Below are positions 1 to 64,000 of a stretch of 64,000 nt of DNA, in pieces. Position 1 is the first letter of the stretch. Every line of letters begins with the position of its first letter. The notes beneath the pieces are model-generated. The model made no database searches, had not been told where the DNA came from, and saw only the letters and a list, made by a program, of their open reading frames with translations. Location of the stretch: positions 760,316 through 824,315 of the forward strand of contig OZ242280.1 in assembly GCA_965207345.1 (NCBI GenBank). Reading direction: 5' to 3'. A program made the translations under genes and the position numbers. This DNA comes from Gammaproteobacteria bacterium (GTDB lineage Bacteria > Pseudomonadota > Gammaproteobacteria > PS1 > Pseudothioglobaceae).

Positions 1-984
1 TGCTATGGCATAAAGCTGCCATATGCCATAGTGTTTTCTAAAAATAATGCTTATAAAAACTACAGCTGCCATTACAAATGCACGTTGCGTAGCAATAGAA
101 AAACCAGCAATGAGCGCATAGATTAAAGCGCTCACCAAACCGACATAACTTGCAAATATCGGTGCGGGTATTTTCAGACAACACTGGTGGCAAAGACGAT
201 AAAGCATACTAGCTAACAAAAACATAAAACCACTAATAAGCCCAATATGCAGACCTGAAACAACACTAAGATGTGTCGTATTTGTTTTAATAAAAGTTTG
301 CCAGTGCTCTTTTTTGATGCGTGCGCGATGACCACTAATAAGCGCATAAATTATGCCACCATAATCAAGCAGTTCCAGATAAGGCGTTAGAATATTTTGC
401 ATTTTTCCTCTAATTTGAGTGAGAATTTGCTGATTACTCGCTCCTAAATAATAATTTTGCTCTGAATGCTTAACACTTCTAACATAACCTGTTGCATCAA
501 TTTTATTTAAAAATAACCATGTTTCATAATCAAAACCAACTTCATTTTGAAAACCGTTATTTGCCTTGAGTTTGACATTCAACTGCCATCTATCTCCAGG
601 TTCTAATATCGGTATGTTTTCTCCATACCAATTTAATTTAAGCCGAGCAGAAAAAGGTTTATCAGTATCAAATAAGAAGCCACTTTTATGCTCAGATTTT
701 CCAACCAAACTACTAATAACACCAGTAATACTAGTTTCTTTATCTAAGTATTTTGGCATCACCCTAGAGGTTATGTTGTGATAAGAATATAAATTGCTCC
801 AAAGAAAACCAAGCAATACAAAAGCACTGATTATTACCGCATGCCTATATTTTCTATAAAACCAGATGCAAAAAAAAATAATAATAAAAACACCAAGCCA
901 TTCTATGGATGTTAAATATAGTGTACTTCTTTGTGCAAAAAGAATAGTGCCAATTAAAAGACTAAGCGCATAAAAGATAATCAT
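1..984 (-). CDS. comEC: ComEC/Rec2 family DNA internalization competence protein, N-terminal part (3' end outside window)
   Basis: Own minus-strand translation. ATG at 984..982 (MIIFYALSLLIGTILF...) and the frame stays open to base 1 (328 codons). Polytopic membrane protein with a TTHLSVVSGLHIGLISGF segment typical of the ComEC competence domain. Absent from the ORF track because it is open-ended. Confidence 0.7.
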   Translation of the reverse strand, partial: MIIFYALSLLIGTILFAQRSTLYLTSIEWLGVFIIIFFCIWFYRKYRHAVIISAFVLLGFLWSNLYSYHNITSRVMPKYLDKETSITGVISSLVGKSEHKSGFLFDTDKPFSARLKLNWYGENIPILEPGDRWQLNVKLKANNGFQNEVGFDYETWLFLNKIDATGYVRSVKHSEQNYYLGASNQQILTQIRGKMQNILTPYLELLDYGGIIYALISGHRARIKKEHWQTFIKTNTTHLSVVSGLHIGLISGFMFLLASMLYRLCHQCCLKIPAPIFASYVGLVSALIYALIAGFSIATQRAFVMAAVVFISIIFRKHYGIWQLYAIA

Positions 985-1114
985 AATAGGCACCTACAAA
1001 ATAACACGCACCAGTTGAGAGAAAGTTTATTGGTATTATTTTGTTCTTTAAAAAATTTAATAAAGTTAAAAGAAATAACTAAGATCTACCAGAAATAGAT
1101 GATTTTTAAAATCT

Positions 1115-2260
1115 TTAGCCTAAAAATTGAATCATAATACCTGCAGCAATTGCAGAACCAATTACACCAGCAACATTAGGTCCCATTGCATGCATGAGCA
1201 AAAAGTTATGTGGATTAGCTTCTAAACCAATTTTATTTGAAACACGCGCTGCCATTGGCACAGCAGAAACACCAGCCGAACCGATAAGCGGATTTATTTT
1301 ATGTTTGCTAAATTTATTGACAATTTTTGCCATAATAATACCAGAAGCAGTGCCTATACCAAAAGAGATGATTCCTAATAAAAGGATGCCCAAAGTATCA
1401 AAATTTAAAAAAACATCTGCCATTAATTTTGATCCAACGGATAATCCAAGAAAAATCGTAACAATATTAATCAATGTATTTTGTGTGGTATGGGTTAATC
1501 TTTCAACCACGCCCGATTCACGCATTAAATTACCAAAAGTAAACATACCAATAAGTGGTGTTGCTTCGGGCAAAAATAAAGCAACGAGCAACAATAATAA
1601 AAGTGGAAAGATAATTTTCTCAGTTTGTGAAACTTGACGTAGTTGCACCATTTCAATTTTTCTTTCTTCTTCATTTGTCAGAGCACGCATAATTGGCGGT
1701 TGAATAATCGGCACGAGTGCCATATAGGAATAAGAGGCAACCGCGATAGCACCCAATAAATCAGGTGCTAGTTTTGAAGCAACATAAATAGAAGTAGGCC
1801 CATCTGCACCGCCAATAATGCTAATTGCCGCCGCATCAGCTAGACTAAAATCAAAAACTCCAATGGCACTTAGTATTACCGCACCGAGTAAGGTGGCAAA
1901 AATTCCAAATTGCGCTGCAGCTCCGAGCAATAGTGTTTTAGGATTTGCAAGCAAAGGTGCAAAATCAGTTAGTGCACCAACACCCATAAAAATAATCAAT
2001 GGAAAAGCACCCGTGCTGATACCGATTTCATAAAATAAGTGTAAAATGCCGGTACCGCTTGCTAATTCAACGCCAGGGATATTACTTAAAATTGCACCGA
2101 AGCCAATAGGCAAAAGTAGCAGTGGTTCAAGTTTTTTGCCAATGGCTAAATATAGTAATATAAGCCCGATAAGGAGCATTAAGAATTGCCCCGGACTAAA
2201 TTGGTATAAACCAGTACTAAACCAAAGTATTGTAAGATTTTCTACTAAGCCGTTAATCAC
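1115..2260 (-). CDS. oadB: Oxaloacetate decarboxylase (Na+-translocating) beta subunit
   Basis: 381 aa polytopic membrane protein. Family-typical stretches include [35 protein letters not shown] and [10 protein letters not shown]. It sits directly downstream of the alpha and gamma subunits. Confidence 0.9.
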
Positions 2261-2278
2261 TTTTAAGACACCAATCCT

Positions 2279-4129
2279 TTAACCAACACTTAGAAGATTA
2301 TCGCCTACATTTACACTATGGCCCTCTTCAACATTAATTTTTATTACTACGCCAGAGCGTGCTGAACGAATTTCAGTCTCCATTTTCATTGCTTCCAATA
2401 TAATCAACACATCACCCTTAGAAACTTTTTGTTGTTCGCGTACTTTGATTTGGCGGATATTACCAGAAAGTGGTGCTGGAATATGCTCAATATCACCATT
2501 ACCTTTGCTGACATTTTGATGTGTATCATTTACAGCTTGTGTATTTGACCCTCTATTTTTTTTATTTTCTGTGCTATCTGCATCATTTTTTCTGTGCATC
2601 GCAGTAACTTCACCGCCTGATACTTCAACCACATAGGAATGATGTTTAAAAGAAACGGTATAAGAACCATCTTGTTTGGTATTAGCACTTAAGTTTTTAT
2701 CGGTATTTGGATTAGGTACTGCTTCAAAAAAATCAGGGTTATTTCTATTTCTAAAAAAATCAACTGCAACTTGTGGAAATAGAGCATATGTGAGCAAATC
2801 ATCAGTTTTATTCTCTGCTAATTTTAAATTTTCTTTTTTGGCTAGATCATGTAATTCTTGTTCTAATATTTTAAATTCAGGCTCAATCAAATCCGCTGGA
2901 CGACAAGTAATTACAGGTTTTCCGTCTAATACTTTTTCTTGTAACGCTCGGTTGACAGGCACAGGTGTCGCGCCATATTCACCTCTTAGGACGCCTGCAG
3001 ATTCTTTAGTTATAGTTTTGTAACGCTCGCCTGTTAGTATATTCAAAACTGATTGCGTGCCAACAATTTGTGAGGTCGGCGTTACTAGCGGCAAATAACC
3101 TAAATCCTCACGTACGCGCGCAATTTCAACGAGTACCTCGTCCATGCGATTCAGTGCGTTTTGTTCTTTAAGCTGATTTTCCATATTAGTAAGCATGCCA
3201 CCAGGCACTTGTGCTGATAGAATACGCGAATCAACCCCTCTAAGTGAGCCTTCAAATTGTGCATATTTAGCGCGGATAGGGCGAAAATAACTATCTATTT
3301 TTTCTAGTTTATTTAAATCTAAGCCCGTTGAGCGCGGAGTGTGATTTAGAATAGAAACAATAGAATTTGTTGCTGAATGCCCATAAGTCATACTCATTGA
3401 ACCAATTGCGCTATCTACCCTATCAGCTCCTGCCTCAATAGATTTAATAATGCTCGCAGTAGAAAGACCAGTAGTCGCGTGGCAATGCAGTTGAATTGGA
3501 ATATGAATATTTCTTTTGATTTGTTTGACTAGTTTTGAGGCAATATAAGGTTGCAATAAGCCAGCCATATCTTTAATACACAAAGAATGTGCTCCCATAT
3601 CTTCAATTTGCTTAGCAAGCTTTACCCATAATTCTATAGTGTGCACTGGACTAACAGTATAAGAAATAGTACCTTGGGCATGCCCGCCTAGTTTAATAAT
3701 TTCGTTAATAGCGGTTTTTAGGTTACGCATATCATTCATCGCATCAAAAACACGAAACACAGTAATACCATTCTCAACACTTCTATTTATAAATTGACGC
3801 ACTATGTCGTCACCATAATGACGATAACCTAATAAATTTTGTCCCCTAAGTAGCATTTGTTGCGGTGTTTTAGGCATTATTTTTTTTATTTCTCTAATGC
3901 GCTCCCATGGATCTTCACCTAAATAACGAATACATGCGTCAAATGTAGCACCGCCCCAAGATTCAATTGACCAATAACCCACTTCATCAAGTGCGCTTGC
4001 AATGGGTAACATATCATCAATTCTAAGACGCGTTGCAAGTAAAGATTGATGTGCATCTCTAAATACCAATTCTGTAATGCCCACTGGCGTGGTATTTTCC
4101 AGTTTTTTCTTTCTGAAAAAATCAAACAT
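2279..4129 (-). CDS. oadA: Oxaloacetate decarboxylase alpha subunit (carboxyltransferase plus C-terminal biotinyl domain)
   Basis: Has the HMGL-like carboxyltransferase N-terminus (ELVFRDAHQSLLATRLR, GGATFDACIRYLGEDPWERI) and the C-terminal biotin attachment motif EAMKMETEI. The ORF extends to 4207, but the likely start is Met27 (MFDFFRKKK) at 4129, which overlaps the oadG stop (ATGTTTGA). Confidence 0.9.
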   Translation of the reverse strand: MFDFFRKKKLENTTPVGITELVFRDAHQSLLATRLRIDDMLPIASALDEVGYWSIESWGGATFDACIRYLGEDPWERIREIKKIMPKTPQQMLLRGQNLLGYRHYGDDIVRQFINRSVENGITVFRVFDAMNDMRNLKTAINEIIKLGGHAQGTISYTVSPVHTIELWVKLAKQIEDMGAHSLCIKDMAGLLQPYIASKLVKQIKRNIHIPIQLHCHATTGLSTASIIKSIEAGADRVDSAIGSMSMTYGHSATNSIVSILNHTPRSTGLDLNKLEKIDSYFRPIRAKYAQFEGSLRGVDSRILSAQVPGGMLTNMENQLKEQNALNRMDEVLVEIARVREDLGYLPLVTPTSQIVGTQSVLNILTGERYKTITKESAGVLRGEYGATPVPVNRALQEKVLDGKPVITCRPADLIEPEFKILEQELHDLAKKENLKLAENKTDDLLTYALFPQVAVDFFRNRNNPDFFEAVPNPNTDKNLSANTKQDGSYTVSFKHHSYVVEVSGGEVTAMHRKNDADSTENKKNRGSNTQAVNDTHQNVSKGNGDIEHIPAPLSGNIRQIKVREQQKVSKGDVLIILEAMKMETEIRSARSGVVIKINVEEGHSVNVGDNLLSVG

Positions 4130-4367
4130 TTTTGCCGGTATTTTTATCAATGTGCTGTTTAATTGCATCTCTAATGACAAAGGCGGTCTCTTCGTTAATG
4201 TCATCATCTATCCGTATGCGCGACGAATTTTTTTTGCTATTTGAAACTCTCTCTATGGTATAAGACATAAACTGTATTGTCAATAAAAATATCACAAGGA
4301 ACGAAAAAACAAATGCCATGCCAAGCACCGTTAAATTAAGCGCAGAGAGTAGCATATTAATATTCAT
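4122..4367 (-). CDS. oadG: Oxaloacetate decarboxylase gamma subunit
   Basis: 81 aa with a single N-terminal TM helix. It lies immediately upstream of oadA and overlaps it, matching the classic oadGAB order. Confidence 0.7.
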   Translation of the reverse strand: MNINMLLSALNLTVLGMAFVFSFLVIFLLTIQFMSYTIERVSNSKKNSSRIRIDDDINEETAFVIRDAIKQHIDKNTGKNV

Positions 4368-4472
4368 ATAGGATATTTCATTAACTAAGAAAATAATAGT
4401 TTGTGATGTTTTATCTACACCGGAACAATTATTACATTTTAATAAGCAATTTAGCTAATATTTGTCTTTATT

Positions 4473-4559
4473 TGGTACCAGTGGACGGACTCGAACCGTC
4501 ACTTCCGCTAGGAAATCGGATTTTGAATCCGACGTGTCTACCCATTCCACCACACTGGC
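4473..4559 (-). tRNA. tRNA-Leu (anticodon CAA), 87 nt, CCA encoded
   Basis: Minus strand reads GCCAGTGTGGTGGAATGGGTAGACACGTCGGATTCAAAATCCGATTTCCTAGCGGAAGTGACGGTTCGAGTCCGTCCACTGGTACCA. The acceptor stem is 7 bp, the anticodon stem is TCGGA/TCCGA with loop TTCAAAA, and there is a long variable arm and a GGTTCGAGTCC T-arm. Confidence 0.9.
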
Positions 4560-4727
4560 TTTTTACGCACTATAATCAAAATAAAAATTAGAGTGCTTAT
4601 TATAATAATTTTTTGAAATAAAACTGTGTCGCACATAAAAATTTATCGCCTTTTAGATCATGCTGCCTTAATAGTGGTTTTTTTGGATTTTTTGTATTTG
4701 AGTCTCAAGAAATTTGATGAAGATTTT

Positions 4728-4946
4728 TTATTTATGCCTAAAAGTAATGCGCCCTTTGGTTAAATCATAAGGCGTCATTTCAACTGTTACCTTATCTCCG
4801 GGTAAAATACGAATATAGTGCTTGCGAATTTTACCTGAGATGTGTGCCAGAACAATATGCCCATTTTCTAACTCAACTCTAAATGTAGTATTGGGCAATT
4901 TTTCCTTGACCACACCTTCTAATTCTATGTAATCACTTTTTGACAT
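4728..4946 (-). CDS. infA: Translation initiation factor IF-1
   Basis: 72 aa S1-like protein. [49 protein letters not shown] is near-identical to the bacterial IF-1 consensus. Confidence 0.95.
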
Positions 4947-5051
4947 ACTAATCGTTAAAAATTCACGATTTTACCTGAATTTATCATTACTTTTGTAAGT
5001 GTATCTTATTTTTACTAGGTTTTAAAAACATCAAAAATTTAAGAATACTCT

Positions 5052-5843
5052 TTATTCTTGGACGCTTAATCCGTCCATATAGCGCATATCAATGATGGCA
5101 TGATCAAGATTTTGGTATTTTTTCATCAAACGCGGATAATTTTTTTTAAAACGCTTTAAGCGCTCTGTTTTGAATTGATAGCCGAGTTTGACCTTCGTAT
5201 TTGGCGCAATAATAAGTTCAGTTACTTCGTATTGTTTGATAACTTTTATTGTCAGTGATACTCCCAAAAAAATTTGATAATGCTGATAATTTTCATAAAT
5301 ATTTTTAGCATTTTTAATACCGCCCAATGCAAGTGGCGCATTAGAATTAACGATAATATTTGGTGCAAAATATTTACCTTCTTTTGAAATATAGGCGTTG
5401 TTATTAAAACGCAACGCAATTTTTTTGGTATGTATTTGAATGTGAATATCATTATAAAATTGCCGAGTAATACGTACTTTTTTCACCCAAACATTTTCCT
5501 TAATTTTTTTTTTAATAGCAACTAAGTCAATTTGCAGGTAATTTTCATTTAATAGCGGTTTTATTTTTTGTGCTAAACTTTCTTTAAGTGATTTAGGAGC
5601 CGAGTTATCTATTTGCCAAATTACGTTATTAAGCTGTAGCCACTGATAACTAAAAAAGTTATTTACCAGCCACCAAATAAAAAAAATAAAGCCAATTAAT
5701 GCCAGCCATTGAAAGGTTAACTTTAAATTAAAAGTTGCTTCTTTTCGCCTTTGATTTCCGCTGTGGAATATACGATTTTTTTTGCGAGACAGCCAATTTT
5801 TTTTTTGTAGCAATTTAGGCATAAAAAGCCACCTATGTTTCAA
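5052..5843 (-). CDS. ftsQ: Cell division protein FtsQ
   Basis: 263 aa with a basic N-terminus, one TM helix (LALIGFIFFIWWLV) and a POTRA-like region. It follows ddl in the conserved murB-ddl-ftsQ order. The start could instead be Met8 at 5822. Confidence 0.75.
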   Translation of the reverse strand: MKHRWLFMPKLLQKKNWLSRKKNRIFHSGNQRRKEATFNLKLTFQWLALIGFIFFIWWLVNNFFSYQWLQLNNVIWQIDNSAPKSLKESLAQKIKPLLNENYLQIDLVAIKKKIKENVWVKKVRITRQFYNDIHIQIHTKKIALRFNNNAYISKEGKYFAPNIIVNSNAPLALGGIKNAKNIYENYQHYQIFLGVSLTIKVIKQYEVTELIIAPNTKVKLGYQFKTERLKRFKKNYPRLMKKYQNLDHAIIDMRYMDGLSVQE

Positions 5844-6717
5844 AAAGAATAGCGCGCGTTAATTCATAAAAACTAAGCCCTGCTACCTTTGCTGCCTTAG
5901 GTACTAAACTGTGGTATGTCAGTCCGGGCACAGTATTAATTTCCAGTAAATAAGGTTTTTGATTATTATCCAGTATTAAATCAATACGCCCCCAAGTTTT
6001 TGCACCTAGTGTATTAAATGCTTTGCACGCTAATTGTTGTATTTGTTTTGTAATGTTTTCATTGAGATGAGCAGGGCAGTCAAAACGCGTTTTTTTAGAA
6101 TGATATTTTGCGTGATAATCAAAAAAATTCTCCGAGTAACTAATTTCAATAACAGGCAAAGCAATATAATTAAGAACAGCGATGGTATATTCTTTACCTT
6201 CAATATGTTTTTCAATGAGCACTTTATAATCATATTGATACGCCTTCTCAAGCGCTACTTCTAGCTCATTTTCGAACCTAACAATACTAATTCCAAGGCT
6301 TGAACCTTCTAAGGCAGGTTTAATAATCCAAGGCAGGTCAAAGTGAGGAATAGGCGGATTTTTATGTTGGTAAGCACAAATAAATGGCGCAGTAGGTAAA
6401 CTATGTTTTTGCCAAATATTTTTTGTTTTTTCCTTATCCATACAAATGCGTGAAACTACTGCATTTGAGCCTGTGTAAGCGATATTTTTTTCTTCTAGTT
6501 TTTTTTGAATAAAACCATCTTCACCACCGCGCCCATGCAAAATAATGAATGCTTTATCAAAATTTTTCTGAAATAGCTTGTGCAGATTATTTCTTTGCAT
6601 ATCAAAGCTGAAACAATCAATTTTTCTGCTTGATAAAGTTTGATAAACATTGCTACCGCTAATGAGGGATATTTCGCGCTCTTTTGAATAGCCACCCATT
6701 AAAATTGCCACTTTCAT
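5833..6717 (-). CDS. ddl: D-alanine--D-alanine ligase
   Basis: 294 aa ATP-grasp protein. Motifs include MGGYSKEREISLISG, HGRGGEDG, PWIIKPALEGSSLGI and LLEINTVPGLT. Confidence 0.9.
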   Translation of the reverse strand: MKVAILMGGYSKEREISLISGSNVYQTLSSRKIDCFSFDMQRNNLHKLFQKNFDKAFIILHGRGGEDGFIQKKLEEKNIAYTGSNAVVSRICMDKEKTKNIWQKHSLPTAPFICAYQHKNPPIPHFDLPWIIKPALEGSSLGISIVRFENELEVALEKAYQYDYKVLIEKHIEGKEYTIAVLNYIALPVIEISYSENFFDYHAKYHSKKTRFDCPAHLNENITKQIQQLACKAFNTLGAKTWGRIDLILDNNQKPYLLEINTVPGLTYHSLVPKAAKVAGLSFYELTRAILFET

Positions 6718-6733
6718 ATTTGAAATATCAGTC

Positions 6734-7585
6734 TTATATAATTTTTACTTCAAGCATTAAAAGAATGCCAAATTTAGATTTTACAGCGCTTTTGATATGC
6801 TCAATTAAATTTTCAATATCGCTTGCAGTCGCGCTTCCTTGGTTAATAATAAAGTTTGCATGTTGGTTAGAGACGCAGGCATCACCAATACAAAATCCTT
6901 TTAAACCCGCATGCTCGATGAGCGCACCTGCATAATATTCTTTAGAGTTGACAAATACTGAACCGCAGCTTGCTTTGCCTGTCGGTTGTGTTTTTCTACG
7001 CTTAGCAAGTAATTTCTTAATACTATCGCCTGTTGGTGTATTTTTTGATTTTAGGCGAGCACTAATAAAATATTCATTTTTGTAATGCGGTTTGACGTAG
7101 CGATAAGAAATTTCAAAATCGCTCGTTTTTCTTTGGTGTATATTGCCATGTACATCAATGGTAGAGAGTGTTTCAACAAATTGCCATACTTCATAACCAA
7201 AACAACCTGCATTCATTGCCAAGGCACCACCTACACTGCCGGGAATTGTGCTTAAAAATTCGGTTTGAAAACCCCCACATTTTGCATTAAATCGTGCTAA
7301 CTTTGCTAGACTAACGCCTGCCTGTGCATCCAAATAACCATCTTGATAGGAGAGTTTATTTAAATATTTTGTATGGATGATAACACCAGAAAACCCCCTA
7401 TCTCTAATGAGCAAGTTAGAGCCAAGACCCAAAAATAATATGGGTTTGTTATTTTTCTTTAGAAAACTAGCTAACTCAAGAATATCTTTAGGCGCATAAA
7501 AATATTCGGCATAACCGCCAGCACGTAAAGAGACATATTTTGCCATAGACTGGTGATATTTCAAATTAGAAAATGTCATTATCAC
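6734..7585 (-). CDS. murB: UDP-N-acetylenolpyruvoylglucosamine reductase
   Basis: 283 aa with an FAD-binding PCMH domain (LGLGSNLLIRDRGFSGVII) and a C-terminal MurB domain (CGSVFVN, GLKGFCIGDACVSNQHANFIIN). It starts at GTG 7585 or ATG 7579. Confidence 0.9.
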   Translation of the reverse strand: MIMTFSNLKYHQSMAKYVSLRAGGYAEYFYAPKDILELASFLKKNNKPILFLGLGSNLLIRDRGFSGVIIHTKYLNKLSYQDGYLDAQAGVSLAKLARFNAKCGGFQTEFLSTIPGSVGGALAMNAGCFGYEVWQFVETLSTIDVHGNIHQRKTSDFEISYRYVKPHYKNEYFISARLKSKNTPTGDSIKKLLAKRRKTQPTGKASCGSVFVNSKEYYAGALIEHAGLKGFCIGDACVSNQHANFIINQGSATASDIENLIEHIKSAVKSKFGILLMLEVKII

Positions 7586-7621
7586 TTGAAAGCATTGCAG
7601 AATTTATATATTTATTAGAGA

Positions 7622-7664
7622 CCTTTACACAACTCATCACTTTTCACCTCAATTTCTGTTTTTG
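7622..7664. repeat. 43-bp copy of a dispersed repeat (partner at 57701-57742)
   Basis: CCTTTACACAACTCATCACTTTTCACCTCAATTTCTGTTTTTG matches 57701-57742 with one indel and one mismatch. The minus strand carries GAGGTGAAAAGTGATG (SD-like plus ATG). Confidence 0.8.
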
Positions 7665-7987
7665 TAGATGCGTGTCAAAACTTATAACAGCACGCTGTAA
7701 CGTAATGGTCATCGGCAAGATCATGAGCGTGTCATAGACATACTCACCATGCAATACACGTATTTATTTTCAAATATAAATGCTATTTGCCAACGCTGAT
7801 GTAGTATTCCTTGCGATATTTTTGCATAAGTTATATTGATTTAAGTAATTAATTACCCAATAAATATTTTGCGTGATAATCTTTGCATATTATCAGCTGT
7901 GCTAAAAGCACTTAATTGTCAAAATTCTGCACACTCCTAAAAATTCTAATCTAAATAACTTAGGATTCATATATGTTGATTTCTCTA

Positions 7988-9172
7988 TTATTTGGAAGTT
8001 ACAGGTTGTTTATAGAAAAAATAATTCAGTGTAAGCAGTGCAGCGACGAAATAACTACCATGCAAAATAGTTTGAAAATTAGTAATATAAGTTGCAATAA
8101 AGGCAATGAGTGCAAAAATCAAAGCGATAAATAATTGCGACCAATAACTTTTTAGAAATAAATATTGATGTTCTTTAGTTATTTTTGCAATATCAAAAAA
8201 ACGTTTATTAAATGCTAATCTAAAAAATGAAGTGCTAAAGGTAATAGCGATTAATAACAAAAATAAATTAATGAGTGTGTGTTCTTCATTAACTTGCATT
8301 CTTAAAACCCAGGACAAACTATAAAGTAAAACACCAATATTATAAATTAAATTTTTGGAGAGATAATCAATGGTATTTTTAATTAAATAGAAAATAACAG
8401 CAAATATTGCAGTTAAACTCACAATCCAAAGACTAAGTGTGAGAAAACTTTCGTGCGAAATAATAAATAAAGAAACTAGCCAAAAATAACTTTCTAAAAA
8501 TAAAAATAAACCATCTAGCAAAAAAATTAGCCGCGAGCGGAATTGATCTTTAAAATTTTTAATAACAGATAAACTTAAAGGGGGGTGTTGCTTTAATTTT
8601 ATTGAGATACTTGATGGGTTTTTATTTATTAAATATAATAAAATTGCTATGACTGAGATGCTTGTTGTTAAAATATAAACGCCAATAAAACCATTTTTTT
8701 CTAATAAAATAGCACTGATAACAATGCTTAAATTAAGCATCCCTGCTACAAAAATTTGAAAATTACCAAACTTGCGTCCAGAATTATGCAATTCAATAGT
8801 TTCAAAAAATAAGGCGCGTTGCGTAATCCAAAAAAAACAATTATAAGCACCATTTAACAAGGCAAGTAATGGTAAAAATAACCAAGTTTTTTCGGTTAAT
8901 ACTGAGCTCATAAATGCGATTTGCACTAAAAAGGAGCCAATGATAATTGTTTTAAACGAGAAATTTTGATGTACGCGCTCCCATAACCAAAGTGAGCAAA
9001 TAAAACCAAGTCCAGTTATAGAAATGAATAAAGATAGTAAAGCAATACCAATATCCATTTTCCATAAAAAGCTTGGCAGTAATACTGGAAATAAACCTAC
9101 TAAAAAAGTATGTATACCCAGAAATTTATAAAAATGTTTAAATTCAGCGTCTAAATTAGTAAGTATTTTCAC
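7988..9172 (-). CDS. MFS-type polytopic transporter (about 12 TM)
   Basis: 394 aa, almost entirely hydrophobic helices, with a central loop and a GRKFGNFQI motif resembling MFS motif A. Its start overlaps the end of the upstream ATP-grasp gene. Confidence 0.55.
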   Translation of the reverse strand: MKILTNLDAEFKHFYKFLGIHTFLVGLFPVLLPSFLWKMDIGIALLSLFISITGLGFICSLWLWERVHQNFSFKTIIIGSFLVQIAFMSSVLTEKTWLFLPLLALLNGAYNCFFWITQRALFFETIELHNSGRKFGNFQIFVAGMLNLSIVISAILLEKNGFIGVYILTTSISVIAILLYLINKNPSSISIKLKQHPPLSLSVIKNFKDQFRSRLIFLLDGLFLFLESYFWLVSLFIISHESFLTLSLWIVSLTAIFAVIFYLIKNTIDYLSKNLIYNIGVLLYSLSWVLRMQVNEEHTLINLFLLLIAITFSTSFFRLAFNKRFFDIAKITKEHQYLFLKSYWSQLFIALIFALIAFIATYITNFQTILHGSYFVAALLTLNYFFYKQPVTSK

Positions 9173-10055
9173 AATCTATTTCGTATTGATTAAGTTTTTC
9201 ATAATAAGTGGATAAATCTTGTGTTCTACCATATCTTGGAAAATTGTGTATTTCTAAAAAAGGCCTAGAATTTATTTCTAAGAAAATACATTTTTGTGCG
9301 TTAAAATCAACAGATAATCCACGTTCGCAAATGACATCAATACCTAAAATATGGGCAGAAAGATATTCTAAAATTTGTATTAAAGCGTCTTGATTATTTG
9401 CACTAATACGTGCTTTATCAACAATTTTAACCGCGCCTCCTAATTTAAGTGTTATTTTGTTGTGTAAATAAATTTTATTTCCCAATGCTGGAATAGTGTC
9501 TAAATTCAAATGCTGTGCGCGCAAATAATGCAAAATTTCCCTATTTTTAGGAATAGGATGTATTGCGCCTAAAAAATACATTTTTCTCCTAGTGTGGTTT
9601 TCGTAATCAATTAAGCTATTAATACTCTCACGCCCATTACCAATTACAAAAGGCGGATAACGTCTAACTATTGACATTACACCACTAGATACAACGAGAA
9701 TGCGATAATTCTTAGCCGCTAAATATTTTTCAATAATGCTAGTTAGCCACCATTTTTTAACAAAAATACTAGCACTAATTAACGAAAAATAATTATGGAT
9801 TGGAAAATAAGCACCTCTGGAAAAACCACCAACATTAGGTTTAATAACAACTGGGAATCCGTGTCTTTTGACAAAAGATATTGCCTGCCAGGGATAGTAA
9901 AAAACTCTCCCCTGAGCTACAGGTAAATTAAACTTTGTAAAAATATTTTTTGCTTGTATCTTAGAACGACATGCTCTTCTTACTGAGGGAGGATTATAAT
10001 GACTACAACCTATTAAAAAATATTTTGAGAGTAATTTGTAAATAATGCGCTTCAC
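9156..10055 (-). CDS. ATP-grasp ligase (RimK / cyanophycin-synthetase-like fold)
   Basis: 299 aa. Features are a K-loop context FPVVIKPNVGGFSRG, a central YRILVV strand and a C-terminal FLEINSRP Mg-ATP motif typical of ATP-grasp enzymes. Confidence 0.65.
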   Translation of the reverse strand: MKRIIYKLLSKYFLIGCSHYNPPSVRRACRSKIQAKNIFTKFNLPVAQGRVFYYPWQAISFVKRHGFPVVIKPNVGGFSRGAYFPIHNYFSLISASIFVKKWWLTSIIEKYLAAKNYRILVVSSGVMSIVRRYPPFVIGNGRESINSLIDYENHTRRKMYFLGAIHPIPKNREILHYLRAQHLNLDTIPALGNKIYLHNKITLKLGGAVKIVDKARISANNQDALIQILEYLSAHILGIDVICERGLSVDFNAQKCIFLEINSRPFLEIHNFPRYGRTQDLSTYYEKLNQYEIDCENTY

Positions 10056-10858
10056 TTCACCTGATAATGACGAATCACTTTTTTTAAAAAAATAAAGCGC
10101 TTGAAATGTTGTTTAGAAATATTGCTACTTACTCTAGCTAAATCATACATACTTTGTTTAATAAAATGAACTTTATCCGCTTTGCTAATTGTATCATCTA
10201 GTAAATTAAGCGGCATCGGCGTGAATAAATTAATCTCAATAATTTTAAAAACACCGTGTACTAAGTCTTCTATACCATTTGCCTTAACCCCCACTCTTGC
10301 TAGAAGAAAATCAGGTAATTCTTGTAAATGTCCTTTAATTGCTAAAATATCTACTTTGCTTAATAAATGCGTGCAATCATGATAGTTTGTATGCTTATTG
10401 TGTATAGTGTTGATAGGGTGGGGTTCAGAGCAATTAACCGCCTCAGTGATAGTAAGTGTTACATAATCTTTTTTGTCACTTGCATTGCGTATGTAGAATA
10501 TTTCAAACTCTTTTTTTTCTGTGGCAATTTCTTGAACAATAAATGCTCTTTTCTTATGCTGATTAAGGTGTGTGCAAATCGCGTTAAATTCTGTTAGAGA
10601 GCGCACTAATTTAATGCCGTTACCATTTTGCCCCCACTCTGGTTTTAAGAAAACAGGGTAAATATTCGGTGGCTTATTTTTTTTTAAATAATATTGGGAG
10701 AGTCTCCACTTATTTGGAATTACTCTATTAATATCAATTTTAGAATAAATCCATTTTTCAGTATTAAAGTATTTGGCGTTGAGTTGGAAATACCACCAAG
10801 GAGGAATTTTCAGTTTTATCGTCCAAATAATATAATAAAAAATAAGTTTTGCAACCAT
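10052..10858 (-). CDS. Second, divergent ATP-grasp-like protein
   Basis: 268 aa. YPVFLKPEWGQNGNGI, FIVQE and KIIEINLF resemble the three ATP-grasp nucleotide-binding segments. There is a 4-nt overlap with the next gene. Confidence 0.45.
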   Translation of the reverse strand: MVAKLIFYYIIWTIKLKIPPWWYFQLNAKYFNTEKWIYSKIDINRVIPNKWRLSQYYLKKNKPPNIYPVFLKPEWGQNGNGIKLVRSLTEFNAICTHLNQHKKRAFIVQEIATEKKEFEIFYIRNASDKKDYVTLTITEAVNCSEPHPINTIHNKHTNYHDCTHLLSKVDILAIKGHLQELPDFLLARVGVKANGIEDLVHGVFKIIEINLFTPMPLNLLDDTISKADKVHFIKQSMYDLARVSSNISKQHFKRFIFLKKVIRHYQVK

Positions 10859-10947
10859 TATTAAAAAATTGAACTAGAAAAATAAAAAAATGATGATGAG
10901 TAAAAAATAATTTTGGGTGAAAATATTAATTTTTTAGGCGATAAATT

Positions 10948-11403
10948 TCAAGTTTTTTTATTCAGAAAAGCAACAATAAGCCCTAAAATTAAAATAGATA
11001 AAGCAGCATTTGCTAGTCCCTTATCCATTTGCATAATACCATTTTCTTCCCAAGTTGGTATCCAGCCAAGCGGAGTAAAAAGATGAAAAAACACTGCGCC
11101 CGCCATAATTACAGATGCTAGTAGTGCCCCTATGCAATGCAGTTTTTCTCTATGTGCCATAAAAATAATAGGAGAAAGCAAAATGAGCGAGGCAGCAAGT
11201 TCAGCACTACCAATTAAATATTGACCAAAATTTGCAAATAAACTGCCGATGGTTTGCCCGAGTGTATCATGCATCCAATCGCCAATCGTGCTAAAAATAT
11301 GCTGAGGCTCTTTCGCATCAGTAAACTTGTAAAACAAAGACCCTAGAAATATATAAGATGTCCACAATGCAAATAGCCAGCTAATTATTGCTTTTATTTT
11401 CAT
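10948..11403 (-). CDS. DoxX-like small integral membrane protein
   Basis: 151 aa with four predicted TM helices. The family assignment rests on overall architecture only. Confidence 0.4.
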   Translation of the reverse strand: MKIKAIISWLFALWTSYIFLGSLFYKFTDAKEPQHIFSTIGDWMHDTLGQTIGSLFANFGQYLIGSAELAASLILLSPIIFMAHREKLHCIGALLASVIMAGAVFFHLFTPLGWIPTWEENGIMQMDKGLANAALSILILGLIVAFLNKKT

Positions 11404-11458
11404 TTCATCCTCCTTGTTTAATGAATTAGGCAGGATTATTATAAACTAATTGGCACTC

Positions 11459-12532
11459 TTAAACAGTATTTTCAAGACGCGTGCGCGCTTTACCTGAATT
11501 AAGCACCATGCGCACCATCTCTGCTGCATCTGGTAAATTATCTGTGCGCTTTGTGTGGTATAAAATCAAACTTGCTCCGTATACTAAGCCATCATAAAAT
11601 ATACCTTTTTCTCCTGCAAGCGCTTCTTTACCAAGAACAATAGCATGTTTGGCTAGTGCATTAATATTGTTTGCAACATATTTTTTTTCTGGCAAAGGAA
11701 TGGCACGTAAATCTCTATGGATGCCAAGTTTTTTAGGGTCAACTTCTATGCGTGCCCGCTCATTCTCTTTATCGTAAGAAATCATAAGCCCTACTTGACG
11801 AAGGGATGGAATAACACCACCTTCAACCCCGCGCACAAGCAGGGCGCTATCTAAACCAGAAGCACTGGCTAATTCAGCATAGATTGGCGGATAAGGTTTG
11901 TGCACATAACCCAAAATAATATGCGTATTTTTAGCACGAATGGGGGCAATGAGCGTTTCTACCGTGTTTATTACTGTGCGCTTAATTATCTTATTTCTAA
12001 GCGGAAGCAGTTGATTTAGTTTCGTACAATAGTACGCTTGGTCCAAATAAGCCCAAGCAATTTTTTTATTTTCTATTTGAGATTTTGCACCAAAACTAGA
12101 TTTATCAACATCAATATCTAAATTTTTATAAATATGTTTGTGTGTTAAGCCAAACTTTGGTGTGATAGAGTCTAAACCGTGAATTATAGTCGGTAGCCCC
12201 AATTCAGCGAGCAATGGCGGTAAAAATGGAGAAATAGGAATACTGCGATTATAACCATTGTAAGGATCACCAATATCAATCAGAATATCAACATCAGCAA
12301 TTTGCCTATCCGATTCTGATAAAATTGCAGCGAGAATGCCCTTATTTTCTTCCATTGTCTCACGTTTCATTCTAAGAGCGATGAGAAAAATAGCCGCTTG
12401 CACTGGATCAATCTCACCTCTTATAATGCTTTGCATTGCTAGTTTTGCTTCTTCAAAATCAATGTTTTTACTTAGCTCAGGCCCAGTAGCAATGCGCCCA
12501 ATAATAGATTTTAATAATAACTGTGCTTCCAT
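11459..12532 (-). CDS. Anthranilate phosphoribosyltransferase-like (glycosyltransferase family 3) protein, non-canonical
   Basis: 357 aa. The N-terminal helical bundle resembles TrpD (EEAKLAMQSIIRGEIDPVQAAIFLIALRMKRET), but the canonical GTGGD PRPP loop is replaced by DIGDPYNGYNRS. Confidence 0.55.
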   Translation of the reverse strand: MEAQLLLKSIIGRIATGPELSKNIDFEEAKLAMQSIIRGEIDPVQAAIFLIALRMKRETMEENKGILAAILSESDRQIADVDILIDIGDPYNGYNRSIPISPFLPPLLAELGLPTIIHGLDSITPKFGLTHKHIYKNLDIDVDKSSFGAKSQIENKKIAWAYLDQAYYCTKLNQLLPLRNKIIKRTVINTVETLIAPIRAKNTHIILGYVHKPYPPIYAELASASGLDSALLVRGVEGGVIPSLRQVGLMISYDKENERARIEVDPKKLGIHRDLRAIPLPEKKYVANNINALAKHAIVLGKEALAGEKGIFYDGLVYGASLILYHTKRTDNLPDAAEMVRMVLNSGKARTRLENTV

Positions 12533-12552
12533 TGTTTAATCAGATATAATTT

Positions 12553-12864
12553 TTAATTTTTTAATGTTGTTAGATAGATAAAAATTTTCCCAGCATGCGC
12601 TTTAACTGCATAAGTATTTAATTTTTCCACCATTTTTTCATCACTTTCACCAGTCGTTAAATTAAAACTAAAACCGTGTAAAGAACATTGAATACGCCCA
12701 TTTTTTAAACAACCCAGTGTAAGTTTAGCTTCTTCGTGCGGACATCTATTATCAGCACAAAATAATTTGCCGTCAACACATGCTAAAAAAAGCGCCAAGC
12801 CACCTAAATTAAATTCCGCCATGGTATTATTTTTTAATCGTGTTATAGGTGCTTCAATCCACAT
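12553..12864 (-). CDS. Rieske [2Fe-2S] domain protein (NirD-like small ferredoxin)
   Basis: 103 aa with the CPH...C..H ligand pattern (CPHEEAKL ... CSLHGFSF). Confidence 0.8.
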   Translation of the reverse strand: MWIEAPITRLKNNTMAEFNLGGLALFLACVDGKLFCADNRCPHEEAKLTLGCLKNGRIQCSLHGFSFNLTTGESDEKMVEKLNTYAVKAHAGKIFIYLTTLKN

Positions 12865-12937
12865 TATCTCAATTTTAAATTACCAATATTTTATGTTATT
12901 TTGTAACTTATATTTTTCGTGTTATAAATTTTTTATA

Positions 12938-13573
12938 TTACCAAAATACCCAAACACTGTTATTATCAAGTTTATTCCCACAAGCATTTAATTGTTTCTT
13001 ATATTTTTGTGCCCTATAGTCAATTGATTTTGCAATTTTAACAAGCCAATCTTTTTTAAGGTGTGTTTTTCTTTGAAAACCTCTATGCCCCTCGTGGTAA
13101 GCCAGATATTGTGCATAAGCATCATTTTTTCCAATACCAAGTTTTTTATGATGATAATTGACATACCATCCAATAAAATCTGTAGCATCAGAGAAATCAT
13201 TTCTATCTGCACTAAAATTGCCTGTTTTACTTTGATACCAACGCCAAGTATCATCTTTGACTTGCGCAAACCCATAAGCTGAAGAGGAACGAAACCAAGG
13301 GATAATACCAAATAATTTTTCGCGTGCAGGTCTGGCATCACTAGCAAAACGAGATTCTTGATAAATAAATGCAAGTTGCAAAGATTTATCTACACCCCAT
13401 TTCTTCTCACTACGTTTGAGTGCCTGATACCAACGCACTTCCTCATCTAGCAATACACAAACATTTTGCACTTCAATTGGCGGGGTTGAAAAACAACCAA
13501 GTAACATCCAAACAATAAGTGCATAAATTAAGTATTTTAATGGTATTTGTTTTATATTAATATTTAATAGCAT
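12938..13573 (-). CDS. Lytic transglycosylase (SLT domain) lipoprotein
   Basis: 211 aa with a signal peptide and lipobox (WMLLGCFS). The catalytic Glu context is FIYQESRFASDARP, plus AYGFAQV. Confidence 0.7.
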   Translation of the reverse strand: MLLNINIKQIPLKYLIYALIVWMLLGCFSTPPIEVQNVCVLLDEEVRWYQALKRSEKKWGVDKSLQLAFIYQESRFASDARPAREKLFGIIPWFRSSSAYGFAQVKDDTWRWYQSKTGNFSADRNDFSDATDFIGWYVNYHHKKLGIGKNDAYAQYLAYHEGHRGFQRKTHLKKDWLVKIAKSIDYRAQKYKKQLNACGNKLDNNSVWVFW

Positions 13574-13579
13574 TTTTAA

Positions 13580-14236
13580 CTAATAACATTTTTTACTTGT
13601 CAATAAATAACTCACTTTATGCAAAAAATTCACACCTGCCTCTAGAAATTTTGTTTCATTTGCTAAATTATTTTTACATTCAAGTTCAACAATTTTAAAG
13701 CTATGAAATAATGAATATATTTCTTTGTTATTAAGTGCAAAAGGCGGGCCTGACATTTGTCTTTGAGGATAATTAAGCACAAGCAGTAATATTTGCACAC
13801 AATCTGGCAAAATATACGTTAAATATTGTGCGTATAATGCGCGTTTTTTTTTATCTAGTGCAATCAATGATGCCCTATCATAAACGCCACGCACATCTTT
13901 TAGTATTTCTTTTTCAAGTTTGAAATAATCACCCACATAAATACGAATGCGTTCACCCATATAAATAGTAAAATTTTTGGCAGTGTATTTTTGGTAATTC
14001 AAGTTATGCTCATTAAAAAAATCACCTACAGCTTTTTCGCTTAATTCCACGCCAATTACTTGGTAGCCTTTTTTTATAAGATAAAACATATCTAAACTCT
14101 TGCCACATAGTGGCACAAAAACCGTATCATCTGGTTTTAAGTTTAAACACTTTAGAAATTTGACTAAGCGCGTATTAACGCTTGTCTTATGCCAGCCAAT
14201 TAAATTGTCTTGCCAACGTTTTTGCCAATCAGTCAT
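13580..14236 (-). CDS. tpm: Thiopurine S-methyltransferase
   Basis: 218 aa. W..RW....IGWH is followed by VFVPLCGKSLDMFYL and VIGVELSEKAV, the TPMT signature layout. Confidence 0.85.
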   Translation of the reverse strand: MTDWQKRWQDNLIGWHKTSVNTRLVKFLKCLNLKPDDTVFVPLCGKSLDMFYLIKKGYQVIGVELSEKAVGDFFNEHNLNYQKYTAKNFTIYMGERIRIYVGDYFKLEKEILKDVRGVYDRASLIALDKKKRALYAQYLTYILPDCVQILLLVLNYPQRQMSGPPFALNNKEIYSLFHSFKIVELECKNNLANETKFLEAGVNFLHKVSYLLTSKKCY

Positions 14237-14328
14237 AAACGGAAAAATAATAAAAAATGGTAAAATAAGATGAGCTATATTATAGTACTTGTGTCAAATG
14301 AGGTAAGCTTTATGTGTAAAATTTAATA

Positions 14329-14826
14329 TTGATGCTTAAAAAAAATAGAAAAATTATTCTACAACTTGTTTTTTTTATTCTAGCCATTATTTTTATTCGC
14401 TCTTGGCAACAACAAGATTTAATAGCAGGCGAGGCGCCGCATTTCATGAGTTACAATCTTGAAGGGCGGACATACACACTAAATGGTGATGAGGGTAAGG
14501 CTTCACTTGTGCACTTTTGGGCAACATGGTGTTCTATTTGTGCGTTTGAAAATGATAATATCCAAAATATTGCTAAGGATTATAAAGTATTTAATATTGC
14601 CATGCAATCTGGCAGCGACAAAGAAATTATTCGCTACGCAAAAAAAAATAGCCTGGATAGGTCCAACATTATAAATGATCAGCTTGGTACTCTAGCTAAG
14701 CATTATGGCGTCAAAGCAACACCTACAAGTTTTATCATTGATAAATATGGAAATATTGCATTTACCGAAGTGGGATATACTACTGAACTAGGACTTCGTT
14801 TACGCTTATGGTGGGCTTCACTGTGA
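14329..14826 (+). CDS. TlpA/ResA-like periplasmic thiol:disulfide oxidoreductase
   Basis: 165 aa with an N-terminal TM anchor and a thioredoxin fold carrying WATWCSIC (CxxC). Confidence 0.75.
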   Translation: MMLKKNRKIILQLVFFILAIIFIRSWQQQDLIAGEAPHFMSYNLEGRTYTLNGDEGKASLVHFWATWCSICAFENDNIQNIAKDYKVFNIAMQSGSDKEIIRYAKKNSLDRSNIINDQLGTLAKHYGVKATPTSFIIDKYGNIAFTEVGYTTELGLRLRLWWASL

Positions 14827-15500
14827 GTGCTAGACGTCCAAATATTAGTGATTGGATGAATCATTTATCCGCTGAGTTTGATAAACCCTATATGCATAGG
14901 CTTAAAAAATTCTTAATTGCAGAAAAAAAACGTGGCAAATGTATTTTTCCAGAAACAAAATATTGGTTTTTAGCACTTAAGATGACAGCACTCAGTCGTG
15001 TTAAAGTCGTAATTTTAGGACAAGACCCCTACCCAACTCCTGGCCATGCACATGGACTTAGTTTTTCTGTTCCGCGTCATATACTCGCGCCTTATTCACT
15101 TAAAAATATCTTTGATGAAATTAAATCTGATTTGGGAATAGATATGTCTTATCAAGGAGATTTAAGTGCTTGGGCAAAGCAGGGCGTTTTACTTTTAAAT
15201 AGTGTGTTAACTGTAAATTCTGGTGCCAGAGGTTCACATAAAGATCAGGGTTGGGAGATATTTACTGACAAAATTATTGATGTTATAAATGAACAAAGAA
15301 CACATATTGTTTTTTTATTGTGGGGACGTTATGCTTTAGAGAAAAAAATGCGCATTAATGCAAAAAAACATTTGATATTAACTGCTGCACACCCATCTCC
15401 ACTTTCTGCTATGCGTGGTTTTTTTGGCTGCAAACATTTTTCTAAAGCTAATATTTATTTAAAAAAACATCATTTAGGCATAATTAACTGGCAATTATGA
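14808..15500 (+). CDS. ung: Uracil-DNA glycosylase
   Basis: Has GQDPYPTPGHAHGLSFSV, LLLNSVLTV and the C-terminal HPSPLSA, all family 1 UDG motifs. The true start may be Met17 at 14856. Confidence 0.9.
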   Translation: MVGFTVSARRPNISDWMNHLSAEFDKPYMHRLKKFLIAEKKRGKCIFPETKYWFLALKMTALSRVKVVILGQDPYPTPGHAHGLSFSVPRHILAPYSLKNIFDEIKSDLGIDMSYQGDLSAWAKQGVLLLNSVLTVNSGARGSHKDQGWEIFTDKIIDVINEQRTHIVFLLWGRYALEKKMRINAKKHLILTAAHPSPLSAMRGFFGCKHFSKANIYLKKHHLGIINWQL

Positions 15501-15523
15501 AGTTGAAGATGAAAATTTAATGA

Positions 15524-16663
15524 ATGCTGTTATTTTTGATAATAATGGAAAAATCACTGACACTTGTTATTGATGACGCGGTTTATGGGTATCAACAATT
15601 ATTTTCTAAATTTGGCAAAATTATCGCACTGCCAGGAAGAAAAATTGATAAAAATTGCGTAAAAAACGCTGATATACTTATTGTGCGCTCACGCACTAAA
15701 GTAGATAAAAATTTGTTGTCAGGAAGTAAAGTTTGCTTTGTAGGTAGCGCTGTTTCTGGTTTGGATCATATTGATATAAACTATTTAAAACACGCTCATA
15801 TCTGTTTTTTTTCAGCACAAGCTGCTAATGCAAATGCTGTAGCAGAATATGTTATCAGTGCTTTGGTTAATTTGGAGGCAGATTTCCAATTTAGATTAAG
15901 CGATAAATCTTTGGCTATTATAGGAGTTGGTAATGTGGGTGCGCACCTTTATACTAAAGTAAAAATGCTTGGTATCAAAATTTATTTACATGATCCGCCC
16001 AAACTAGAAAAAGAAAACTTAATAATGCAAAAAAAAATGGTGCATTTTTCTAAAGATAATCTCATCCAAGAAAGTTTTAGCAAAGAATGCTTTACCAAAG
16101 CAGAATTTGTTGATTTAAAAACTGCATTAACGGCTGATATAATTAGCATGCACACGCCACTTACCAAAATGGGGAAATACCCTAGTTTTCATTTATTGGG
16201 CGCACATAATTTTCATCATATTAACAAAAATACTATTCTTATTAATACTGCTAGAGGAGGCGTGATTGATGAGAGTGTTTGGCAAAAAACGCCAACACTT
16301 GCAAATGTAATTGATTGTTGGGAAAATGAGCCGCACATTAATCAAATACTCAGAAAGAATGCCTACCTAGCAACGCCACACATTGCTGGACACTCTGTTG
16401 ACGCAAAATTTACAGCTAGCTCTATGGTATATAAAGCATTATGTCGGTTTATGGGCGAGGTACCTAGTGAAAATTTAAAAAACCCTATTGAGACAGTGAG
16501 TATAAACATAAAAAACGTAACTACACTAAAAAATACGCTAAATAAAATTTATGATTTTAAACAAGATAGTCCTGCTCTATTAAGTGCAAAGGCGTTTGAG
16601 AATTATCGTCGCCATTATCCTAAGCGTTATGAATGGAAGCATTTTAAACATTTCAAACAGTGA
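15524..16663 (+). CDS. pdxB: Erythronate-4-phosphate dehydrogenase
   Basis: 379 aa D-2-hydroxyacid dehydrogenase with PdxB-type N-terminus ([28 protein letters not shown]), a GVGNVG NAD loop and the PdxB-specific C-terminal dimerisation domain. The start may be Met8 at 15545. Confidence 0.85.
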
Positions 16664-16682
16664 AAAAATTATTTCAGTATTT

Positions 16683-18071
16683 TTAGTATTTACATCTCCA
16701 AGTGGTGTTAGCCTGTGTATCTTCTAAAATAATGTTATGTGCAGCTAATTCATCCCGTATTGCATCGGATAGAATAAAGTTTTTACATTTTCTTGCCTGA
16801 TTGCGTTCCATTATTTTTTGATTAATTTGTTCATCTGATAGTTTGATCCCACGTTTAAAAAAATCTTTTTCATGTTGTAAAATTCCTAAATAGCCACCAA
16901 GTTTTCTAAGTAACTCAGCAAGTGATCTTGCTTGGTCTAAATCGTATAACCTAACTTGATTGAGTTTTTTTAATAAATCAAATAATATTGAAAGCGCAAC
17001 AGGGGTATTAAAATCATCATCCAAGGCGGCAATAAAATTATTTTTAAAATCATAACGTATCACTACTTCTGCCATGGCTGTGCTATCAATAAATAAGTCA
17101 CGAATACCTAGATAAAGACGTCTTAGTGTATTTTCAGCAATTATTAAATTTTCTTCGCTGTAATTAAGTGGGCTACGATAATGGCTACTGATGATAAAGT
17201 AACGCAGAGTCTCACCGCTATATTTTTTTAAAAGATTACGAATTGTTACAAAATTGCCAATCGATTTGCTCATTTTTTTCTGCTTTATATTGACAAAACC
17301 AAGGTGCATCCAATAATTTGCAAATTGCGTCTCGTGCGCACTTTGTGATTGTGCAATTTCGTTTTCATGATGCGGAAAAATTAAATCCATCCCACCGCCA
17401 TGTATATCAAAATGATGTCCTAAATAACGCATTGACATTGCTGAACATTCAATATGCCAGCCCGGACGACCTGGCCCCCAACTCGTTCTCCAACTTGGTT
17501 CATGCTCTTTAGATGCTTTCCATAATACAAAATCAAGTACATCTTTTTTATATTCATTTACATCAACACGTGCGCCAATTTTTAATTCATCCAAATTTTT
17601 AGCTGATAATTTACCATAAGACGAAAAGGCACGTGTAGAAAAATAAATATCACCATTCATTGCCTGATAGGCTAATTTTTTATCCATAAGTTTTTGGATT
17701 AAGTACAGCATATCATCAATATGATCAGTTGCTCTTGGCTCAATATCAGGTGACAAGACATCCAGTGCTCTCTCATCTTCGTGCATCGCCGAGGTAAAAC
17801 GCGCTGTCAACGTAGCAATATCCTCTTGATTTTTAATTGCTTGTTTAATGATTTTATCGTCAATATCAGTGATATTACGTACATAACAAACTTTAGTAAA
17901 ATGGCGTCTTAGATGGCGGGCAATAATATCAAACATTACCAATACGCGTGCATGACCAATGTGGCAATAATCATAAACTGTCATACCGCAAACATAAATG
18001 CCAATGCGATTTTCATCAATTGGCACAAATTCTTGTTTGTTACGAGTAAGTGTATTAAAAATTTTAAGCAT
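16683..18071 (-). CDS. cysS: Cysteine--tRNA ligase
   Basis: 462 aa class I aaRS with HIGH (CHIGHAR) and KMSKS motifs and the CysRS zinc-site context (WHIECS). Confidence 0.95.
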   Translation of the reverse strand: MLKIFNTLTRNKQEFVPIDENRIGIYVCGMTVYDYCHIGHARVLVMFDIIARHLRRHFTKVCYVRNITDIDDKIIKQAIKNQEDIATLTARFTSAMHEDERALDVLSPDIEPRATDHIDDMLYLIQKLMDKKLAYQAMNGDIYFSTRAFSSYGKLSAKNLDELKIGARVDVNEYKKDVLDFVLWKASKEHEPSWRTSWGPGRPGWHIECSAMSMRYLGHHFDIHGGGMDLIFPHHENEIAQSQSAHETQFANYWMHLGFVNIKQKKMSKSIGNFVTIRNLLKKYSGETLRYFIISSHYRSPLNYSEENLIIAENTLRRLYLGIRDLFIDSTAMAEVVIRYDFKNNFIAALDDDFNTPVALSILFDLLKKLNQVRLYDLDQARSLAELLRKLGGYLGILQHEKDFFKRGIKLSDEQINQKIMERNQARKCKNFILSDAIRDELAAHNIILEDTQANTTWRCKY

Positions 18072-18315
18072 AAGCTCAAATTATTTTTGTATTAGGTACT
18101 ACATTTATAATTTTTTACACAGGCAAATTACTGTAAAAAAATCTGTCTTTACTTAAAAGTATGTAATAAATAAAAAATGCATACTAATTTTTTGAGTCAA
18201 CCTCTCAATCTAAATAAATTAACAAAACACAGGTTATCTTAAAAAACACTTTGTAAAACTAAAAATTTCTAAGGCATAACTTTCATTGTTTCTTTATTAA
18301 ATAAAGACACAACCT

Positions 18316-18457
18316 ATGAGTATTTTAGTTATAAAAGGCACCAAGTTAAGTGTCTGGATTAGCCTATGGTGAAATCATTAATAATTTTACTTCATCTAAT
18401 CTAAAAGAAAAGAAAATTGTTTTATTTTTCTATCCGTTAGATTTTACTTTTGTTTGA
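18316..18457 (+). pseudogene. Remnant of a peroxiredoxin (AhpC/Tsa-type) N-terminus
   Basis: ATG at 18316, then after a frame change the reading ...GEIINNFTSSNLKEKKIVLFFYPLDFTFV stops (TGA 18455-18457) exactly where the conserved FTFVCPTE peroxidatic Cys motif should follow. Confidence 0.5.
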
Positions 18458-18522
18458 ACAATATTTTTTATAACTTTAGAGTAAAATAACTTCACGCATT
18501 TTTAATTGATGAGGAAAAAATA

Positions 18523-18687
18523 ATGAAAAAATGGCAGTGTACAGTATGTGATTGGGTTTATGACGAAGAAAAAGGTGCACCTGATGAGGGCATTACTCCA
18601 GGAACAAAATGGGAGCATGTTCCTGATGATTGGGTATGTCCAGATTGCGGTGCAACCAAAGATGAATTTGATATGGTGGAAATTTAG
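18523..18687 (+). CDS. Rubredoxin
   Basis: 54 aa, below the ORF-track cutoff. [54 protein letters not shown] has both CxxC pairs (CTVC, CPDC) and the conserved W/Y/F core. GAGGAAAAAATA precedes the ATG. Confidence 0.9.
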
Positions 18688-19778
18688 TGGTAAGTATTTT
18701 AATTTTGCCGGGTGATGGTATCGGTGTTGAAATCAGCGCTCAAGCAGAAAAGGTTTTATTATGTTTAAATGAATATTTTGGGTTAAATGCTGATTTAAAT
18801 TTTGCCTTAATTGGCGGTAGTGCCTATGATAAAACAGGTAGTCCTTTACCTGATAAAACACTGAAACTTGCGCGTGATTCTAATGCAATTCTACTAGGTG
18901 CAGTCGGTGGTTATCAGTGGGAGAAACTACCAAGAGAAGTACGTCCTGAACGTGGCCTACTCAGCATTCGTTCTGAACTAAATTTATTTGCAAATTTAAG
19001 ACCTGCGTTTTTATATCCACAACTAGCAGACACATCAACCTTAAAATTTGAGATAGTATCGGGTTTAGATATAATGATTGTACGGGAGCTTATTGGCGGT
19101 ATTTATTTTGGTAAACCACGTGGTGTGCGCAGAGAAAATGGTGAACGTTTGGGCTTTAATTCTGCAACTTATTTAGAGTCTGAAATTGAGCGTATTGCTC
19201 ATAGTGCATTTCAAATTGCACAGAAACGAAACAAACATCTTTGCTCAGTTGATAAAGCAAATGTACTTGAAGTATGTGAATTATGGCGCGAAGTGGTTAG
19301 TAATACAGCAGAGGCATATCCTGATGTTGTGCTCTCTCATTTGTATATAGATAATGCTACGATGCAATTAGTGAAAAATCCCAAGCAATTTGATGTTATT
19401 TTAACTAGTAATTTATTTGGCGATGTACTTTCAGATCTCGCTGCAATGCTTACAGGATCTATCGGCATGCTGCCTTCAGCATCACTTAATGAATATGGTT
19501 TTGGACTTTATGAACCCGTCCACGGCTCAGCACCGCATATGGCAGGAAAAAACACAGCAAATCCATTAGCAATAATTTTATCCATTGCGATGATGCTTCG
19601 TTATTCTTTAAATAAGCCATTATTAGCAGAATTAGTAGAAAAAGCAATATATCAAACTCTAGATTCCAATTATCGCACAGCTGATATTGCGAGTGCATGT
19701 GATAAAATTATTACTACTTCAGAGATGGGTGATGCGGTTGTTTCATCACTTATGCAACTTAAAGAGCGGTCTATTTAA
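18687..19778 (+). CDS. leuB: 3-isopropylmalate dehydrogenase
   Basis: 363 aa with [21 protein letters not shown] and the [31 protein letters not shown] signature. The GTG start overlaps the rubredoxin TAG by 1 nt. Confidence 0.9.
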
Positions 19779-20852
19779 ATTTTATCAAATACCAAAGCGG
19801 TTACTTTTTACGATGAAAGATGTTAATTCAAGCTTTACTTGCCCTTATACATACCTTATTCAAAGCACCCGTTGTGCTTGCCATTATGCTAGCTGTTACT
19901 GCATTGCAGAGAAAGAATGGACAAGTTGTGTAAATAAAAATGCAAGCTGTGACTGCATAAATTTATATCAAAATTTACGTATAAACTCAAAATTTATTTT
20001 GCACAGTCATAACCAAAAAGAATTATCTATTGGACAACAAAATAAAGTTAAAATGGGCGGGTTGTTAGCATTACAAAATTTAATATCTGGTGTAAGAAAT
20101 GTGCGTGTCGCTGATATCAATCTTCTAGTCAGCGCAGTCAAAAAACGCTATGGCAATTTTGAGAAATTACCTTTTTTAAAAATAATACCGACCATTAGTG
20201 CATTTAAATTTAGAAAAAACAAACGTTAATTAAAGGAGGTAAAAATAGGCATAGTTGAACTAAGACAAAAGGTTATGATTAAGAAACATGGCAGAATATA
20301 TCAGCAGTTAATTGACGCTATTACCTCTTTGGAGGATTTGAAGGTTATTAGCGACTAGGAAATTATCTCTACCAAAGAAAAAGCGGTTAGATTAGACAAA
20401 GAATGTAGGGAAGTGGAAAGTAATGTTGGACCCACTTTACCTGAAAAGGCATCAGCATGGTTTGATTCTAGTAATGCTATGGACCTCGCAAGGAAGTTAG
20501 CAACATGACAGTTATATGATTTGCAAGGCATTGGCAACGATACAAGACATTAAGGACAGTTACGATGATAGTTGGCATAAGAATGCATAAACTATTTTCA
20601 CGGGGATCAAGAGACCATTTTAGGCATAAAAGAAACCTCAGAAAACTTACTTAAATGAAATTACTTAACGCAGACCACGAATTAGGCGAATGCACAGAAT
20701 AAGTTTTACACCACGAGACTGCAACAGACCCTGCTGAGTATTATCCACTGTGTGATACTTGTGCTGATTATTGTAATTAGTTAAGAGAAGAATGAAATTT
20801 TGTGTAGCACTGTTTTTTAATCTAAGTGATAATGCTATAGTTCATGGTTAGT

Positions 20853-21539
20853 TTAAAGTTTGCTTTCAATGAAATTTTTTACCGACGCAATATCAATTGC
20901 TTTTTTGCTTGTGATGTGGTGGTAAGTAAGAGATTTTAATAATGTCACTAACGAGTGTAAATTACGACTGTAATAGGTTAGTAGATAATCATAAATATCA
21001 TCTTCAATATGCAAATTTTGCATCGTCATTTTTTGTTTTAAAATTTCTTTTTTTTGTGTATAATTCAAATGTTCTAAACGAAAAACTAATGATAGGCTTA
21101 GTCTTGTTTTTAAATCAGTAAGTGATAAATTAAGCATATTTGGTATAGTGTCACCGCTTATAATTAAATTAAGTAAGCCGGATTTTTCAAGGCGATAAAG
21201 CATAAATAAACTATACTGTATTTTGTGAGAAGCAAGGTGAATATTATCAATAATGATTAAGTGATACTCAGAAAAATAAGTTATTGGTATTTTATTTATT
21301 TTATCTGTCTCACAGTCAAAATATATTGCCTTTAAAAAATTTGCACATGCCTCATAATAACAAGCTTTTAATAAATGCGTTCGCCCTGAACTAAATGTGC
21401 CTGATATATAAATATTTTGTCTGTTATATTGCTTTATTAGGTCGTACAAACTTATAATAATTTGCTGGTTTTTTGCACCAATAAAATTATAAAAATACAT
21501 GGTTTTTTGAAATTTAAAGGGGAAAATAAGTTGTTGCAT
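20853..21539 (-). CDS. hda: DnaA regulatory inactivator Hda
   Basis: 228 aa DnaA-domain-III-like AAA+ protein. It has the N-terminal QL.F.F clamp-binding-like motif (MQQLIFPF), a degenerate Walker A GTFSSGRTHLLKA and Walker B IIIDNIH. Confidence 0.8.
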   Translation of the reverse strand: MQQLIFPFKFQKTMYFYNFIGAKNQQIIISLYDLIKQYNRQNIYISGTFSSGRTHLLKACYYEACANFLKAIYFDCETDKINKIPITYFSEYHLIIIDNIHLASHKIQYSLFMLYRLEKSGLLNLIISGDTIPNMLNLSLTDLKTRLSLSLVFRLEHLNYTQKKEILKQKMTMQNLHIEDDIYDYLLTYYSRNLHSLVTLLKSLTYHHITSKKAIDIASVKNFIESKL

Positions 21540-21565
21540 TCTAACTCTAAAGAAATGTATAATTT

Positions 21566-22126
21566 TTAAAATTGGTGCTTATTTAATAACACACGCTTAA
21601 TCCAAAGCCAAGCATAATCCATCCCGCTTAACGTAGTGCTCGTTGCAACAACAATATAAAGTGCACTTAGGTAATAATTAAGGTTAGGATAAAGTTGTGC
21701 TAACAAGGTGGCAAGAATGGCAGAAATTTGCAAAATAGTATTAACTTTGCTGAGATTAGATGGTGAAAGTAATTCTTTTTTATGTGTAGCGCTTTCATAA
21801 TAGTAACCGACCATTGCTGCAATAATCATTACGTCTCTTAAAACAATGAGTAGGATTAGCCAAATTGGCACTAACATTAGCCAAAATAATATTAAAAAAC
21901 TGCTGATCAGTAATATTTTATCTGCCAAAGGATCAATAATTGAACCAAAACGAGATTGGTAGCCAAAACGTTTTGCAATCCACCCATCTAAGCCGTCACT
22001 AATGCCGGCGATAAAAAATACAAATAATGTGAGTAAATAATGCTCACCAAAAAGTAAAATCACAATGGGAATAACAAGAATAATACGTAAAATACTCAGT
22101 GCATTTGGTATTTGAGAAAGTTTCAT
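21566..22126 (-). CDS. pgsA: CDP-diacylglycerol--glycerol-3-phosphate 3-phosphatidyltransferase
   Basis: 186 aa with the CDP-alcohol phosphatidyltransferase motif DGLDGWIAKRFGYQSRFGSIIDPLADK and multiple TM helices. Confidence 0.85.
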   Translation of the reverse strand: MKLSQIPNALSILRIILVIPIVILLFGEHYLLTLFVFFIAGISDGLDGWIAKRFGYQSRFGSIIDPLADKILLISSFLILFWLMLVPIWLILLIVLRDVMIIAAMVGYYYESATHKKELLSPSNLSKVNTILQISAILATLLAQLYPNLNYYLSALYIVVATSTTLSGMDYAWLWIKRVLLNKHQF

Positions 22127-22294
22127 TTCATTTTCTATTTGCTAGATTAAATAATTTTAAACAACAAATCCTTGCACAAAATGCGGATATTTTATCTTAT
22201 TGCTCACATTGAACTTATACTTTATCACTTCGCAACTTTTAACCATAAATTAATTTAAAATAACGCATATAAAACCTAGATTGTAATATTAATA

Positions 22295-23275
22295 ATGGCA
22301 ATGAAAAAATCCCTAAACAATAATCCCCTAAAAGAATTTAGTGCTTCTAAAAACAAAGCTATTATAAACACTGAACTTTTAGAGATTCCAAAATTAATCA
22401 AAGCCTCTAAAAAATCAAATAACAAAGATCCTAAGATCCCCAGAATTATTTATCAAACTTTTAAAAGTAATTGTGTACCTAAAGGAATGTATGACTCTGC
22501 TATGTCTTGGGTGAAATTTAATCCAACATACGAATATAGGTTTTTTGATGATAATGACTGCATTACACTTATTAAAAATAATTTTGATCAAAAAATCCTA
22601 GATATTTATCTCTCTATCAAAATTGGTGCATTCCGTGCTGATATTTGGCGATATTGCGCACTTTATTTAACAGGCGGAGTTTACGCTGATATTGATACCG
22701 TTTGCACACGAGAGCTTGATACATTGATTGATGATGATATAGATTTTATTGCTCCATTTGATATTCCAGTGCCATATGGTATATATAACGCATTTATTTG
22801 TACCCAAGCCAGACATCCTTTTTTAGAACAAATGATTTATCATATTAAAACAAAGATGCAGATAAACAAAGCAACAAATTTATTTCACATAACGGGACCT
22901 CCAGGACTTGGTATTGCCATGAATCAGGTACTTGGCAGAAATAAGTATTATCTCTTTGACGCCGGGAAATACAAGACAAAGCATCATGTATTTAAAATTC
23001 TTGGAAGAAGAGGTGGTGTAAATAATAATGGGGAAATTGTTTTAAATACAATGTATCAGTGCTATAAAAAAGATTTAAAAAAAATGGATGTTTTGCATTG
23101 GGCGCAAAATAAAAAACAAAAAACAAAACTATATATCAGCTTTTTAGAGAAATTATTAACTAAACAATTTCATCAACAATTAATCAATAAAATACAATAT
23201 GAATCTGCCACAAGCAAAAGATTTTCTGTAAAACTAAAGTTTTTGTTTAGAGATTCTAAAGTAAAAAAAATATAA
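22295..23275 (+). CDS. GT32-like (Och1/DXD sugar-binding) glycosyltransferase
   Basis: 326 aa. IPRIIYQTFKS, FRADIWRYCALYLTGGVYADIDT (DXD) and PPGLG are typical of the Gly_transf_sug / GT32 family. The C-terminus is lysine-rich. Confidence 0.6.
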   Translation: MAMKKSLNNNPLKEFSASKNKAIINTELLEIPKLIKASKKSNNKDPKIPRIIYQTFKSNCVPKGMYDSAMSWVKFNPTYEYRFFDDNDCITLIKNNFDQKILDIYLSIKIGAFRADIWRYCALYLTGGVYADIDTVCTRELDTLIDDDIDFIAPFDIPVPYGIYNAFICTQARHPFLEQMIYHIKTKMQINKATNLFHITGPPGLGIAMNQVLGRNKYYLFDAGKYKTKHHVFKILGRRGGVNNNGEIVLNTMYQCYKKDLKKMDVLHWAQNKKQKTKLYISFLEKLLTKQFHQQLINKIQYESATSKRFSVKLKFLFRDSKVKKI

Positions 23276-23302
23276 TATTATTTTTAATATAAGGTTTTAG
23301 AA

Positions 23303-24313
23303 ATGCCTTCACTAAATTATAAATCAGCTGGTGTTGACATTAAGGCAGGAAATGCACTCATTAGCCGTATAAAATATTTTGCTAAAGAGACTGCTAATAA
23401 ACATGTCTTATCAGATTTAGGTGGTTTTGGCGCTTTGTTTGAATTATCGATTCAAAATTATAGCAAGCCTATTTTGGTTTCTAGCACTGACGGTGTTGGC
23501 ACTAAATTAAAACTTGCAACAACATTTAATCAGCATGATGGCATCGGGATTGATTTAGTTGCAATGTGTGTTAATGATTTAATCACGCAAGGTGCAAAAC
23601 CACTGTTTTTTCTAGATTACTATGCAACAAGTTTTCTTGATATTAATTTAGCTAGTCGTGTAATTGCTGGTATTACAAAGGGTTGCCTAGAAGCAAAGTG
23701 TGCACTCATTGGCGGTGAAACTGCAGAGATGCCTGGAATGTATCAAAATAAAGAATATGATTTAGCAGGTTTTAGTGTAGGCATTGTTGACAAGAAAAAT
23801 TTAATTGATGGAAGAAGCGTTAAAGCAGGCGATGATATTGTAGCCCTAGCCTCGTCCGGTATACATGCAAATGGATTTTCACTCGTTAGAAAAATATTAG
23901 AAATAAGCAAAAACACTAGCCATATAAAAACTTTATTAACACCGACAAAAATTTATGTGCGTGCGATATTAGAGCTTATAAAAACAGTGAAAGTAAACGC
24001 CATTGCACATATTACTGGTGGCGGACTTGTAGAAAATATTCCACGTATTTTGCCAGAAAATTTAGGTGCTGTTATTAATACAGATGCCTGGCAAATGCCG
24101 AGTGTATTTAAGTGGCTGATGACATCTGGTAATATTAAACTTAAAGAAATGTACCATGTGTTTAACTGTGGCATTGGTATGGTTGTGATTGTGGATAAAA
24201 ACGTAACAAAAAAAACTATTAAAATATTAAATCGTGCAGGTGAATCGGCGTTTTTAGTCGGAAAAATTAAACCAACTAATCGCAAAAATAAAATACAACT
24301 AATTAGTGAATAG
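23303..24313 (+). CDS. purM: Phosphoribosylformylglycinamidine cyclo-ligase (AIR synthetase)
   Basis: 336 aa with YKSAGVDI, GGFGALF, STDGVGTKL, DLVAMCVNDL and GGETAEMPG. Confidence 0.95.
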   Translation: MPSLNYKSAGVDIKAGNALISRIKYFAKETANKHVLSDLGGFGALFELSIQNYSKPILVSSTDGVGTKLKLATTFNQHDGIGIDLVAMCVNDLITQGAKPLFFLDYYATSFLDINLASRVIAGITKGCLEAKCALIGGETAEMPGMYQNKEYDLAGFSVGIVDKKNLIDGRSVKAGDDIVALASSGIHANGFSLVRKILEISKNTSHIKTLLTPTKIYVRAILELIKTVKVNAIAHITGGGLVENIPRILPENLGAVINTDAWQMPSVFKWLMTSGNIKLKEMYHVFNCGIGMVVIVDKNVTKKTIKILNRAGESAFLVGKIKPTNRKNKIQLISE

Positions 24314-24932
24314 CGTCGTTCTTATTTCAGGAAATGGCTCAAATTTGCAAGCACTTATTGATATGAGTGCATGCATTAATCTTGATATCAAATGCGTTAT
24401 CAGCAACAAAGGCAATGCTTTTGGTTTAAAACGTGCACATAGGGCAAATATTAAAATAAAAGTACTCAAGGAAGAGAATTTAAGCTCTCAAGAATTTGAT
24501 GAAAAACTTATTGAAATAATTGATGATAATGGGGCGCAACTAATTATATTGGCAGGTTTTATACATATTTTAACCCCTTTATTTATCCATCATTATAAGG
24601 CTAAGATATTAAATATCCATCCATCTCTGCTGCCTAAATTTAAAGGTTTAAATACACATAAACGCGTTATTTTATCAGGAGATTTAGAGCACGGTGCTAG
24701 CGTGCACTTTGTCAGTGAAATATTAGATAGCGGGGCAGTGGTTGCCCAAAGTGTTGTGCCTATTTTCCGTCAGGATACGTCAAACCTGCTTGCAGAAAGA
24801 GTGCTACATGAAGAGCATAAACTTTATCCAAAAGTAATTAGTTGGTACACGAGCGGGCGATTAAGTTTAATTGAAGATAATGTTTATTTAGATGGTAAGA
24901 TGCTAAAAAAACCAATAATTTTTACTAAATAG
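24306..24932 (+). CDS. purN: Phosphoribosylglycinamide formyltransferase
   Basis: 208 aa with VLISGNGSNLQALID, ILAGF, NIHPSLLP and HGASVHFV. It overlaps the purM stop. Confidence 0.9.
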   Translation: MNSVVLISGNGSNLQALIDMSACINLDIKCVISNKGNAFGLKRAHRANIKIKVLKEENLSSQEFDEKLIEIIDDNGAQLIILAGFIHILTPLFIHHYKAKILNIHPSLLPKFKGLNTHKRVILSGDLEHGASVHFVSEILDSGAVVAQSVVPIFRQDTSNLLAERVLHEEHKLYPKVISWYTSGRLSLIEDNVYLDGKMLKKPIIFTK

Positions 24933-24940
24933 CGTAAAAA

Positions 24941-25696
24941 ATGCTCAAAGTTTTAAAAGTATCAAGAGTTCAAAGTAACTTAACCCGCATTCAATATATT
25001 AAAATACTATTTTTTCTTTTTGCTATTTCATGGCATTTTTTGGTTTATGCACTGCCAATATCAACTTTACACTATGATGTTGTATTCAAAGATGTAAACC
25101 TTGTTCAAGCGATATTTGACTTATCTAAACTAGATGACACATATTATCTCTACACGTTTGATGCAAGTGCTACTGGTTTTTTTTCTTGGTTTAAAAAGTA
25201 TCATATTAATGCTAAGAGTCGCTTCACAATAAATAATGCTGGTGTTAGCGCTTTAAATTATCAAATGATAAAAACTATAGGCTCTAAAAAGAAAAAAGCG
25301 CATTTACTCATGGACATGAAAAATCAGCTAGTTTTAAACAAAATTAAAAAAACAACACAGCGCACTAAATATGGCAATATTGTTGATAATTTGAGTTTAT
25401 TTATGGCACTTACTTACGATGTTTCTAAATATCCAAACCAAAAGCAATATACTTATCAAGTTGCGAGTCTAAGCGGTGTTAAAGAAAAAATTTTTATCAA
25501 TGAAGGTTTAAAAATAATCAATTTAAATAATGCTGAACAAATAGAAGCCATCAAGATATCGCATTTCAAAAAATCAGATAATTACAGCAAAATTTGGCTT
25601 GGCGTGAAACAAAAGCATTTACCAGTTTACATACAAAATAAAGAGGACGGTGAGTTATATACCTATATTTTAAAACGTGCAATAATACGTGAATAA
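24941..25696 (+). CDS. DUF3108-like secreted/outer-membrane-associated protein
   Basis: 251 aa with an N-terminal signal-like helix and a beta-rich body. Its position directly after purMN is where DUF3108 genes sit in many gammaproteobacteria. The assignment is from memory of that context. Confidence 0.45.
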   Translation: MLKVLKVSRVQSNLTRIQYIKILFFLFAISWHFLVYALPISTLHYDVVFKDVNLVQAIFDLSKLDDTYYLYTFDASATGFFSWFKKYHINAKSRFTINNAGVSALNYQMIKTIGSKKKKAHLLMDMKNQLVLNKIKKTTQRTKYGNIVDNLSLFMALTYDVSKYPNQKQYTYQVASLSGVKEKIFINEGLKIINLNNAEQIEAIKISHFKKSDNYSKIWLGVKQKHLPVYIQNKEDGELYTYILKRAIIRE

Positions 25697-25720
25697 AGCT
25701 TGAAAAATAAAAAATATTTT

Positions 25721-28534
25721 TTAAGTTAATTTTTTTTTCAAAAAAACACCTGTATGTGAATATTTTGCTTTTGCAACAGTTTCTGGTGTACCTGTTATAA
25801 TAATTTCACCGCCATTTTTACCGCCTTCTGGTCCTAAATCAATAATCCAATCTGCAGTTTTAATAACATCTAAATTATGCTCAATAATAACAATAGTGTT
25901 GCCTTTATCTCTGAGTGCTGTTATTACTTTTAACAATTGTTTGATGTCGTGAAAATGCAGTCCTGTTGTAGGCTCATCTAAAATATAAAGCGTATGACCT
26001 GTATCGGCTTTAGAAAGTTCTTTTGCTAGTTTAACGCGTTGCGCCTCTCCGCCCGATAGTGTGAGTGCGTTTTGCCCAAGTTTGATATAAGATAATCCCA
26101 CTTCAAAAAGTGTTTTTAATTTTTGATAAATTTTAGGAATTGGTTTAAAAAATAATATAGCTTTATCAATAGTCATTGCTAATATTTCGGCAATATTTTT
26201 TCCCTTATAAATTACTTCAAGCGTTTCGCGGTTATAGCGACTTCCTTTACAAACGTCACATTTAACATAAATATCAGATAAAAAGTGCATTTCAACTTTG
26301 ATAAGACCGTCACCTTTGCACGCTTCGCAACGTCCTCCTCTAATGTTAAAGCTAAAACGTCCTGATTTATAACCACGACTACGACTTTCTAGAGTTATGG
26401 CGAATAATTCGCGGATGAGTGTAAATACACCTGTATAAGTTGCTGGATTAGAACGCGGGGTGCGCCCAATTGGACTTTGGTCAATATTAACTACTTTATC
26501 AAAATATTTTATGCCACTAAATCGTTTGTAAGGTGCATTTTTATGGTAGGCATTATTTAATTTATTTGCCACTAACATATAAAGCGTGTCATTAATAAGT
26601 GTAGATTTCCCTGAACCAGAAACACCTGTAATACAAGTGAGTAAGCCTACAGGTAGGACAAGATTAACTTGTTTTAAATTATTACCATTAGCACCGAAAA
26701 TACGAAAATATTGTTTGCTTTTTTTGCGTTTTTTGGGCATGTCAATTGTCAATCTACCACTTAGATAATCACCTGTTAGAGAATTTTTGTTTAAGCAAAT
26801 TGCTAGTGGCGTGCCTTTTGCTACCACTTCTCCCCCTTGTTCGCCTGCACCTCTGCCAATATCTAGCACAAAATCTGCAGTATTAATAGCTTCATGGTCG
26901 TGTTCAACAACAATGACAGTATTACCCAGGTCCCTAAGATGTGTAAGCGTTTTGAGTAATTTTTGATTATCTCTTTGATGTAGTCCTATAGATGGTTCAT
27001 CTAGTACATACAGCACACCCACTAAGCCTGCACCTATTTGACTTGCTAAACGAATGCGTTGGGCTTCTCCACCTGATAAAGTGCCTGCACGTCTATCTAG
27101 ACTTAAATATTCTAAACCAACATTAATTAAAAAATTAAGCCGCCCAATAATTTCTCTTATGACACTTTTAGCAATTTTATAGCGTTTGCCTGTAAGTTTC
27201 AAAGCTTGAAAAAAATTTACAAGCTCGCTGATAGAAAAATGCGTTAGCTCGGGTAAATTTTTTTCATTTATAAAAGTATAACGCGCTGCTTCATTTAATC
27301 TAGCACCCGAACAAGTCTCGCAAGTAGATGTGGTGATATAACGTGTTAATTCTTCTTTTATGGAGGAGATAGTTGTTTCTTCATAGCGTCTTTTAATATG
27401 TGCGACAATTCCCTTAAAGGTACTATTTTTTTTCATCCAGCCTTGAGGTGATTTGACGCTAGAAAAATTAATTTTTTCAGTGCTGCCATAAAGAACGATA
27501 TGCTGATATTTTTTCTTTAGTTTGTAAAAAGGTATCTCTAAGTCAAAATCATAATGTTTCGCAACACAGCGTAGTATTTGGTAAAAATAACCATGCGCGT
27601 GCCCCCAACCATAGACTGCACCATCAGCTAGACTAATACGTGGATGTGCAACAATTTTATTCTCATCAAATATATCACTCACACCCAAGCCACCACAGTC
27701 TGGACAAGCGCCAATTGGATTATTAAAGGAAAATAATCTTGGTTCTAATTCGCTCAAACTATAGCCACATTCTGGGCAAGAAAATTTAGATGAAAATATC
27801 ATTGGACTAAATTCATCATTATTCATTGGTACAATTTTTGCAATACCATCACCGAGCTCTAAGGCGGTAGCAAGGGATTCTGATAGACGCTCAGCCATGT
27901 CTTTTCTCACTTTTAATCGGTCAACAATTATATCAATATTGTGATGTTTTTTAGCATCTAGGTTTATTGTATCGCCTAAGTCAAATATTTCACCGTCAAT
28001 ACATGCGCGTAAAAAACCTTGTGCTTGAAGTTCTAGCAGCATTTTTTTATGCTCTCCTTTACGATTTTTTACAATCGGGGCGAGCAACATCATACTCACT
28101 CCTTTTTGTAAATTTAGCACACTATCAACCATTTGACTAATAGTTTGTGCTATCAAATTTAATTTGTGCATTGGACATTTCGGTGTGCCGACTCGAGCAA
28201 ATAACACACGCAAATAATCATAAATTTCTGTGATGGTTCCTACTGTTGAGCGCGGATTATGAGAAGTTGATTTCTGCTCAATAGAAATTGCTGGTGATAA
28301 GCCTTCAATTAGTTCAACATCTGGTTTTTCCATCAGTGATAAAAATTGGCGAGCATAAGCTGATAACGATTCAACGTAGCGTCTTTGACCCTCAGCATAA
28401 ATAGTATCAAAAGCCAAAGAAGATTTTCCAGAACCTGATAAACCCGTTATCACGACTAATTTATTTCTAGGAATATCAACGCTGATATTTTTAAGATTAT
28501 GCGTTTTGGCACCCCTGATTTTTATTTTATCCAT
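25721..28534 (-). CDS. uvrA: Excinuclease ABC subunit A
   Basis: 937 aa with two ABC ATPase modules ([20 protein letters not shown], two LSGGE signatures) and zinc-finger Cys clusters. Confidence 0.97.
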
Positions 28535-28747
28535 TAAACTGATGTAATATTCTAATAGAGGAAGCGAAATATGACGATAATAAACGATAAAATTAACTAT
28601 GCAGAGGCTTTAATTAGTTAATTTAATGTTGCAGAGATTATTGTTTTTTCAATGTACAAAAACCGCTTGTATTTTAAATGAAAATTAGCATACAACATTA
28701 TTTTTTGAATTTGCAGTTTATAATGAAAATTATTTTAAACTCTTCTG

Positions 28748-30211
28748 CTAAGATTGTTGATGATAATTCGGTGCTTCTTTAGTAATGGTAACATTATGCA
28801 CGTGTGATTCTAAAATACCAGCATTTGTAATTTGCACAAATTCAGCTTTAAGACGCATTTGTTCCAAATTAGCACAACCGGTATAGCCCATTGCTGAGCG
28901 CACACCACCGAGCATTTGATGAATAATTGGGCGAATTGAACCCTTAAAAGGAACGCGTCCCTCAATGCCTTCAGGCACTAATTTTTCTTGTTCATTATGT
29001 GTTTGAAAATATCTGTCAGATGAACCATGCTTTTGCTCCATTGCGCCAATTGAACCCATACCACGATAAGATTTATAGGGACGTCCGTGATGTAATTCAA
29101 TTTCGCCAGGCGCTTCTTCTGTTCCAGCGAATAAGCTGCCTAGCATTACACTATGTGCACCTGCTGCAAAAGCCTTGGCAATATCACCAGAATAACGAAT
29201 ACCACCATCAGCAATCACGCAAACGTGCGTATTTTTGAGTGCTTGTGCAACCTCATAAATTGCTGAAATTTGTGGCATACCAACACCAGCAATAATGCGT
29301 GTTGTGCAAATACTTCCAGGCCCAATGCCTACCTTGACCGTGTCAGCACCAGCCTTAGCTAGTGCACGCGCAGCATCAGCAGTAGCAATATTACCTGCAA
29401 TTACAGATAATTCTGGATAACGCTTTTTTGTTTTCCCCACTTGGCTAATTACTTGTTTAGAATGCCCATGCGCTGTATCAATAACGATAACGTCAACCCC
29501 TACACTAACGAGCGCATCAATACGCTCATCACTATTATAGTCTACACCAACTGCAGCTCCAACCCTTAAACGCTCTTGTTCATCTTTGGTAGCATTTGGA
29601 TAACTTAGAGATTTTTTAATATCTCTAACGGTAATCATTCCTTGTAGTCTTGCATTATCAGTGAGTAAAATGCGCTCAATTTTATGTTGATGCAGTAATG
29701 CTTTTATATCTTGCATACCAGTTTTTTCTGATGCTGTAACAAGTTTATGGTATGGGGTCATTACATCAAAAATACGCTTTTCTAGATTTTGTTCAAAACG
29801 AACATCTCTGCTGGTAACCAGCCCAATAAGCTTTTCATCATCCATCACGGGCAATCCAGAAATACCATGTTTCTTTTGCAATGATAAAACTTCAGCAACA
29901 GTTGCTGTTTTGGAGATGGTAATTGGTTCTCTAATAATACCACTTTCATAACGTTTCACTTTGCGTATCTCTTGCGTTTGATCTTTGATTGATATATTTT
30001 TATGAATGACACCCATGCCACCTTCTTGGGCAATTGCAATAGCAAGATTTGCTTCAGTAACTGTATCCATTGCTGCTGATAGAAGTGGTGTATTTAGCTT
30101 GATAGTTGGGGTGAGATTTGTCCTTAAATCAGCAGATTTTGGTAACACGGTTGAATGTGCAGGGAGCAATAATACATCATCAAAAGTTAAACCTAGTTTT
30201 TTTATTTTCAT
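28748..30211 (-). CDS. guaB: IMP dehydrogenase
   Basis: 487 aa with [10 protein letters not shown], a CBS pair, the catalytic loop [11 protein letters not shown], and GGIRYSGDI. Confidence 0.97.
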
Positions 30212-30220
30212 TATAAATTC

Positions 30221-30883
30221 TTAATAATAACGCTTCCTTTTATATTTTCTGCCAGTCAAAACACCAAAAATAACACCGATAAGTAAAACTAATCCACCTA
30301 CCACAAACCAATTTCTAGCATTTCTATCTTGTTCATAAGTGTTGCTTTTTTTAAGAATTTGCATTTCATTTTTTAGCTGCAATATTTTTTGCTGAAGTGT
30401 TTGATTACTATGCTCAATTTTAAGCGCATCTTCATAAGTTTTTTCAATATGTTTGATACGCGATTCAATTTTAGCTTTTTCTATTGCTAGCGTGTTTTTA
30501 ATCTCTTGACTTTCTTTGAGGGATTTTTGTAAGGACTTAAATGCTTGTGTTTGTTTATTATATTCAATTTGCTGTATATTGTATTGGTTACTGAGTTTTT
30601 CTAATTGCTCTCTTGCTGGCAATTCATTTATTACAAACCGAGAATTAATCCAACCAACATGATTATTACTGAGGCGAATTTTAGTCCAGCCAGATTCTGT
30701 GGATTCCAATAATGCTAATTTTTCACCAGAAAATGCCATTCTAAGAATCGGGGCATCAATGGATTTTTCAGTGCGAATTGGAATTTCTATTTGGTCGCTC
30801 ACATAAACAAAAGCCTCACCAAGACAACCACCAGATAAAAACATACCAAATGCAAATAATTTGCCAAGTATTAGTTTTTTCAT
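30221..30883 (-). CDS. SH3-domain / coiled-coil / C-terminal TM protein (YgiM-like, TIGR04211-type)
   Basis: 220 aa with a signal peptide, an SH3-like segment (GWTKIRLSNNHVGWINSRF), a long coiled coil and a C-terminal TM helix followed by a basic tail. Confidence 0.6.
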   Translation of the reverse strand: MKKLILGKLFAFGMFLSGGCLGEAFVYVSDQIEIPIRTEKSIDAPILRMAFSGEKLALLESTESGWTKIRLSNNHVGWINSRFVINELPAREQLEKLSNQYNIQQIEYNKQTQAFKSLQKSLKESQEIKNTLAIEKAKIESRIKHIEKTYEDALKIEHSNQTLQQKILQLKNEMQILKKSNTYEQDRNARNWFVVGGLVLLIGVIFGVLTGRKYKRKRYY

Positions 30884-33645
30884 AAGGTTGTTATCTTATC
30901 AGATTGTGTATTTAAATTTGTAATTGCTTTATCAATCTTTTGTAATTTTTCACGCTCATTCATCACAATATATTTTGGCGCTCTGGTTAAAAATTTTTTG
31001 TTGGCTAATTTATTATCCAGGATAATTTTTTGTTTATTGAGTTTGGCAACCTCTTTTTTTAAACGTAAGAGTTCTTGATTTTTATCAATAATATTTGCTA
31101 GTGGAATGAGAATTTTCATTTCACCAACTAAAGCAACAGCGGATTCTGGTGTATCCATATTTTCGCTGAACAGTGTAATATCCTCAAGTTTTGCTAATTG
31201 TAAAATGATAGCACAGTAAGAATAAAAATATTGTTTCTCCTTTTGACTGTAATTAGTAACAAAGCATATCAATTTTTTGTTAGGTGCAATATTCATTTCT
31301 CCTCTTATTTGGCGCACACCAAGTATAAATTGTTGTAGCCAAATTATTTCTGTTTCTACATTTTTATCAATCGCATTTTTATTAAATTTTGGATAGGACA
31401 TCTCAGCTAAACTTCGTTTACTTAAATTTTCTTTTTGCATTTTTACCAATAATTCAGCGTATATTTCTTCTGTTATGAATGGTATGATTGGATTTAAGAG
31501 TGCTAAGATTTTACTCAGAGTATGAAAAAGTGTTTGCGTTGTTGCAGCTGCAGTTTTATCCTTATTTAACAAATATTTAGCAAATTCTAAATACCAATCA
31601 CAATAATCATGCCAGACAAAATCATAAAGCGCCTGTGCCATTAAATCAATACGATAATTAGCTAAATGTTTGTGCACATTTTGTTTGAGAGACTCTAATC
31701 TAGCAATAATCCATTTATCAATATTTGTCTTCTCGTATGCTTTTTCGTGCAGTAAGTCTGCATTTGTTTGCATGAGTATAAAACGCGCAGCATTCCATAA
31801 TTTATTGCAAAAATTGCGATAACCATAAGCACGCTTCAAATCAAAATTAATATCGCGTCCAAAAGATGCAAGTGCTGCAAAAGTAAAACGAAGCGCATCC
31901 GCACCAAACGCAGCAATACCATCTGGAAATTCCCTTCTAGTCGCTTTTATAATGTTATTTTTCATACGTGGCTGCATTAAATTGCGCGTTCTTTTTTTAA
32001 TTAATTCTTGCAAACTTATGCCATCAATTAAGTCAATAGGATCTAAAATATTGCCTTTTGATTTTGACATTTTTTTTCCATGCGAGTCGCGGATGAGCCC
32101 TGTCATATAAATATCTTTAAAGGGTATATCGCCTGCAAACTTTAAACCGAACATAATCATTCTAGCAACCCAGAAAAAAATAATATCAAAACCAGTAACT
32201 AGGACATCAGTAGGATAAAAACGCTTAAATGCCTTTGTCTTTTCTGGCCAGCCTAAAGTTGAAAAGGGCCACAATGCCGAGGAAAACCAAGTATCTAAAA
32301 CGTCTTCGTCTTGTTGCAAAACAATATCATCAGAGAGATTATATTCTTTGCGCACGCTAATTTCATCAAAACCAACATACACTTTACCATGAGAATCATA
32401 CCAAGCAGGAATACGGTGTCCCCACCAAATTTGGCGAGAAATACACCAGTCATCAATATTCTCTAACCAATTAAAATAGGTTTTTTGCCAATTGCTGGGC
32501 ACAAAACGAATAGTACCATTTTTAACTGCATCAATTGCTGGCTTTGCTAATGGCAGAGTTTTAACAAACCATTGATTAGTTAAATAAGGTTCTAAAATTG
32601 CACCGCTACGGTCTCCTCGTGGTAAAGTGAGTTTGTGATCTTCAATCTTAACTAATAATCCAGCATCAGCTAAGTCTTTTAAAATTTTTTCTCTCGCTTT
32701 AAAACGGTCTAATCCCCAATAGGCTTTTGGGGTATTTTTATTCATTTTAGCATCGGGTGTGAATAAATTAATGATTTCCATTTTATGGCGTTTACCCACT
32801 TCCCAATCGTTAAAATCGTGTGCAGGGGTAATTTTAACGCAACCTGTGCCAAAATCTATGGCAACATACTCGTCAGCAATAATGGGTATTTTTCTATCAG
32901 TCATTGGCACCCAAACCCACTTGCCTACCAAGTTTTTATAACGCCCATCAGTAGGGTTAACTGCTAAAGCACCATCGGCTAAAATAGTTTCTGGACGTGT
33001 GGTTGCAATCTCCATAAAACCATCATCATCAACAAAAGGATAATGAACATGGTGCATAAAGCCGTTTTCTTCTTTAGAAACGACTTCTAAATCTGAAAGA
33101 GCAGTTTGTAATACAGGATCCCAATTAACCAGTCGTTTGCCACGATAAATTAAACCCTCTTCAAATAATTGGATAAATACTTTATTGACTGCTCTGGATA
33201 AGCCTTCATCCATCGTAAATCGCTCTCTTGACCAGTCAACAGAAACACCAAGACGGCGCATTTGTTCGGTGATACGACCGCCAGAATTTTCCTTCCAAGC
33301 CCAAATTCTTTGAATAAATTTATCCCGACCTAAATCGTGTTTATTTTCTCCTTTTGCACTGAGCATTCCTTCCACAACCATTTGTGTCGCAATACCTGCA
33401 TGATCTGTACCTGTCTGCCACAGCGTTTGTTTGCCACACATTCTATGGTAACGCACGAGAATATCCATAATTGTATGTTGAAAGGCATGCCCCATATGCA
33501 AACTACCAGTAATATTAGGCGGTGGTAACATGATAGCGTAAGATTGTTTAGCATTTTTTTGATATTCAGCACTAAAAAAATTATTTAGATTCCAAAATGC
33601 ACGATATTTATTTTCAATTTGTTTGGGCTGATAAGTTTTGTCCAT
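30880..33645 (-). CDS. valS: Valine--tRNA ligase
   Basis: 921 aa with PPPNITGSLHMGHA (HIGH), KMSKSKGN and a C-terminal coiled coil. Confidence 0.97.
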   Translation of the reverse strand: MDKTYQPKQIENKYRAFWNLNNFFSAEYQKNAKQSYAIMLPPPNITGSLHMGHAFQHTIMDILVRYHRMCGKQTLWQTGTDHAGIATQMVVEGMLSAKGENKHDLGRDKFIQRIWAWKENSGGRITEQMRRLGVSVDWSRERFTMDEGLSRAVNKVFIQLFEEGLIYRGKRLVNWDPVLQTALSDLEVVSKEENGFMHHVHYPFVDDDGFMEIATTRPETILADGALAVNPTDGRYKNLVGKWVWVPMTDRKIPIIADEYVAIDFGTGCVKITPAHDFNDWEVGKRHKMEIINLFTPDAKMNKNTPKAYWGLDRFKAREKILKDLADAGLLVKIEDHKLTLPRGDRSGAILEPYLTNQWFVKTLPLAKPAIDAVKNGTIRFVPSNWQKTYFNWLENIDDWCISRQIWWGHRIPAWYDSHGKVYVGFDEISVRKEYNLSDDIVLQQDEDVLDTWFSSALWPFSTLGWPEKTKAFKRFYPTDVLVTGFDIIFFWVARMIMFGLKFAGDIPFKDIYMTGLIRDSHGKKMSKSKGNILDPIDLIDGISLQELIKKRTRNLMQPRMKNNIIKATRREFPDGIAAFGADALRFTFAALASFGRDINFDLKRAYGYRNFCNKLWNAARFILMQTNADLLHEKAYEKTNIDKWIIARLESLKQNVHKHLANYRIDLMAQALYDFVWHDYCDWYLEFAKYLLNKDKTAAATTQTLFHTLSKILALLNPIIPFITEEIYAELLVKMQKENLSKRSLAEMSYPKFNKNAIDKNVETEIIWLQQFILGVRQIRGEMNIAPNKKLICFVTNYSQKEKQYFYSYCAIILQLAKLEDITLFSENMDTPESAVALVGEMKILIPLANIIDKNQELLRLKKEVAKLNKQKIILDNKLANKKFLTRAPKYIVMNEREKLQKIDKAITNLNTQSDKITTL

Positions 33646-33748
33646 AAGATGTGATGTTAATAAAGAATAATAAGCACAACAAAAATTGCTATTTTCGAAA
33701 TTAACTAGCGGTTTTTTAAAGTTTATATGATATATTTTTAATCTTCAT

Positions 33749-34333
33749 TTACACAATGTTTTCTCTACCTGCTATAGCGTGTGCAATGGTGTTTACATCT
33801 GTATATCCTAACTCACCTCCAAGTGGAATACCGTGTGCAATACGCGTGATATTAATTTGATATGGCTTTATCATATTAATAAGATAATGTGCAGTTACTT
33901 CACCTTCAATGGTGGCATTTGTTGCTAAAATAACCTCTGAGATTTCTTTTGCTGCCAGTTTTTTTTGTAGGTAATCAATGCCTAACTCTTTAACACTAAT
34001 ACCATCAATAGGTGACAGATAACCACCGAGAACAAAATATAATCCTGTGTATATTTGTGTTTGTTCTATGGCATCAATATCGCTGGAAGTTTCAACAATA
34101 CATAATTGTTTTTTGTCACGTTTTTCATTTGCACACAATTCGCAAATATCATGCTCGGTAAATTGACGACATGAGCGACAATGCTTAATATGATTCATTG
34201 CATCTAATAATTTTTCTGCAAGCATAGCGCCTCCTTTTCTATTACGTTCCAACAAGTGATAAATAAATCGCTGGGCCGTTTTATGACCAACCCCAGGCAG
34301 AACACAAAAAGCTTGATTAAGCGCTTTAATCAT
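33749..34333 (-). CDS. recR: Recombination protein RecR
   Basis: 194 aa with LPGVGHKTAQR (HhH), a C4 zinc finger (CRSC...CELC) and a Toprim domain. Confidence 0.95.
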   Translation of the reverse strand: MIKALNQAFCVLPGVGHKTAQRFIYHLLERNRKGGAMLAEKLLDAMNHIKHCRSCRQFTEHDICELCANEKRDKKQLCIVETSSDIDAIEQTQIYTGLYFVLGGYLSPIDGISVKELGIDYLQKKLAAKEISEVILATNATIEGEVTAHYLINMIKPYQINITRIAHGIPLGGELGYTDVNTIAHAIAGRENIV

Positions 34334-34362
34334 AAAATAAAAGATCGTGCATCACGTTCATA

Positions 34363-34683
34363 TTAAAATGGCATTCTAAATCCAGGTGGTAAGTTAATGC
34401 CGCCTGTTAGATTTCGCATAGCTTTTGTGTTTTTATCATTAATTTTATGACTTGCATCATTGATAGCAGCAACAATAAGATCTTCTAACATTTCTTTATC
34501 ATCTAGTACACTTTCATCAATTTTCACGCGTTTTGCTTCATAGCCGCCTGTCATAACAACACTGACTAAATCCGCACCTGCATTACCAACCACCTCAGCA
34601 ATTTTGAGTTCTTCTTGCATTTTTTGCATCTGCTCTTGCATTTTTTGTGCTTGTTTCATCATGCCTGCCATATCTTTTAACAT
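34363..34683 (-). CDS. ybaB: Nucleoid-associated protein YbaB/EbfC
   Basis: 106 aa with the [20 protein letters not shown]-terminus and a [13 protein letters not shown] tail. It sits in the conserved dnaX-ybaB-recR order. Confidence 0.9.
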
Positions 34684-34908
34684 ATTCTTACCCTCTTTTC
34701 TCTTAACATATTTTTATTTTCTCTTTTTTAACATATTCTTATGCTCTATTTTTAGTATATTAGCTATTCTTTTTTTGTATTAATTTAACACTACTAGCAT
34801 TTGTTTTACTATTAAATATTTTTTCTAATTTTTGTAGCGTTTTATTTTGCAAAAATTCGTCTTTATTTTTTTCTTGATCCTGCCAGTCTTTATGATTATT
34901 TATGGTGA

Positions 34909-36057
34909 TTATTTGCCGTTTTTTTTTTCGTCTTTATTTTTTACTTTTGTATTACTTTTTATAGCTACATCATTTTTTACTTCCGCGTTGAAAGCAAGTA
35001 TTCTAAGCAAGACCATCTCAAAACCAATTTGTTCATTTGGTGCAAAACCCAGTTGTTTTTGCCCATCAATACTGATTTGATAATATAATTGTAATTCTGC
35101 CTGACTTACGTTAGATGCAAGCGCGCTCAGTGTTTTATCCGTTTCTAATTCATCTGCAAGTTTTATAATCGCTAGTCGGTGAAACAACTCTGCTAAGTTG
35201 CTAAGTGTATGGCGTAAATTATTACCGCTGTTAACCAGTTTTTCACTAAGTGCTAGCGTTTTTTTAACTTCATCGTGCAGTAAATATTTTGCAAGCATAA
35301 CGACACTATCATGTTCAACTAAGCCAAGCATTGCACTTACCTCATCTATTTTAACCTGACCGTTACCGTAAGCAATAGCTTGGTCTAGAAGACTCAGCGC
35401 ATCACGCATACTGCCTTCTCCATAATTTGCAATGTGCTTCAGTGCTGTTTCATCAAAATTAATTTTTTCTGCATTCAAAATATGTGCAAGCTGTTTTCCA
35501 ATGTCAGCTTGTGAAATTCTTTGCAAATTAAATCGTAGACAACGAGATAAAACTGTGATAGGTAGCTTTTGCGGGTCAGTTGTTGCGAGTAGAAATTTAA
35601 TGTGACTAGGTGGTTCTTCTAAAGTTTTGAGAAGTGCGTTAAAACTGCTTTTTGAGAGCATATGCACTTCATCAATAAGATAAATTTTATAACGACTTTT
35701 ACTCGGCAGATATTGTGCATTTTCTAAAATTTCACGCATATCTTCAACTTTTGTACGCGAGGCAGCATCAAACTCAATTAGATCCATTGATCGACCTCCA
35801 GCAATTTCTAAACAAGAATTACATGTGCCACATGGCGTATCACTAATGCCTTTTTCACAATTTAAACATTTTGCCAAGATGCGTGCAATCGTTGTTTTAC
35901 CTACACCACGCGTGCCGGTAAATAAAAATGCATGATGTAAAAAATTATGATTAAGCGCATTCATAAGTGTTTTAACACTATGCGCTTGTCCTATAAATTC
36001 GGCAAAATTTTTAGGGCGATATTTCCTTGCTAAAACTTGATAATTCTCATTTTTCAT
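34909..36057 (-). CDS. dnaX: DNA polymerase III subunit gamma/tau (zero-frame product only 382 aa)
   Basis: Has YRPKNFAEFIGQ, Walker A GTRGVGKTT, the zinc module CGTCNSC, Walker B IDEVHMLS and SRC. The ORF stops 3 codons after an A10 run (34919-34928). Confidence 0.9.
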   Translation of the reverse strand: MKNENYQVLARKYRPKNFAEFIGQAHSVKTLMNALNHNFLHHAFLFTGTRGVGKTTIARILAKCLNCEKGISDTPCGTCNSCLEIAGGRSMDLIEFDAASRTKVEDMREILENAQYLPSKSRYKIYLIDEVHMLSKSSFNALLKTLEEPPSHIKFLLATTDPQKLPITVLSRCLRFNLQRISQADIGKQLAHILNAEKINFDETALKHIANYGEGSMRDALSLLDQAIAYGNGQVKIDEVSAMLGLVEHDSVVMLAKYLLHDEVKKTLALSEKLVNSGNNLRHTLSNLAELFHRLAIIKLADELETDKTLSALASNVSQAELQLYYQISIDGQKQLGFAPNEQIGFEMVLLRILAFNAEVKNDVAIKSNTKVKNKDEKKNGK

Positions 36058-36060
36058 TAC

Positions 36061-39000
36061 TTATAACTCACCATGATATTTTTTGATGGGTTTTAGTAAA
36101 AATCGCGTTATTTTAGCTAATATTTTTTTCATATCAAAACTAATTATATATAAACATGGTAGCAGTATGAGAGTTAATGGCATAGCAAATAATAAGCCAT
36201 AACCAAGTGCTAACGCCATTGGTTCTAAAAATGGATCAGAACCGCCAATGCCATAAGCTAGCGGAATAACGCTCACAAAGGTTGTTAATGTTGTTAAAAC
36301 AATGGCTCGTAGCCTTTCTTTTGTTGCAAAGGCGACGAGATTTATAATATGTACGTGTTTTTTTATAGTGTATTTTTTAATTTTTTGATTGATACGATTT
36401 ACCAAAATCAGTGAATCATTGACCACGACACCAATCATACCAACTGCACCTAACATCGCCATAAAGCTAAGTGCTACTTGATGAAAATAAAAACTAAAAA
36501 TAATACCTGATAATCCAAATGGGATAGCAGTCATAACCAAAAATGGTTGTGTTAGTGAATTAAATAGCAACATAAGTAATAAGTAAATTGCAACTATAGC
36601 AATAAAAAAGGCGCGCCCTAAACTTTCTAATGATTCTTCAGTATCACGCGATATACCGCCTGTTATTATTCTGAGTGTTGGATAATTTTCTGCATTTAAC
36701 GCATTAATTGCATCATAAGTAATTTTTTGTGCAGTAGTTTTTTGTTCGTTGATATAAGCCTCTACTCTAATGGAGCGTTGCCCATCTGTGTGGTAACGAA
36801 TAGGCTCAGCTTGTCTATCAACGAGCGTTGCAAATTGCCTAAGTTCAATAAAACGGTTATTGTGATTATTAATCTTAAGCGCAAGTATGTCTTGATTATC
36901 AGTATCTAATTTCACTCTAAAATCAACATCTTCATCACCATAGCGAACTGTTGTAGCAACAATACCATCAATGCCTGCTTGTAAATAGTTTTCAACGTGG
37001 CGAATATCTACACCGAGTGCTGCCATTTTTTCATAATCTAAGCGCACTTCTATTTGTTCTTTAGCACTACTGTCATTACGTTTAACATTATACACATTAG
37101 GATTTTTCTTGAGCCAAGCCTCAAGCTGGTTTGTAGCAACTAAACGTTCTTTGTCATTATTACTCATTAATGTAATTTCAACCGCAGCACCAACTGGGGG
37201 ACCACCGCCTTCAGTGCTATAAATAACACTTGCATTTTTAATTTTTGTTTTTTCTTGCAGTTCTTCCACAATCTCATAAACCTCACGTGCACGTTTGTTA
37301 ATAGGTGTTAAATACACAGTAATTAGGCTTAGGTGTTTGCCATTAATATCAGTGTTATCAACGACATTACCACCATCACCAAGTCGCGAAACATAAGTGA
37401 CTAATTCATTTTCAGGAAGGGTTTTAATAAGCATTTCAACTTTTTTAACAACTGCTAAATTATCTTCAAGTGAGGTACTAATAGGCAGTTCTATTTTGAC
37501 ATTGAAACGATCAGCACCGTCATTTGGAAATACATTAATATGCGATTTTGTCAGCACAATAAAAATTGCAAGTCCTAATATTAATATAAAAACAAAAAGT
37601 ACATAGTAACGTCTATTAAGCAGTAAATGAATTAAACCGTAAAAATTACGTTCTGCCACTTTAAACCAAACTTTGCGCCTTGATGGTTTGCTATGTAGAA
37701 GATGTGCAGGCAGGGCGAAGGTAATTTCCAAAAATGAAAGCATTAGGGCAAAAATAACAACAAGTGGAATTACAAAAATGAATTTACCGACAATGCCTGT
37801 CATAAACAGCATCGGTGCAAAAGCAGCAATGGTAGTAAGTATGGTAATAAAAATTGGTGCATAAACTTCAGATAATCCCTTTACAATAGCATTTAGCTGA
37901 TTTTTACCCTTTTCTTTATAACGATAAATATTCTCAGCAACAATAATTGAATCATCAACTACAATACCAAGCACCAAAATTATTCCCGCTAGCACAACTA
38001 CATTAAGTGTTTCTCCAAATATCCACAGCAAAAAAATACTGCCAAGTAAAGAAACTGGAATACTTAAACTCACCCAAAAAGCAAGACGCGTGGTTAAAAA
38101 AATGGTGAGAATAATAAGCACCGCAATTAAGCCAATTAAGCCGTTATTTACCAGCACATTTAAACGATTATCAATATAAAAAGCATCTTCGTTGCTAAAA
38201 CTTACACTAACTTCAGAATTTGCTACACTAAATAGTGCCATATAATCCTTGATACGTTTTGTAGTTTTTATAATATCAGCATCTTCCTCTTTAATTATTT
38301 CCAAAGATATGCTAGGAAAACCGTTGGTACGGTTTATCGTATCAGTTTTTTTTGAGGTAATGGTAATACTTGCAACATCAGATAAATGAATAATAGGGCC
38401 TAAAAAATCAGCAGATACCACAACCTCTTTTAGTTTCTCAGGTGTCTGAAACTCAGAGAGGGTAATAACGTTTTTAGCAGTAAAATCCTTAATCACCTCC
38501 CCTGCAGTAGCACGTCTGTTATTATTTTGTATGGCAGTTATAATATCGGTTAGGCTGAGGCGATATTCGTTTAATTTTTGAGTATTTAGGTGAATCTCTA
38601 TCTCTCTAGGATAATAACCATATTTTTGCACGAGTGCCACGCCAGGTAAATCACCAATATTGTCAGCAAGCTGTTTAGAGATCGTGCGTAATTCTTCATA
38701 GGGGACGTCTGAGCTTAAATTAATTTCTAGAAAGGCGCGCAAGTTTGTATCTACTTCAATAACCCAGGGTCTATCATCTAAAGTTGTTGGTAAATCATTT
38801 AAACTATTAACAGCATCCTTAATTTTTTGTTTGACTTTATCGGTATCATTCAAATTTTGCTCTAGCCTAACAACAACAAGTGCAGAATTATCCTTTGAAC
38901 TAGAAGTAAATTCTTTAATACCCGTAATAGATTTAATACTATCTTCAATTTTATTGGTAACATCAAGTTCTACTTGGGTGGATGAAGCGTTTGGATAATT

Positions 39001-39150
39001 CGCCCCAATCATCACAATATCAAATTCAACCTGAGGAAATAAATCTCGCTGAATATTAGAAAGTGCTGTAATACCCAGTATAATCATCAGAATTGTAAAT
39101 AATCGCGCAAGCTGCGTATTGCTAGATAAAAAGCGTAAGATATCATTCAT
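36061..39150 (-). CDS. RND family efflux permease (AcrB/HAE-type)
   Basis: 1029 aa with 12 TM helices and two large periplasmic loops. AcrB-like segments include VVLAGIILVLGIVVDDSIIVAENI and GMIGVVVNDSLILV. Confidence 0.85.
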   Translation of the reverse strand: MNDILRFLSSNTQLARLFTILMIILGITALSNIQRDLFPQVEFDIVMIGANYPNASSTQVELDVTNKIEDSIKSITGIKEFTSSSKDNSALVVVRLEQNLNDTDKVKQKIKDAVNSLNDLPTTLDDRPWVIEVDTNLRAFLEINLSSDVPYEELRTISKQLADNIGDLPGVALVQKYGYYPREIEIHLNTQKLNEYRLSLTDIITAIQNNNRRATAGEVIKDFTAKNVITLSEFQTPEKLKEVVVSADFLGPIIHLSDVASITITSKKTDTINRTNGFPSISLEIIKEEDADIIKTTKRIKDYMALFSVANSEVSVSFSNEDAFYIDNRLNVLVNNGLIGLIAVLIILTIFLTTRLAFWVSLSIPVSLLGSIFLLWIFGETLNVVVLAGIILVLGIVVDDSIIVAENIYRYKEKGKNQLNAIVKGLSEVYAPIFITILTTIAAFAPMLFMTGIVGKFIFVIPLVVIFALMLSFLEITFALPAHLLHSKPSRRKVWFKVAERNFYGLIHLLLNRRYYVLFVFILILGLAIFIVLTKSHINVFPNDGADRFNVKIELPISTSLEDNLAVVKKVEMLIKTLPENELVTYVSRLGDGGNVVDNTDINGKHLSLITVYLTPINKRAREVYEIVEELQEKTKIKNASVIYSTEGGGPPVGAAVEITLMSNNDKERLVATNQLEAWLKKNPNVYNVKRNDSSAKEQIEVRLDYEKMAALGVDIRHVENYLQAGIDGIVATTVRYGDEDVDFRVKLDTDNQDILALKINNHNNRFIELRQFATLVDRQAEPIRYHTDGQRSIRVEAYINEQKTTAQKITYDAINALNAENYPTLRIITGGISRDTEESLESLGRAFFIAIVAIYLLLMLLFNSLTQPFLVMTAIPFGLSGIIFSFYFHQVALSFMAMLGAVGMIGVVVNDSLILVNRINQKIKKYTIKKHVHIINLVAFATKERLRAIVLTTLTTFVSVIPLAYGIGGSDPFLEPMALALGYGLLFAMPLTLILLPCLYIISFDMKKILAKITRFLLKPIKKYHGEL

Positions 39151-39441
39151 AACCGTTCATTTTTTGCGGTTATTTTACTTGCAGTATTTCTTTTTTTAAC
39201 ACAAAATTTTCTCATACCAGCTAGACAAATAGCATGGTTTTATAACACCCTAGTAATATTCGTAGCTAAATAATTTAAAAAGTTATTATTTTTTAAGATA
39301 ATCATTTAACCGTTTTGATGCATTATATTTTTTAGCACTAGACTAGATAAGATTGTTATTAGATTTTTAGGTAAAAAACGATATTTTTATCTTGATAATT
39401 TTGCATAAAATATGAACTCATAAGTTAATTTTAAAAATATT

Positions 39442-40278
39442 CTAAAGTAATTTATTTTCTAAAAATGAAGATTTTTTAACTACTAAATCAATTTCTTTTA
39501 GGGTTTTTAACAGGCCCCTGATGTGGTTAAGCGGCATAGAATTTGCTCCATCACTCAGTGCTTTTTCAGGCTCAGGGTGTGTTTCTATAAAAATTCCGGA
39601 TACCCCGCTAGCAATAGCAGCGCGCGCAAGTATAGGCACAAATTCTTTTTGTCCACCTGAGACACTTCCTTTTCCACCTGGTTGCTGGACTGAGTGCGTA
39701 GCATCAAATATCACAGGGCAATTTGTTTTACGCATAATAGCCAATGCGCGCATATCCGAGATGAGTGTATTATAACCAAAACTTACACCACGCTCGCATA
39801 CCATAATTTGTTGATTACCCACTGCTTTTGCTTTTTGCACCACATTTATCATATCCCATGGTGCTTGAAATTGTCCTTTTTTAATATTCATCGGTTTTCC
39901 CTGACGTGCTACATTTTCAATAAAATTTGTTTGACGCACGAGAAAAGCAGGCGTTTGCAAAACATCAACCACATCAGCAACCTCATCAAGCGGTGTATCT
40001 TCATGTACATCGGTAAGTACAGGTACACCAATCTCATTTTTCACTTTTTGTAAAATATGTAACCCTGCACTTAACCCTAAGCCTCTAAAGCTTTTAGCAC
40101 TCGTGCGATTTGCTTTGTCAAAAGAAGATTTATAGATAAAATGTATGCCGAGCTCACTGGTTATTTTTTTGAGTATTTCAGCAGTGTTAAGTGCTAATTT
40201 TTCCGATTCAATAACACAAGGTCCTGCAATTAAAAAAAATGGTTTGTTGATACCAATATCAAAATGCAGTAATTTCAT
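39442..40278 (-). CDS. kdsA: 3-deoxy-8-phosphooctulonate (KDO-8-P) synthase
   Basis: 278 aa with [42 protein letters not shown] and DATHSVQ. Confidence 0.95.
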
Positions 40279-40440
40279 AATATTTCTTGTTTAAAAATAA
40301 GATTAAGAATAGATTATGCTGGTTTTACATCCATCATGTGCGAAGCAATATTATAACGCAAATACATAAACTTTTTTTAATCTAAATATTTGGCTAGGTA
40401 AAATACTAATAATTTAGCGTTGAACTAAAAATCTTTAAAG

Positions 40441-41274
40441 ATGAATGTGCAATCTGATTTACTCACAAAAATTCTTAGTTATAAAAAAATGGAAGTTACT
40501 CATGCAAAGGATATACTCAGTCTTAAAAAGGTTAAAAATTTGCTAAAAAATTTACCTCCGTGCCGAGATTTTTACCATGCACTTAATATTCGTATTCAAA
40601 ATAAAAAACCTGCTGTGATCGGAGAAATTAAAAAAAGCTCACCTACTCAAGGAGTTATTAGAGAGTATTTTTTACCTAATTTGCTGGCTATGGATTATGA
40701 ACAAGGTGGGGCATGTTGTTTATCAGTGCTAACTGATTATAAATTTTTTGATGGTAGTCCAACTTACTTGATTGAGGCAAAACGCGCATGCAGTTTACCT
40801 ATTTTGCGTAAAGACTTTATGATTGACCCATATCAAATTTATGAATCGCGTTTAATGGGCGCAGATTGTATTTTGCTCATTATTGCTGCCTTAGAAGATA
40901 ACATGCTAGCGCAATTAACAAAGATTGCTAGGGCGCTTGGTATGGCAGTATTATTTGAAGTGCACAATGAAAATGAACTAGAACGCGCCTTAGTGCAGTG
41001 CGCTAAATTTAAAACAGCAATGATTGGTATTAATAATCGTAATTTAAAAACTTTTACCATAGATTTGAATACTACATTTAAGTTATGCTCTGCACTGTAT
41101 AAACTACAAAAATCAATATCAAGCGAAATAATAGTGATTAGCGAAAGTGGCATTAGAACTAAAGAACATATTAAGATGATGTGCTCACATGGTGTTTATG
41201 GCTTTCTAATCGGAGAGTCACTAATGCGCGCAAAAAATATCACGCATGCACTTCATTCATTAATTGAAGATTGA
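40441..41274 (+). CDS. trpC: Indole-3-glycerol phosphate synthase
   Basis: 277 aa with IGEIKKSSPTQG, LSVLTD, ILRKDF, ADCILLI, FEVHNE, IGINNRNLKTF and ISESGI. Confidence 0.9.
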   Translation: MNVQSDLLTKILSYKKMEVTHAKDILSLKKVKNLLKNLPPCRDFYHALNIRIQNKKPAVIGEIKKSSPTQGVIREYFLPNLLAMDYEQGGACCLSVLTDYKFFDGSPTYLIEAKRACSLPILRKDFMIDPYQIYESRLMGADCILLIIAALEDNMLAQLTKIARALGMAVLFEVHNENELERALVQCAKFKTAMIGINNRNLKTFTIDLNTTFKLCSALYKLQKSISSEIIVISESGIRTKEHIKMMCSHGVYGFLIGESLMRAKNITHALHSLIED

Positions 41275-41318
41275 ACTTTATGTTAAAAGTTAGTATTTAA
41301 AATTTATAGGAGATTAAA

Positions 41319-41729
41319 ATGCAAGTCGGCGTGCGATGGTTAAATGATATGAAGATGGAGGCAAAAACACAAAATGGCTATAAAATACATATGGATGGGC
41401 CACCCCATTTCGGCGAGCAGAATAATGGTGCACGTCCGATGGAGATGTTACTGATGGGTTTGGGTGGTTGTATGACGGTTGACGTTGTGGGCATTTTAAA
41501 AAAAATGCGTCAAATTATTTATGACTGCAGTGTGCAGATTAAAGCAAAACGTGCGCCAGAGCCACCAAAAATATTTACGCATATTCACTTGCATTTTATT
41601 TTAAAAGGGGATAATTTGGAAAACATTAAGATAATAAAAGCGCTCAATTTATCGGCGCATAAATATTGTTCAGCGTCTATGATGTTGGGGAAAATGGCAA
41701 ATATTAGTCACGATTTTGAAGTATTATGA
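41319..41729 (+). CDS. OsmC/Ohr family peroxiredoxin-like protein
   Basis: 136 aa with RPMEMLLMGLGGC and a second Cys context (HKYCSAS) typical of OsmC. Confidence 0.7.
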   Translation: MQVGVRWLNDMKMEAKTQNGYKIHMDGPPHFGEQNNGARPMEMLLMGLGGCMTVDVVGILKKMRQIIYDCSVQIKAKRAPEPPKIFTHIHLHFILKGDNLENIKIIKALNLSAHKYCSASMMLGKMANISHDFEVL

Positions 41730-41974
41730 ATCGACTTTTAACTTTTGGCTGGCTAGGGACAATTACTGGTATCATCGGTGGCGTTTTAATAGCACTTAAC
41801 TCGCTTATTTATTCTAAGTTTAGTTTTATTTTTTTTTTATTTTCAGCAGGTAGTTGGTTTATTCAAGGTTATAAAAATAGAGATTATCCGCTTGTGTTAC
41901 TAAATTGCGTATTTATGGTGATTGATATTTTAGGGATTTATAGGTGGTTTTTTCTAAATACTACACCTATTTAA
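41726..41974 (+). CDS. Small three-helix membrane protein, unknown function
   Basis: 82 aa with three hydrophobic helices. The start overlaps the osmC stop (ATGA). The stop lies 6 nt from the first CRISPR repeat. Confidence 0.4.
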   Translation: MNRLLTFGWLGTITGIIGGVLIALNSLIYSKFSFIFFLFSAGSWFIQGYKNRDYPLVLLNCVFMVIDILGIYRWFFLNTTPI

Positions 41975-41980
41975 GCGAAC

Positions 41981-43399
41981 TTTCTAAGCCGCCTATGTGG
42001 CGGTAAACAAACTTTATAGCCTGTGTGCATCATGCCTGTATTTCTAAGCCGCCTATGTGGCGGTAAACATTGGGAAAAAGTAAGAAAGAACTAATTGATT
42101 TTTTCTAAGCCGCCTATGTGGCGGTAAACAAATTGATGAAGTGATTAGTCATTTAAAGCTATTTCTAAGCCGCCTATGTGGCGGTAAACATAGCGGAAGG
42201 TGATGGAAATGCAATAGCAAATTTTCTAAGCCGCCTATGTGGCGGTAAACTTCAAATTGGTTTGATAGATACTCTAACTAGAGAAAATTTCTAAGCCGCC
42301 TATGTGGCGGTAAACACCAAAATTATATTATAGACTTAGCAGCGGACATTTCTAAGCCGCCTATGTGGCGGTAAACTAATTTGCCGAATAAGACTACTTT
42401 GTGATACTTTTCTAAGCCGCCTATGTGGCGGTAAACAGACAACAGTGTCGATCGTAGTAAACGATAATTTTTCTAAGCCGCCTATGTGGCGGTAAACTCA
42501 TCAATCATTTTCTGATTGAAATCTTTTAATTTCTAAGCCGCCTATGTGGCGGTAAACCTGTTAGAGGTTCATTGGGCGTGTCATATACATTTCTAAGCCG
42601 CCTATGTGGCGGTAAACAATCAATAATTTTTGGTTCAATGCAGCAGATATTTCTAAGCCGCCTATGTGGCGGTAAACCCTTAATTCATCAAGATAGCTTG
42701 ACATTTTAATTTCTAAGCCGCCTATGTGGCGGTAAACCTATTGATTCTGCCCTAGTGTAATGAATGTATATTTCTAAGCCGCCTATGTGGCGGTAAACCT
42801 TTGGCGTTGCTTGCTTTACAAGCGTTGTTATTTCTAAGCCGCCTATGTGGCGGTAAACGATAAGTTAAGCTAATTTATATTTTCAATTTCTTTCTAAGCC
42901 GCCTATGTGGCGGTAAACTCATAAGTGATAAAGTTCATACCTCCAATATCTTTCTAAGCCGCCTATGTGGCGGTAAACATATTATATTATGATACCGTGC
43001 TCACATTCTTTTTCTAAGCCGCCTATGTGGCGGTAAACTCCTCAGCATCTCATTGATTATTTTGGGTTAATTTCTAAGCCGCCTATGTGGCGGTAAACTA
43101 TGGGTAAGAGGTCTAGGTTGTTAAGCAAGATTTCTAAGCCGCCTATGTGGCGGTAAACTATTCTAGAATTCGCAAACGAAAAAGTAGATTTTTCTAAGCC
43201 GCCTATGTGGCGGTAAACACTATCACCTGTTTTTGATAATGTTTCAAATTTTTCTAAGCCGCCTATGTGGCGGTAAACATTCTGGCGTGTCAATTTCTGG
43301 CGCGGCTCCATTTTCTAAGCCGCCTATGTGGCGGTAAACTTTTTGTTTTTCATCGTAAAACTCCGTTTTGCTTTCTAAGCCGCCTATGTGGCGGTAAAC
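41981..43399 (-). CRISPR. Type I-F CRISPR array: 24 repeats of 28 nt, 23 spacers
   Basis: All 24 repeats were counted by hand and all are identical. The plus strand reads TTTCTAAGCCGCCTATGTGGCGGTAAAC. The transcribed sense is GTTTACCGCCACATAGGCGGCTTAGAAA, with 5-bp stem CCGCC/GGCGG, 5-nt loop and a CTTAGAAA handle. Sixteen spacers are 32 nt, six are 33 nt and one is 37 nt. Repeat starts are 41981, 42041, 42102, 42162, 42223, 42288, 42349, 42409, 42470, 42530, 42590, 42650, 42710, 42771, 42831, 42891, 42951, 43011, 43071, 43131, 43191, 43251, 43312 and 43372. Confidence 0.97.
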
Positions 43400-43530
43400 A
43401 GTATTTTAAAACGAAAAAATAGCGTTACAACAAATTAAAAACACATATTTCTTTATTTTGACCTATGTTTTTTAACACTGTTGTAACACTTTGATTTTAC
43501 TATATTTTTAAAGAGCAGTTAAATTAATGG
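43400..43530 (-). promoter_or_regulatory. CRISPR leader (AT-rich, between cas6f stop and first repeat)
   Basis: 131 nt, very AT-rich, located between cas6f and the array as in I-F loci. It contains a perfect 9-bp inverted repeat, GTTACAACA (43424-43432) / TGTTGTAAC (43479-43487). Confidence 0.55.
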
Positions 43531-44112
43531 CTAAAAAATAGGGACTGTTGCTACTTTACTTAGCCCAAAGCGATTAAATTCTCCATCAATACTATATTTT
43601 TGCACTTCACCAAACACAATATACAGCCTGTACGAACTTTTTGTAGATGTACTTTGTAATTCTAAATAGGGATTATCTAAACCTGTTTGGAACATTTTAG
43701 CTTTATACTGTTTGATGTATTCTTTTACACTTGCATCTGTGGATAAAATCCCCCTACTTTTCTGATACACTACTCTTTTTTTAAGTTTAGCATTGGTCAT
43801 GGTTTGGCGAGTACGAGAGAAAGTTCTATATCCCTTAATTTTATCTGGTATGGGTAGGATAGCACTTATTTTGCAATAGCTAGATAAATTTTCTAGCCAG
43901 TTTAGATTTTGCATCTCTTGTAACCTTACCTGTCCAGAGTGAATGCGGATAACACATCCGAAAAGTCTTTTTGCTTCCGGAAAGCTTACCCCTATGTCAC
44001 TAGCCTTTATGTCGTAAATGGCTTTGTGGAGTTTGGCATAAACTTTATTAAACAGCATATTTTTATACGTTTCTGCGTCTGGTTGGATAGTTAGATTAAT
44101 ATAATAATTCAT
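43531..44112 (-). CDS. cas6f: Cas6f (Csy4) crRNA endoribonuclease
   Basis: 193 aa, collinear with Pseudomonas Csy4 as I recall it: MNYYINLTIQPD vs MDHYLDIRLRPD, IGVSFPE, RIH, LQSTSTKSSYRLYI vs LRSQSTGQHFRLFI, and C-terminal FGLSKVATVPIF vs YGLSKGGFVPWF. Confidence 0.9.
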   Translation of the reverse strand: MNYYINLTIQPDAETYKNMLFNKVYAKLHKAIYDIKASDIGVSFPEAKRLFGCVIRIHSGQVRLQEMQNLNWLENLSSYCKISAILPIPDKIKGYRTFSRTRQTMTNAKLKKRVVYQKSRGILSTDASVKEYIKQYKAKMFQTGLDNPYLELQSTSTKSSYRLYIVFGEVQKYSIDGEFNRFGLSKVATVPIF

Positions 44113-44120
44113 ATCTCTTC

Positions 44121-45125
44121 TTAAACTCTAATATTAGAAACATATGCTAAGCCTTTTTTACCTAGATAAAAACTAGAGACGCCGGCATTCTCAATCATAT
44201 TCTTTATCTCTTTAGCCTTATCTCGGCTTATATCTAAATTAATTTCAAGTCTTCCGCTAGCTTTAGTCATCAATGGTATAACTACTTCAATGTCTTTTAT
44301 TTTCTCTGTACGCATATAGGGATTGCCCCAGATTTTCTTCCCTTTTCCCGTGGTAAATCTATTCATAAATTCTCTAGTAGTAAAAGTTCGTTTTGAAACA
44401 CCGCTAATACCACCAGCTTTATTTTTTGCTGATGACATATCAAACCGATTAGATAATCTATCTAGTTGTAAATAAAGCGAAGAGTAATAAAAACTCTTAG
44501 GAAATATTTTATCTTTTTTTAGATATTCAATACCAGGAAAATTTTCATTTAGGACTTGCAGAGCTTTTTGAACTACACCTTCATTAATGACAGATTTTTC
44601 TTTATCAATTAATTTTAATTTATTCCTAATAGTTATTGGATTTCCTTTAATAGAACTCAATACAGGCTCATCATTGATTATAAATTTACATAATGATTCA
44701 AAATCAAGCCATAACACACCCCAAAACTCATCAGAATAATCAGAAGAAAATATTACATCATTTTCTTTGATTGATCCAGTAAATGATTCTCGATCAGTAC
44801 TGCCAGTAATATTTCTAATGTAAGTCATTTCATTGGTTTCAATAGATTTATCTTTAAAAGATACTTTATCATTCTTTACAATGCCTTTAAAGAAATAATT
44901 ATTATCTTCTTTACTTTTATAAAGTTTACGTTGATCACCTATGATTCTATTTAGTACACCCATAACTGTATTAAGTGTTACCTCCATTTTTTTAAAGTTT
45001 TCAATATTTTTTAGTTTAGTATATGAAGCAATAAATTTTCTCCCTTTTGAAGGTAATTTTTCATTGTTATTACCATCCAAAAATGAATTACGCCAAGAAG
45101 ATGCATAATCTATAATTACTTTCAT
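44121..45125 (-). CDS. Type I-F variant Cascade subunit, provisionally Cas5fv/Cas5f2-like
   Basis: 334 aa ORF tightly packed (3-8 nt gaps) between the preceding effector ORF and cas6f. I recognise no resemblance to Csy1/Csy2/Csy3. Its size and position match the second effector gene of the minimal I-Fv operon of Shewanella putrefaciens CN-32. Confidence 0.5.
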   Translation of the reverse strand: MKVIIDYASSWRNSFLDGNNNEKLPSKGRKFIASYTKLKNIENFKKMEVTLNTVMGVLNRIIGDQRKLYKSKEDNNYFFKGIVKNDKVSFKDKSIETNEMTYIRNITGSTDRESFTGSIKENDVIFSSDYSDEFWGVLWLDFESLCKFIINDEPVLSSIKGNPITIRNKLKLIDKEKSVINEGVVQKALQVLNENFPGIEYLKKDKIFPKSFYYSSLYLQLDRLSNRFDMSSAKNKAGGISGVSKRTFTTREFMNRFTTGKGKKIWGNPYMRTEKIKDIEVVIPLMTKASGRLEINLDISRDKAKEIKNMIENAGVSSFYLGKKGLAYVSNIRV

Positions 45126-45128
45126 TAT

Positions 45129-46118
45129 TTACTCCTCTAAATCTTTAGCATAGAAATATACTGCATAATCAGATTCTAGTTGCTCGGATATAGTGCTTTC
45201 ATCTTGTTTGATTCGCATCATTTTATGACTATCATTGTAATCTATGAGCACGTCATCAACATACATGTAGGATTTTGCTTGACGAATACATAACTCTCTT
45301 ATCATTTGCAATGTGTGTTCAATTAGTATTTTTATAGCATCATTATTTAATAAAATACCTTTTTCTCCCTCTTCAAAAATAGTGCCACCCCTCACATAGT
45401 TGTTACGAAAGATTGCTTGTGGATTTAATCCTGGATTAAGTGATGAAATATAATTCTGAACAGTTTGTGCAACTTCTTCACCTTGCCCATCTTTAATTAC
45501 CATAGCACAACGGTCAAACTTTCTGTCTAACGAAATAAACTGTAGTTGTTCGATGCTAATTGAGCCGTAAGAAGTATACTTAGTATCACCAAAAGTTGTT
45601 TTTGAAAAGAAAGAAGCACTTTTTTCTGTACCTGATTTTGTTGGCTCTTTTTCTTTACTTCCAGAACGACCCATTTGTTCAAAATTGCCATTACCTAATT
45701 CATCGACAAAATCCTCCATTAATAGTGAGCTAGTACGTTTACATTGACTTGATGTCACAACATAACCACGTACTAAACCTGTGATTGAACCCAAAACATC
45801 TTGCAAATTTTTTTTTGCAGCATAGTGTATATCAAATGCTTGATCTCTAAATAAATGATGACGAATACAATTTTGACTTATATAGAGCGGTGTTTCTTTG
45901 AAGTTTATATCCGTTGCTTCTTTCCTATATTGATAGCCTGTTTCCTCTTTTATTTTTCCAGTAAGGTTTGTATAACCTCTTAATTTTGGTAAACTATGAT
46001 TATTACCGGGTTTACCGTCATCACCTTTTAATGTTGTCGGTCCATTCCAATTAACTACACCATGTCCTAGTGCTGTAATTTTAAAATCAACACTTTTAAT
46101 ACCTGTTATTTTTTTCAT
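45129..46118 (-). CDS. Type I-F variant Cascade subunit, provisionally Cas7fv/Cas7f2-like backbone protein
   Basis: 329 aa ORF starting 2 nt after the cas3 helicase stop. Its size and position match the first effector gene of minimal I-Fv operons. The assignment rests on gene order only. Confidence 0.5.
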
Positions 46119-46120
46119 TA

Positions 46121-47869
46121 TTACTCTCCTTTGAGTTTATCATTTGAAATAACCCCTATAGGTTGTTTTGTTCCTATTGCATAATACATCGCATAAGGAT
46201 TTTGTCTTGCATCTACTTTTGCTAAATCTTCCAGCGTATAGCTTAAATAAATAGGCGTGTCTTGTTCTTTAGATTTTTTTAAATAAATCTTATCCTTATA
46301 TCTTGTAGTAGATTTAACGCCATATTCTGTATCATTTTTTATGTTGTGATGTTTTTTCTCCATAAATGCTAATAAATTCTTTTTATCTTCACCATAACCC
46401 ATAATTGACTCTACAGACAGAGTCAATGACTCCTCTCTACAAGCATATTCATTTGGAAATTCTTCCTTATTATTATTAATATTCATAACAGCCATTTGCA
46501 CGAACCGATTATTACCACGCAAAGAATTATTTTTAATTTTAACTTGGTTGTCTTTTGGTTGTTTTTTATTTGGAAAACAAGTTGGATCTATGTCTTTTTT
46601 ATCAATCCACAAAACACTTTTTTTTAATGCTCTGAGTAAATCTTGCTCAATAGCTTTTATACTAGAGGGATCTTTATAAAACTTTTGATAAATTTGATAC
46701 ATTTTTGTAATCGTAACAATTTTGTTTTCTGGCAGAGATTTTTCCAAAAACTCAAGCCATGCTTTGGTACTTTGCAAACAAAACAAACTATTTAGAAATT
46801 TAGCATTACCTAAGCACTTACCTTTTCTGACATGTTCTGATACTGCTGAAATATAAATATTAGGCTTAGTATTCTTACCAAATCTATCTAACCGCCCTAT
46901 TCTTTGTAGCCAATTTTCAGCGTTAGTGAATTCGCTTATCATTTTATCGCAGGTAATATTTAATGAGGCTTGCACAATGGGTCCTGCTCGTAAAACATCA
47001 TAAGATTTTGACCCATTTTGTTTAAATGAACCAAACACTTTATTAAATAGCTTTCTTTTGTCGGACGGTTTGAATTTACTATGAATTAAAATTGCTTTTT
47101 CTTTCTTTTGATTGTGAATAAAACTAAGCTGGGCATTGATAGCAGTATTGCTAATAACAAAGGTTTTTTTGTTTTTATCTTGTAATTGACACAGCGGATT
47201 AGTTTCATCAATTAATTTTTCATCAAACTTCTGAAATTTTATTTGGTATTGGTTCTGGTTATAACTTTCAATGCTGATAATATCATCTTCATACAAGCCT
47301 AATAATTCTTTAATAAAGTGAAAATTAGGTGTGGCAGAAACCAATAAGGTTTTGTTTTCTCTTTGTAATTTTTTACACTCCACTAATTCTGCAAACAACA
47401 AATTAAAACCAGTCATTGGAATATATTCATGATATTCATCAAACACGATATGGGCATTCATAAATTGAACCAAGCCTGTTACTTTTTTATGAGTGGTAAT
47501 AGTATTAATAATTTGGTCAATAGTAGTTAAAACAATATCTCCTGAAAATTCTTGATTTTCTGGAGTTGGAGTTTCACTGCCATTTTGATAAAGAGTTTTA
47601 AATTCGTCTGTGCAAATTTCAATTTTAGTATTTGGCAAATATTCCTTGCTGGTTAAATCATTCACCAAACCTTGACATATTTGCACTCTAGGACAGACCC
47701 AAATAATTTTTTTCGCATTATTATTTGCCGCCCATTCCAAAGCTATTTTGGTTTTACCACAACCTGCTGGACCACTTAATACCCCCACGGTAATTTCTTC
47801 ATCAGTTAATTTTTCCGCCGCTGATTTTTGGCTTTTATTTCTATTGCTATTTGAAGGATCTTCTCTCAA
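46121..47869 (-). CDS. cas3: Cas3 SF2 helicase portion of Cas2-3 (separate ORF here)
   Basis: 582 aa with Walker [10 protein letters not shown] (compare Pa Cas2-3 ASTGCGKT), DExH-like FDEYHE, SATP (motif III) and a C-terminal RIGRLDRFG (motif VI). It has no ATG start; the frame opens with TTG at 47869 straight after a stop-rich stretch. Confidence 0.8.
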
Positions 47870-47932
47870 AACCCTGTAGACATACTTTAATATCTTTAGT
47901 TAATCTTCGTTCAATTAAGAAAGCATCATTTA

Positions 47933-48130
47933 CTAATTTTTTAATGTATTTTGTTCAATATGCATCTTCAAGTCTTCTGCATTTAGTACAGATACCAGTC
48001 TATCAGCAGTCACCACAACTGCTCGTGCAATATTGTTTTTAGCATTGCTTTTTATATCTATTTGGTAATCTTTAAAACACTCATTTGGACCATAACTTTT
48101 ATAATGAGGTAAGGGAAATGCGTAATTCAC
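47933..48130 (-). pseudogene. cas3: Frame-shifted internal piece of cas2-3 carrying HD motif V
   Basis: This 65-codon frame is the same frame as the helicase ORF and different from the Cas2-HD ORF. It encodes ...IARAVVVTADRLVS..., matching the LILMLADHHYSS-type last HD motif of Cas3. It is bounded upstream by TAA (48133-48131) and downstream by TAG (47935-47933). Confidence 0.6.
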
Positions 48131-49034
48131 TTAGATTATCCGCATCGGCATGTTTAAGCAAATGACCAATTTTTAAATCTAAATTATAATTTGCACTATT
48201 TGTATTAATAGCAGTTATCAGTCCATGTATTCTTGGGGATAAACTATTAATAGTTTCATTTATTAATGATGCCATAAGCTTTTTGTAAATAACTTCTAGT
48301 GTTTTAAACTCTTCTTTTCTAACAGGCTTTGCATGATGCCAATAAACCGTATGTTTAACTAATTTTTTGTTTGGCTTATTAATAGAGGTATCATTTCTAT
48401 TATCAAACAAATAATAAAGCAGTAAGGATATTTCATTGTGCCTTGGGTGTTTTTCAAAGGAAAATTTTTTATCAATATGTTGCCCTTCTTCAGGAATTTC
48501 TTCAATTAATTTCTTTTTCGTTTTATCTAAAATCCATTTTTGAAAAGCAGGGTCAATTTTTCCCATATCGTGCCAACAGCCAGCTACAAAAACTGCTTTG
48601 GCAAGTGTATCGTCACCAACTAATTTTTGGCATAACAAATAAGACACATAACCAACAGCAAATAAATGTTGATCTAAAGGTTGTTTTTTGGTATTTGCAT
48701 ACATAGTATTCATATTTATATGATCCTCAATTTCTCCAATAAATGGATTTTTTTCAGTATAATTAACCGCTACAATCCCCTCACTGTTAAATTTATCTCT
48801 GTTACCAATAATCCACAATAACTCGGTTCTAAGCCTTGATTTTAACTGATGACAACTAATAGCGGTGTTTTTACTAGCTGTTTTTCTTAATAACTTTCTA
48901 ACGGCGTCCAATCCTTCTTGGGTGATGGGGGTTTGCCAGGTATTACTACCGATGCGGTTAGCGAAAGCATCTAGTACTCTGCGGGTACGTTTGAGGGCTT
49001 TTTTCTCACATTCGCTGATAAAAGTTACAAGCAT
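48099..49034 (-). CDS. cas3: Cas2 domain fused to Cas3 HD nuclease domain (N-terminal part of Cas2-3)
   Basis: 311 aa. The N-terminus MLVTFISECEKKALKRTRRVLDAFANRIGSNTWQTPITQEGLDAVRKLL is collinear with the I-F Cas2-3 N-terminus (MNILLVSQCEKRALSETRRILDQFAERRGERTWQTPITQAGLDTLRRLL). HD motifs are CWHDMGKIDPAFQ, HPRHNEIS and YWHH. Confidence 0.85.
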   Translation of the reverse strand: MLVTFISECEKKALKRTRRVLDAFANRIGSNTWQTPITQEGLDAVRKLLRKTASKNTAISCHQLKSRLRTELLWIIGNRDKFNSEGIVAVNYTEKNPFIGEIEDHINMNTMYANTKKQPLDQHLFAVGYVSYLLCQKLVGDDTLAKAVFVAGCWHDMGKIDPAFQKWILDKTKKKLIEEIPEEGQHIDKKFSFEKHPRHNEISLLLYYLFDNRNDTSINKPNKKLVKHTVYWHHAKPVRKEEFKTLEVIYKKLMASLINETINSLSPRIHGLITAINTNSANYNLDLKIGHLLKHADADNLSELRISLTSL

Positions 49035-49035
49035 T

Positions 49036-49995
49036 TTACGTTTTCTCTACTTGGCTACAAATGTTTTTCACTGTATCAAACATAAAATCTAGCGCCCTGT
49101 ATTTGACAAAGTTTAGAAGGCATTGAGCGCGAAATTCTTGTTCACTTATTTTTTCCTTAGCGCAGATGAATGCCCAAGGCAGGATGAGACTATCTTTAAT
49201 AAGATCAGCGATGTCAAATACTAATGCACCACGACGGGTTTTACCATGCATTAAGGCAAGACCGTGCGGAATGCCTAATACCCAAAGCGTAGTGGCAGCT
49301 AGCCCGTAAGCGAGGTAATTGCCATGGTTTAGGAAATTATTGGCAAGATCACCACTGACATGAGTGCGGGTGAAATTATTGGTTTTAGTGCTAGCTGCAG
49401 CTTGTCTGTATAATGCCTTGGTAAGGTTTGCTTCATCGGTTAGTAGCTTATTAACGGTGCTGGCATTAATAATTTTTTCTCTAAATTTAATAAGTAAGTC
49501 ATCATCAATGGCAAAACCTTCTAGTTTCAAATCTTTACTCCTTCCCCAAACCTTTGCTAAGAAATCAAGTCGTCTTTGTTGTATTTGTTTAGCAAAATAG
49601 AGGCGTTTTTGCTCATCAAACCAAAATTGCATCCATGCCTGGACATATTCAGTTGGGCGATATTCACTTTGCGGGCTCAGCCATTCTATCTCACTTGTGG
49701 CAATAAGTGGTGTACCGCCTGATCCGCTAAAACCAACTAAGACACCTGCCTGGGCTAACATGCGCATAGCACACTGAGTAATAGAAGTGCCGTTACCTAA
49801 TAAAATACAAGTAGTATTAGCGATGGGGATATTCCAGTATTGTTTATTATCTTGTTTCTCAGCAAGGTATAAAACTCTGCCATCTTTTTGCATCACGCGA
49901 CATTTTTCTAAATAATAAATATTAGCGCGCTTTGAATGTAATATGGCTTTTAAATCAGTTAATTGTTCCATGAATAGGTAATGGTTTGCTGACAT
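49036..49995 (-). CDS. cas1: Cas1, type I-F
   Basis: 319 aa with long identical stretches to Pseudomonas Cas1f as I recall it: ILHSKRANIYYL, YWNIPIANTT, GTSITQ.AMR.LA.AGVLVGF, PQSEYRPTEY, NFLNHGNYLAYGLAATTLWVLGIPHGLALMHGKTRRGALVFDIADLIKDSLILP. Confidence 0.95.
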   Translation of the reverse strand: MSANHYLFMEQLTDLKAILHSKRANIYYLEKCRVMQKDGRVLYLAEKQDNKQYWNIPIANTTCILLGNGTSITQCAMRMLAQAGVLVGFSGSGGTPLIATSEIEWLSPQSEYRPTEYVQAWMQFWFDEQKRLYFAKQIQQRRLDFLAKVWGRSKDLKLEGFAIDDDLLIKFREKIINASTVNKLLTDEANLTKALYRQAAASTKTNNFTRTHVSGDLANNFLNHGNYLAYGLAATTLWVLGIPHGLALMHGKTRRGALVFDIADLIKDSLILPWAFICAKEKISEQEFRAQCLLNFVKYRALDFMFDTVKNICSQVEKT

Positions 49996-50075
49996 TTACG
50001 AAATTTGATTTTATTTAAAAATAAAAAGTTATTTTGAAAATCAAAAATCTAAAGTTTAATAATATAAATTTTTAT

Positions 50076-50747
50076 CTATAGTAATATTTTACTAGCTATC
50101 GCTAAAGTAGCAATCTCACTTTTTAAAACATAGTTTGTCTCAAAACTAATACGCTTATTAGACTTAAAAAGCGCACATTCCCTTTTTGTTAGTCCACCTT
50201 CAGGTCCTATTAAAACCGTTTTAATATCAGAGGAACATGCCTTAATTGCTGGTGCATTAAAATTTAGAAGTAGTGTCTCAGGATGCGCTTCAATAAATGC
50301 CTCAATACTTGGTATAGTAGCTAGAATCATCGGCTTTATTCTGCCACATTGCATGCAAGATTGAATGAGCAAATGGCGTAATTTATCCAAATTAATATCA
50401 AAATTTCTCTGACTGCGCTCAGCATAAATAAAAGTAATTTTTGTTACGCCTAATTGGTTCAGATAAGGTAAAAAATTTCTAATAATTGCACCTTGGACTA
50501 TGCACCAAGCAATATGCAATTTTTTACCGCACTTATCTTTTACAAGTCTTTTTTTAACAAGTTTTACGTTCGCATACTTGGCACTTAATTTTAATATTTG
50601 ATAATCATAATAATAATTGTCTCTAAGGTTAGCAAAGCAAAGAAGAGTTTCTGTTTTATGTCTGCGTGTTTTAAATAGATGTAGAAATAAATCTCCAGTG
50701 ATGGTGACGTGCGTTTCACCTGCTCTGTTGTGATAAGCAAAAACCAT
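50076..50747 (-). CDS. rsmE: 16S rRNA (uracil1498-N3)-methyltransferase
   Basis: 223 aa with a PUA-like N-terminus and a SPOUT C-terminus carrying LIGPEGGLTKRE and the terminal KSEIATLAIASKILL. Confidence 0.8.
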   Translation of the reverse strand: MVFAYHNRAGETHVTITGDLFLHLFKTRRHKTETLLCFANLRDNYYYDYQILKLSAKYANVKLVKKRLVKDKCGKKLHIAWCIVQGAIIRNFLPYLNQLGVTKITFIYAERSQRNFDINLDKLRHLLIQSCMQCGRIKPMILATIPSIEAFIEAHPETLLLNFNAPAIKACSSDIKTVLIGPEGGLTKRECALFKSNKRISFETNYVLKSEIATLAIASKILL

Positions 50748-50925
50748 AGCCTTTTAAAACTAAAATAGAAACGAAATAAATTCCAAAAATAATGCTGTTT
50801 ATTTTAATAAGAAAATTATAATTTTGCTATGCACTTAATAAATATTATCATCTATTCTCTTTTATGATACATACAAAAAGATTAAATTTTTTCCTTCAAT
50901 TATCGTATAATTAGCTGGCTTTTTA

Positions 50926-51018
50926 GGAGAGATGGCCGAGAGGCTGAAGGCGCTCCCCTGCTAAGGGAGTATGGGGTTTGTAGCTCCATCGAGGGTTCGA
51001 ATCCCTCTCTCTCCGCCA
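50926..51018 (+). tRNA. tRNA-Ser (anticodon GCT), 93 nt, CCA encoded
   Basis: GGAGAGATGGCCGAGAGGCTGAAGGCGCTCCCCTGCTAAGGGAGTATGGGGTTTGTAGCTCCATCGAGGGTTCGAATCCCTCTCTCTCCGCCA. The acceptor is GGAGAGA/TCTCTCC, the anticodon stem is CTCCC/GGGAG with loop CTGCTAA, and there is a long variable arm. Confidence 0.9.
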
Positions 51019-51109
51019 TAAGCGTTTAGTAATTGTAGGATAAAAAATTCTACCTTCAATAATTCCATTAAACCCAGGACTACTCTATGGATAAGCATAG
51101 AGTACCAAT
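51018..51109. repeat. Left arm of a 92-bp inverted repeat (partner 58052-58143), starting at the last base of tRNA-Ser
   Basis: ATAAGCGTTTAGTAATTGTAGGATAAAAAATTCTACCTTCAATAATTCCATTAAACCCAGGACTACTCTATGGATAAGCATAGAGTACCAAT matches the reverse complement of 58052-58143 with 4 mismatches. Confidence 0.9.
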
Positions 51110-51425
51110 ACCTGCAAATAATCCACTTGATGAGGATTTAAACATCCAAGTAAACCACTGCCATATGTCAGATTGTGATAATTATGGTATTGTCGTAAAA
51201 GTAGAACCTATTAGATCAGGTCCAAGTAAAGATGGTGATAAACAATATAAAATAACCTCTACTAGTAAAGAATGTATCCTTGCTATTTTATGTGAATATT
51301 GCACTGAGAAAGCACCTGTTAAATCTAATGAAGGTATTGCTAGTGAGATAAATAGATTAAGTGATTATTTTAAAGGTTCAGAAGATAAATGTTGTACTAA
51401 TAAAAACTGTGAAAATCACAACTAG
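51087..51425 (+). CDS. Cys-rich hypothetical protein (possible zinc-ribbon N-terminus of a lost larger gene)
   Basis: 112 aa with Cys/His clusters HCHMSDCDNYG, CEYC and CCTNKNCENH. Its first 7 codons lie inside the inverted repeat. Another frame stays open for about 94 codons after the stop (51423-51705), which suggests a frameshifted longer gene. Confidence 0.3.
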   Translation: MDKHRVPIPANNPLDEDLNIQVNHCHMSDCDNYGIVVKVEPIRSGPSKDGDKQYKITSTSKECILAILCEYCTEKAPVKSNEGIASEINRLSDYFKGSEDKCCTNKNCENHN

Positions 51426-51817
51426 CTCACTATTTAGAAAGTTTAATCAAGCTGACAGCAACACAACACTACACAAAAGCACATCTTTACAATAAGACTG
51501 ACATAATAAATACAGACTATCAGCTTGTTTGTTTGCTTGCGAAATCTGACAGTATTGAAAAATCTTTAGAAAGAAATGAACTTTATTACAGAAAAGAATC
51601 CTTAATTTATTGCATAAACACAGGATTAAGCCAAGAATTAAATTTTGATTTAAGTTTCAGACAAATCAAAGTGGAATTGGCTAGGATTTATAATGACCTT
51701 TAAAGCCGAAAATCTTAGTTTTATTTTGTGTATAATCATAAGGTTTCCAGTAAGTATAACGTTTGGTAACCCTCCGCCATATTGCATATTTTTTTTGATA
51801 GAAGAGTTGGAGAAGAT

Positions 51818-52081
51818 ATGAAACTTGTAATGTGTATGACAGTATTATCTATAGTACTATTAACAGGATGCGTTCCAGTAGTAAAAAGTGATAGAATCAT
51901 AACATCCTCTGGAAAAATTGGACATGCTATTGATTGTAAACATGCATATGATATGGGACAGTGTTATAAAAGAGCGGGTGAAACTTGTATAAAAGGATAT
52001 ATAATCTTACAAGAAACAAATATACCAGGTGGTTTTTTTGATATTCCAAGACAAAATTTGGTAATTGAGTGTAAAGAATAA
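51818..52081 (+). CDS. Small lipoprotein
   Basis: 87 aa starting from the ATG at 51818, preceded by GGAGAAG. It has a signal peptide with lipobox LLTGC. The track ORF (51782) has a 12-codon upstream extension. Confidence 0.5.
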   Translation: MKLVMCMTVLSIVLLTGCVPVVKSDRIITSSGKIGHAIDCKHAYDMGQCYKRAGETCIKGYIILQETNIPGGFFDIPRQNLVIECKE

Positions 52082-52842
52082 TAGAATTATTCAAAAAAAT
52101 TATTACAGCTGACTGCTAACGCAGATCTGTAATTGATGTAAAGGCTAGTTTTCCTATTTATTATGATAAGAGTTATGCCTGTGGACTAAGTGTTATCTGT
52201 TCTGGTTAAAAAACCTTGTGTTGTTATTCCTTATTGGTTTAAGTGAGTTTTTTTAAAAAATAGATATTTTGTATCAAGTTAACCAGAATCTCATTGACCA
52301 ATTGCACTGCGCCTGAATTGAAAAGTATAGGTGAGTAGGTCAAATCTTGAGTAATAGTTTTTTGTATGTAGAATCATGTCCTAACTAATCATTTAAGTTC
52401 CTTACTAAACAAGCCGAGTTCTAACTGCGTACAATGAGTTTATTGACTACTTTAATACAGGCTTTGGCTTATTCGCTTGTTTCAACTAACTCCTCTTGTT
52501 CTGTCTCTTTTACAAGAATAACTTTTTTGTAACATTTTCATATTCTGAAATAAAATTACTGGCAATATGAGCTAGGAGTGAGTTTTGCATTTGGAAATAG
52601 AACAACTGTTATACACTCTTAAAAGGCGTATAAACAGTAATTATATAGCATTAATTTTTTTAGTAAATAAAAATAATAATTTAATATACATCTTTTATAA
52701 AAATAAACACACATTATGAAATTATTAAATTAAATTCGCTCCAAATGTTTTTTAAAGCATTATTAGTACGAGTACTGAAAAAAGTTATGTCGATTGGGCT
52801 AAGTAGTATATGTTATTTCATGATAAAAACATCCTTACGTTT

Positions 52843-53181
52843 TTAGACTGGTTCCCATTTAGATATATCAACAGCACTGACTGCAAAGGTGAAATTAGGT
52901 ACTATATTATCTGTGCGAAGATGTTTTATCTTTTGGTATTCTTCGGAGTTCCAAAAGTTTTTAAGATGCTCTATTGTTGGGAATTTAAATAACGTAAATT
53001 TAGCATTCTCTTCCCACTCCCCTTCAAAGAGTTCTAGAAGCTGATCACTTTCACCAGCAATTAATAGCTCCCCTTTGAACTTCTCAAGTATTGGATGCGC
53101 CGCTTCACCATAAGGAATGATTGAGCCATGATCTTCTGGCATGAATGAGCTACAAACCAAATATGCTTCTAAATTTTTCAA
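52843..53181 (-). CDS. DUF1330 family protein
   Basis: 112 aa. The pattern ...YGEAAHPILEKFKGELLIAG...EGEWEENAKFTLFKFPTIEHLKNFWNSEEYQKIKHLR fits the DUF1330 consensus (Y...kyGG..l..g...EG.w.....vi.eFps.e.a..wy.S.eYq....R). Confidence 0.6.
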   Translation of the reverse strand: MKNLEAYLVCSSFMPEDHGSIIPYGEAAHPILEKFKGELLIAGESDQLLELFEGEWEENAKFTLFKFPTIEHLKNFWNSEEYQKIKHLRTDNIVPNFTFAVSAVDISKWEPV

Positions 53182-53314
53182 ATATAGTTAATCGCCTTGA
53201 TCAAGTGGTTTTGAAACATAACGCTGAACTGAACCAGCCATACCTGCCACAAAGCGACGGATATGGGTTGGTCTCCAGTAAATTGTTCTGTATTTCTACA
53301 TCAGGTTAATTAAA

Positions 53315-53524
53315 TCATTTAATTGGAACAACTTTATTTGCACAGGGGCCTTTTTGACCTTGGCCAACTTCATATTCTACTGCCTGTCCATCATTTAGCG
53401 TTGCAAAACCGCCCCCACTTTTAATTTCCGAATGATGAACAAAAAGATCTTTTCCTCCATCCTCGGGTGTAATAAAACCAAAGCCTTTATCGGCGTTGAA
53501 CCACTTAACTGTACCTTTATTCAT
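53315..53524 (-). CDS. Cold-shock protein (CspA family), copy 1
   Basis: 69 aa from the ATG at 53524. [34 protein letters not shown] carries the RNP1 (KGFGFI) and RNP2 (VFVHH-like) motifs. The track ORF has a 16-codon spurious extension. Confidence 0.9.
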
Positions 53525-54191
53525 GTCGTTTTCTCTAGTGTTTTGATGAAAAATTATATATTCCCGACCCAATTCATCGGTTGGATGTCGAAATTGTGAT
53601 ATTCTCAGTTTTTTGTATTAGGTATCATTATCAATAGATATATCCTGAGCTCTCATTAATGGAGGCTATTCAGCGTGAGTTTTCCCAGAATTTGAGTCCA
53701 TTCTTTTTAGGCGTTTTTCTTCCTTTTTGCAAGCTCTCTTTACCGTTTTTTAAATGTGTAATTAGATTTTACCATTAAAAGTCTCTTATTTTAATTTAAA
53801 AATGTTGATCTTGGAGTAAAACATATACCTCTAACTTAAGCATCTTGTCATAAAGTATTGTATGTTACCTAATAATCCTGAAAACAATTCATAATTTTAT
53901 GTAATAAATTTCAGTATTCTTAATAGTGGATAATTCTCTGACATTGCACTACTATGCATGCTTGTTTTACCAATTGTTTTAATTATCTCAGTTAAAAACT
54001 CTGAGACTGTTATGACAGTGCCACCAGCAAGAATTGGATAATTTACATTACTGCCGCCAAAACTTAACAGACATATTTATTTGATTTCTGATGGTATTTC
54101 TAGCCCAGAAAAAATACCCGGGATATATTTTCGACCCGCTCTAAATTTCTTTTCAAAGTGAGCTTCACGCTTTTCTTAACTACTGGCATCA
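53325..54191. repeat. 0.87-kb direct repeat, copy 1 (partner 55342-56218)
   Basis: Aligned by eye along the whole length with scattered substitutions and small indels. The offset is about 2017-2027 bp. Confidence 0.9.
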
Positions 54192-54380
54192 TGGATTGGT
54201 TCAATATGGACCAGATGCTTTGTTTCAGGATGAAACGCTATAATACCTAGCTCACACTCATAACCACCTTTGGGGAGCTTCCAACCATAATATTACGACA
54301 GATGAAGTAACCTTGATATTCATAGCACTCAGCTACTAGTTGTTCGAGATAATTACTTACTATGAGTTACCTTTGGCTTA
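54077..54380 (-). pseudogene. Degraded ORF of a conserved hypothetical family (family not securely identified)
   Basis: The minus strand reads ...NYLEQLVAECYEYQGYFICRNIMVG, then a frameshift, then KLPKGGYECELGIIAFHPETKHLVHIEPIHDASS, then TAA, then EKREAHFEKKFRAGRKYIPGIFSGLEIPSEIK. There is no start codon. It spans the boundary of repeat copy 1. Confidence 0.3.
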
Positions 54381-55334
54381 TAGCGCTCAAATAAGCGACG
54401 CGCTTTAGGTAGGATCTACGATGTCACTATTAATGAAGCTAGTTATTGCACTCAAATTGATTCCAATAGATACTCATTGTTTAATAAGACTGTTTTTCAG
54501 TTCATTTAGCTTGAGTCTTTTGATCTTCAAGTTGGTGTTACAATATAGCTATTTTGGAGTTATGGCACTTCTTGCGCTTCCATCTCTCATACAAATGCTG
54601 GAAAAGGACTCTAATTTAGTGTTGCAATTGCTGCTATTAATAATAGATTAGTAATCATTTATTCGTATGGTACTGAGCTTTAACTTGCTATATAACGCCG
54701 GAATATCACCCAACATATTTGCATACTTGGTCTCATCAATGATAGCTTGAGCGAGCATGATTCCTACGTGGGCAATACTTGAACAGATCGTGAATAATAT
54801 AAAGCTTAGATTAGCCATGGAGTCTTTTGCAGCACGAACTAATAATACTCCCAATGTAATGTAAATCCCATAATCATCTGCTCATATTCTGGTTGTGCTG
54901 GCAATCAGCTCCATTCTGAGAGCTAAATTAACATCATCTATTTTTCAGACACCTTCCATGAAGTCGTAAACTTTTATATTGGCATCTCTGTATTTTTCCC
55001 ATCCCGAAAGATTACTCTTGCCAAGTAATGCATACTCTTCTTTGGTGACAATATAGCCAATCATGTTGGAAAATACCTCTTCCACTGACTCTCTTCTGAG
55101 CAACCTATCAATTAACTCCTGATGCAGGTACTTAAGTAATTCACGCATATGAGAAAAGGGTACAAATCAAGTTCCAGGAGGGTTTTCTCATGGCCTTTTT
55201 CGCGCTACTTAGGCGTGTATCCCTGTGTCTTTATGAGCTTTATATGTTAGTAGTGTTGTTTACAACACCTAACGCTAAACTCAGCGAGCGGGCAGAATGC
55301 CCCTCCTCTGAGTTCTCTGGTTATGTGTTATAAC

Positions 55335-55541
55335 TTAAAGAGGAACAACTTTATTTGCACAGGGGCCTTTTTGACCTTGGCCAACTTCATATTCTACTGC
55401 CTGTCCATCATTTAGCATTGCTCGCCCGCCCTCACTTTTAATTTCCGAATGATGAACAAAAAGATCTTTTCCTCCATCCTCGGGTGTAATAAAACCAAAG
55501 CCTTTATCGGCGTTGAACCACTTAACTGTACCTTTATTCAT
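55335..55541 (-). CDS. Cold-shock protein (CspA family), copy 2
   Basis: 68 aa from the ATG at 55541. It is identical to copy 1 apart from a few residues ([11 protein letters not shown] vs [11 protein letters not shown]) and the C-terminus. Confidence 0.9.
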
Positions 55542-56218
55542 GTCGTCTTCTCTAGTGTTTTGATGAAAAATTATATATTCCCGACCCAATTCATCGGTTG
55601 GATGTCGAAATTGCGATATTCTCAGTTTTTTGTATTAGGTATCATTATCAATAGATATATCCTGGCTCTCATTAATGGAGGTTATTCAGCGTCAGTTTTC
55701 CCAGAATTTGGGTCCATTTTTTTTAGGCGTTTCTCTTCCTTTTTCTTCTTTTTCGCAAGCTCTTTTTGCCGTTTTTTAAATGTGTAATTAGGTTTTACCA
55801 TTAAAAGTCTCTTATTTTAATTTAAAAATGTTGATCTTGGAGTAAAACACATATCTCTAGCTTAAGCATCTTGTTACAAGGTATTGTATGTTACCTAATA
55901 ATTCTGAAAACAATTCATAATTTTATGTAATAAATTTCAGCATTCTTAATAGTGGATAATGTCTCTGACATTGCACTACTATGCATGCTTGTTTTACCAA
56001 TTGTTTTAATTATCTCAGTTAAAAACTCTGAGACTGTTATGACAGTGCCACCAGCAAGAATTGGATAGTTTACATTACTGCCTCCAAAACTCAACAGACA
56101 TATTTATTTGATTTCTGATGGTATTTCTAGCCCAGAAAAAATACCCGGGATATATTTTCGACCCGCTCTAAATTTCTTTTCAAAGTGAGCTTCACGCTTT
56201 TCTTAACTACTGGCATCA
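55342..56218. repeat. 0.87-kb direct repeat, copy 2
   Basis: Partner of 53325-54191. Confidence 0.9.
55682..55801 (-). CDS. 39-aa highly basic small protein upstream of csp copy 2
   Basis: Own translation gives MVKPNYTFKKRQKELAKKKKKEEKRLKKMDPNSGKTDAE. The homologous stretch in copy 1 (53775 downward) has CAA changed to TAA at codon 12 plus a 9-nt deletion. Confidence 0.35.
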   Translation of the reverse strand: MVKPNYTFKKRQKELAKKKKKEEKRLKKMDPNSGKTDAE

Positions 56219-56596
56219 CTGTAATCTCAAAGAGATTTTTCATCAACAAAAACACATATTTAAATATATCTATGAAGTAATTTCCTTAGAGGAGAGATAT
56301 GGTATTTAATTTAAATAATTCTTCTCTTTTACGCAGTAAGTAATTAAGCTTCTCTTAACAGCTTAAGATATTAAAATTTAGGAACGTGAAATTTTGTTTA
56401 TATTTTCTGCCTGATTTAGGCTGTGTGAATATATAATTAAACTTAATAAAATATTGTTAAATCAATAATAATTATGATATTTATACGAATAAGTAATTTG
56501 CAGTAGGTTAGGCTGTCTATTAATAGTTGCATCCTGCCCTCTACAAATCAGAGTGCAACAAGGTAAGTATATTTATCAGTAAATGGAGTATTATCT

Positions 56597-57274
56597 ATGA
56601 TAAAAGTTTATGGCGTTTACGGAACAGGGGGGTTTGGTAGAGAGGTTATACCACTATTAGAGGATCAACTAGGGCTAGCTCAGGGATTAGTAACTAATAT
56701 ATATTTTATTGATGATTTCAAACAAGGGAAAATTATAAATGGTTATCCAGTTATTAGTTTTGACTCATTTTTAAATCTTAGAGCAGACGAGCGTTGTGCG
56801 ACTATTGCCATTGCAAAAAGCAAGGTTCGTGAAAAACTAACAAATCAATGTTTAAATTCAGGTATCAAACTGTTGAATATCTGTGCAAAAAACGTGACAA
56901 AATTAAGTGGGGTAGATATTGAATATGCAAGTATTCTCTGCCCTTTTGTTACAATTACTGCTAATGTAAAAATTGGAAAATCATTTCAAGCTAATATTTA
57001 TAGCTACGTTGCTCATGATTGCATTATTGGGGATTATGTTACTTTTGCTCCTGCGGTAAAATGTAATGGCAATGTCATTATTGGAGATCATGCATATATC
57101 GGAACAGGGGCAATTATAAAACAAGGAAAAGAAGGAAAACCTTTAAAAATAGGTAAAGGAGCGATGATTTCTGCTGGATCATTTGTAACAAAAAATGTTT
57201 CTGATAGTGTGACTATGTTTGGGAATCCCGCTATAGAGTTGACAAAAGAAAACTTGAGAAAAAGAAATGGATAG
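56597..57274 (+). CDS. Hexapeptide-repeat sugar O/N-acyltransferase (NeuD/PglD family)
   Basis: 225 aa with an N-terminal Rossmann-like GVYGTGGFGREV and a C-terminal left-handed beta-helix repeats (IGDYVTFAPAVKCNGNVIIGDHAYIGTGAII). Confidence 0.75.
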   Translation: MIKVYGVYGTGGFGREVIPLLEDQLGLAQGLVTNIYFIDDFKQGKIINGYPVISFDSFLNLRADERCATIAIAKSKVREKLTNQCLNSGIKLLNICAKNVTKLSGVDIEYASILCPFVTITANVKIGKSFQANIYSYVAHDCIIGDYVTFAPAVKCNGNVIIGDHAYIGTGAIIKQGKEGKPLKIGKGAMISAGSFVTKNVSDSVTMFGNPAIELTKENLRKRNG

Positions 57275-57695
57275 TAAACAAATATTTGATTGTTTTTCTA
57301 TTGAAGAACTATCTATTGGTATGAAAGCTTCATACTCGCAAACTATTACTGATGCTGATGTTAAGGCCTTTTCAGGAATTTCTGGTGATAATAACCCTGT
57401 TCACATGAGCGAAGAGTATGCTGAAAATAGCAGATTTAAAAAAAGAATAGCTCATGGATTAATGTCCGCCTCTTATTTTTCAGCACTTTTTGGCACAAAA
57501 ATCCCAGGCCCTGGATGTGTATATGTTTCACAGCTACTAAAGTTTAAAAAGCCTGTATATCTAAATGACACTGTTACGGCTACAGTAACTGTTACAAGAA
57601 TTGATATAGAGAAAAGGCGAGTTTTCTTTAAGACTATATGCAAAGTAAAAAAAAGAACTGTGATTGATGGAGAAGCTGAAATTTATATACCATAA
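57267..57695 (+). CDS. MaoC-like (R)-specific enoyl-CoA hydratase / hot-dog fold dehydratase
   Basis: 142 aa with FSGISGDNNPVHMSEEYAENSRFKKRIAHGLM, the MaoC hydratase motif. It overlaps the upstream acyltransferase by 8 nt. Confidence 0.8.
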   Translation: MDSKQIFDCFSIEELSIGMKASYSQTITDADVKAFSGISGDNNPVHMSEEYAENSRFKKRIAHGLMSASYFSALFGTKIPGPGCVYVSQLLKFKKPVYLNDTVTATVTVTRIDIEKRRVFFKTICKVKKRTVIDGEAEIYIP

Positions 57696-57700
57696 GAGGC

Positions 57701-57742
57701 CCTTACACAACTCATCACTTTTCACCTCAATTCCTGTTTTTG
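57701..57742. repeat. 42-bp copy of dispersed repeat (partner 7622-7664)
   Basis: CCTTACACAACTCATCACTTTTCACCTCAATTCCTGTTTTTG, starting 6 nt after the MaoC stop. Confidence 0.8.
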
Positions 57743-57905
57743 ATTTTTCTTAAAGTATTCCCAAAAAATTCTATATTCTCCTGAACCTGCTTGTTTATTT
57801 CACTTCTTCACATTATTTCTTATCCCTTCTAGGTATTTTGAATACAATAACCCTTATGTTGTTGCATTTGTTTAAAAATCATCATACCTGTTTTAAAATT
57901 ATGAC

Positions 57906-58059
57906 TAATGACGTTTTCTAGGGCGTATGGCAACTACATTGACTTTCTTCATCAGTGTTGCGGTTTGATAAATTTAATCATAGCGTTGGCATTATCATTG
58001 ATTAATTTTCTCTGATTTGATAGCAATAACTGCTACGAGGAAGTTTGAGTAATTGGTAC
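57906..58059. repeat. 154-bp direct repeat, copy A (partner 58750-58903): fragment of IS3-family orfB
   Basis: About 97% identical to 58750-58903 (4 mismatches seen). On the minus strand it encodes ...QLLKLPRSSYYYQ..., a degraded IS3 OrfB N-terminus. It is joined to the inverted-repeat arm through the shared pentamer CCAAT. Confidence 0.85.
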
Positions 58060-58143
58060 TCTATGCTTATTCATAGAGTAGTCCTGGGTTTAATGGGATT
58101 ATTGAAGGTAGAATTTATTATCCTACAATTATTAAACGCTTAT
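58052..58143. repeat. Right arm of the 92-bp inverted repeat, abutting the ssrA 3' end
   Basis: Reverse complement of 51018-51109 (4 mismatches). It is separated from the tmRNA discriminator base by CTCTCC, which copies the last six acceptor-stem bases of tRNA-Ser. Confidence 0.9.
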
Positions 58144-58149
58144 GGAGAG

Positions 58150-58492
58150 TGGAGATGGGGGGAGTCGAACCCCCGTCCGCAAACCTTCAACTAAAAAATA
58201 CTACATGTTTAGTATAGTCTATTAAATTTAACAACACATCACCCGACTAACAGGGATATGGATGCGATTCCAGTTAAAATTTAACCGCCATATCCTGAAA
58301 AATACGACAGCGAGTCTGCTTATTGACCGCCGACTTAAAAGCACAGACAACCTCCAAGAGGCGGTTAGCATTAAGCTGCTAAAGCGTAGTTGTCTTCTGC
58401 AACTATTGATTTAAGAAGTTTTTACGAGCTATCCTAATCCTCGACATGCTCTTTTAGCATCCAACTTTGTGTCGAAACCAAAAGTCATCCCC
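58150..58492 (-). ncRNA. ssrA: tmRNA (SsrA), about 343 nt, CCA not encoded
   Basis: The minus strand has 5' GGGGATGACTTTTGGTTTCGAC...GCTCGTAAAAA... with resume codon and tag ORF GCA GAA GAC AAC TAC GCT TTA GCA GCT TAA (tag AEDNYALAA). The 3' end is GGACGGGGGTTCGACTCCCCCCATCTCCA. The acceptor GGGGATG/CATCTCC includes the G3:U pair. Confidence 0.92.
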
Positions 58493-58501
58493 GGTGGGGA
58501 T

Positions 58502-58530
58502 ATTCTAGCATATATCCCTTTATAGAGCAA
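58502..58530 (-). promoter_or_regulatory. Candidate sigma70 promoter of ssrA
   Basis: On the minus strand, TTGCTC (58530-58525), a 17-nt spacer, TAGAAT (58507-58502), then 9 nt to the first G of tmRNA. Confidence 0.4.
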
Positions 58531-59045
58531 GGCTTGTATACCTTGATCAGAGTGAAGCATAAGTCGGTTAGTATTGGGTTGCTAATTGCCTTGATATCAA
58601 ATCCAACACACTGGCTAAATAACTCCAACCCTGATAAGTTTTAATGTAAGTAATATCACCTGCCCAATGAGTACTTATTGATTGCTGTTCAAATTCTCAA
58701 TTTAACAGGTTTTCTGCTTTTTATGCATTAGTTTTCAGCATTAGGGTAATAATGACGTTTTATAGGGCGTATGGCAACTACATTGACTTTCTTCATCAGT
58801 GTTGCGGTTTGATAAATTTAATCATAGCGTTGGTATTATCATTGATTAATTTTCTCTGATTTGATAGTAATAACTGCTACGAGGAAGTTTGAGTAATTGG
58901 CACAATTCTCTAGTGCTGTATTGTTTGTGAGCCCTGTTCATTTTAGTAATCATGTTGGCAATGGATTGTTCTGAACAAACAAAGCTGTTGCCTTTTTTAG
59001 GATGTCATTATCTTTTTGCGAACGCCATAGTTATTTTTAAGTGAT
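58531..59045 (-). mobile_element. IS3-family insertion sequence remnant (degraded orfA end, A6G frameshift window, orfB N-terminal half)
   Basis: The minus strand reads ...DNDILKKATALF (orfA end containing the A AAA AAG slippery motif). The -1 frame reads ...YSTRELCQLLKLPRSSYYYQ, followed by [39 protein letters not shown] (first DDE Asp region) and LHSDQGIQ (second Asp), with several stops and frameshifts in between. It is truncated just upstream of the ssrA promoter. Confidence 0.7.
58750..58903. repeat. 154-bp direct repeat, copy B (inside the IS3 remnant)
   Basis: Partner of 57906-58059. Confidence 0.85.
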
Positions 59046-59344
59046 TGAATCTCTTGTTATTCAAGGGTCATGGCTTTGCATGATTTTGGCGTTTGTCCAT
59101 TTATCTCTGCTAGGTAACTTTTTCTTAAAACAAAAGACAAAATACCTTAGTAATTATGCCTTTTCCTGTTAAGAAAAAGTGCGGTATCTTTTTGGATTTA
59201 TGCAACAAATTAATTTTTTAGTAGCTATACGCTTTATTAAAAAGTACATTTAAAATATACACTAAAATATTAAAATTAAATTGTAGCGATAAAATGCAAA
59301 TTATTTAGCAAAAATATGTTTTTAAAACAATACTCAAAGAAATA

Positions 59345-60160
59345 GTGCCTTTAAAATACATACACAGTTATGGCAAGAAAGAGCAACAACGTCTATTAGC
59401 CCAAGCAAAGTTTCTTGAACCATATATTTATCCATATCTAAGTTTTAGTATAGGTGATGATATCCTTGAAATTGGTTGCGGAGTGGGCGCGCAAATTAAA
59501 ACAATTTTAAAACGTCATCATGTCACCCATATTACAGGGATTGATTTTTCATGTGTGCAAATAAGCAGTGCCAAAAAATTATTGGCAAAGGAGGTAAAAA
59601 ATAATACAGTGCGTTTAATTGTTAGTGCAGGCGAGCGCTTACCATTTAAGGATGAATCATTTGATGCAATTTATATTTTTTTTGTGTTAGAACATGTATC
59701 AAATCCAGATATCATTTTAACAGAGGCGCGACGTGTATTAAGACAAGGCGGTAAATTTTATTGTACAGAAGTATTTAATGCAGGACTTTATATTTATCCA
59801 GAAAGTGTTTTTTTAATGGATTATTGGCAACGTTTTAATATATTGCAACGTCAAATAGGCGGTCATCCAGATATTGGCATAAGACTCGCGAATTATGCAA
59901 TTGATGTAGGTTATCAAGTGGAATATTTTTTAATTTTACCCGTTACACTAGACCAGCGTATAAATGTTTCATCAAAGCGCACACATTTTTTAAATATGTT
60001 GCAAGAATTATTTTTAAGTGCACATGCACTGCTTATAGATAAAAATATGGTGAGTAAATATGCTAAAAGGCAAGTCTTAACTGAGTTTGCGCATCTTAGA
60101 AAATATCCATACACAATTTTTTCTTACCCCACTTATCAAATATGTGCGCGAAAAATATAA
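59345..60160 (+). CDS. Class I SAM-dependent methyltransferase
   Basis: 271 aa with SAM motif I ILEIGCGVGAQ, post-I GIDFS and motif II/III FDAIYIFFVLEHV...LRQGGKF. It has a GTG start. Confidence 0.75.
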   Translation: MPLKYIHSYGKKEQQRLLAQAKFLEPYIYPYLSFSIGDDILEIGCGVGAQIKTILKRHHVTHITGIDFSCVQISSAKKLLAKEVKNNTVRLIVSAGERLPFKDESFDAIYIFFVLEHVSNPDIILTEARRVLRQGGKFYCTEVFNAGLYIYPESVFLMDYWQRFNILQRQIGGHPDIGIRLANYAIDVGYQVEYFLILPVTLDQRINVSSKRTHFLNMLQELFLSAHALLIDKNMVSKYAKRQVLTEFAHLRKYPYTIFSYPTYQICARKI

Positions 60161-60188
60161 ATTATGGAAAGATAAAAACTAAAGAGCT

Positions 60189-60875
60189 TTAGTATTTATG
60201 CCTGTAATCTAGTTGTTTATAAATCAGTGATAGAGAAATAAGCATCCAATAAGTTATAATTATCTTGATAACTATCATCATAATAAAAATGGGAGTATTT
60301 TGCGTTAGTAACACAAATGGCAGCATCACAAACATTGGCAGAATTGCTTGCAATGTTACAAAACTAAAACGCACACTGTAATTCATTGGATAAGGCCTAT
60401 TCTCTGCCTCTATTGCAATACCGACTAATTTCATCATCATAGGAGCGATTAAATAATATACAACAAAATAAAGGATTGGTAGCTTTGTTATTAAAATAGG
60501 TAAAACAAGCAAAATTTGCACCAACACTAAAATCAGAAAAAAATGCCCCAAACGCATGTCAGGTAGCCAAACACCAAACCTTGCAATGCTATTCTCACCT
60601 AAAATTACCAAGCGATGAATATTAATAGAAAGTAGTACGTACGCATAAAGTGCAAGTAATAAGTAAAATAACAGCGCGCTTGGTATAGATAATTGCGTAG
60701 TTTTCAATGCATTTAGCGGTTGGCTTTGTATTATCGTCATTAAATGCGTGAAACTAAAAATAAATGGCAACATCAACAATATTGGAATAATGGATAATTC
60801 TAAAATTCTTTTTGCATAAAGTACCATCCAAGAAAAACTTGCCGAAGTAATTTTTAAAATGCTCAGTTTATTCAT
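60189..60875 (-). CDS. Polytopic membrane protein, unknown function
   Basis: 228 aa with about 6 hydrophobic helices and no recognisable motif. Confidence 0.4.
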   Translation of the reverse strand: MNKLSILKITSASFSWMVLYAKRILELSIIPILLMLPFIFSFTHLMTIIQSQPLNALKTTQLSIPSALLFYLLLALYAYVLLSINIHRLVILGENSIARFGVWLPDMRLGHFFLILVLVQILLVLPILITKLPILYFVVYYLIAPMMMKLVGIAIEAENRPYPMNYSVRFSFVTLQAILPMFVMLPFVLLTQNTPIFIMMIVIKIIITYWMLISLSLIYKQLDYRHKY

Positions 60876-60889
60876 AGTAATTTTTTTTG

Positions 60890-62515
60890 TCAGCGCACAA
60901 TAGCAACATAAATAGTTAGGCCTTCGCCATATTTAATCAAGTCGCTTACTAGATTATTCCATTTTTTTAAATCATCAATTTGTACTTTAAAGCGCCTGGC
61001 AAGTTTTGATAGAGTATCACCTTTTCTAATTGGATAATAAATTTTTCTGGTAATTTTCACTCCCGTTCTTAAATTTTTGTTAATGAGTGCATCATCAATT
61101 TTTTTTTGTCGCCAAATAATAAGTGGTGTATTGATTTGAATTAGGTCTGGTTTTTTAATTTTATTCCAGGCAATCAAACTTGCAACTTGCACTTTATATT
61201 GCTTGGCAATATACCAAATATTTTCACCAGGGCGAACAAGATGAATAGTTTTTATTTTTTGATTTGAAAGTCGCTTTGCTTTTTCTGTAGGCGAAAGAGT
61301 GTGGTAAGAAGTATTATAATCTTTTAAAATTGGTATGATTAAAAAATCACCATCCAGATGGTCTTTAACAATCTGATTGATACGCTTTAGCTGTGCAACT
61401 TCAAGGTTGTAAATATGGGCAATATCAATTATTTTTTCATTATTTTTAATTGGGTGGCGCGTCCATTCTAACTGTGATGACAATGGCAGATTACGTAGTG
61501 CTTTTTTGAATTTTGACATAACTTTTTTAAGTAGCACTAGTTGATAATTAGCATCGGGCGGTGTCGTCCAACGGTTAAGCCCAGGATTTAATTCATAAAT
61601 AAGTTCTAAGTCCAGGCCGCTTAATTCACTGATTGTTCTAACATCAAGCTGTGATTTTAACGCTATACTTTCCAGTTTAGGTTTGTTAGGAATTACAAAA
61701 AGTTTTTGTCCATAGTGCTTTGGGTTTGCAATAATTTTTTTCAGTGCAAATAATTTTAGCACATAATTTTTTGTTTCTGGCGGTAGCGATAAATGCCAAA
61801 AATCAGTAGGCTTATTTAAAGATTGATTTTTTTTAATCGCTTTTTGCAAACGGCCAGGCCCTGCATTATAGGCAGCCAAGATGAGTAATATATCTCCATC
61901 AAATAAAATACTTAGGTTTTTAAAATATTTGGCCGCTGCTTTAGTAGATGAAATGACGTCTCTTCGTGCATCATACCACCAATTTTGTTTTAAACCATAG
62001 GCTGCGCCTGTGCTAGGAATAAATTGCCATAAGCCGCTTGCTGCGCCTGGAGAATAAGAAAATGGATAGTAAGCAGATTCTATAATAGGCAGGAGTGCTA
62101 ATTCAATGGGTAAATTTTGTGTTTCTATGATTTGCGTGACAAAATATAAATATAGATGTGCACGCTTACTGATACGCGTTAAATATTCGGGACGTTTTTC
62201 AAACCATGTTATATAATCTTTAATTTTCTCGTCTGGTAGATGTTGCAGTTTAGATTTATGATTAATGTAGTCCCATACATTGTCAAAATTACTTGGAGAT
62301 GCTACTTTTATTTCAACTTCTGGCGTTTGTGCGTGCAGTGGGTTAAATACTAAAAACAAACAAAATAGCACCAACCAATCCCAGTTTTTTCTAAAAGTAA
62401 AGCACGTCTGTCTAAAAATATTTTTTTGCAAGAAATTAATGAGCACATTGCGGTGAAGTAGGGGCACCATGGTGTTTTTGTTGCCATTCATCTTGAGTAT
62501 AAGTGTGCATCGCAA
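60890..62515 (-). CDS. mltD: Membrane-bound lytic murein transglycosylase D-like (SLT domain plus LysM repeats)
   Basis: Has the SLT catalytic context LPIIESAYYPFSYSPGAASGLWQF, AAYNAGPG and at least two C-terminal LysM-like repeats (GENIWYIAKQY..., GDTLSKLARRF...). The true start is probably internal (Met16 at 62470 or nearby), ahead of the signal peptide WLVLFCLFLVF. Confidence 0.8.
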   Translation of the reverse strand: MRCTLILKMNGNKNTMVPLLHRNVLINFLQKNIFRQTCFTFRKNWDWLVLFCLFLVFNPLHAQTPEVEIKVASPSNFDNVWDYINHKSKLQHLPDEKIKDYITWFEKRPEYLTRISKRAHLYLYFVTQIIETQNLPIELALLPIIESAYYPFSYSPGAASGLWQFIPSTGAAYGLKQNWWYDARRDVISSTKAAAKYFKNLSILFDGDILLILAAYNAGPGRLQKAIKKNQSLNKPTDFWHLSLPPETKNYVLKLFALKKIIANPKHYGQKLFVIPNKPKLESIALKSQLDVRTISELSGLDLELIYELNPGLNRWTTPPDANYQLVLLKKVMSKFKKALRNLPLSSQLEWTRHPIKNNEKIIDIAHIYNLEVAQLKRINQIVKDHLDGDFLIIPILKDYNTSYHTLSPTEKAKRLSNQKIKTIHLVRPGENIWYIAKQYKVQVASLIAWNKIKKPDLIQINTPLIIWRQKKIDDALINKNLRTGVKITRKIYYPIRKGDTLSKLARRFKVQIDDLKKWNNLVSDLIKYGEGLTIYVAIVR

Positions 62516-62735
62516 GAGCGTGAATTTTTTTTAATTCATCGGCAAATAAAGTATTTACTGCCCGATGTCTTGTAATTAAACTCATATTATCAAAAGTATT
62601 GCTCACAATAATAATTTTAAAATGCGATTCACTCGCTGGGCCTGCGTGTTGCCCGCTTTCATTGTGAACCTCATAATGACTTGGCATAAATGTGGCGATA
62701 ATTTTTTCTGAAAGTATATTTTCCATTGCCATCAT
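62436..62735 (-). CDS. bolA: BolA family protein
   Basis: 99 aa with ...EVHNESGQHAGPASESHFKIIIVSNTF...RHRAVNTLFADELKK.IHALAMHTYT, the BolA fold signature. Confidence 0.8.
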   Translation of the reverse strand: MMAMENILSEKIIATFMPSHYEVHNESGQHAGPASESHFKIIIVSNTFDNMSLITRHRAVNTLFADELKKIHALAMHTYTQDEWQQKHHGAPTSPQCAH

Positions 62736-62763
62736 TTTTACCTCTTTTAATTATTATTACTAT

Positions 62764-63756
62764 TTAATGGTTTAAAAGTTCAAACGCATCTGAATAAAAA
62801 TTTTGTTTCTTTAAGCCGTGTGTAATAAAAGTGCTCGCCGCAGTTTCAACCATAATAGGTGGTCCACAAACATAAGCTTCATAAGGCGATAAATCCTTAA
62901 TATCCTCTAATAGCGCTTCATGGACAAAACCAACTCTGCCTAGCCAATTAGGATTTGCTTCTGATAACACAGGAATAAACTTAATATGATTGTATTTATT
63001 CGCCCATCCAAACGGCAAGTTCATATAAAAATCAACCTCATCCCTAACACCCCAGTATAGCACAATAGGGCGCTTTTGACTAGTTAAACTATGTTCTATC
63101 ATTGCTTTGATAGGGCCAAAACCTGTGCCGCCAGCAAGCATAATGATAGGCATATTCCCCCCTCTTAAATAAAAACTGCCTTTTGGCCCTTCAATTTGAA
63201 GTAGTGTTTTTTCTTTTAATTCTTCAAAAATAAAATGCGTAAAGCGCCCATCTATAACAAGACGAATATGAAATTCAATGAGATTAGAATTAGTCGGTGC
63301 ATTGGCGATAGAAAAAGAACGCGCTTTAAAATCAGGATGCATTAAATTAACATACTGCCCTGCAAAAAATTGCATAGTATCGTTTGATATCTTGACTGTC
63401 ATTTTTACCACATCATGATTTAGATGCTCAATTGCTACTACTGTGCATGAATAAGTTTTGCTTTCAATCATAGTACTCGTTGTAATTTCATTAACTTCAA
63501 TAATTAGATTACTAAGCGCCTTGGACTGACACATTAATGCAAAACCTTCTGCGCGCTCTAATACCTTAATGCCTTTGGGAAGCGGTGATGGGTGATTAAT
63601 TTCGCCTTTAATCACAACCCCTTTACACTTACCACAAAGTCCTTTTTGACAACCGTAGGGAAAATTAAAACCAGCACTGAGTGCTGCTGCTAATATTGAT
63701 TCATCAGCTTTTATAGAAAAGCGGTGATTTGTTGTTTTATTGACGATCTGATACAT
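62764..63756 (-). CDS. 2Fe-2S ferredoxin / FNR-type flavin reductase fusion (CDP-6-deoxy-3,4-glucoseen reductase-like)
   Basis: 330 aa with an N-terminal plant-type ferredoxin (CQKGLCGKCKG...MCQS), the FAD motif RSFSIAN and the NAD(P) motif MLAGGTGFGP. Confidence 0.8.
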   Translation of the reverse strand: MYQIVNKTTNHRFSIKADESILAAALSAGFNFPYGCQKGLCGKCKGVVIKGEINHPSPLPKGIKVLERAEGFALMCQSKALSNLIIEVNEITTSTMIESKTYSCTVVAIEHLNHDVVKMTVKISNDTMQFFAGQYVNLMHPDFKARSFSIANAPTNSNLIEFHIRLVIDGRFTHFIFEELKEKTLLQIEGPKGSFYLRGGNMPIIMLAGGTGFGPIKAMIEHSLTSQKRPIVLYWGVRDEVDFYMNLPFGWANKYNHIKFIPVLSEANPNWLGRVGFVHEALLEDIKDLSPYEAYVCGPPIMVETAASTFITHGLKKQNFYSDAFELLNH

Positions 63757-63874
63757 AAAATACAGAGAAAAGTAACATTATACTTTATAACATATCTAAA
63801 ATACGCACTCCTCCCTAGCATTTTTAATAGAATTTTATTTTTGTATTATTCGTATTTCTTAAAAAATAGTATTG

Positions 63875-64000
63875 ATGTCATCTTTGTCACCACCTTATGT
63901 CATTTTTTTAATGGGACCAACTGCTGCAGGAAAAACAGCATTAGCCACTACACTTGTAAAATATTTGCCATGTGATATTATCAGCGTAGATGCAACAATG
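63875..64000 (+). CDS. miaA: tRNA dimethylallyltransferase, N-terminal 42 codons (continues beyond window)
   Basis: Own translation gives [42 protein letters not shown], which has the P-loop and ISVDS-like motif of MiaA. Confidence 0.85.

Follow-up and report, generated by a model that had tools for sequence, protein, structure and literature searches.

Gene content and organization of the locus

The locus lies in a 64-kb window (the whole stretch of DNA that was analysed) of a genome consisting of a single contig of 1,486,647 nt. ValS from this genome is 63-68% identical to its counterparts in Ca. Thioglobus and bivalve gill symbionts, and the host is, judged from sequence, a small (~1.49 Mb), AT-rich, Thioglobaceae/SUP05-like gammaproteobacterium. 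A minus-strand cas operon in the order cas1, cas2-3, cas7fv, cas5fv and cas6f is followed by a leader and a CRISPR array (Table 1), with intergenic gaps of 1, 2, 3 and 8 nt and a distance of 229 nt between the two long open reading frames (ORFs) of cas2-3. An earlier note on this DNA had described such an operon, with ORFs of these sizes, tight 1-8 nt spacing and a 131-nt leader ahead of the array; every ORF was found where it had been placed, and the coordinates agree with the spacing. GC content across the cas operon is 28-39% per 1-kb window, mostly 28-33%, and that of the 64-kb window is 33.6%.

The array adjoins the cas6f side and lies outside the span covered by the earlier note (43531-49995). 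It consists of 24 copies of the 28-nt repeat GTTTACCGCCACATAGGCGGCTTAGAAA with zero mismatches, where none would be expected by chance, and 23 spacers whose lengths range from 32 to 37 nt, most being 32 nt. Each of the 24 repeats passes Rfam RF01317 CRISPR-DR4, and the repeat forms an I-F-type hairpin with a CCGCC/GGCGG stem and an ACATA loop.

Table 1 Features of the locus, in coordinates of the 64-kb window
Feature	Position	Strand	Description
cas1	49036-49995	minus	319 aa, intact
cas2-3 (cas2-3f2), whole	46121-49034	minus	four frame segments; repaired product 970 aa
first cas2-3 ORF (Cas2-HD)	48099-49034	minus	311 aa
frameshift cluster	47863-48114	minus	three ±1-nt shifts within about 250 nt
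last cas2-3 ORF (helicase)	46121-47869	minus	582 aa, TTG start
cas7fv / cas7f2	45129-46118	minus	329 aa, intact; backbone subunit
cas5fv / cas5f2	44121-45125	minus	334 aa, intact
Cas5fv R112 codon (CGA)	44790-44792	minus	aligned with S. putrefaciens Q113
Cas5fv R251 and E252 codons	44370-44375	minus	aligned with S. putrefaciens K253 and D254; coordinates calculated from residue numbers
cas6f	43531-44112	minus	193 aa, intact; Csy4-type endoribonuclease
leader	43400-43530	minus	131 nt, AT-rich; cas6f stop codon to first repeat
CRISPR array	41981-43399	minus	24 repeats, 23 spacers

Subtype and relatives of the effector

The two ORFs between cas2-3 and cas6f had been proposed in the earlier note to be Cas7fv and Cas5fv homologues or a further-diverged replacement, with gene order as the guide to which was which. 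Cas-specific profiles and the published I-Fv Cascade (PDB 5O6U), the comparisons suggested there, both give strong matches. The 329-aa ORF matches NCBIfam NF040577 “type I-Fv Cas7fv” with 483 bits (cut-off 200 bits) over model positions 1-317/317, PADLOC Cas7fv with 584 bits and 5O6U chain C with an E value of 2e-161. The 334-aa ORF matches the Pfam “Cas5fv helical domain” PF20158 (191 bits, 1-158/158), PADLOC Cas5fv (463 bits, 1-328/328) and 5O6U chain F (E 9e-120, residues 1-333 aligned), and carries the inserted alpha-helical (AH) domain that substitutes for the Cas8f large subunit. The profiles thus assign the two ORFs as gene order had suggested and contradict the further-diverged replacement. 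Cas6f matches Pfam PF09618 (160 bits) and TIGR02563 (144 bits), both over the full length, and in the PDB it comes closest to the I-Fv Cas6f (5O6U_B, E 2e-41); Cas1 is of the I-F type (TIGR03637 cas1_YPEST, 459 bits; PADLOC Cas1fv, 550 bits). No gene for a Cas8f or Cas11 subunit was found within the operon, and the gaps of 2-8 nt between cas2-3, cas7fv, cas5fv and cas6f leave no room for cas8f, in line with the absence claimed in the earlier note.

Two other identities for the middle ORFs, an undescribed effector unrelated to Cas5 and Cas7 or the Csy2 and Csy3 of a degraded I-F1 system, have almost no chance of being correct. Nothing speaks for them other than that Csy motifs were not recognised by eye in these ORFs, and they are refuted by the full-length, high-scoring matches to the Cas7fv and Cas5fv models and the solved I-Fv Cascade, alongside the lack of any match to other NCBIfam Cas families at E <= 0.01 and of coding space for Cas8f. 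The Csy complex of type I-F1, as in Pseudomonas aeruginosa PA14, is built from Cas8f/Csy1, Cas5f/Csy2, Cas7f/Csy3 and Cas6f/Csy4. The locus shares with type I-F1 its Cas1f, the fusion of a Cas2 domain to Cas3, Cas6f and the repeat type, but it has no Cas8f gene; type I-F1 was rejected because only two ORFs lie between cas2-3 and cas6f and both belong to fv families. Type I-F3 (the Tn7-associated CAST systems) is marked by the lack of cas1 and cas2-3, a Cas8/5 fusion, and tniQ and tnsABC nearby. It was rejected as well, since the locus has both cas1 and cas2-3, its Cas5fv is no Cas8/5 fusion, and it is flanked by rsmE, tRNA-Ser, osmC, trpC and kdsA.

We therefore read this as a chromosomal type I-F2 (formerly I-Fv) locus of a Thioglobaceae/SUP05-like host in which, as the sequence stands, only cas2-3 is broken, by three ±1-nt frameshifts, and assign this reading a probability of about 90%. 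The locus is of the already characterised, canonical type I-F2 kind, and the system itself is not new. As the earlier note had recognised, gene set and order (cas1, cas2-3, cas7fv, cas5fv, cas6f, array) are those of Shewanella putrefaciens CN-32 (PDB 5O6U, 5O7H, 9G44; PMC4937334, PMC12956352), whose Cas7fv, Cas5fv (59% identity), Cas6f and Cas2-3 are matched by those of the locus, Cas2-3 in its repaired form. Neither system has Cas8 or Cas11, and both have 32-nt spacers between 28-nt I-F-type hairpin repeats that end in CTTAGAAA. Unlike in S. putrefaciens, cas2-3 here has three frameshifts, Cas5fv has R/R/E in place of Q113/K253/D254, and the host is AT-rich, Thioglobaceae-like and of ~1.5 Mb, with the genes ameliorated to ~30% GC.

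The closest I-F2 relatives (loci L001-L012) are from bacteria of the deep sea and oxidisers of methane or iron, namely Methylococcales, Methyloprofundus, Cycloclasticus and Ghiorsea/Mariprofundaceae MAGs. Their operon architecture is identical, with 78-81% identity in Cas7fv, 67-71% in Cas5fv and 60-66% in Cas2-3, but unlike in the present locus their cas2-3 is intact and in one frame, and their Cas5fv has the canonical Q-K-D triad. Further afield, the protein database holds more than 2000 Cas5fv homologues, the nearest only 71% identical, and 114 relatives were confirmed among species-representative genomes. The same gene order was present in all related loci inspected (9/9), a full-length Cas5fv in 78 of the 80 loci fetched, and a single-frame cas2-3 in nearly all of these. 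The locus is thus an ordinary member of a well-populated family with solved structures rather than the unusual system for which the earlier note had made it a candidate. Type I-F2 has its place in the classification, its biochemistry and structure have been characterised, and its homologues number in the thousands, so the assignment in itself matters little; what the locus contributes is a further member, from a Thioglobaceae-like genome that is streamlined.

In I-F2, Cas5 reads the PAM from the major groove, and Cas7, not Cas8, recruits Cas3 (PMC12956352). By homology to the S. putrefaciens system, from which all of the following steps are drawn, array transcription would start from the leader, and Cas6f would cleave each repeat at the base of the CCGCC/GGCGG hairpin and remain on the 3' handle. 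The 8-nt 5' handle (CUUAGAAA) would be capped by Cas5fv and the 32-nt guide coated by about six Cas7fv subunits. The alpha-helical domain of Cas5fv, replacing Cas8f, would read the PAM from the major groove, and the Cas7fv backbone would recruit Cas2-3, leading to degradation of the displaced strand. Spacer acquisition would fall to Cas1 and Cas2-3.

Frameshifts in cas2-3

The disrupted junction of about 230 nt that separates the Cas2-HD and helicase ORFs in the earlier note is there, and it consists of three changes of frame, not of a deletion or insertion. In three-frame translation and tblastn, homology moves from frame A to B, back to A and again to B. A surplus base near 48113, in ATTTCCCTTA, is followed by an A6 run near 47937-47942 that is short by one A, and then by a second surplus base near 47864, in GAGAGAAGATCC. 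The cluster sits between the HD and helicase domains; the remaining 2.66 kb of the gene has no stop and no shift. The first ORF encodes the Cas2 domain and the greater part of the HD nuclease domain with its H-D dyad (CWHDMGK; PF21384, PF18019, TIGR01596), while the last HD motif (IARAVVVTADRLVS; ADRLVS) sits in an out-of-frame ORF of 65 aa (47933-48130). The last ORF encodes the RecA1/RecA2 helicase core and the C-terminal domain (TIGR01587, 120 bits; PF22590; PF00270; PADLOC Cas3fv, 798 bits), and positions 1-282 and 381-946 of the PADLOC Cas3fv model are split over the two ORFs. Once repaired, Cas2-3 aligns with PDB 9G44_A in one continuous stretch (E 8e-229) and is colinear across the junction with its relatives in L009 (66% identity) and L006 (60%).

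From the sequence as written, a full-length nuclease-helicase would not be made, so that interference should be lost and primed adaptation probably with it; I-Fv immunity is lost in a Cas3 HD mutant (PMC4937334). The other components show no such damage. Near-invariant columns are violated at 0/137 positions in Cas7fv, 1/68 in Cas5fv, 5/225 in Cas2-3, 1/21 in Cas6f and 6/156 in Cas1. By the conservation of the Cas proteins, of the repeats and of the repaired Cas2-3, long-term decay is absent, which implies either a very recent inactivation or an assembly artefact.

An artefact is a strong contender, if one that we put somewhat below an even chance: strain heterogeneity, locally low coverage or errors of long reads in short runs could have introduced assembly or consensus errors into a fully functional I-F2 system. 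All three shifts are of ±1 nt in simple contexts (TTTCCC, the A6 run, GAGAGAA) and lie within 250 nt, with the rest of the gene clean, the repaired protein conserved on par with intact homologues, and no flaw in the other cas genes or in any of the 24 repeats. A split guaB in the related long contig L083 suggests that such assemblies can carry indels. However, about 15 other tested genes in the window, including UvrA, ValS, CysS, GuaB, LeuB, OadA and an RND pump, are full length, although a genome of 34% GC has many A/T runs, so the frameshifts are not general sequence noise. Disruption of cas2-3 also occurs elsewhere in I-F2, as an internal stop in L020, L036, L037, L065 and L067 and as an insertion in L073. 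The frameshifts are read from the sole assembly of this genome, and every Cas protein forms a singleton cluster. Three indels within 250 nt of an otherwise clean 2.9-kb gene are odd for neutral decay (chance about 0.02, a rough estimate), and a local assembly or consensus problem would account for the cluster about as well.

If the shifts are real, the preservation of Cas5fv, Cas7fv, Cas6f and the array beside a broken cas2-3 could also mean that Cas2-3 was truly lost and Cascade retained to bind DNA under crRNA guidance, to repress transcription or to serve in some other way that needs no nuclease. Precedents exist in type IV and CAST-associated I-F3 systems. We consider this improbable: cas1 is intact too, the spacers have no match in the 64-kb window and hence give no sign of self-regulatory targets, and the repaired Cas2-3 has accumulated no damage, which makes the break too recent for selection of a new role.

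Even less probable is a functional split into separate Cas2-HD and Cas3 helicase proteins, of the kind known from the Cas3''/Cas3' pairs of types I-A, I-B and I-D. Two long ORFs do survive, corresponding roughly to Cas2 plus HD and to the helicase with its C-terminal domain, but the break between them is not clean. About 80 conserved codons, including the ADRLVS motif, lie in other frames, and the TTG start of the helicase ORF falls inside the conserved motif CLQGFE, with no ATG upstream of the Walker A motif. In addition, among the 78 related loci in which cas2-3 was matched, the gene is in a single frame in most, and none of the six exceptions resembles a two-gene arrangement. Real frameshifts in the I-F2 locus would instead present a CRISPR-Cas system caught at or just before inactivation, with Cascade, cas1 and array pristine and the nuclease gene alone hit, and would bear on the loss of immunity in small or symbiotic genomes.

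PAM-reading residues of Cas5fv and the repeat in other genomes

In S. putrefaciens Cas5fv, the PAM-reading residues are Q113, K253 and D254; Q113 and K253 are the base-probing pair in the structures, and D254 is adjacent (PMC6546366, PMC12956352). The Cas5fv of the locus lacks this triad, a mechanistic hallmark of the model system but not a classification criterion, and carries R112, R251 and E252 instead. Of 199 Cas5fv sequences, 182 have QKD at these aligned positions and this one alone has RRE; in addition, residue 113 is E where the family has N. The protein is otherwise well conserved at its strictest columns, with the single violation in 68 given above.

The canonical I-F2 PAM, that of S. 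putrefaciens, is GG. With R/R/E replacing Q/K/D, the PAM preference of the locus may differ from it. A broader proposal, that the PAM-reading surface has been re-tooled so that this Cascade, if the change is functional, would recognise a non-GG PAM or read GG differently, is tentative, and we regard it as rather unlikely on these substitutions. If it is true, the most compact of the type I effectors, a current subject of engineering for genome editing, would have a naturally occurring PAM variant here. The R/R/E substitution is a cheap-to-test lead toward a wider PAM range in I-F2 editors.

A search for protospacers of the 23 spacers in the array found none. The exact repeat of the array is likewise in none of the loci L001-L012. 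Solitary perfect copies of it occur on one Moraxella plasmid and one metagenomic contig, and these are candidate RNA anti-CRISPRs against I-F2 systems.

Gene content and subtype of the locus

The minus-strand gene row and gene sizes claimed in the earlier note are borne out exactly by the ORF coordinates (table). Gaps within the operon measure 1, 2, 3 and 8 nt, with 229 nt between the Cas2-HD and helicase ORFs. That note had also suggested that the two middle ORFs were Cas7fv and Cas5fv homologues or a further-diverged replacement, to be checked with Cas-specific HMMs, and both the HMMs and the solved structures of the Shewanella putrefaciens CN-32 system confirmed the first of these. Middle ORF 1 scores 483 bits (cut-off 200 bits) over the whole of NCBIfam NF040577 "type I-Fv Cas7fv", 584 bits against the PADLOC Cas7fv model and matches PDB 5O6U chain C (E 2e-161). 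Middle ORF 2 spans model positions 1-158 of 158 in Pfam PF20158 "Cas5fv helical domain", scores 463 bits against PADLOC Cas5fv and aligns over residues 1-333 with 5O6U chain F (E 9e-120). Sequence identity to the solved structures is 59% or higher, and no other NCBIfam Cas family matched either ORF. By sequence, the 329-aa ORF is thus Cas7fv and the 334-aa ORF Cas5fv, and the order cas2-3, cas7fv, cas5fv, cas6f, previously read from position alone, is now established by family matches.

Features of the CRISPR-Cas locus, its surroundings and related contigs (window positions unless a contig is named)
Feature	Position	Strand	Details
cas1	49036-49995	minus	319 aa
Cas2-HD ORF	48099-49034	minus	311 aa
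Helicase ORF (TTG start)	46121-47869	minus	582 aa
Middle ORF 1	45129-46118	minus	329 aa
Middle ORF 2	44121-45125	minus	334 aa
cas6f	43531-44112	minus	193 aa
Leader	43400-43530		131 nt, ahead of array
CRISPR array	41981-43399		24 perfect copies of GTTTACCGCCACATAGGCGGCTTAGAAA
Spacer 19	42251-42287		37 nt
Frameshift 1	near 48113		context ATTTCCCTTA; frame restored by removing one base
Frameshift 2	A6 run near 47937-47942		context TTAAAAAATT; frame restored by adding one A
Frameshift 3	near 47864		context GAGAGAAGATCC; frame restored by removing one base
Out-of-frame ORF	47933-48130		65 aa
PnuC-like ORF	41726-41974	plus	82 aa
tRNA-Ser	50926-51018
tmRNA gene	58149-58492	minus
Inverted repeat	51003-51109, 58052-58158		107 nt
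Duplication	53318-54191, 55335-56218		~0.9 kb
Cold-shock-protein-like genes	53315-53572, 55335-55589
Direct repeats	57906-57956, 58750-58800		51 nt
L083 regions	13431-14895, 20130-22763		split guaB; Vsr, AIPR, SAVED-domain genes
L073 cas2-3	5419-5715, 7422-9995		two parts
L081 repeat copy	1505-1532	plus	28/28 match
L082 repeat copy	1147-1174	minus	perfect match

As the genes are tightly spaced there is no room for cas8f, and this, together with the Cas7fv and Cas5fv matches, therefore identifies the locus as canonical type I-F2 (formerly I-Fv). Of the type I-F2 classification features that could be tested, all were found apart from a cas2-3 in one open frame; as written, the gene is spread over several frames. 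Type I-F1 was rejected because the locus lacks Cas8f and has fv-type Cas5 and Cas7, and type I-F3 because cas1 and cas2-3 are present. The best match of Cas6f is the I-Fv Cas6f (5O6U_B), and Cas1 is of I-F type (TIGR03637, 459 bits). The earlier description of an unusual I-F2 system was right in its subtype, but systems of this kind have already been characterised well. The family is large: species-representative genomes contain 114 confirmed relatives, and the protein database has 2095 Cas5fv homologues. The only non-routine features of the locus are the cas2-3 frameshift cluster and a unique Cas5fv PAM triad.

All 24 repeats, including the leader-distal copy, are identical, with none expected by chance, and all 24 passed Rfam CRISPR-DR4. 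The 23 spacers measure 32-37 nt, most commonly 32; spacer 19 is the longest and six others are 33 nt. Scanning the operon for promoters and terminators was uninformative (40 promoter-like sites against 39.9 expected). To the gene content, family membership, array structure, frameshifts and residue substitutions established in this analysis, a mechanism can be fitted whose steps are all drawn from the S. putrefaciens system. The repeat hairpin would be processed by Cas6f, and the resulting crRNA, with its 8-nt 5' handle, would be bound by one Cas5fv, about six Cas7fv and one Cas6f. The Cas5fv AH domain would then read the PAM and the Cas7 backbone recruit Cas2-3, while Cas1 with Cas2-3 would acquire new spacers.

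Frameshifts in cas2-3

The PADLOC Cas3fv model (951 positions) matches the 311-aa ORF at positions 1-282 and the 582-aa ORF at 381-946. Three-frame translation and tblastn with intact Cas2-3, which is 968-978 aa long in related loci, showed that the positions between these two matches exist in other frames, with homology passing along the gene from frame A to B, back to A and again to B. Codon-level inspection placed three frameshifts (table), and joining the four segments gives 970 aa without an internal stop. This repaired Cas2-3 is 66% and 60% identical to its counterparts in L009 and L006, two related loci with an intact single-frame gene, is colinear with intact proteins across conserved junction motifs such as IARAVVVTADRLVS and CLQGFE, and aligns without a break in the match to 9G44_A, the Cas3 structure of the S. 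putrefaciens I-F2 system (E 8e-229). A designed Cas3''/Cas3' split was rejected, as the last HD motif sits in the out-of-frame 65-aa ORF and the TTG start of the helicase ORF falls within CLQGFE, with no ATG ahead of the Walker A motif. As written, cas2-3 is predicted to yield no functional nuclease-helicase, and because I-Fv immunity needs the Cas3 HD nuclease (PMC4937334), no interference would be expected from the locus in this form.

The odds are roughly even between a real, very recent inactivation of cas2-3, at a probability of about 0.5, and an artefact behind the three frameshifts, which is only slightly less likely. The three indels lie inside 250 nt of a 2.9-kb gene (chance ~0.02, a rough estimate), a clustering more readily explained by a local assembly problem or one complex mutation than by slow neutral decay. 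General sequence noise, as one source of artefact, is counted against by the other genes of the window, since UvrA, ValS, CysS, GuaB, LeuB, OadA, the RND pump, MltD, RsmE and others are full length against their models. The genome consists of one 1,486,647-nt contig with no second assembly found, exact-protein contig look-up with Cas7fv, KdsA, Cas1 and the helicase ORF returned no independent copy of the locus, and a cluster look-up of Cas5fv and both cas2-3 ORF products placed each in a singleton cluster. Synteny with the ENA contig L083, the closest relative by ValS (85% identity), breaks ahead of the CRISPR site and was uninformative.

Long-term decay of the locus was rejected, because the 24 repeats are identical and the Cas proteins do not stand out from their relatives at near-invariant columns (violations: Cas7fv 0/137, Cas5fv 1/68, repaired Cas2-3 5/225, Cas6f 1/21, Cas1 6/156). 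Damaged cas2-3 genes also occur elsewhere: among the 78 related loci in which cas2-3 was matched, a single internal stop is present in five and an insertion in one. The in-frame stops are in L020, a methanotrophic endosymbiont of Bathymodiolus, and in L036, L037, L065 and L067; in L073, an insertion of ~1.7 kb parts the Cas2 domain from the remaining gene.

PAM-reading residues of Cas5fv

In S. putrefaciens structures, the GG PAM is read from the major groove by Cas5 alone, through Gln113 and Lys253 with a contribution from an aspartate in that helix (PMC6546366, PMC12956352). The aligned residues of the window Cas5fv are R112, R251 and E252, and beside the Q113 equivalent it carries E113, where the family has N. 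Among 199 Cas5fv sequences (80 from loci and 119 database hits), the triad is Q-K-D in 182, Q-R-D in six, Q-K-N, K-K-D and R-K-D in three each, P-K-D in one and R-R-E in the window sequence only. In addition, this protein deviates at 10 columns that are at least 90% conserved, the highest number among 80 sequences (median 2). These changes may reflect a shift in PAM recognition or constraint that is beginning to relax. Searches of the window, phages, plasmids and viral contigs yielded no protospacer to decide between these: no spacer had a self-match in the window even when up to 7 mismatches were allowed, the whole array had no phage match and matched plasmids only through its repeat, and a scan of viral contigs with seven spacers, in four of which every sixth base was masked, found no matches.

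Host, genomic setting and solitary repeats

ValS shares 63-68% identity with proteins of Candidatus Thioglobus and bivalve gill symbionts, and the GC content of 33.6% and contig of ~1.49 Mb indicate a streamlined Thioglobaceae/SUP05-like gammaproteobacterium. The GC of the cas operon (28-39% in 1-kb windows, mostly 28-33%) is near the host value and its closest relatives are in deep-sea Methylococcales, Cycloclasticus and Mariprofundaceae MAGs, which suggests an old horizontal acquisition, since ameliorated. In L083, guaB is split in two ORFs, genes for Vsr, AIPR and SAVED-domain proteins, likely to serve in defence, lie by uvrA, and synteny with the window stops at the RND transporter.

One flank of the locus carries osmC and a short PnuC-like ORF, the other rsmE and tRNA-Ser. 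The PnuC-like ORF stops 7 nt short of the last repeat and weakly matches a PnuC/NMN-transporter model (positions 4-67 of 175, about the first third; E 0.0017); it may be a gene truncated upon arrival of the CRISPR-Cas locus or array. The arms of the 107-nt inverted repeat are 91% complementary, overlap the 3' ends of the tRNA-Ser and tmRNA genes and enclose an ORF-poor 6.9-kb stretch, which could be an integrated-element remnant or an invertible segment adjoining the cas locus. The window also contains a duplication (94-99% identical, ~2.02 kb apart) that carries two near-identical cold-shock-protein-like genes, and direct repeats (98% identical, 844 nt apart) on either side of the tmRNA gene.

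Finally, the exact 28-nt repeat is absent from all 80 related I-F2 loci; a viral scan found none and a metagenome scan a single solitary copy only. On the 1285-nt metagenome contig L082 (JACCDZ012092048.1), one perfect copy is intergenic, after a GC-rich hairpin-like sequence, with no array on the contig. In L081, the Moraxella lincolnii plasmid NZ_CP147512.1, a single copy, with no second repeat within 4.5 kb, lies between genes of a type IV secretion operon, a short way upstream of the secretion gene at 1558-2217 and in the orientation of that gene. Lone repeat units carried by mobile elements are known to act as RNA anti-CRISPRs (PMC10651486), and the plasmid copy is a candidate RNA anti-CRISPR (Racr-like) or Cas6f processing site directed against I-F2 systems.

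What the first reader, a model, noticed from the sequence alone, without database searches (positions are those of the whole stretch)
47847..48133. cas2-3 is broken by three clustered frame changes confined to the HD-helicase junction
Seen in sequence: the Cas2-HD ORF ends at 48099. HD motif V (VVTADRLVS) lies in a different frame (48130-47933), which opens right after a TAA and is the same frame as the helicase ORF. Between 47935 and 47870 that frame has four stops (TAG, TAA, TAA, TAA). A third frame is open across exactly this stretch, 47954-47850, reading [36 protein letters not shown] continuous protein of about 970 aa can therefore be rebuilt with shifts near 48100-48130, near 47936-47954 (at an A6 run TTAAAAAATTAG) and near 47850-47869. 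The flanking 0.9 kb and 1.7 kb are intact, and the helicase ORF has no ATG or good RBS. Inference: the cause could be recent inactivation of the interference nuclease (the adaptation and crRNA modules look intact), local sequencing/homopolymer error, or expression through slippage. A nuclease-dead locus with a perfect 24-repeat array would be biologically interesting, for example as a binding-only or regulatory system.
Basis: partly seen in the sequence, partly recalled or inferred. Interest (0 to 1): 0.6.

Follow-up and report, generated by a model that had tools for sequence, protein, structure and literature searches.

The report
Broken cas2-3 in I-F2 CRISPR locus
A compact type I-F2 CRISPR-Cas locus in a small, AT-rich Thioglobaceae-type genome has its DNA-cutting gene cas2-3 interrupted by three single-base frame errors within about 265 bases, which is either very recent gene decay or a local assembly error, and only raw reads can tell which.

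Summary
On the minus strand, cas2-3 (49034-46121) is cut into four pieces by three frame changes within about 265 bp: a surplus base at 48113-48119, one base too few at the A6 run 47937-47942, and a surplus base at 47852-47864.

A read-through aligns end to end with about 970-aa homologues (best 70% identity). All listed full-length homologues are continuous, as are those of three family relatives and the solved Shewanella Cas2-3f2 (PDB 9G44). This is therefore not a natural split, and two of the three sites have no slippery sequence.

Everything else looks intact: the catalytic motifs, cas1, cas7fv, cas5fv, cas6f and 24 identical repeats. No spacer matches the organism's own genome.

Assembly-wide indel noise is low (at most 8 candidates in about 930 conserved genes), so the cluster has a local cause. 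Other I-F2 loci in this family are also damaged (G001, G022, G009).

I lean slightly towards real, very recent inactivation (about 0.5) over a local consensus error (about 0.4). The finding is ordinary unless a Cas3-less function is shown.

The parts
49036..49995 (-). cas1 (type I-F Cas1f), intact, 319 aa
   Evidence: TIGR03637 E=1e-137, covering 1-306 of 307 profile positions. It differs at 2 of 149 columns that are invariant in 14 homologues, within the range of intact homologues.
46121..49034 (-). cas2-3 (Cas2-3f2) as one ancestral gene, now in four pieces. A read-through with X at each junction gives 972 aa.
   Evidence: It aligns end to end with about 970-aa homologues (best 70% identity) with all invariant columns kept. 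Pfam finds the Cas2 domain PF21384, Cas3_HD, DEAD and Cas3-like_C_2. PDB 9g44_A aligns continuously over residues 109-966, E=7e-229.
48099..49034 (-). Piece A: Cas2 domain plus HD motifs up to YWHH. A 311-aa ORF that ends in TAA.
   Evidence: It lacks the last HD aspartate (ADR), which lies in piece B.
48113..48119 (-). Junction 1: one surplus base in ATTTCCC (+1).
   Evidence: ELRI is read in phase 2 and LPHYKSY in phase 0. Four bases sit where homologues have one residue.
47933..48130 (-). Piece B: end of the HD domain with motif V (VVTADRLVS), in the helicase phase.
   Evidence: It keeps 22 of 22 columns that are at least 10/11 conserved in homologues.
47937..47942 (-). Junction 2: A6 run, one base too few (-1). 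TAG and TAA follow immediately in the old phase.
   Evidence: Homologues have NTL, two residues, then L. The window reads ACA TTA AAA AAT TAG. The in-phase heptamer A_AAA_AAT is read directly from the sequence.
47850..47954 (-). Piece C: linker [24 protein letters not shown], in the same phase as piece A.
   Evidence: It keeps 9 of 11 conserved columns.
47852..47864 (-). Junction 3: one surplus base within AGAAGATCCTTCA (+1).
   Evidence: There are 13 nt between GFE and NSNRNK where homologues have four residues.
46121..47869 (-). Piece D: RecA1, RecA2 and C-terminal domain of Cas3. A 582-aa ORF with a TTG start and no usable RBS.
   Evidence: TIGR01587 cas3_core E=1e-34. Walker [16 protein letters not shown] and QRIGRLDR all fall in invariant columns.
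45129..46118 (-). cas7fv, intact, 329 aa
   Evidence: NF040577 E=4e-145, covering 1-317 of 317 profile positions.
44121..45125 (-). cas5fv, intact, 334 aa
   Evidence: PF20158 Cas5fv_helical E=2e-56. It aligns full length to relatives.
43531..44112 (-). cas6f, intact, 193 aa
   Evidence: TIGR02563 E=6e-42, covering 1-184 of 184 profile positions.
41981..43399 (-). CRISPR array: 24 identical 28-nt repeats (GTTTACCGCCACATAGGCGGCTTAGAAA on the minus strand) and 23 spacers of 32-37 nt. The leader is probably 43400-43530.
   Evidence: No spacer matches elsewhere in the 1.49-Mb genome over 20 nt or more. Two leader-side spacers have no exact match in IMG/VR.

Best explanation
This is a standard type I-F2 (I-Fv) CRISPR-Cas locus: cas1, cas2-3, cas7fv, cas5fv, cas6f and a 24-repeat array. 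Its single cas2-3 gene has been knocked out very recently by three one-base insertions or deletions (+1, -1, +1) in the poorly conserved stretch that joins the HD nuclease to RecA1. As written, the DNA can give only a 311-aa Cas2-HD stump that lacks the last catalytic HD aspartate. The helicase part has no ATG or ribosome-binding site. Cascade could therefore still assemble and bind targets, but Cas3 nicking and degradation would be lost. I read this as the first step of the CRISPR-Cas decay that other members of this small-genome family show in more advanced forms. What is shown: the three lesions, the one-gene ancestry, and the intactness of everything else. What is inferred: that the lesions exist in the organism's DNA rather than only in the assembly, and that they are selectively neutral decay.
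For: Homologues are continuous. One search found 1713 hits, and the listed full-length ones are about 970 aa. Relatives G022, G009 and G017 have open frames of 956-964 aa, and PDB 9G44 Cas2-3f2 is one chain. The read-through keeps every invariant column, including HD and helicase motifs. A genome-wide census against the closest relative, G015, finds at most 8 colinear frame changes in about 930 conserved genes, against 2 in the reciprocal control. Several of those 8 are simply adjacent genes. The assembly is therefore not noisy. Within the family, 6 of 122 species genomes carry this cas2-3. Three of the other five are damaged: G001 is an eroded remnant without cas7, cas5 or an array; G022 has lost cas1 and has a frameshifted, truncated Cas2 domain; G009 has a frameshift in cas7fv. 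G017 is intact and G012 is cut by a contig end.
Against: The lesions are too clustered for independent neutral hits (p about 0.02 within the gene). The remaining 2.6 kb of cas2-3, the 3.5 kb of other cas genes and the 672 bp of repeats carry no lesion at all. The out-of-frame pieces show no extra substitutions: 31 of 33 conserved columns are kept, against 134 of 152 and 280 of 294 in the flanks. Outside the mosaic N-terminus, divergence at invariant columns is like that of intact homologues. The helicase part is, if anything, slightly better conserved than expected from cas7fv. A gene that is pristine apart from three neighbouring indels is also exactly what a local consensus error would produce.
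Confidence: 0.5

Rival explanations
1. Local assembly or consensus artefact. The organism has an intact cas2-3, and the three indels were introduced when the consensus was built. Possible causes are a low-coverage or low-quality patch, or a collapse of co-existing strain alleles in the most variable part of the gene.
For: Three indels sit within about 265 bp, while the rest of the gene, the other four cas genes and all 24 repeats are flawless. There is no sign of relaxed constraint in the broken gene. One site is an A6 homopolymer and another a T3C3 run. The cluster lies in the least conserved stretch of the protein, residues about 240-420, where divergent strain alleles would differ most. Elsewhere in the genome, the match to G015's riboflavin-deaminase-like ORF changes frame at an A8 run (G000 about 1900-1915), which may point to residual homopolymer errors.
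Against: Genome-wide indel noise is very low, and no other multi-indel patch was seen in about 0.9 Mb of conserved coding sequence. Marker-gene completeness is 99.96%. Two of the three sites are not real homopolymers. The patch shows no accompanying substitution errors at conserved residues. Damaged I-F2 loci are common in this family.
Confidence: 0.4
2. The breaks are real, but a full-length Cas2-3 is still made by ribosomal frameshifting or transcriptional slippage.
For: At junction 2 the old phase reads TT A_AAA_AAT TAG. This is an in-phase X_XXY_YYZ heptamer followed directly by a stop, and a -1 shift there would restore ...NTLKNLVND... (read from the sequence). Per an earlier first-reader note (not checked here), dnaX in this window stops just after an A10 run.
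Against: Junctions 1 and 3 need +1 shifts at ATTTCCC and AGAAGATCC, which carry no known +1 signal and have no stop or hungry codon at the required place. Three low-efficiency events in series would give a negligible yield. None of the homologues examined shares any of the frame changes. An A6 run is shorter than the tracts known to support useful transcriptional slippage (general knowledge, not tested here).
Confidence: 0.03
3. Cas2-HD and the helicase are naturally separate genes in this lineage, a split Cas3''/Cas3' arrangement.
For: Split HD and helicase genes exist in other type I subtypes (general knowledge). The two large ORFs (311 and 582 aa) look superficially like such a pair.
Against: About 90 codons of conserved sequence, including HD motif V, lie between the two ORFs and are split over two phases with stops. 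All full-length I-F2 homologues examined and the solved structure are single chains. The helicase ORF has no ATG or RBS.
Confidence: 0.01

Closest known systems
Type I-F2 (I-Fv) CRISPR-Cas of Shewanella putrefaciens CN-32 (Cas1, Cas2-3f2, Cas7f2, Cas5f2, Cas6f2; PDB 9G44, PMC12956352; PMC4937334)
   Same: The gene set and order are the same, with no Cas8 or Cas11. The repeats are 28-nt I-F-type. The Cas2-3 read-through aligns with 9g44_A over residues 109-966 at E=7e-229, and the Cas7fv, Cas5fv and Cas6f family hits match.
   Different: Here cas2-3 is interrupted three times between HD motif IV and Walker A. In Shewanella it is one functional chain, and nuclease or Walker-motif mutations abolish interference (PMC12956352).
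Decay of defence systems in host-restricted or small-genome bacteria, e.g. 'Ca. Endomicrobium trichonymphae' genomovars (PMC5174739, title and abstract only), and a broken type I-G remnant noted earlier in this scan (e1-3014254)
   Same: cas genes are disabled by frameshifts in a small genome that also carries gene stumps. Relatives show more advanced erosion of the same kind of locus.
   Different: Here the damage is minimal and tightly clustered, with no deletions, an intact array and an intact adaptation module. If real, it would be the very earliest stage.
Naturally Cas3-less type I derivatives that only bind DNA (Tn7-associated I-F3/CAST systems, type IV-A with CasDinG)
   Same: As written, the locus would yield Cascade and crRNAs without a working nuclease-helicase.
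   Different: Those systems lack cas3 altogether or replace it, and they have partner genes (tnsABC/tniQ, dinG). No such partners are seen here between rsmE (50076-50747) and the OsmC-like gene (41319-41729), and no spacer targets the organism's own genome.

Membership tests
Type I-F2 (I-Fv) CRISPR-Cas | Cas7fv backbone protein | tested here: met
   NF040577 E=4e-145, full profile coverage.
Type I-F2 (I-Fv) CRISPR-Cas | Cas5fv with the inserted helical domain that replaces Cas8 | tested here: met
   PF20158 Cas5fv_helical E=2e-56.
Type I-F2 (I-Fv) CRISPR-Cas | No cas8f or cas11 gene between cas2-3 and cas6f | tested here: met
   The ORFs abut: 46121/46118, 45129/45125 and 44121/44112. There is no room for another gene.
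Type I-F2 (I-Fv) CRISPR-Cas | Cas2 fused to Cas3 (HD plus SF2 helicase) in one polypeptide | tested here: inconclusive
   All domains are present and colinear, but the reading frame is broken three times in this sequence.
Type I-F2 (I-Fv) CRISPR-Cas | Cas6f and 28-nt I-F-type repeats, Cas1f | tested here: met
   TIGR02563 and TIGR03637. There are 24 identical 28-nt repeats.
Type I-F2 (I-Fv) CRISPR-Cas | Cas3-dependent interference activity | not testable with these tools
   This needs a transformation or phage assay. The sequence as written predicts loss of activity.
Programmed ribosomal frameshift / recoding site | Slippery sequence in phase at each shift | tested here: not met
   Only junction 2 has one (A_AAA_AAT). 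Junctions 1 and 3 have none.
Programmed ribosomal frameshift / recoding site | The frame change is conserved in homologues | tested here: not met
   All full-length homologues examined are continuous.
Genuine pseudogene (as opposed to assembly error) | Lesions confirmed by independent reads or a second isolate | not testable with these tools
There are no other records of this species.
Genuine pseudogene (as opposed to assembly error) | Additional signs of relaxed constraint (substitutions at conserved sites, deletions, lesions spread over the gene) | tested here: not met
   Searches show none. Lesions are confined to about 265 bp.

The most novel reading that the evidence does not exclude
The three lesions are real, and the locus is kept as a Cas3-less I-F2 system. 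Cascade and crRNAs from a perfectly maintained 24-repeat array, together with an intact Cas1, would still be used, for example for binding-only silencing of invaders. The clustered lesions would then mark a single mutational event that switched the nuclease off.
Probability: 0.06. Interest if true: 0.55.

Novelty: new member of a known kind. Interest (0 to 1): 0.2.

Why it matters
If real, this catches a CRISPR-Cas system at the moment its nuclease is lost, while adaptation, crRNA processing and Cascade are still untouched. It occurs in a bacterial family where the same system is seen at several later stages of erosion. That gives a small natural series for studying how immunity is shed during genome reduction. 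If it is an artefact, it warns that the record needs correction at this spot. In both cases the biology is of a familiar kind.

Tried and rejected
- **Independent copies of the same species:** there is no protein above 70% identity in the 5.8-billion-protein collection. Exact look-ups of both ORFs returned nothing. An exact-pattern scan of metagenome contigs across the A-run found nothing. No other genome of this genus is held.
- **Autoimmunity as a reason to lose Cas3:** none of the 23 spacers matches the organism's own genome over 20 nt or more, nor any fetched relative locus.
- **Spacer targets:** two leader-side spacers have no exact match in IMG/VR. I did not pursue this further.
- **Recombination junction as the cause:** the gene is a mosaic, but the breakpoint lies near residue 110-120, far from the lesions at residues 306-393.
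- **Compensating frameshift pairs:** rejected, because each intervening stretch contains stops in the wrong phase.
- **Relaxed constraint on the other cas genes:** Cas5fv at first looked divergent in a leave-one-out count, but it is as expected once scaled to Cas7fv divergence. Only Cas6f is mildly low, by 1.2-1.4 sd.
- **Identifying the genome paper by its length:** no hit.

Full report
**What is there**

The window is G000:C1:760316-824315 of a single-contig genome of 1,486,647 bp with 34.6% GC. Its family includes 'Ca. Thiodubiliella': relative G022 is record OY821614.

On the minus strand between rsmE (50076-50747) and an OsmC-like gene (41319-41729) lies a compact CRISPR-Cas locus:
- cas1f, 49995-49036
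- cas2-3, 49034-46121
- cas7fv, 46118-45129
- cas5fv, 45125-44121
- cas6f, 44112-43531
- an array of 24 identical 28-nt repeats with 23 spacers, 43399-41981

These assignments rest. The gene set, the absence of cas8 and cas11, and the NF040577 and PF20158 hits make it a type I-F2 (I-Fv) system.

**Checking the observation**

- The Cas2-HD ORF stops at 48101-48099.
- The next 65 codons, which include HD motif V (VVTADRLVS), are in the phase of the helicase ORF.
- That phase then meets TAG, TAA, TAA and TAA.
- The stretch 47954-47850 is open and reads [35 protein letters not shown].
- The helicase ORF starts at a TTG with no usable Shine-Dalgarno sequence and no ATG before Walker A.

One detail is wrong. 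The 'third' frame is the same phase as the Cas2-HD ORF, so only two phases alternate and the lesions are +1, -1 and +1.

**Locating the lesions**

I read the gene through with an X at each junction (972 aa) and searched it. There were 1713 homologues. The listed full-length ones are about 970 aa and continuous, and the best reaches 70% identity. No closer allele exists in that collection.

The alignment is colinear from the first residue to the last. It fixes the lesions as follows:
- **Junction 1, 48113-48119.** ELRI is followed by four bases (TCCC) where homologues have one residue, and then by LPHYKSY.
- **Junction 2, 47937-47942.** NTL is followed by an A6 run where two codons are expected.
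- **Junction 3, 47852-47864.** There are 13 nt between GFE and NSNRNK where homologues have four residues.

Relatives G022, G009 and G017 have open frames of 956-964 aa. The solved S. putrefaciens Cas2-3f2 (PDB 9G44; PMC12956352) aligns continuously across the region at E=7e-229. The gene is therefore one ancestral cas2-3 and not a natural split.

**State of the rest of the gene and locus**

All HD motifs (HD, H, HH, D) and all helicase motifs ([15 protein letters not shown], QRxGRxxR) fall in invariant columns.

The two out-of-frame pieces keep 31 of 33 columns that are conserved in at least 10 of 11 homologues. The flanks keep 134 of 152 and 280 of 294. In a leave-one-out count, the window differs at 19 of 357 otherwise invariant columns. 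Eleven of the 19 are in the first 102 alignment columns.

That N-terminus has a different origin. It is 86% identical to family relatives G009 and G017, whereas residues 120-972 are closest to Methylococcales and Mariprofundaceae MAG proteins. This mosaic breakpoint is far from the lesions.

Cas1, Cas7fv and Cas5fv show ordinary conservation, and Cas6f is mildly divergent. The helicase part is not evolving faster than expected from Cas7fv. No spacer matches the organism's own genome.

**Is the assembly noisy?**

I fetched 96% of the closest relative's genome (G015, 73% identity on a housekeeping protein). I then ran its 1310 ORFs against G000 with tblastn, and did the reciprocal search as a control.

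Of about 930 conserved genes, 8 show colinear frame changes in G000, against 2 in the control. On inspection, several of the 8 are just adjacent genes. The remainder include:
- a frame change at an A8 run inside the match to a riboflavin-deaminase-like (RibD-type, by eye) G015 ORF;
- a frame change inside the match to a membrane protein that looks like heme O synthase;
- true stumps and multi-stop pseudogenes.

No other multi-indel patch was seen. Random error at this rate cannot put three indels into 265 bp, so the cluster has a local cause.

**Real or artefact?**

*Points favouring real decay:*
- The genome does contain genuine gene remnants.
- In this family the same kind of locus is sporadic, found in 6 of 122 species genomes. 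It sits in different genomic contexts and is usually damaged.
- G001 keeps only fragments of cas1, cas2-3 and cas6f in about 2.5 kb, with no cas7, cas5 or array.
- G022 has lost cas1 and has a frameshifted, truncated Cas2 domain.
- G009 has a frameshift in cas7fv.
- Only G017 is intact.

*Points favouring an artefact:*
- Three independent neutral indels should be spread over the gene (p about 0.02 for this clustering). They should also be accompanied by substitutions and by lesions in the other cas genes and the repeats. None is seen.
- A gene that is pristine apart from three neighbouring indels, in the most variable segment of the protein, is what a local consensus problem would give. A collapse of strain alleles is one example.

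Reads would settle this. I put real, very recent inactivation at about 0.5 and artefact at about 0.4.

**Other readings**

Expression through recoding is very unlikely. Junction 2 does form an in-phase A_AAA_AAT heptamer followed by TAG. Junctions 1 and 3 have no +1 signal, the breaks are not shared by any homologue, and three events in series would give almost no product.

A retained Cas3-less, binding-only role is not excluded, but nothing supports it. There are no self-targeting spacers and no partner genes.

**Verdict**

The biology is a known kind: a type I-F2 locus with a disabled, or mis-assembled, cas2-3. Interest is low unless reads confirm the lesions and a function for the nuclease-less system is shown.

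Noticed in passing
window 48700-49995 versus 46121-48700: cas2-3 is a mosaic. cas1 and the Cas2 domain (residues 1-110, about 40% GC) are most like family relatives G009 and G017 (up to 86%). Residues 120-972 (about 30% GC) are most like proteins from Methylococcales and Mariprofundaceae MAGs (about 70%). This suggests recombination between I-F2 loci of deep-sea bacteria.
   Followed up: partly
L167 (G001:C1:188387-190870): A relative carries an eroded I-F2 remnant. Fragments of cas1, cas2-3 (six pieces in two phases) and cas6f are packed into about 2.5 kb, with no cas7fv, cas5fv or array.
   Followed up: partly
L168 (G022, Ca. Thiodubiliella OY821614, about 386.7-387.1 kb): This I-F2 locus has 42 repeats and intact interference genes, but no cas1 was found in the 9 kb upstream of cas2-3. 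The Cas2-domain N-terminus is truncated and frameshifted (KRTRRVLDAFANRIGN is in another phase), so only adaptation is lost.
   Followed up: partly
L169 (G009:C10, about 185.8 kb): cas7fv is split between two phases at residue 138/139 in this draft genome, while its cas2-3 is intact.
   Followed up: partly
G000:C1:1230-2271 (outside the window): The match to a G015 ORF that looks like RibD (riboflavin deaminase/reductase, by eye) changes frame at an A8 run (GAGCAATTAAAAAAAAGCAGG). This is either a homopolymer sequencing error or a poly(A) lesion of the kind rescued by slippage in other small genomes.
   Followed up: no
G000:C1:418038-418884 (outside the window): The match to a G015 membrane protein that looks like heme O synthase (CtaB/CyoE, by eye) has its last 70 codons or so in another phase. 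The shift is near TTACTTGATTATCGTG, which is not a long homopolymer.
   Followed up: no
L113-L114 (G015:C1:417408-420728): The closest relative encodes a 1106-aa protein whose first 170 residues match the window's Cas2-HD N-terminus at 50% identity. Its size suggests a canonical I-F1 Cas2-3, so CRISPR subtype may differ between close relatives.
   Followed up: no
window 42251-42287: One spacer is 37 nt, while all the others are 32-33 nt.
   Followed up: no
window 41726-41974: An 82-aa ORF with no Pfam hit overlaps the stop of the OsmC-like gene and ends right at the trailer end of the array.
   Followed up: no

Follow-up and report, generated by a model that had tools for sequence, protein, structure and literature searches.

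An inverted repeat between convergent tRNA-Ser and ssrA genes as the probable left ends of two decayed copies of one transposon family

Inverted arms at the 3′ ends of two RNA genes

The window, a 64,000-nt stretch of the 1.49-Mb genome of a Pseudothioglobaceae bacterium (G000), carries two convergent RNA genes. ARAGORN placed a tRNA-Ser(gct) gene at 50926–51018 on the forward strand, with the 3′ end ...CTCTCTCTCCGCCA, and a tmRNA gene with the tag AEDNYALAA at 58149–58492 on the reverse strand. We set the latter, ssrA, at 58150–58492 (–) rather than at ARAGORN's own end of 58149, with the acceptor 3′ strand CATCTCC followed by the discriminator A. A repeat search returned an inverted pair of 107 nt at 51003–51109 and 58052–58158 with 91% identity. 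A sequence-only reading of this stretch had described 92-bp inverted arms with four mismatches at the 3′ ends of the two genes, and our recount gave the same figure: the arms at 51018–51109 and 58052–58143 differ at exactly four arm positions (12, 27, 47, and 73), and the forward arm begins at the A of the tRNA-Ser(gct) CCA. The ORF start reported for each arm (MDKHRVP and MNKHRVP) was likewise recovered as an ATG followed by DKHRVP on the tRNA-Ser side and NKHRVP on the ssrA side. The suggestion that the arms are substrates for homologous inversion fared less well, because their longest perfect match is 25 nt, which makes them weak substrates.

Each arm is composed of a terminal inverted repeat of ~22 bp, a structured leader, and the first eight codons of a ~625–650-aa zinc-finger protein, here called A. 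On the tRNA-Ser side, the terminal inverted repeat (TAAGCGTTTAGTAATTGTAGGA, 51019–51040, +) begins directly after CCA and fits the family end consensus described below. Leader hairpin 1 (GTAGGAT-AAAAA-ATTCTAC, 51035–51053, +) is predicted in all three G000 copies, and a second predicted hairpin (TACTCTATG-GATAAG-CATAGAGTA, 51080–51103, +) would sequester the start codon. Hairpin 2 is also present in the copies at ssrA, tRNA-Asp, and tRNA-Ser(gga) and in the related locus L102, which has a hairpin of other sequence at the hairpin 1 position; folding of the whole leaders gave z-scores of –3.1 to –3.8. The ORF list shows that the forward arm opens into the relic of an A-type transposase gene (51087–51425, +), whose 112 codons correspond to family residues 3–117, a Cys-rich zinc-finger N-terminus, with the rest of the gene lost. 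This ORF is 38–45% identical to the proteins P0002, P0029, P0047, and P0120 and scored 102 bits against the family HMM (E = 8e-29). The ssrA-side arm (58052–58142, –) contains the inverted repeat, the leader, and the first codons at 96% identity to its counterpart, and includes the stub of a second transposase gene (MNKHRVPI, 8 codons, 58051–58074, –).

The description of the 7-kb interval as a decayed island was supported in that the two copies are decayed and the DNA between them includes accessory genes not found in 40 family relatives. ORF and repeat searches showed that the DNA between the two relics (51426–57691) is a gene-poor accessory segment with a small lipoprotein-like ORF, a DUF1330 gene, two cspA copies that sit in a 0.87-kb direct duplication, and genes for a PglD-like acetyltransferase and a MaoC dehydratase. 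The last two genes were not found in the 40 relatives searched, except for two weak paralogue matches for the PglD-like gene, and the accessory genes may be former cargo. The remainder of the interval is an internally deleted IS3-family relic (57692–58059, –), in which a 154-nt orfB′ piece (57906–58059) is joined to the right end of an IS (about 57692–57916), itself a dispersed repeat. The relic truncates the transposase stub on the ssrA side at codon 8, with the junction at the microhomology GT(A/G)CCAAT, and the ssrA arm ends at 92 bp because this IS3-family debris was joined there. A second IS3-family relic lies upstream of ssrA (58500–59000, –) and retains the orfA end, the orfB N-terminus, and the DITYI region; it contains an rve fragment at 58583–58672, and the 154-nt repeat occurs again at 58750–58903 within its orfB N-terminus.

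Relics and relatives of the element

The repeat is not a chance occurrence. tRNA-Asp(gtc) and tRNA-Ser(gga) are each followed directly by a further copy, at 87% and about 74% identity, respectively, and a relic with a variant end, covering family residues 131–382, follows tRNA-Ser(tga). With the tRNA-Ser(gct) and ssrA copies, five relics are present in G000, each on the same strand as its tRNA or tmRNA gene. The relic starts flush with CCA at three of the five sites (Ser-gct, Asp-gtc, and Ser-tga) and within a few bases at ssrA and Ser(gga). Exactly four G000 tRNA genes end in CTCCGCCA, and all four are occupied, compared to none of the 32 other tRNA genes; we estimate the probability of placing the five relics in this way by chance at about (111/2.97e6)^5, or roughly 1e-22. 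The sequence-only reading would have fallen if the 92-mer were a dispersed repeat unrelated to RNA ends. Dispersed it is, yet every copy lies at the end of an RNA gene, which favors that reading. We found no distal inverted repeat, tRNA-end copy, or CTCTCCGCCA copy in the window or elsewhere in G000; because the relics are truncated, the missing far end and duplicate show decay and do not argue against membership in a transposon family.

Intact relatives occupy similar positions. All of the five closest homologues looked up (P0121–P0125, 72–43% identity, the 72% being that of the closest intact homologue) lie on the same strand as a tRNA-Ser 3′ end and start 58–79 nt past it, one of these loci having only a tRNA-Ser 3′ fragment. 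L102 has the TAAGCG... end and the start hairpin in common with the G000 arms, and L103 and L104 carry the same A gene and about 10 kb of defence cargo at 85–98% DNA identity in two genomes, at different tRNA-Ser genes. The end consensus TA..CGTT....AATTT..GG follows tRNA-Ser genes or copies of their 3′ ends in G036, G041, G042, G043, L102, L103, L104, and L112 (in all of these flush on the tRNA CCA) and in L113. The 11 loci compared have no conserved neighbouring genes in common.

Complete but distant members are 16–33 kb long. Their ends are inverted, 10–11 bp of the tRNA end are duplicated, and the far end carries a second transposase (B) that is a paralogue of A. The G043 element measures 16,297 bp with the duplication TTCTCCGCCA and the G042 element 32,951 bp with GCTCTCCGCCA, whereas in G041 an element of about 19.8 kb, a 425-bp mini-element, and a third end stand in tandem with GCTCTCCGCCA between each; the core in G044 is GGGGCGCGCCA. 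No integrase was found inside or beside the complete relatives. In these members the tRNA is abutted by the B end and not the A end, while in G000 the A end abuts the RNA gene, indicating that the G000 lineage lies in the opposite orientation or is without B. A tblastn search with the G041 B protein found no B paralogue in G000, and this lineage may be A-only. In intact relatives with A next to the tRNA, no right end was found within 10–40 kb, and G049 has no B paralogue within 40 kb.

The arm ORF belongs to the A family of ~625-aa proteins, which has >300 close homologues and expanded to 1,834 clusters at 50% identity in a profile search. An AlphaFold2 model (pLDDT 85, pTM 0.89) gave the ISCth4 and Tn5 transposases as top PDB matches with a probability of 0.99 at TM-scores of only 0.25–0.36, followed by Mu, TnsB, and NurA, so that the predicted catalytic core resembles the RNase-H/DDE transposase fold at low TM-scores. 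D231 and D395 (P0002 numbering) are invariant across A, B, and a Gram-positive homologue, and the third carboxylate is ambiguous. Pfam and NCBIfam searches with the A proteins returned no transposase model, whether of IS1, IS1595, or any other kind. The homologue from a Gram-positive (Staphylococcus) plasmid, 24% identical over 90% of P0123, gave two sub-threshold matches, one to the "IS1/IS1595 N-terminal zinc-binding domain" and one to the NCBIfam model "IS1 family transposase", where it scored 28.6 bits (E = 1e-6) with the cut-off at 100; Gram-positive plasmids carry such homologues beside resistance genes. Our literature search found no paper that describes this transposon family, which is apparently undescribed so far.

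The ssrA junction and alternative explanations

At the ssrA junction, ...CATCTCC-A-CTCTCCA continues directly into TAAGCG of the arm. We scanned the ssrA loci of 29 relatives, and in all 10 with a readable end, the gene ends in ...CATCTCCA followed by CCA. Thus, G000 has four extra bases, with CTCTCCA (58143–58149, –) in place of the relatives' CCA. The flanks after CCA in those 10 genomes are unrelated, indicating that the arm is inserted DNA rather than a conserved part of ssrA. Eight of the nine target positions are matched by the native ssrA end, TCTCCACCA. At the tRNA-Ser(gga) junction there is one extra C. Neither this C nor the four bases at ssrA is predicted by a clean insertion. The encoded CCA no longer adjoins ssrA in G000, which has two cca/pcnB-type nucleotidyltransferases as well as smpB. 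With the encoded CCA of ssrA and tRNA-Ser(gga) lost to mobile-element hits, these RNAs would rely on a CCA-adding enzyme.

The 3′ ends of tRNA and tmRNA genes are classical attB sites. On this background, and with element borders in relatives carrying a short duplicate of the RNA 3′ end, the arms might be read as the att-site ends of tyrosine-integrase-type islands at tRNA-Ser and ssrA whose integrases were lost. We consider this very unlikely: the arm ORF has a homologue whose predicted fold is DDE-transposase-like, the complete relatives combine terminal inverted repeats with a duplication of only 10–11 bp and are free of integrases, and the only two tyrosine recombinases of G000 (PF00589; 1,017,407 and 1,076,586) are far from all five relics. 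No PF00589 match was present among the window ORFs, nor did the RNA 3′ end recur as a direct att repeat at a distal border in G000. Of the earlier integrative-island interpretation, mobile-element ends at RNA genes remain, and the att cores do not, the arm ORF being the N-terminus of a putative recombinase and the relatives having inverted repeats. Even less credible, in our judgment, is a host element that acts after RNA genes in its own right, for example as a terminator, as a processing signal, or by encoding a small protein. Two conserved hairpins (z about –3 to –3.8) and a position directly after stable-RNA genes would suit such an element, but terminator prediction was negative in both arms, the 92-mer is missing from the 10 readable ssrA genes of relatives, the Ser(gct) and Asp copies read on into a recognizable transposase frame, and copy lengths differ through unrelated truncations.

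Alternatively, there may have been one insertion only, at tRNA-Ser, with the ssrA copy arising through rearrangement, inversion, or aberrant transposition that carried along the tRNA-Ser flank CTCTCC. The two arms are 96% identical to each other, compared to 87% with the Asp copy, and CTCTCCA resembles the tRNA-Ser end CTCTCC(GC)CA where relatives have plain CCA. However, the carried piece would have to be without the GC of CTCTCCGCCA, an arm-to-arm inversion leaves the outer flanks unchanged, and the native ssrA end is itself close to the target. Moreover, members of the family normally insert independently and flush with an RNA 3′ end, as at five sites in G000 and at ten of other genomes, and we regard a single insertion as unlikely, at roughly the level of an outside chance.

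Proposed insertion mechanism and comparison with known systems

We favor the interpretation, with a probability of about 0.8, that the arms are the left ends of two dead copies of one site-specific DDE-type transposon family, of the cut/copy-and-insert kind, that inserts at the CCA end of tRNA-Ser-like genes. This agrees with one of the options offered by the sequence-only reading, namely two copies of one family at both RNA genes: the gene ends share (T/A)CTCC(G/A)CCA and the copies have decayed. The transposon interpretation also gives the five odd regions downstream of G000 tRNA and tmRNA genes one common explanation.

From the homology, the positions, the ends, and the duplications in relatives, we infer catalysis, target reading, and an order of events as follows. 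The transposase would bind the ~22-bp terminal inverted repeats and recognize tRNA-Ser-type genes by their final ~10 bases, (T/A)CTCCGCCA; the element end would be joined directly after CCA, and staggered cuts would duplicate 10–11 bp. Such a duplication leaves the tRNA intact and provides a new copy of the target at the far end, which would explain the tandem arrays in relatives. At least two sub-lineages would have landed on all four CTCCGCCA-ending tRNA genes and on ssrA, whose end is near-cognate. Since tRNA-Ser(gct), which the left relic occupies, faces ssrA across 7 kb, the left ends of the two elements oppose each other as an inverted repeat. Later decay would have left 112 codons at tRNA-Ser and 8 at ssrA. 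The start-codon hairpin probably blocks translation of read-through transcripts from the RNA gene.

A bolder version of the transposon interpretation, to which we give slightly less than even odds, is that a single ~650-aa zinc-finger transposase reads (T/A)CTCCRCCA, inserts kilobases of cargo flush with CCA, and remakes its target without an integrase, Tn7-type machinery, or a guide RNA, that it saturated every cognate tRNA gene of this reduced genome and also hit ssrA, and that the extra CTCT is the footprint of an earlier excision. If the mechanism holds, it would be a compact, protein-only route for placing large cargo at a defined and harmless address, the ends of tRNA-Ser genes, distinct from integrases, Tn7, and CRISPR-guided transposons. 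The family is widespread, as its clusters and its Gram-positive plasmid homologues attest, and some integrase-less "islands at tRNA genes" would be transposons, which bears on how genomic islands are called.

Several known systems resemble this family in part. Like the IS1/IS1595 superfamily, including its cargo-carrying "transporter IS", it has a zinc-ribbon DNA-binding region at the N-terminus with a predicted RNase-H-type catalytic core behind it, is bounded by short terminal inverted repeats, duplicates its target, and carries passenger genes in some members. It differs in the lack of any IS1 model match to the A proteins, the specific tRNA-end target, and the two paralogous transposases of some members. 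The IS1 InsAB′ protein is about one third the length of A, and IS1 duplicates 8–9 bp compared to 10–11 bp in the tRNA-end family. With Tn7 and Tn7-like elements (attTn7 at glmS, tRNA-homing type V-K CAST, and Tn6022/TnsF), it shares oriented insertion that leaves intact the conserved essential gene immediately upstream, large defence or accessory cargo, and tandem build-up at one site. In contrast to these, it has only one or two paralogous zinc-finger transposases, and TnsB matches its predicted fold far less well than Tn5 and ISCth4 do; the elements examined yielded no TnsA/B/C/D, TniQ, or Cas genes in their gene lists or, for L103, L104, L112, and L113, in their Pfam lists. Tyrosine-integrase islands and prophages use the same targets, tRNA-Ser and ssrA, are flanked by a copy of the RNA 3′ end, and preserve the RNA gene, whereas the tRNA-end family has terminal inverted repeats and a 10–11-bp duplication instead of an integrase and a longer att core. 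Kojima and Jurka (2013; PMC3706591) present Dada as a superfamily of eukaryotic DNA transposons that are strictly specific for multicopy small-RNA genes. We claim no homology with these eukaryotic elements, and the likeness is one of behaviour only.

Inverted arms behind the tRNA-Ser(gct) and ssrA genes

The inverted 92-nt repeat that the sequence-only reading had placed at the convergent tRNA-Ser(gct) and ssrA (tmRNA) genes stands. ARAGORN positioned tRNA-Ser(gct) at 50926-51018 on the + strand and ssrA at 58149-58492 on the - strand, and a repeat search of the window returned an inverted pair (51003-51109 and 58052-58158) of 107 nt with 91% identity. The 92-nt arms differ at four arm positions (12, 27, 47, and 73), and each carries an ATG followed by (D/N)KHRVP. 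The first base of the + arm is the A of CCA, while the ssrA-side junction reads CATCTCC-A-CTCTCCA, continuing into TAAGCG. RecA requires a minimal length of homology and, as the longest perfect run shared by the arms is 25 nt, inversion between them should be rare.

Directly after tRNA-Ser(gct) lies a terminal inverted repeat (51019-51040), then two leader hairpins at 51035-51053 and, over the start codon, at 51080-51103; predicted folding of the leaders gave z values of -3.1 to -3.8. To the right of the hairpins are a 112-codon transposase stub (51087-51425), ~6.3 kb of accessory DNA with few genes, an IS3-family relic with an internal deletion (57692-58059), and the mirror-image arm (58052-58142), of which just 8 codons remain, with CTCTCCA between this arm and ssrA. 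Scanned for promoters and terminators, the arms gave no signal above shuffled expectation, and for the window's two elements we found no surviving far end, duplication, or relic of the paralogue (B) that occupies the other end of some elements. We conclude that the window contains only relics, i.e., decayed element copies.

The arms measure 92 bp because the ssrA-side copy abuts IS3 orfB debris, to which it is joined at the microhomology GT(A/G)CCAAT. Upstream of ssrA there is another IS3 relic. We had at first taken a 154-nt direct repeat (57906-58059 and 58750-58903), on the strength of an RPRKR-like motif, for a degraded C-terminus of the arm ORF; this was ruled out by the finding that both copies run on into IS3-family orfB sequence, as does a third copy, at 34 kb in the genome. 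A dispersed repeat of ~210-237 nt at 57692-57916, sharply bounded on its outer side (GAGGCCCTTACACAACTCATCAC...), probably represents the right end of the IS3-family element. Its further copies lie at genome positions 560656, 595262, 603099, 674010, and 879971, along with shorter ones, and the transposase relic behind tRNA-Ser(tga) is cut short by one of them. At 59108-59206 there is a further short dispersed repeat, ~95 nt long, with at least five other genome copies (84-95% identity).

The PglD-like and MaoC genes of the segment between the arms were not found in 40 family relatives, apart from two weak PglD-like paralogue matches. The 7 kb is therefore in part accessory DNA, which may represent old cargo. 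A synteny search for empty sites in 14 complete relatives found none of the window's neighbouring genes within 10 kb of ssrA, so that sites could be compared only at the ssrA 3' end. Elsewhere in the genome, a 34-codon transposase piece (family residues 352-385) was seen at 1340214-1340315, 7.6 kb downstream of tRNA-Ser(gga); beside it, ~97 nt are 85% identical, in reverse orientation, to 52686-52783 of the window.

Five relics at RNA gene ends

We searched the whole genome, a single contig of 1,486,647 bp, for the 92-mer. The copies are dispersed, yet all lie at RNA gene ends: in addition to those at tRNA-Ser(gct) and ssrA, a third (87% identity) directly follows tRNA-Asp(gtc), with the same reading frame continuing, and a fourth, more decayed, follows tRNA-Ser(gga). 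A fifth relic, after tRNA-Ser(tga), has its own end variant (TACCCGATGGGAAGTTT) and keeps family residues 131-382. Each of the five shares the strand of its RNA gene. Among the 37 tRNA/tmRNA genes, exactly four tRNA genes end in CTCCGCCA, and all four are occupied, vs. none of the remaining 32 tRNA genes. The ssrA 3' end of the 10 relatives with a readable end is TCTCCACCA, which differs from the tRNA target by one mismatch. By our own arithmetic, the chance of such a placement of five relics is ~1e-22. Scans of metagenome contigs with a 29-mer arm pattern and for close relatives of the 112-aa stub returned nothing.

CCA is no longer encoded by ssrA or tRNA-Ser(gga). Judged by ARAGORN ends, the tRNA genes at 619937 (Arg-acg), 906516 (Lys-ctt), 968037 (Thr-ggt), and 1332545 (Ser-gga) apparently lack an encoded CCA, so the organism must rely on a CCA-adding enzyme. 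The presence of two cca/pcnB-type enzymes and smpB indicates that CCA-less RNAs can probably still be matured.

The ssrA junction carries four extra bases, for which two speculative explanations can be offered. The bases may be a carried piece of the tRNA-Ser flank, as the sequence-only reading proposed, but the GC of CTCTCCGCCA is missing from them. Alternatively, they may be what an earlier excision left of a second target copy, after which one CCA of CCACCA was lost.

Complete elements and intact relatives

The structure of the family was apparent from elements that retain both ends in other genomes. In G041, TAGCCGTTCATAATTTTTGGAC adjoins the end of tRNA-Ser(gct) without a gap, and then comes the distant paralogue B (a 648-aa frame); ~15.6 kb beyond B, the gene for the transposase A reads back toward the tRNA. 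Before the A end, TAGCCGTTTGTAATTTTTGGAC, stands TGGCGGAGAGC, which is the final 11 bases of the tRNA in reverse complement. Further on come a 425-bp mini-element and a third B-end stub, forming a tandem array. The mini-element (G041:284000-303999, locus positions 1549-2024) is a MITE-like derivative that fuses a B-type end to an A-type end and is bordered on both sides by GCTCTCCGCCA. The elements of G043 (16,297 bp, duplication TTCTCCGCCA) and G042 (32,951 bp, with GCTCTCCGCCA) are also complete, G036 has the same layout at tRNA-Ser(gga), and G044 has the same junction structure with a different core, GGGGCGCGCCA. These complete elements therefore define a transposon whose inverted ends measure ~20 bp and which duplicates 10-11 bp of the tRNA end. 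It contains one or two inward-reading transposase paralogues and varying cargo.

The first option of the sequence-only reading, two copies of one mobile family at the two RNA genes, had named the right events but the wrong machinery: the relics belong to a widespread family of tRNA-end-specific transposons and not to att-site islands. The ends were recognised via the tRNA-end motif; a generic search for terminal inverted repeats around intact genes at six loci gave nothing useful. Rfam identified no RNA genes beside the A genes at 11 loci, and ARAGORN found no tRNA within 6 kb in 13 of 14 A loci. In G041, G042, and G043, the element is long and A lies at the end away from the tRNA, which accounts for the distance. 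The end facing the tRNA is B in the complete distant members but A in the lineage of our genome and its closest relatives; the lineage of our genome may lack B.

Using a pseudo-protein joined from the two largest relics as query, we retrieved closer homologues: P0121 (72%), P0122 (55%), P0123 (49%; from G049, of the same family as our genome), and P0124 and P0125 (both 43%). Each of these five genes begins 58-79 nt past the 3' end of a tRNA-Ser encoded on its own strand. The locus L102 shares with our genome the TAAGCG... end and an identical start-codon hairpin. The locus L113 is an exception in kind, in that the target is a mere tRNA-Ser 3' fragment within another island; a fragment thus appears to suffice. 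There, at 9900-10001, the element follows a degenerate fragment (…GGGTTAGAATCCCACTCTCTCTCTCA), and the host island is of the tyrosine-integrase type, at a tRNA-Gly/Cys/Leu cluster.

Loci L103 and L104 carry the same A gene and ~10 kb of defence genes (PLD nuclease, HATPase, helicase, and PAPS reductase/BrxC-PglY/DUF4007), with GmrSD as an extra gene in L104. Their DNA is 85-98% identical (10057-21944 of L103 and L104). That one element occupies different tRNA-Ser genes in the two genomes is direct evidence that it moves together with its cargo and, at this level of identity, looks like recent horizontal transfer; both genomes were assembled from one sample (ERZ25071281). The right end of elements with A next to the tRNA was not found in L103, L104, L112, L113, or 40 kb of G049. 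A distant paralogue lies 42 kb downstream in G049, with neither an element end nor a tRNA copy recognisable upstream of it. Repeats of the final ~111-123 nt of the A gene occur 1.2 kb downstream in G041 (L029 3263-3373 and 4601-4711, 98%) and after an ~11.5-kb cargo block in G049 (L105 13992-14114, 78% at the protein level). Such repeats hint that cargo enters at the 3' end of the A gene.

The predicted A transposase and its nearest analogues

The 112-codon ORF (51087-51425) had no Pfam or NCBIfam match. A whole-genome search of relatives yielded a 568-aa open frame in G036 and, from it, more than 300 unnamed proteins of ~625 aa, to residues 3-117 of which the window ORF aligns with 38-45% identity. 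In a profile search of 1.84 billion representative proteins, 1,834 clusters passed E <= 0.001, 447 of them with E <= 1e-30. The family matched no known transposase models, although the C-terminus of 50 of 67 members showed a sub-threshold match to DUF6399. With 67 sequences as input, AlphaFold2 gave a confident model (pLDDT 85, pTM 0.89). Its top PDB matches were the ISCth4 (IS256-family) and Tn5 transposases (probability 0.99), followed by Mu, NurA, and TnsB, with low TM-scores (0.25-0.36), as expected of a multi-domain protein. Comparison by hhalign showed A and B to be true paralogues (probability 98.7%). D231 (strand 1) and D395 (after strand 4; P0002 numbering) are invariant in both A sub-lineages, B, and a Gram-positive homologue; the third carboxylate of the predicted catalytic core is ambiguous.

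A distant homologue is the 650-aa "insertion element protein" encoded beside dfrG on Staphylococcus and Enterococcus plasmids (locus L111 from NZ_CP116910.1, 3812-5764; 24% identity over 90% of the length). With P0123 as tblastn query, homologues of this protein family were detected in 130 plasmid records, of which Enterococcus contributed 90. The dfrG-linked protein gives sub-threshold matches to IS1-family models, which suggests a weak, transitive link of the A family to the IS1 superfamily. Full-text literature on tRNA-targeting DDE transposons, DUF6399, and tRNA-Ser or target duplication contained no account of the family; the literature covered was partial and a description may be published, but the family is apparently undescribed. 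The nearest analogue in behaviour is the eukaryotic Dada superfamily (PMC3706591).
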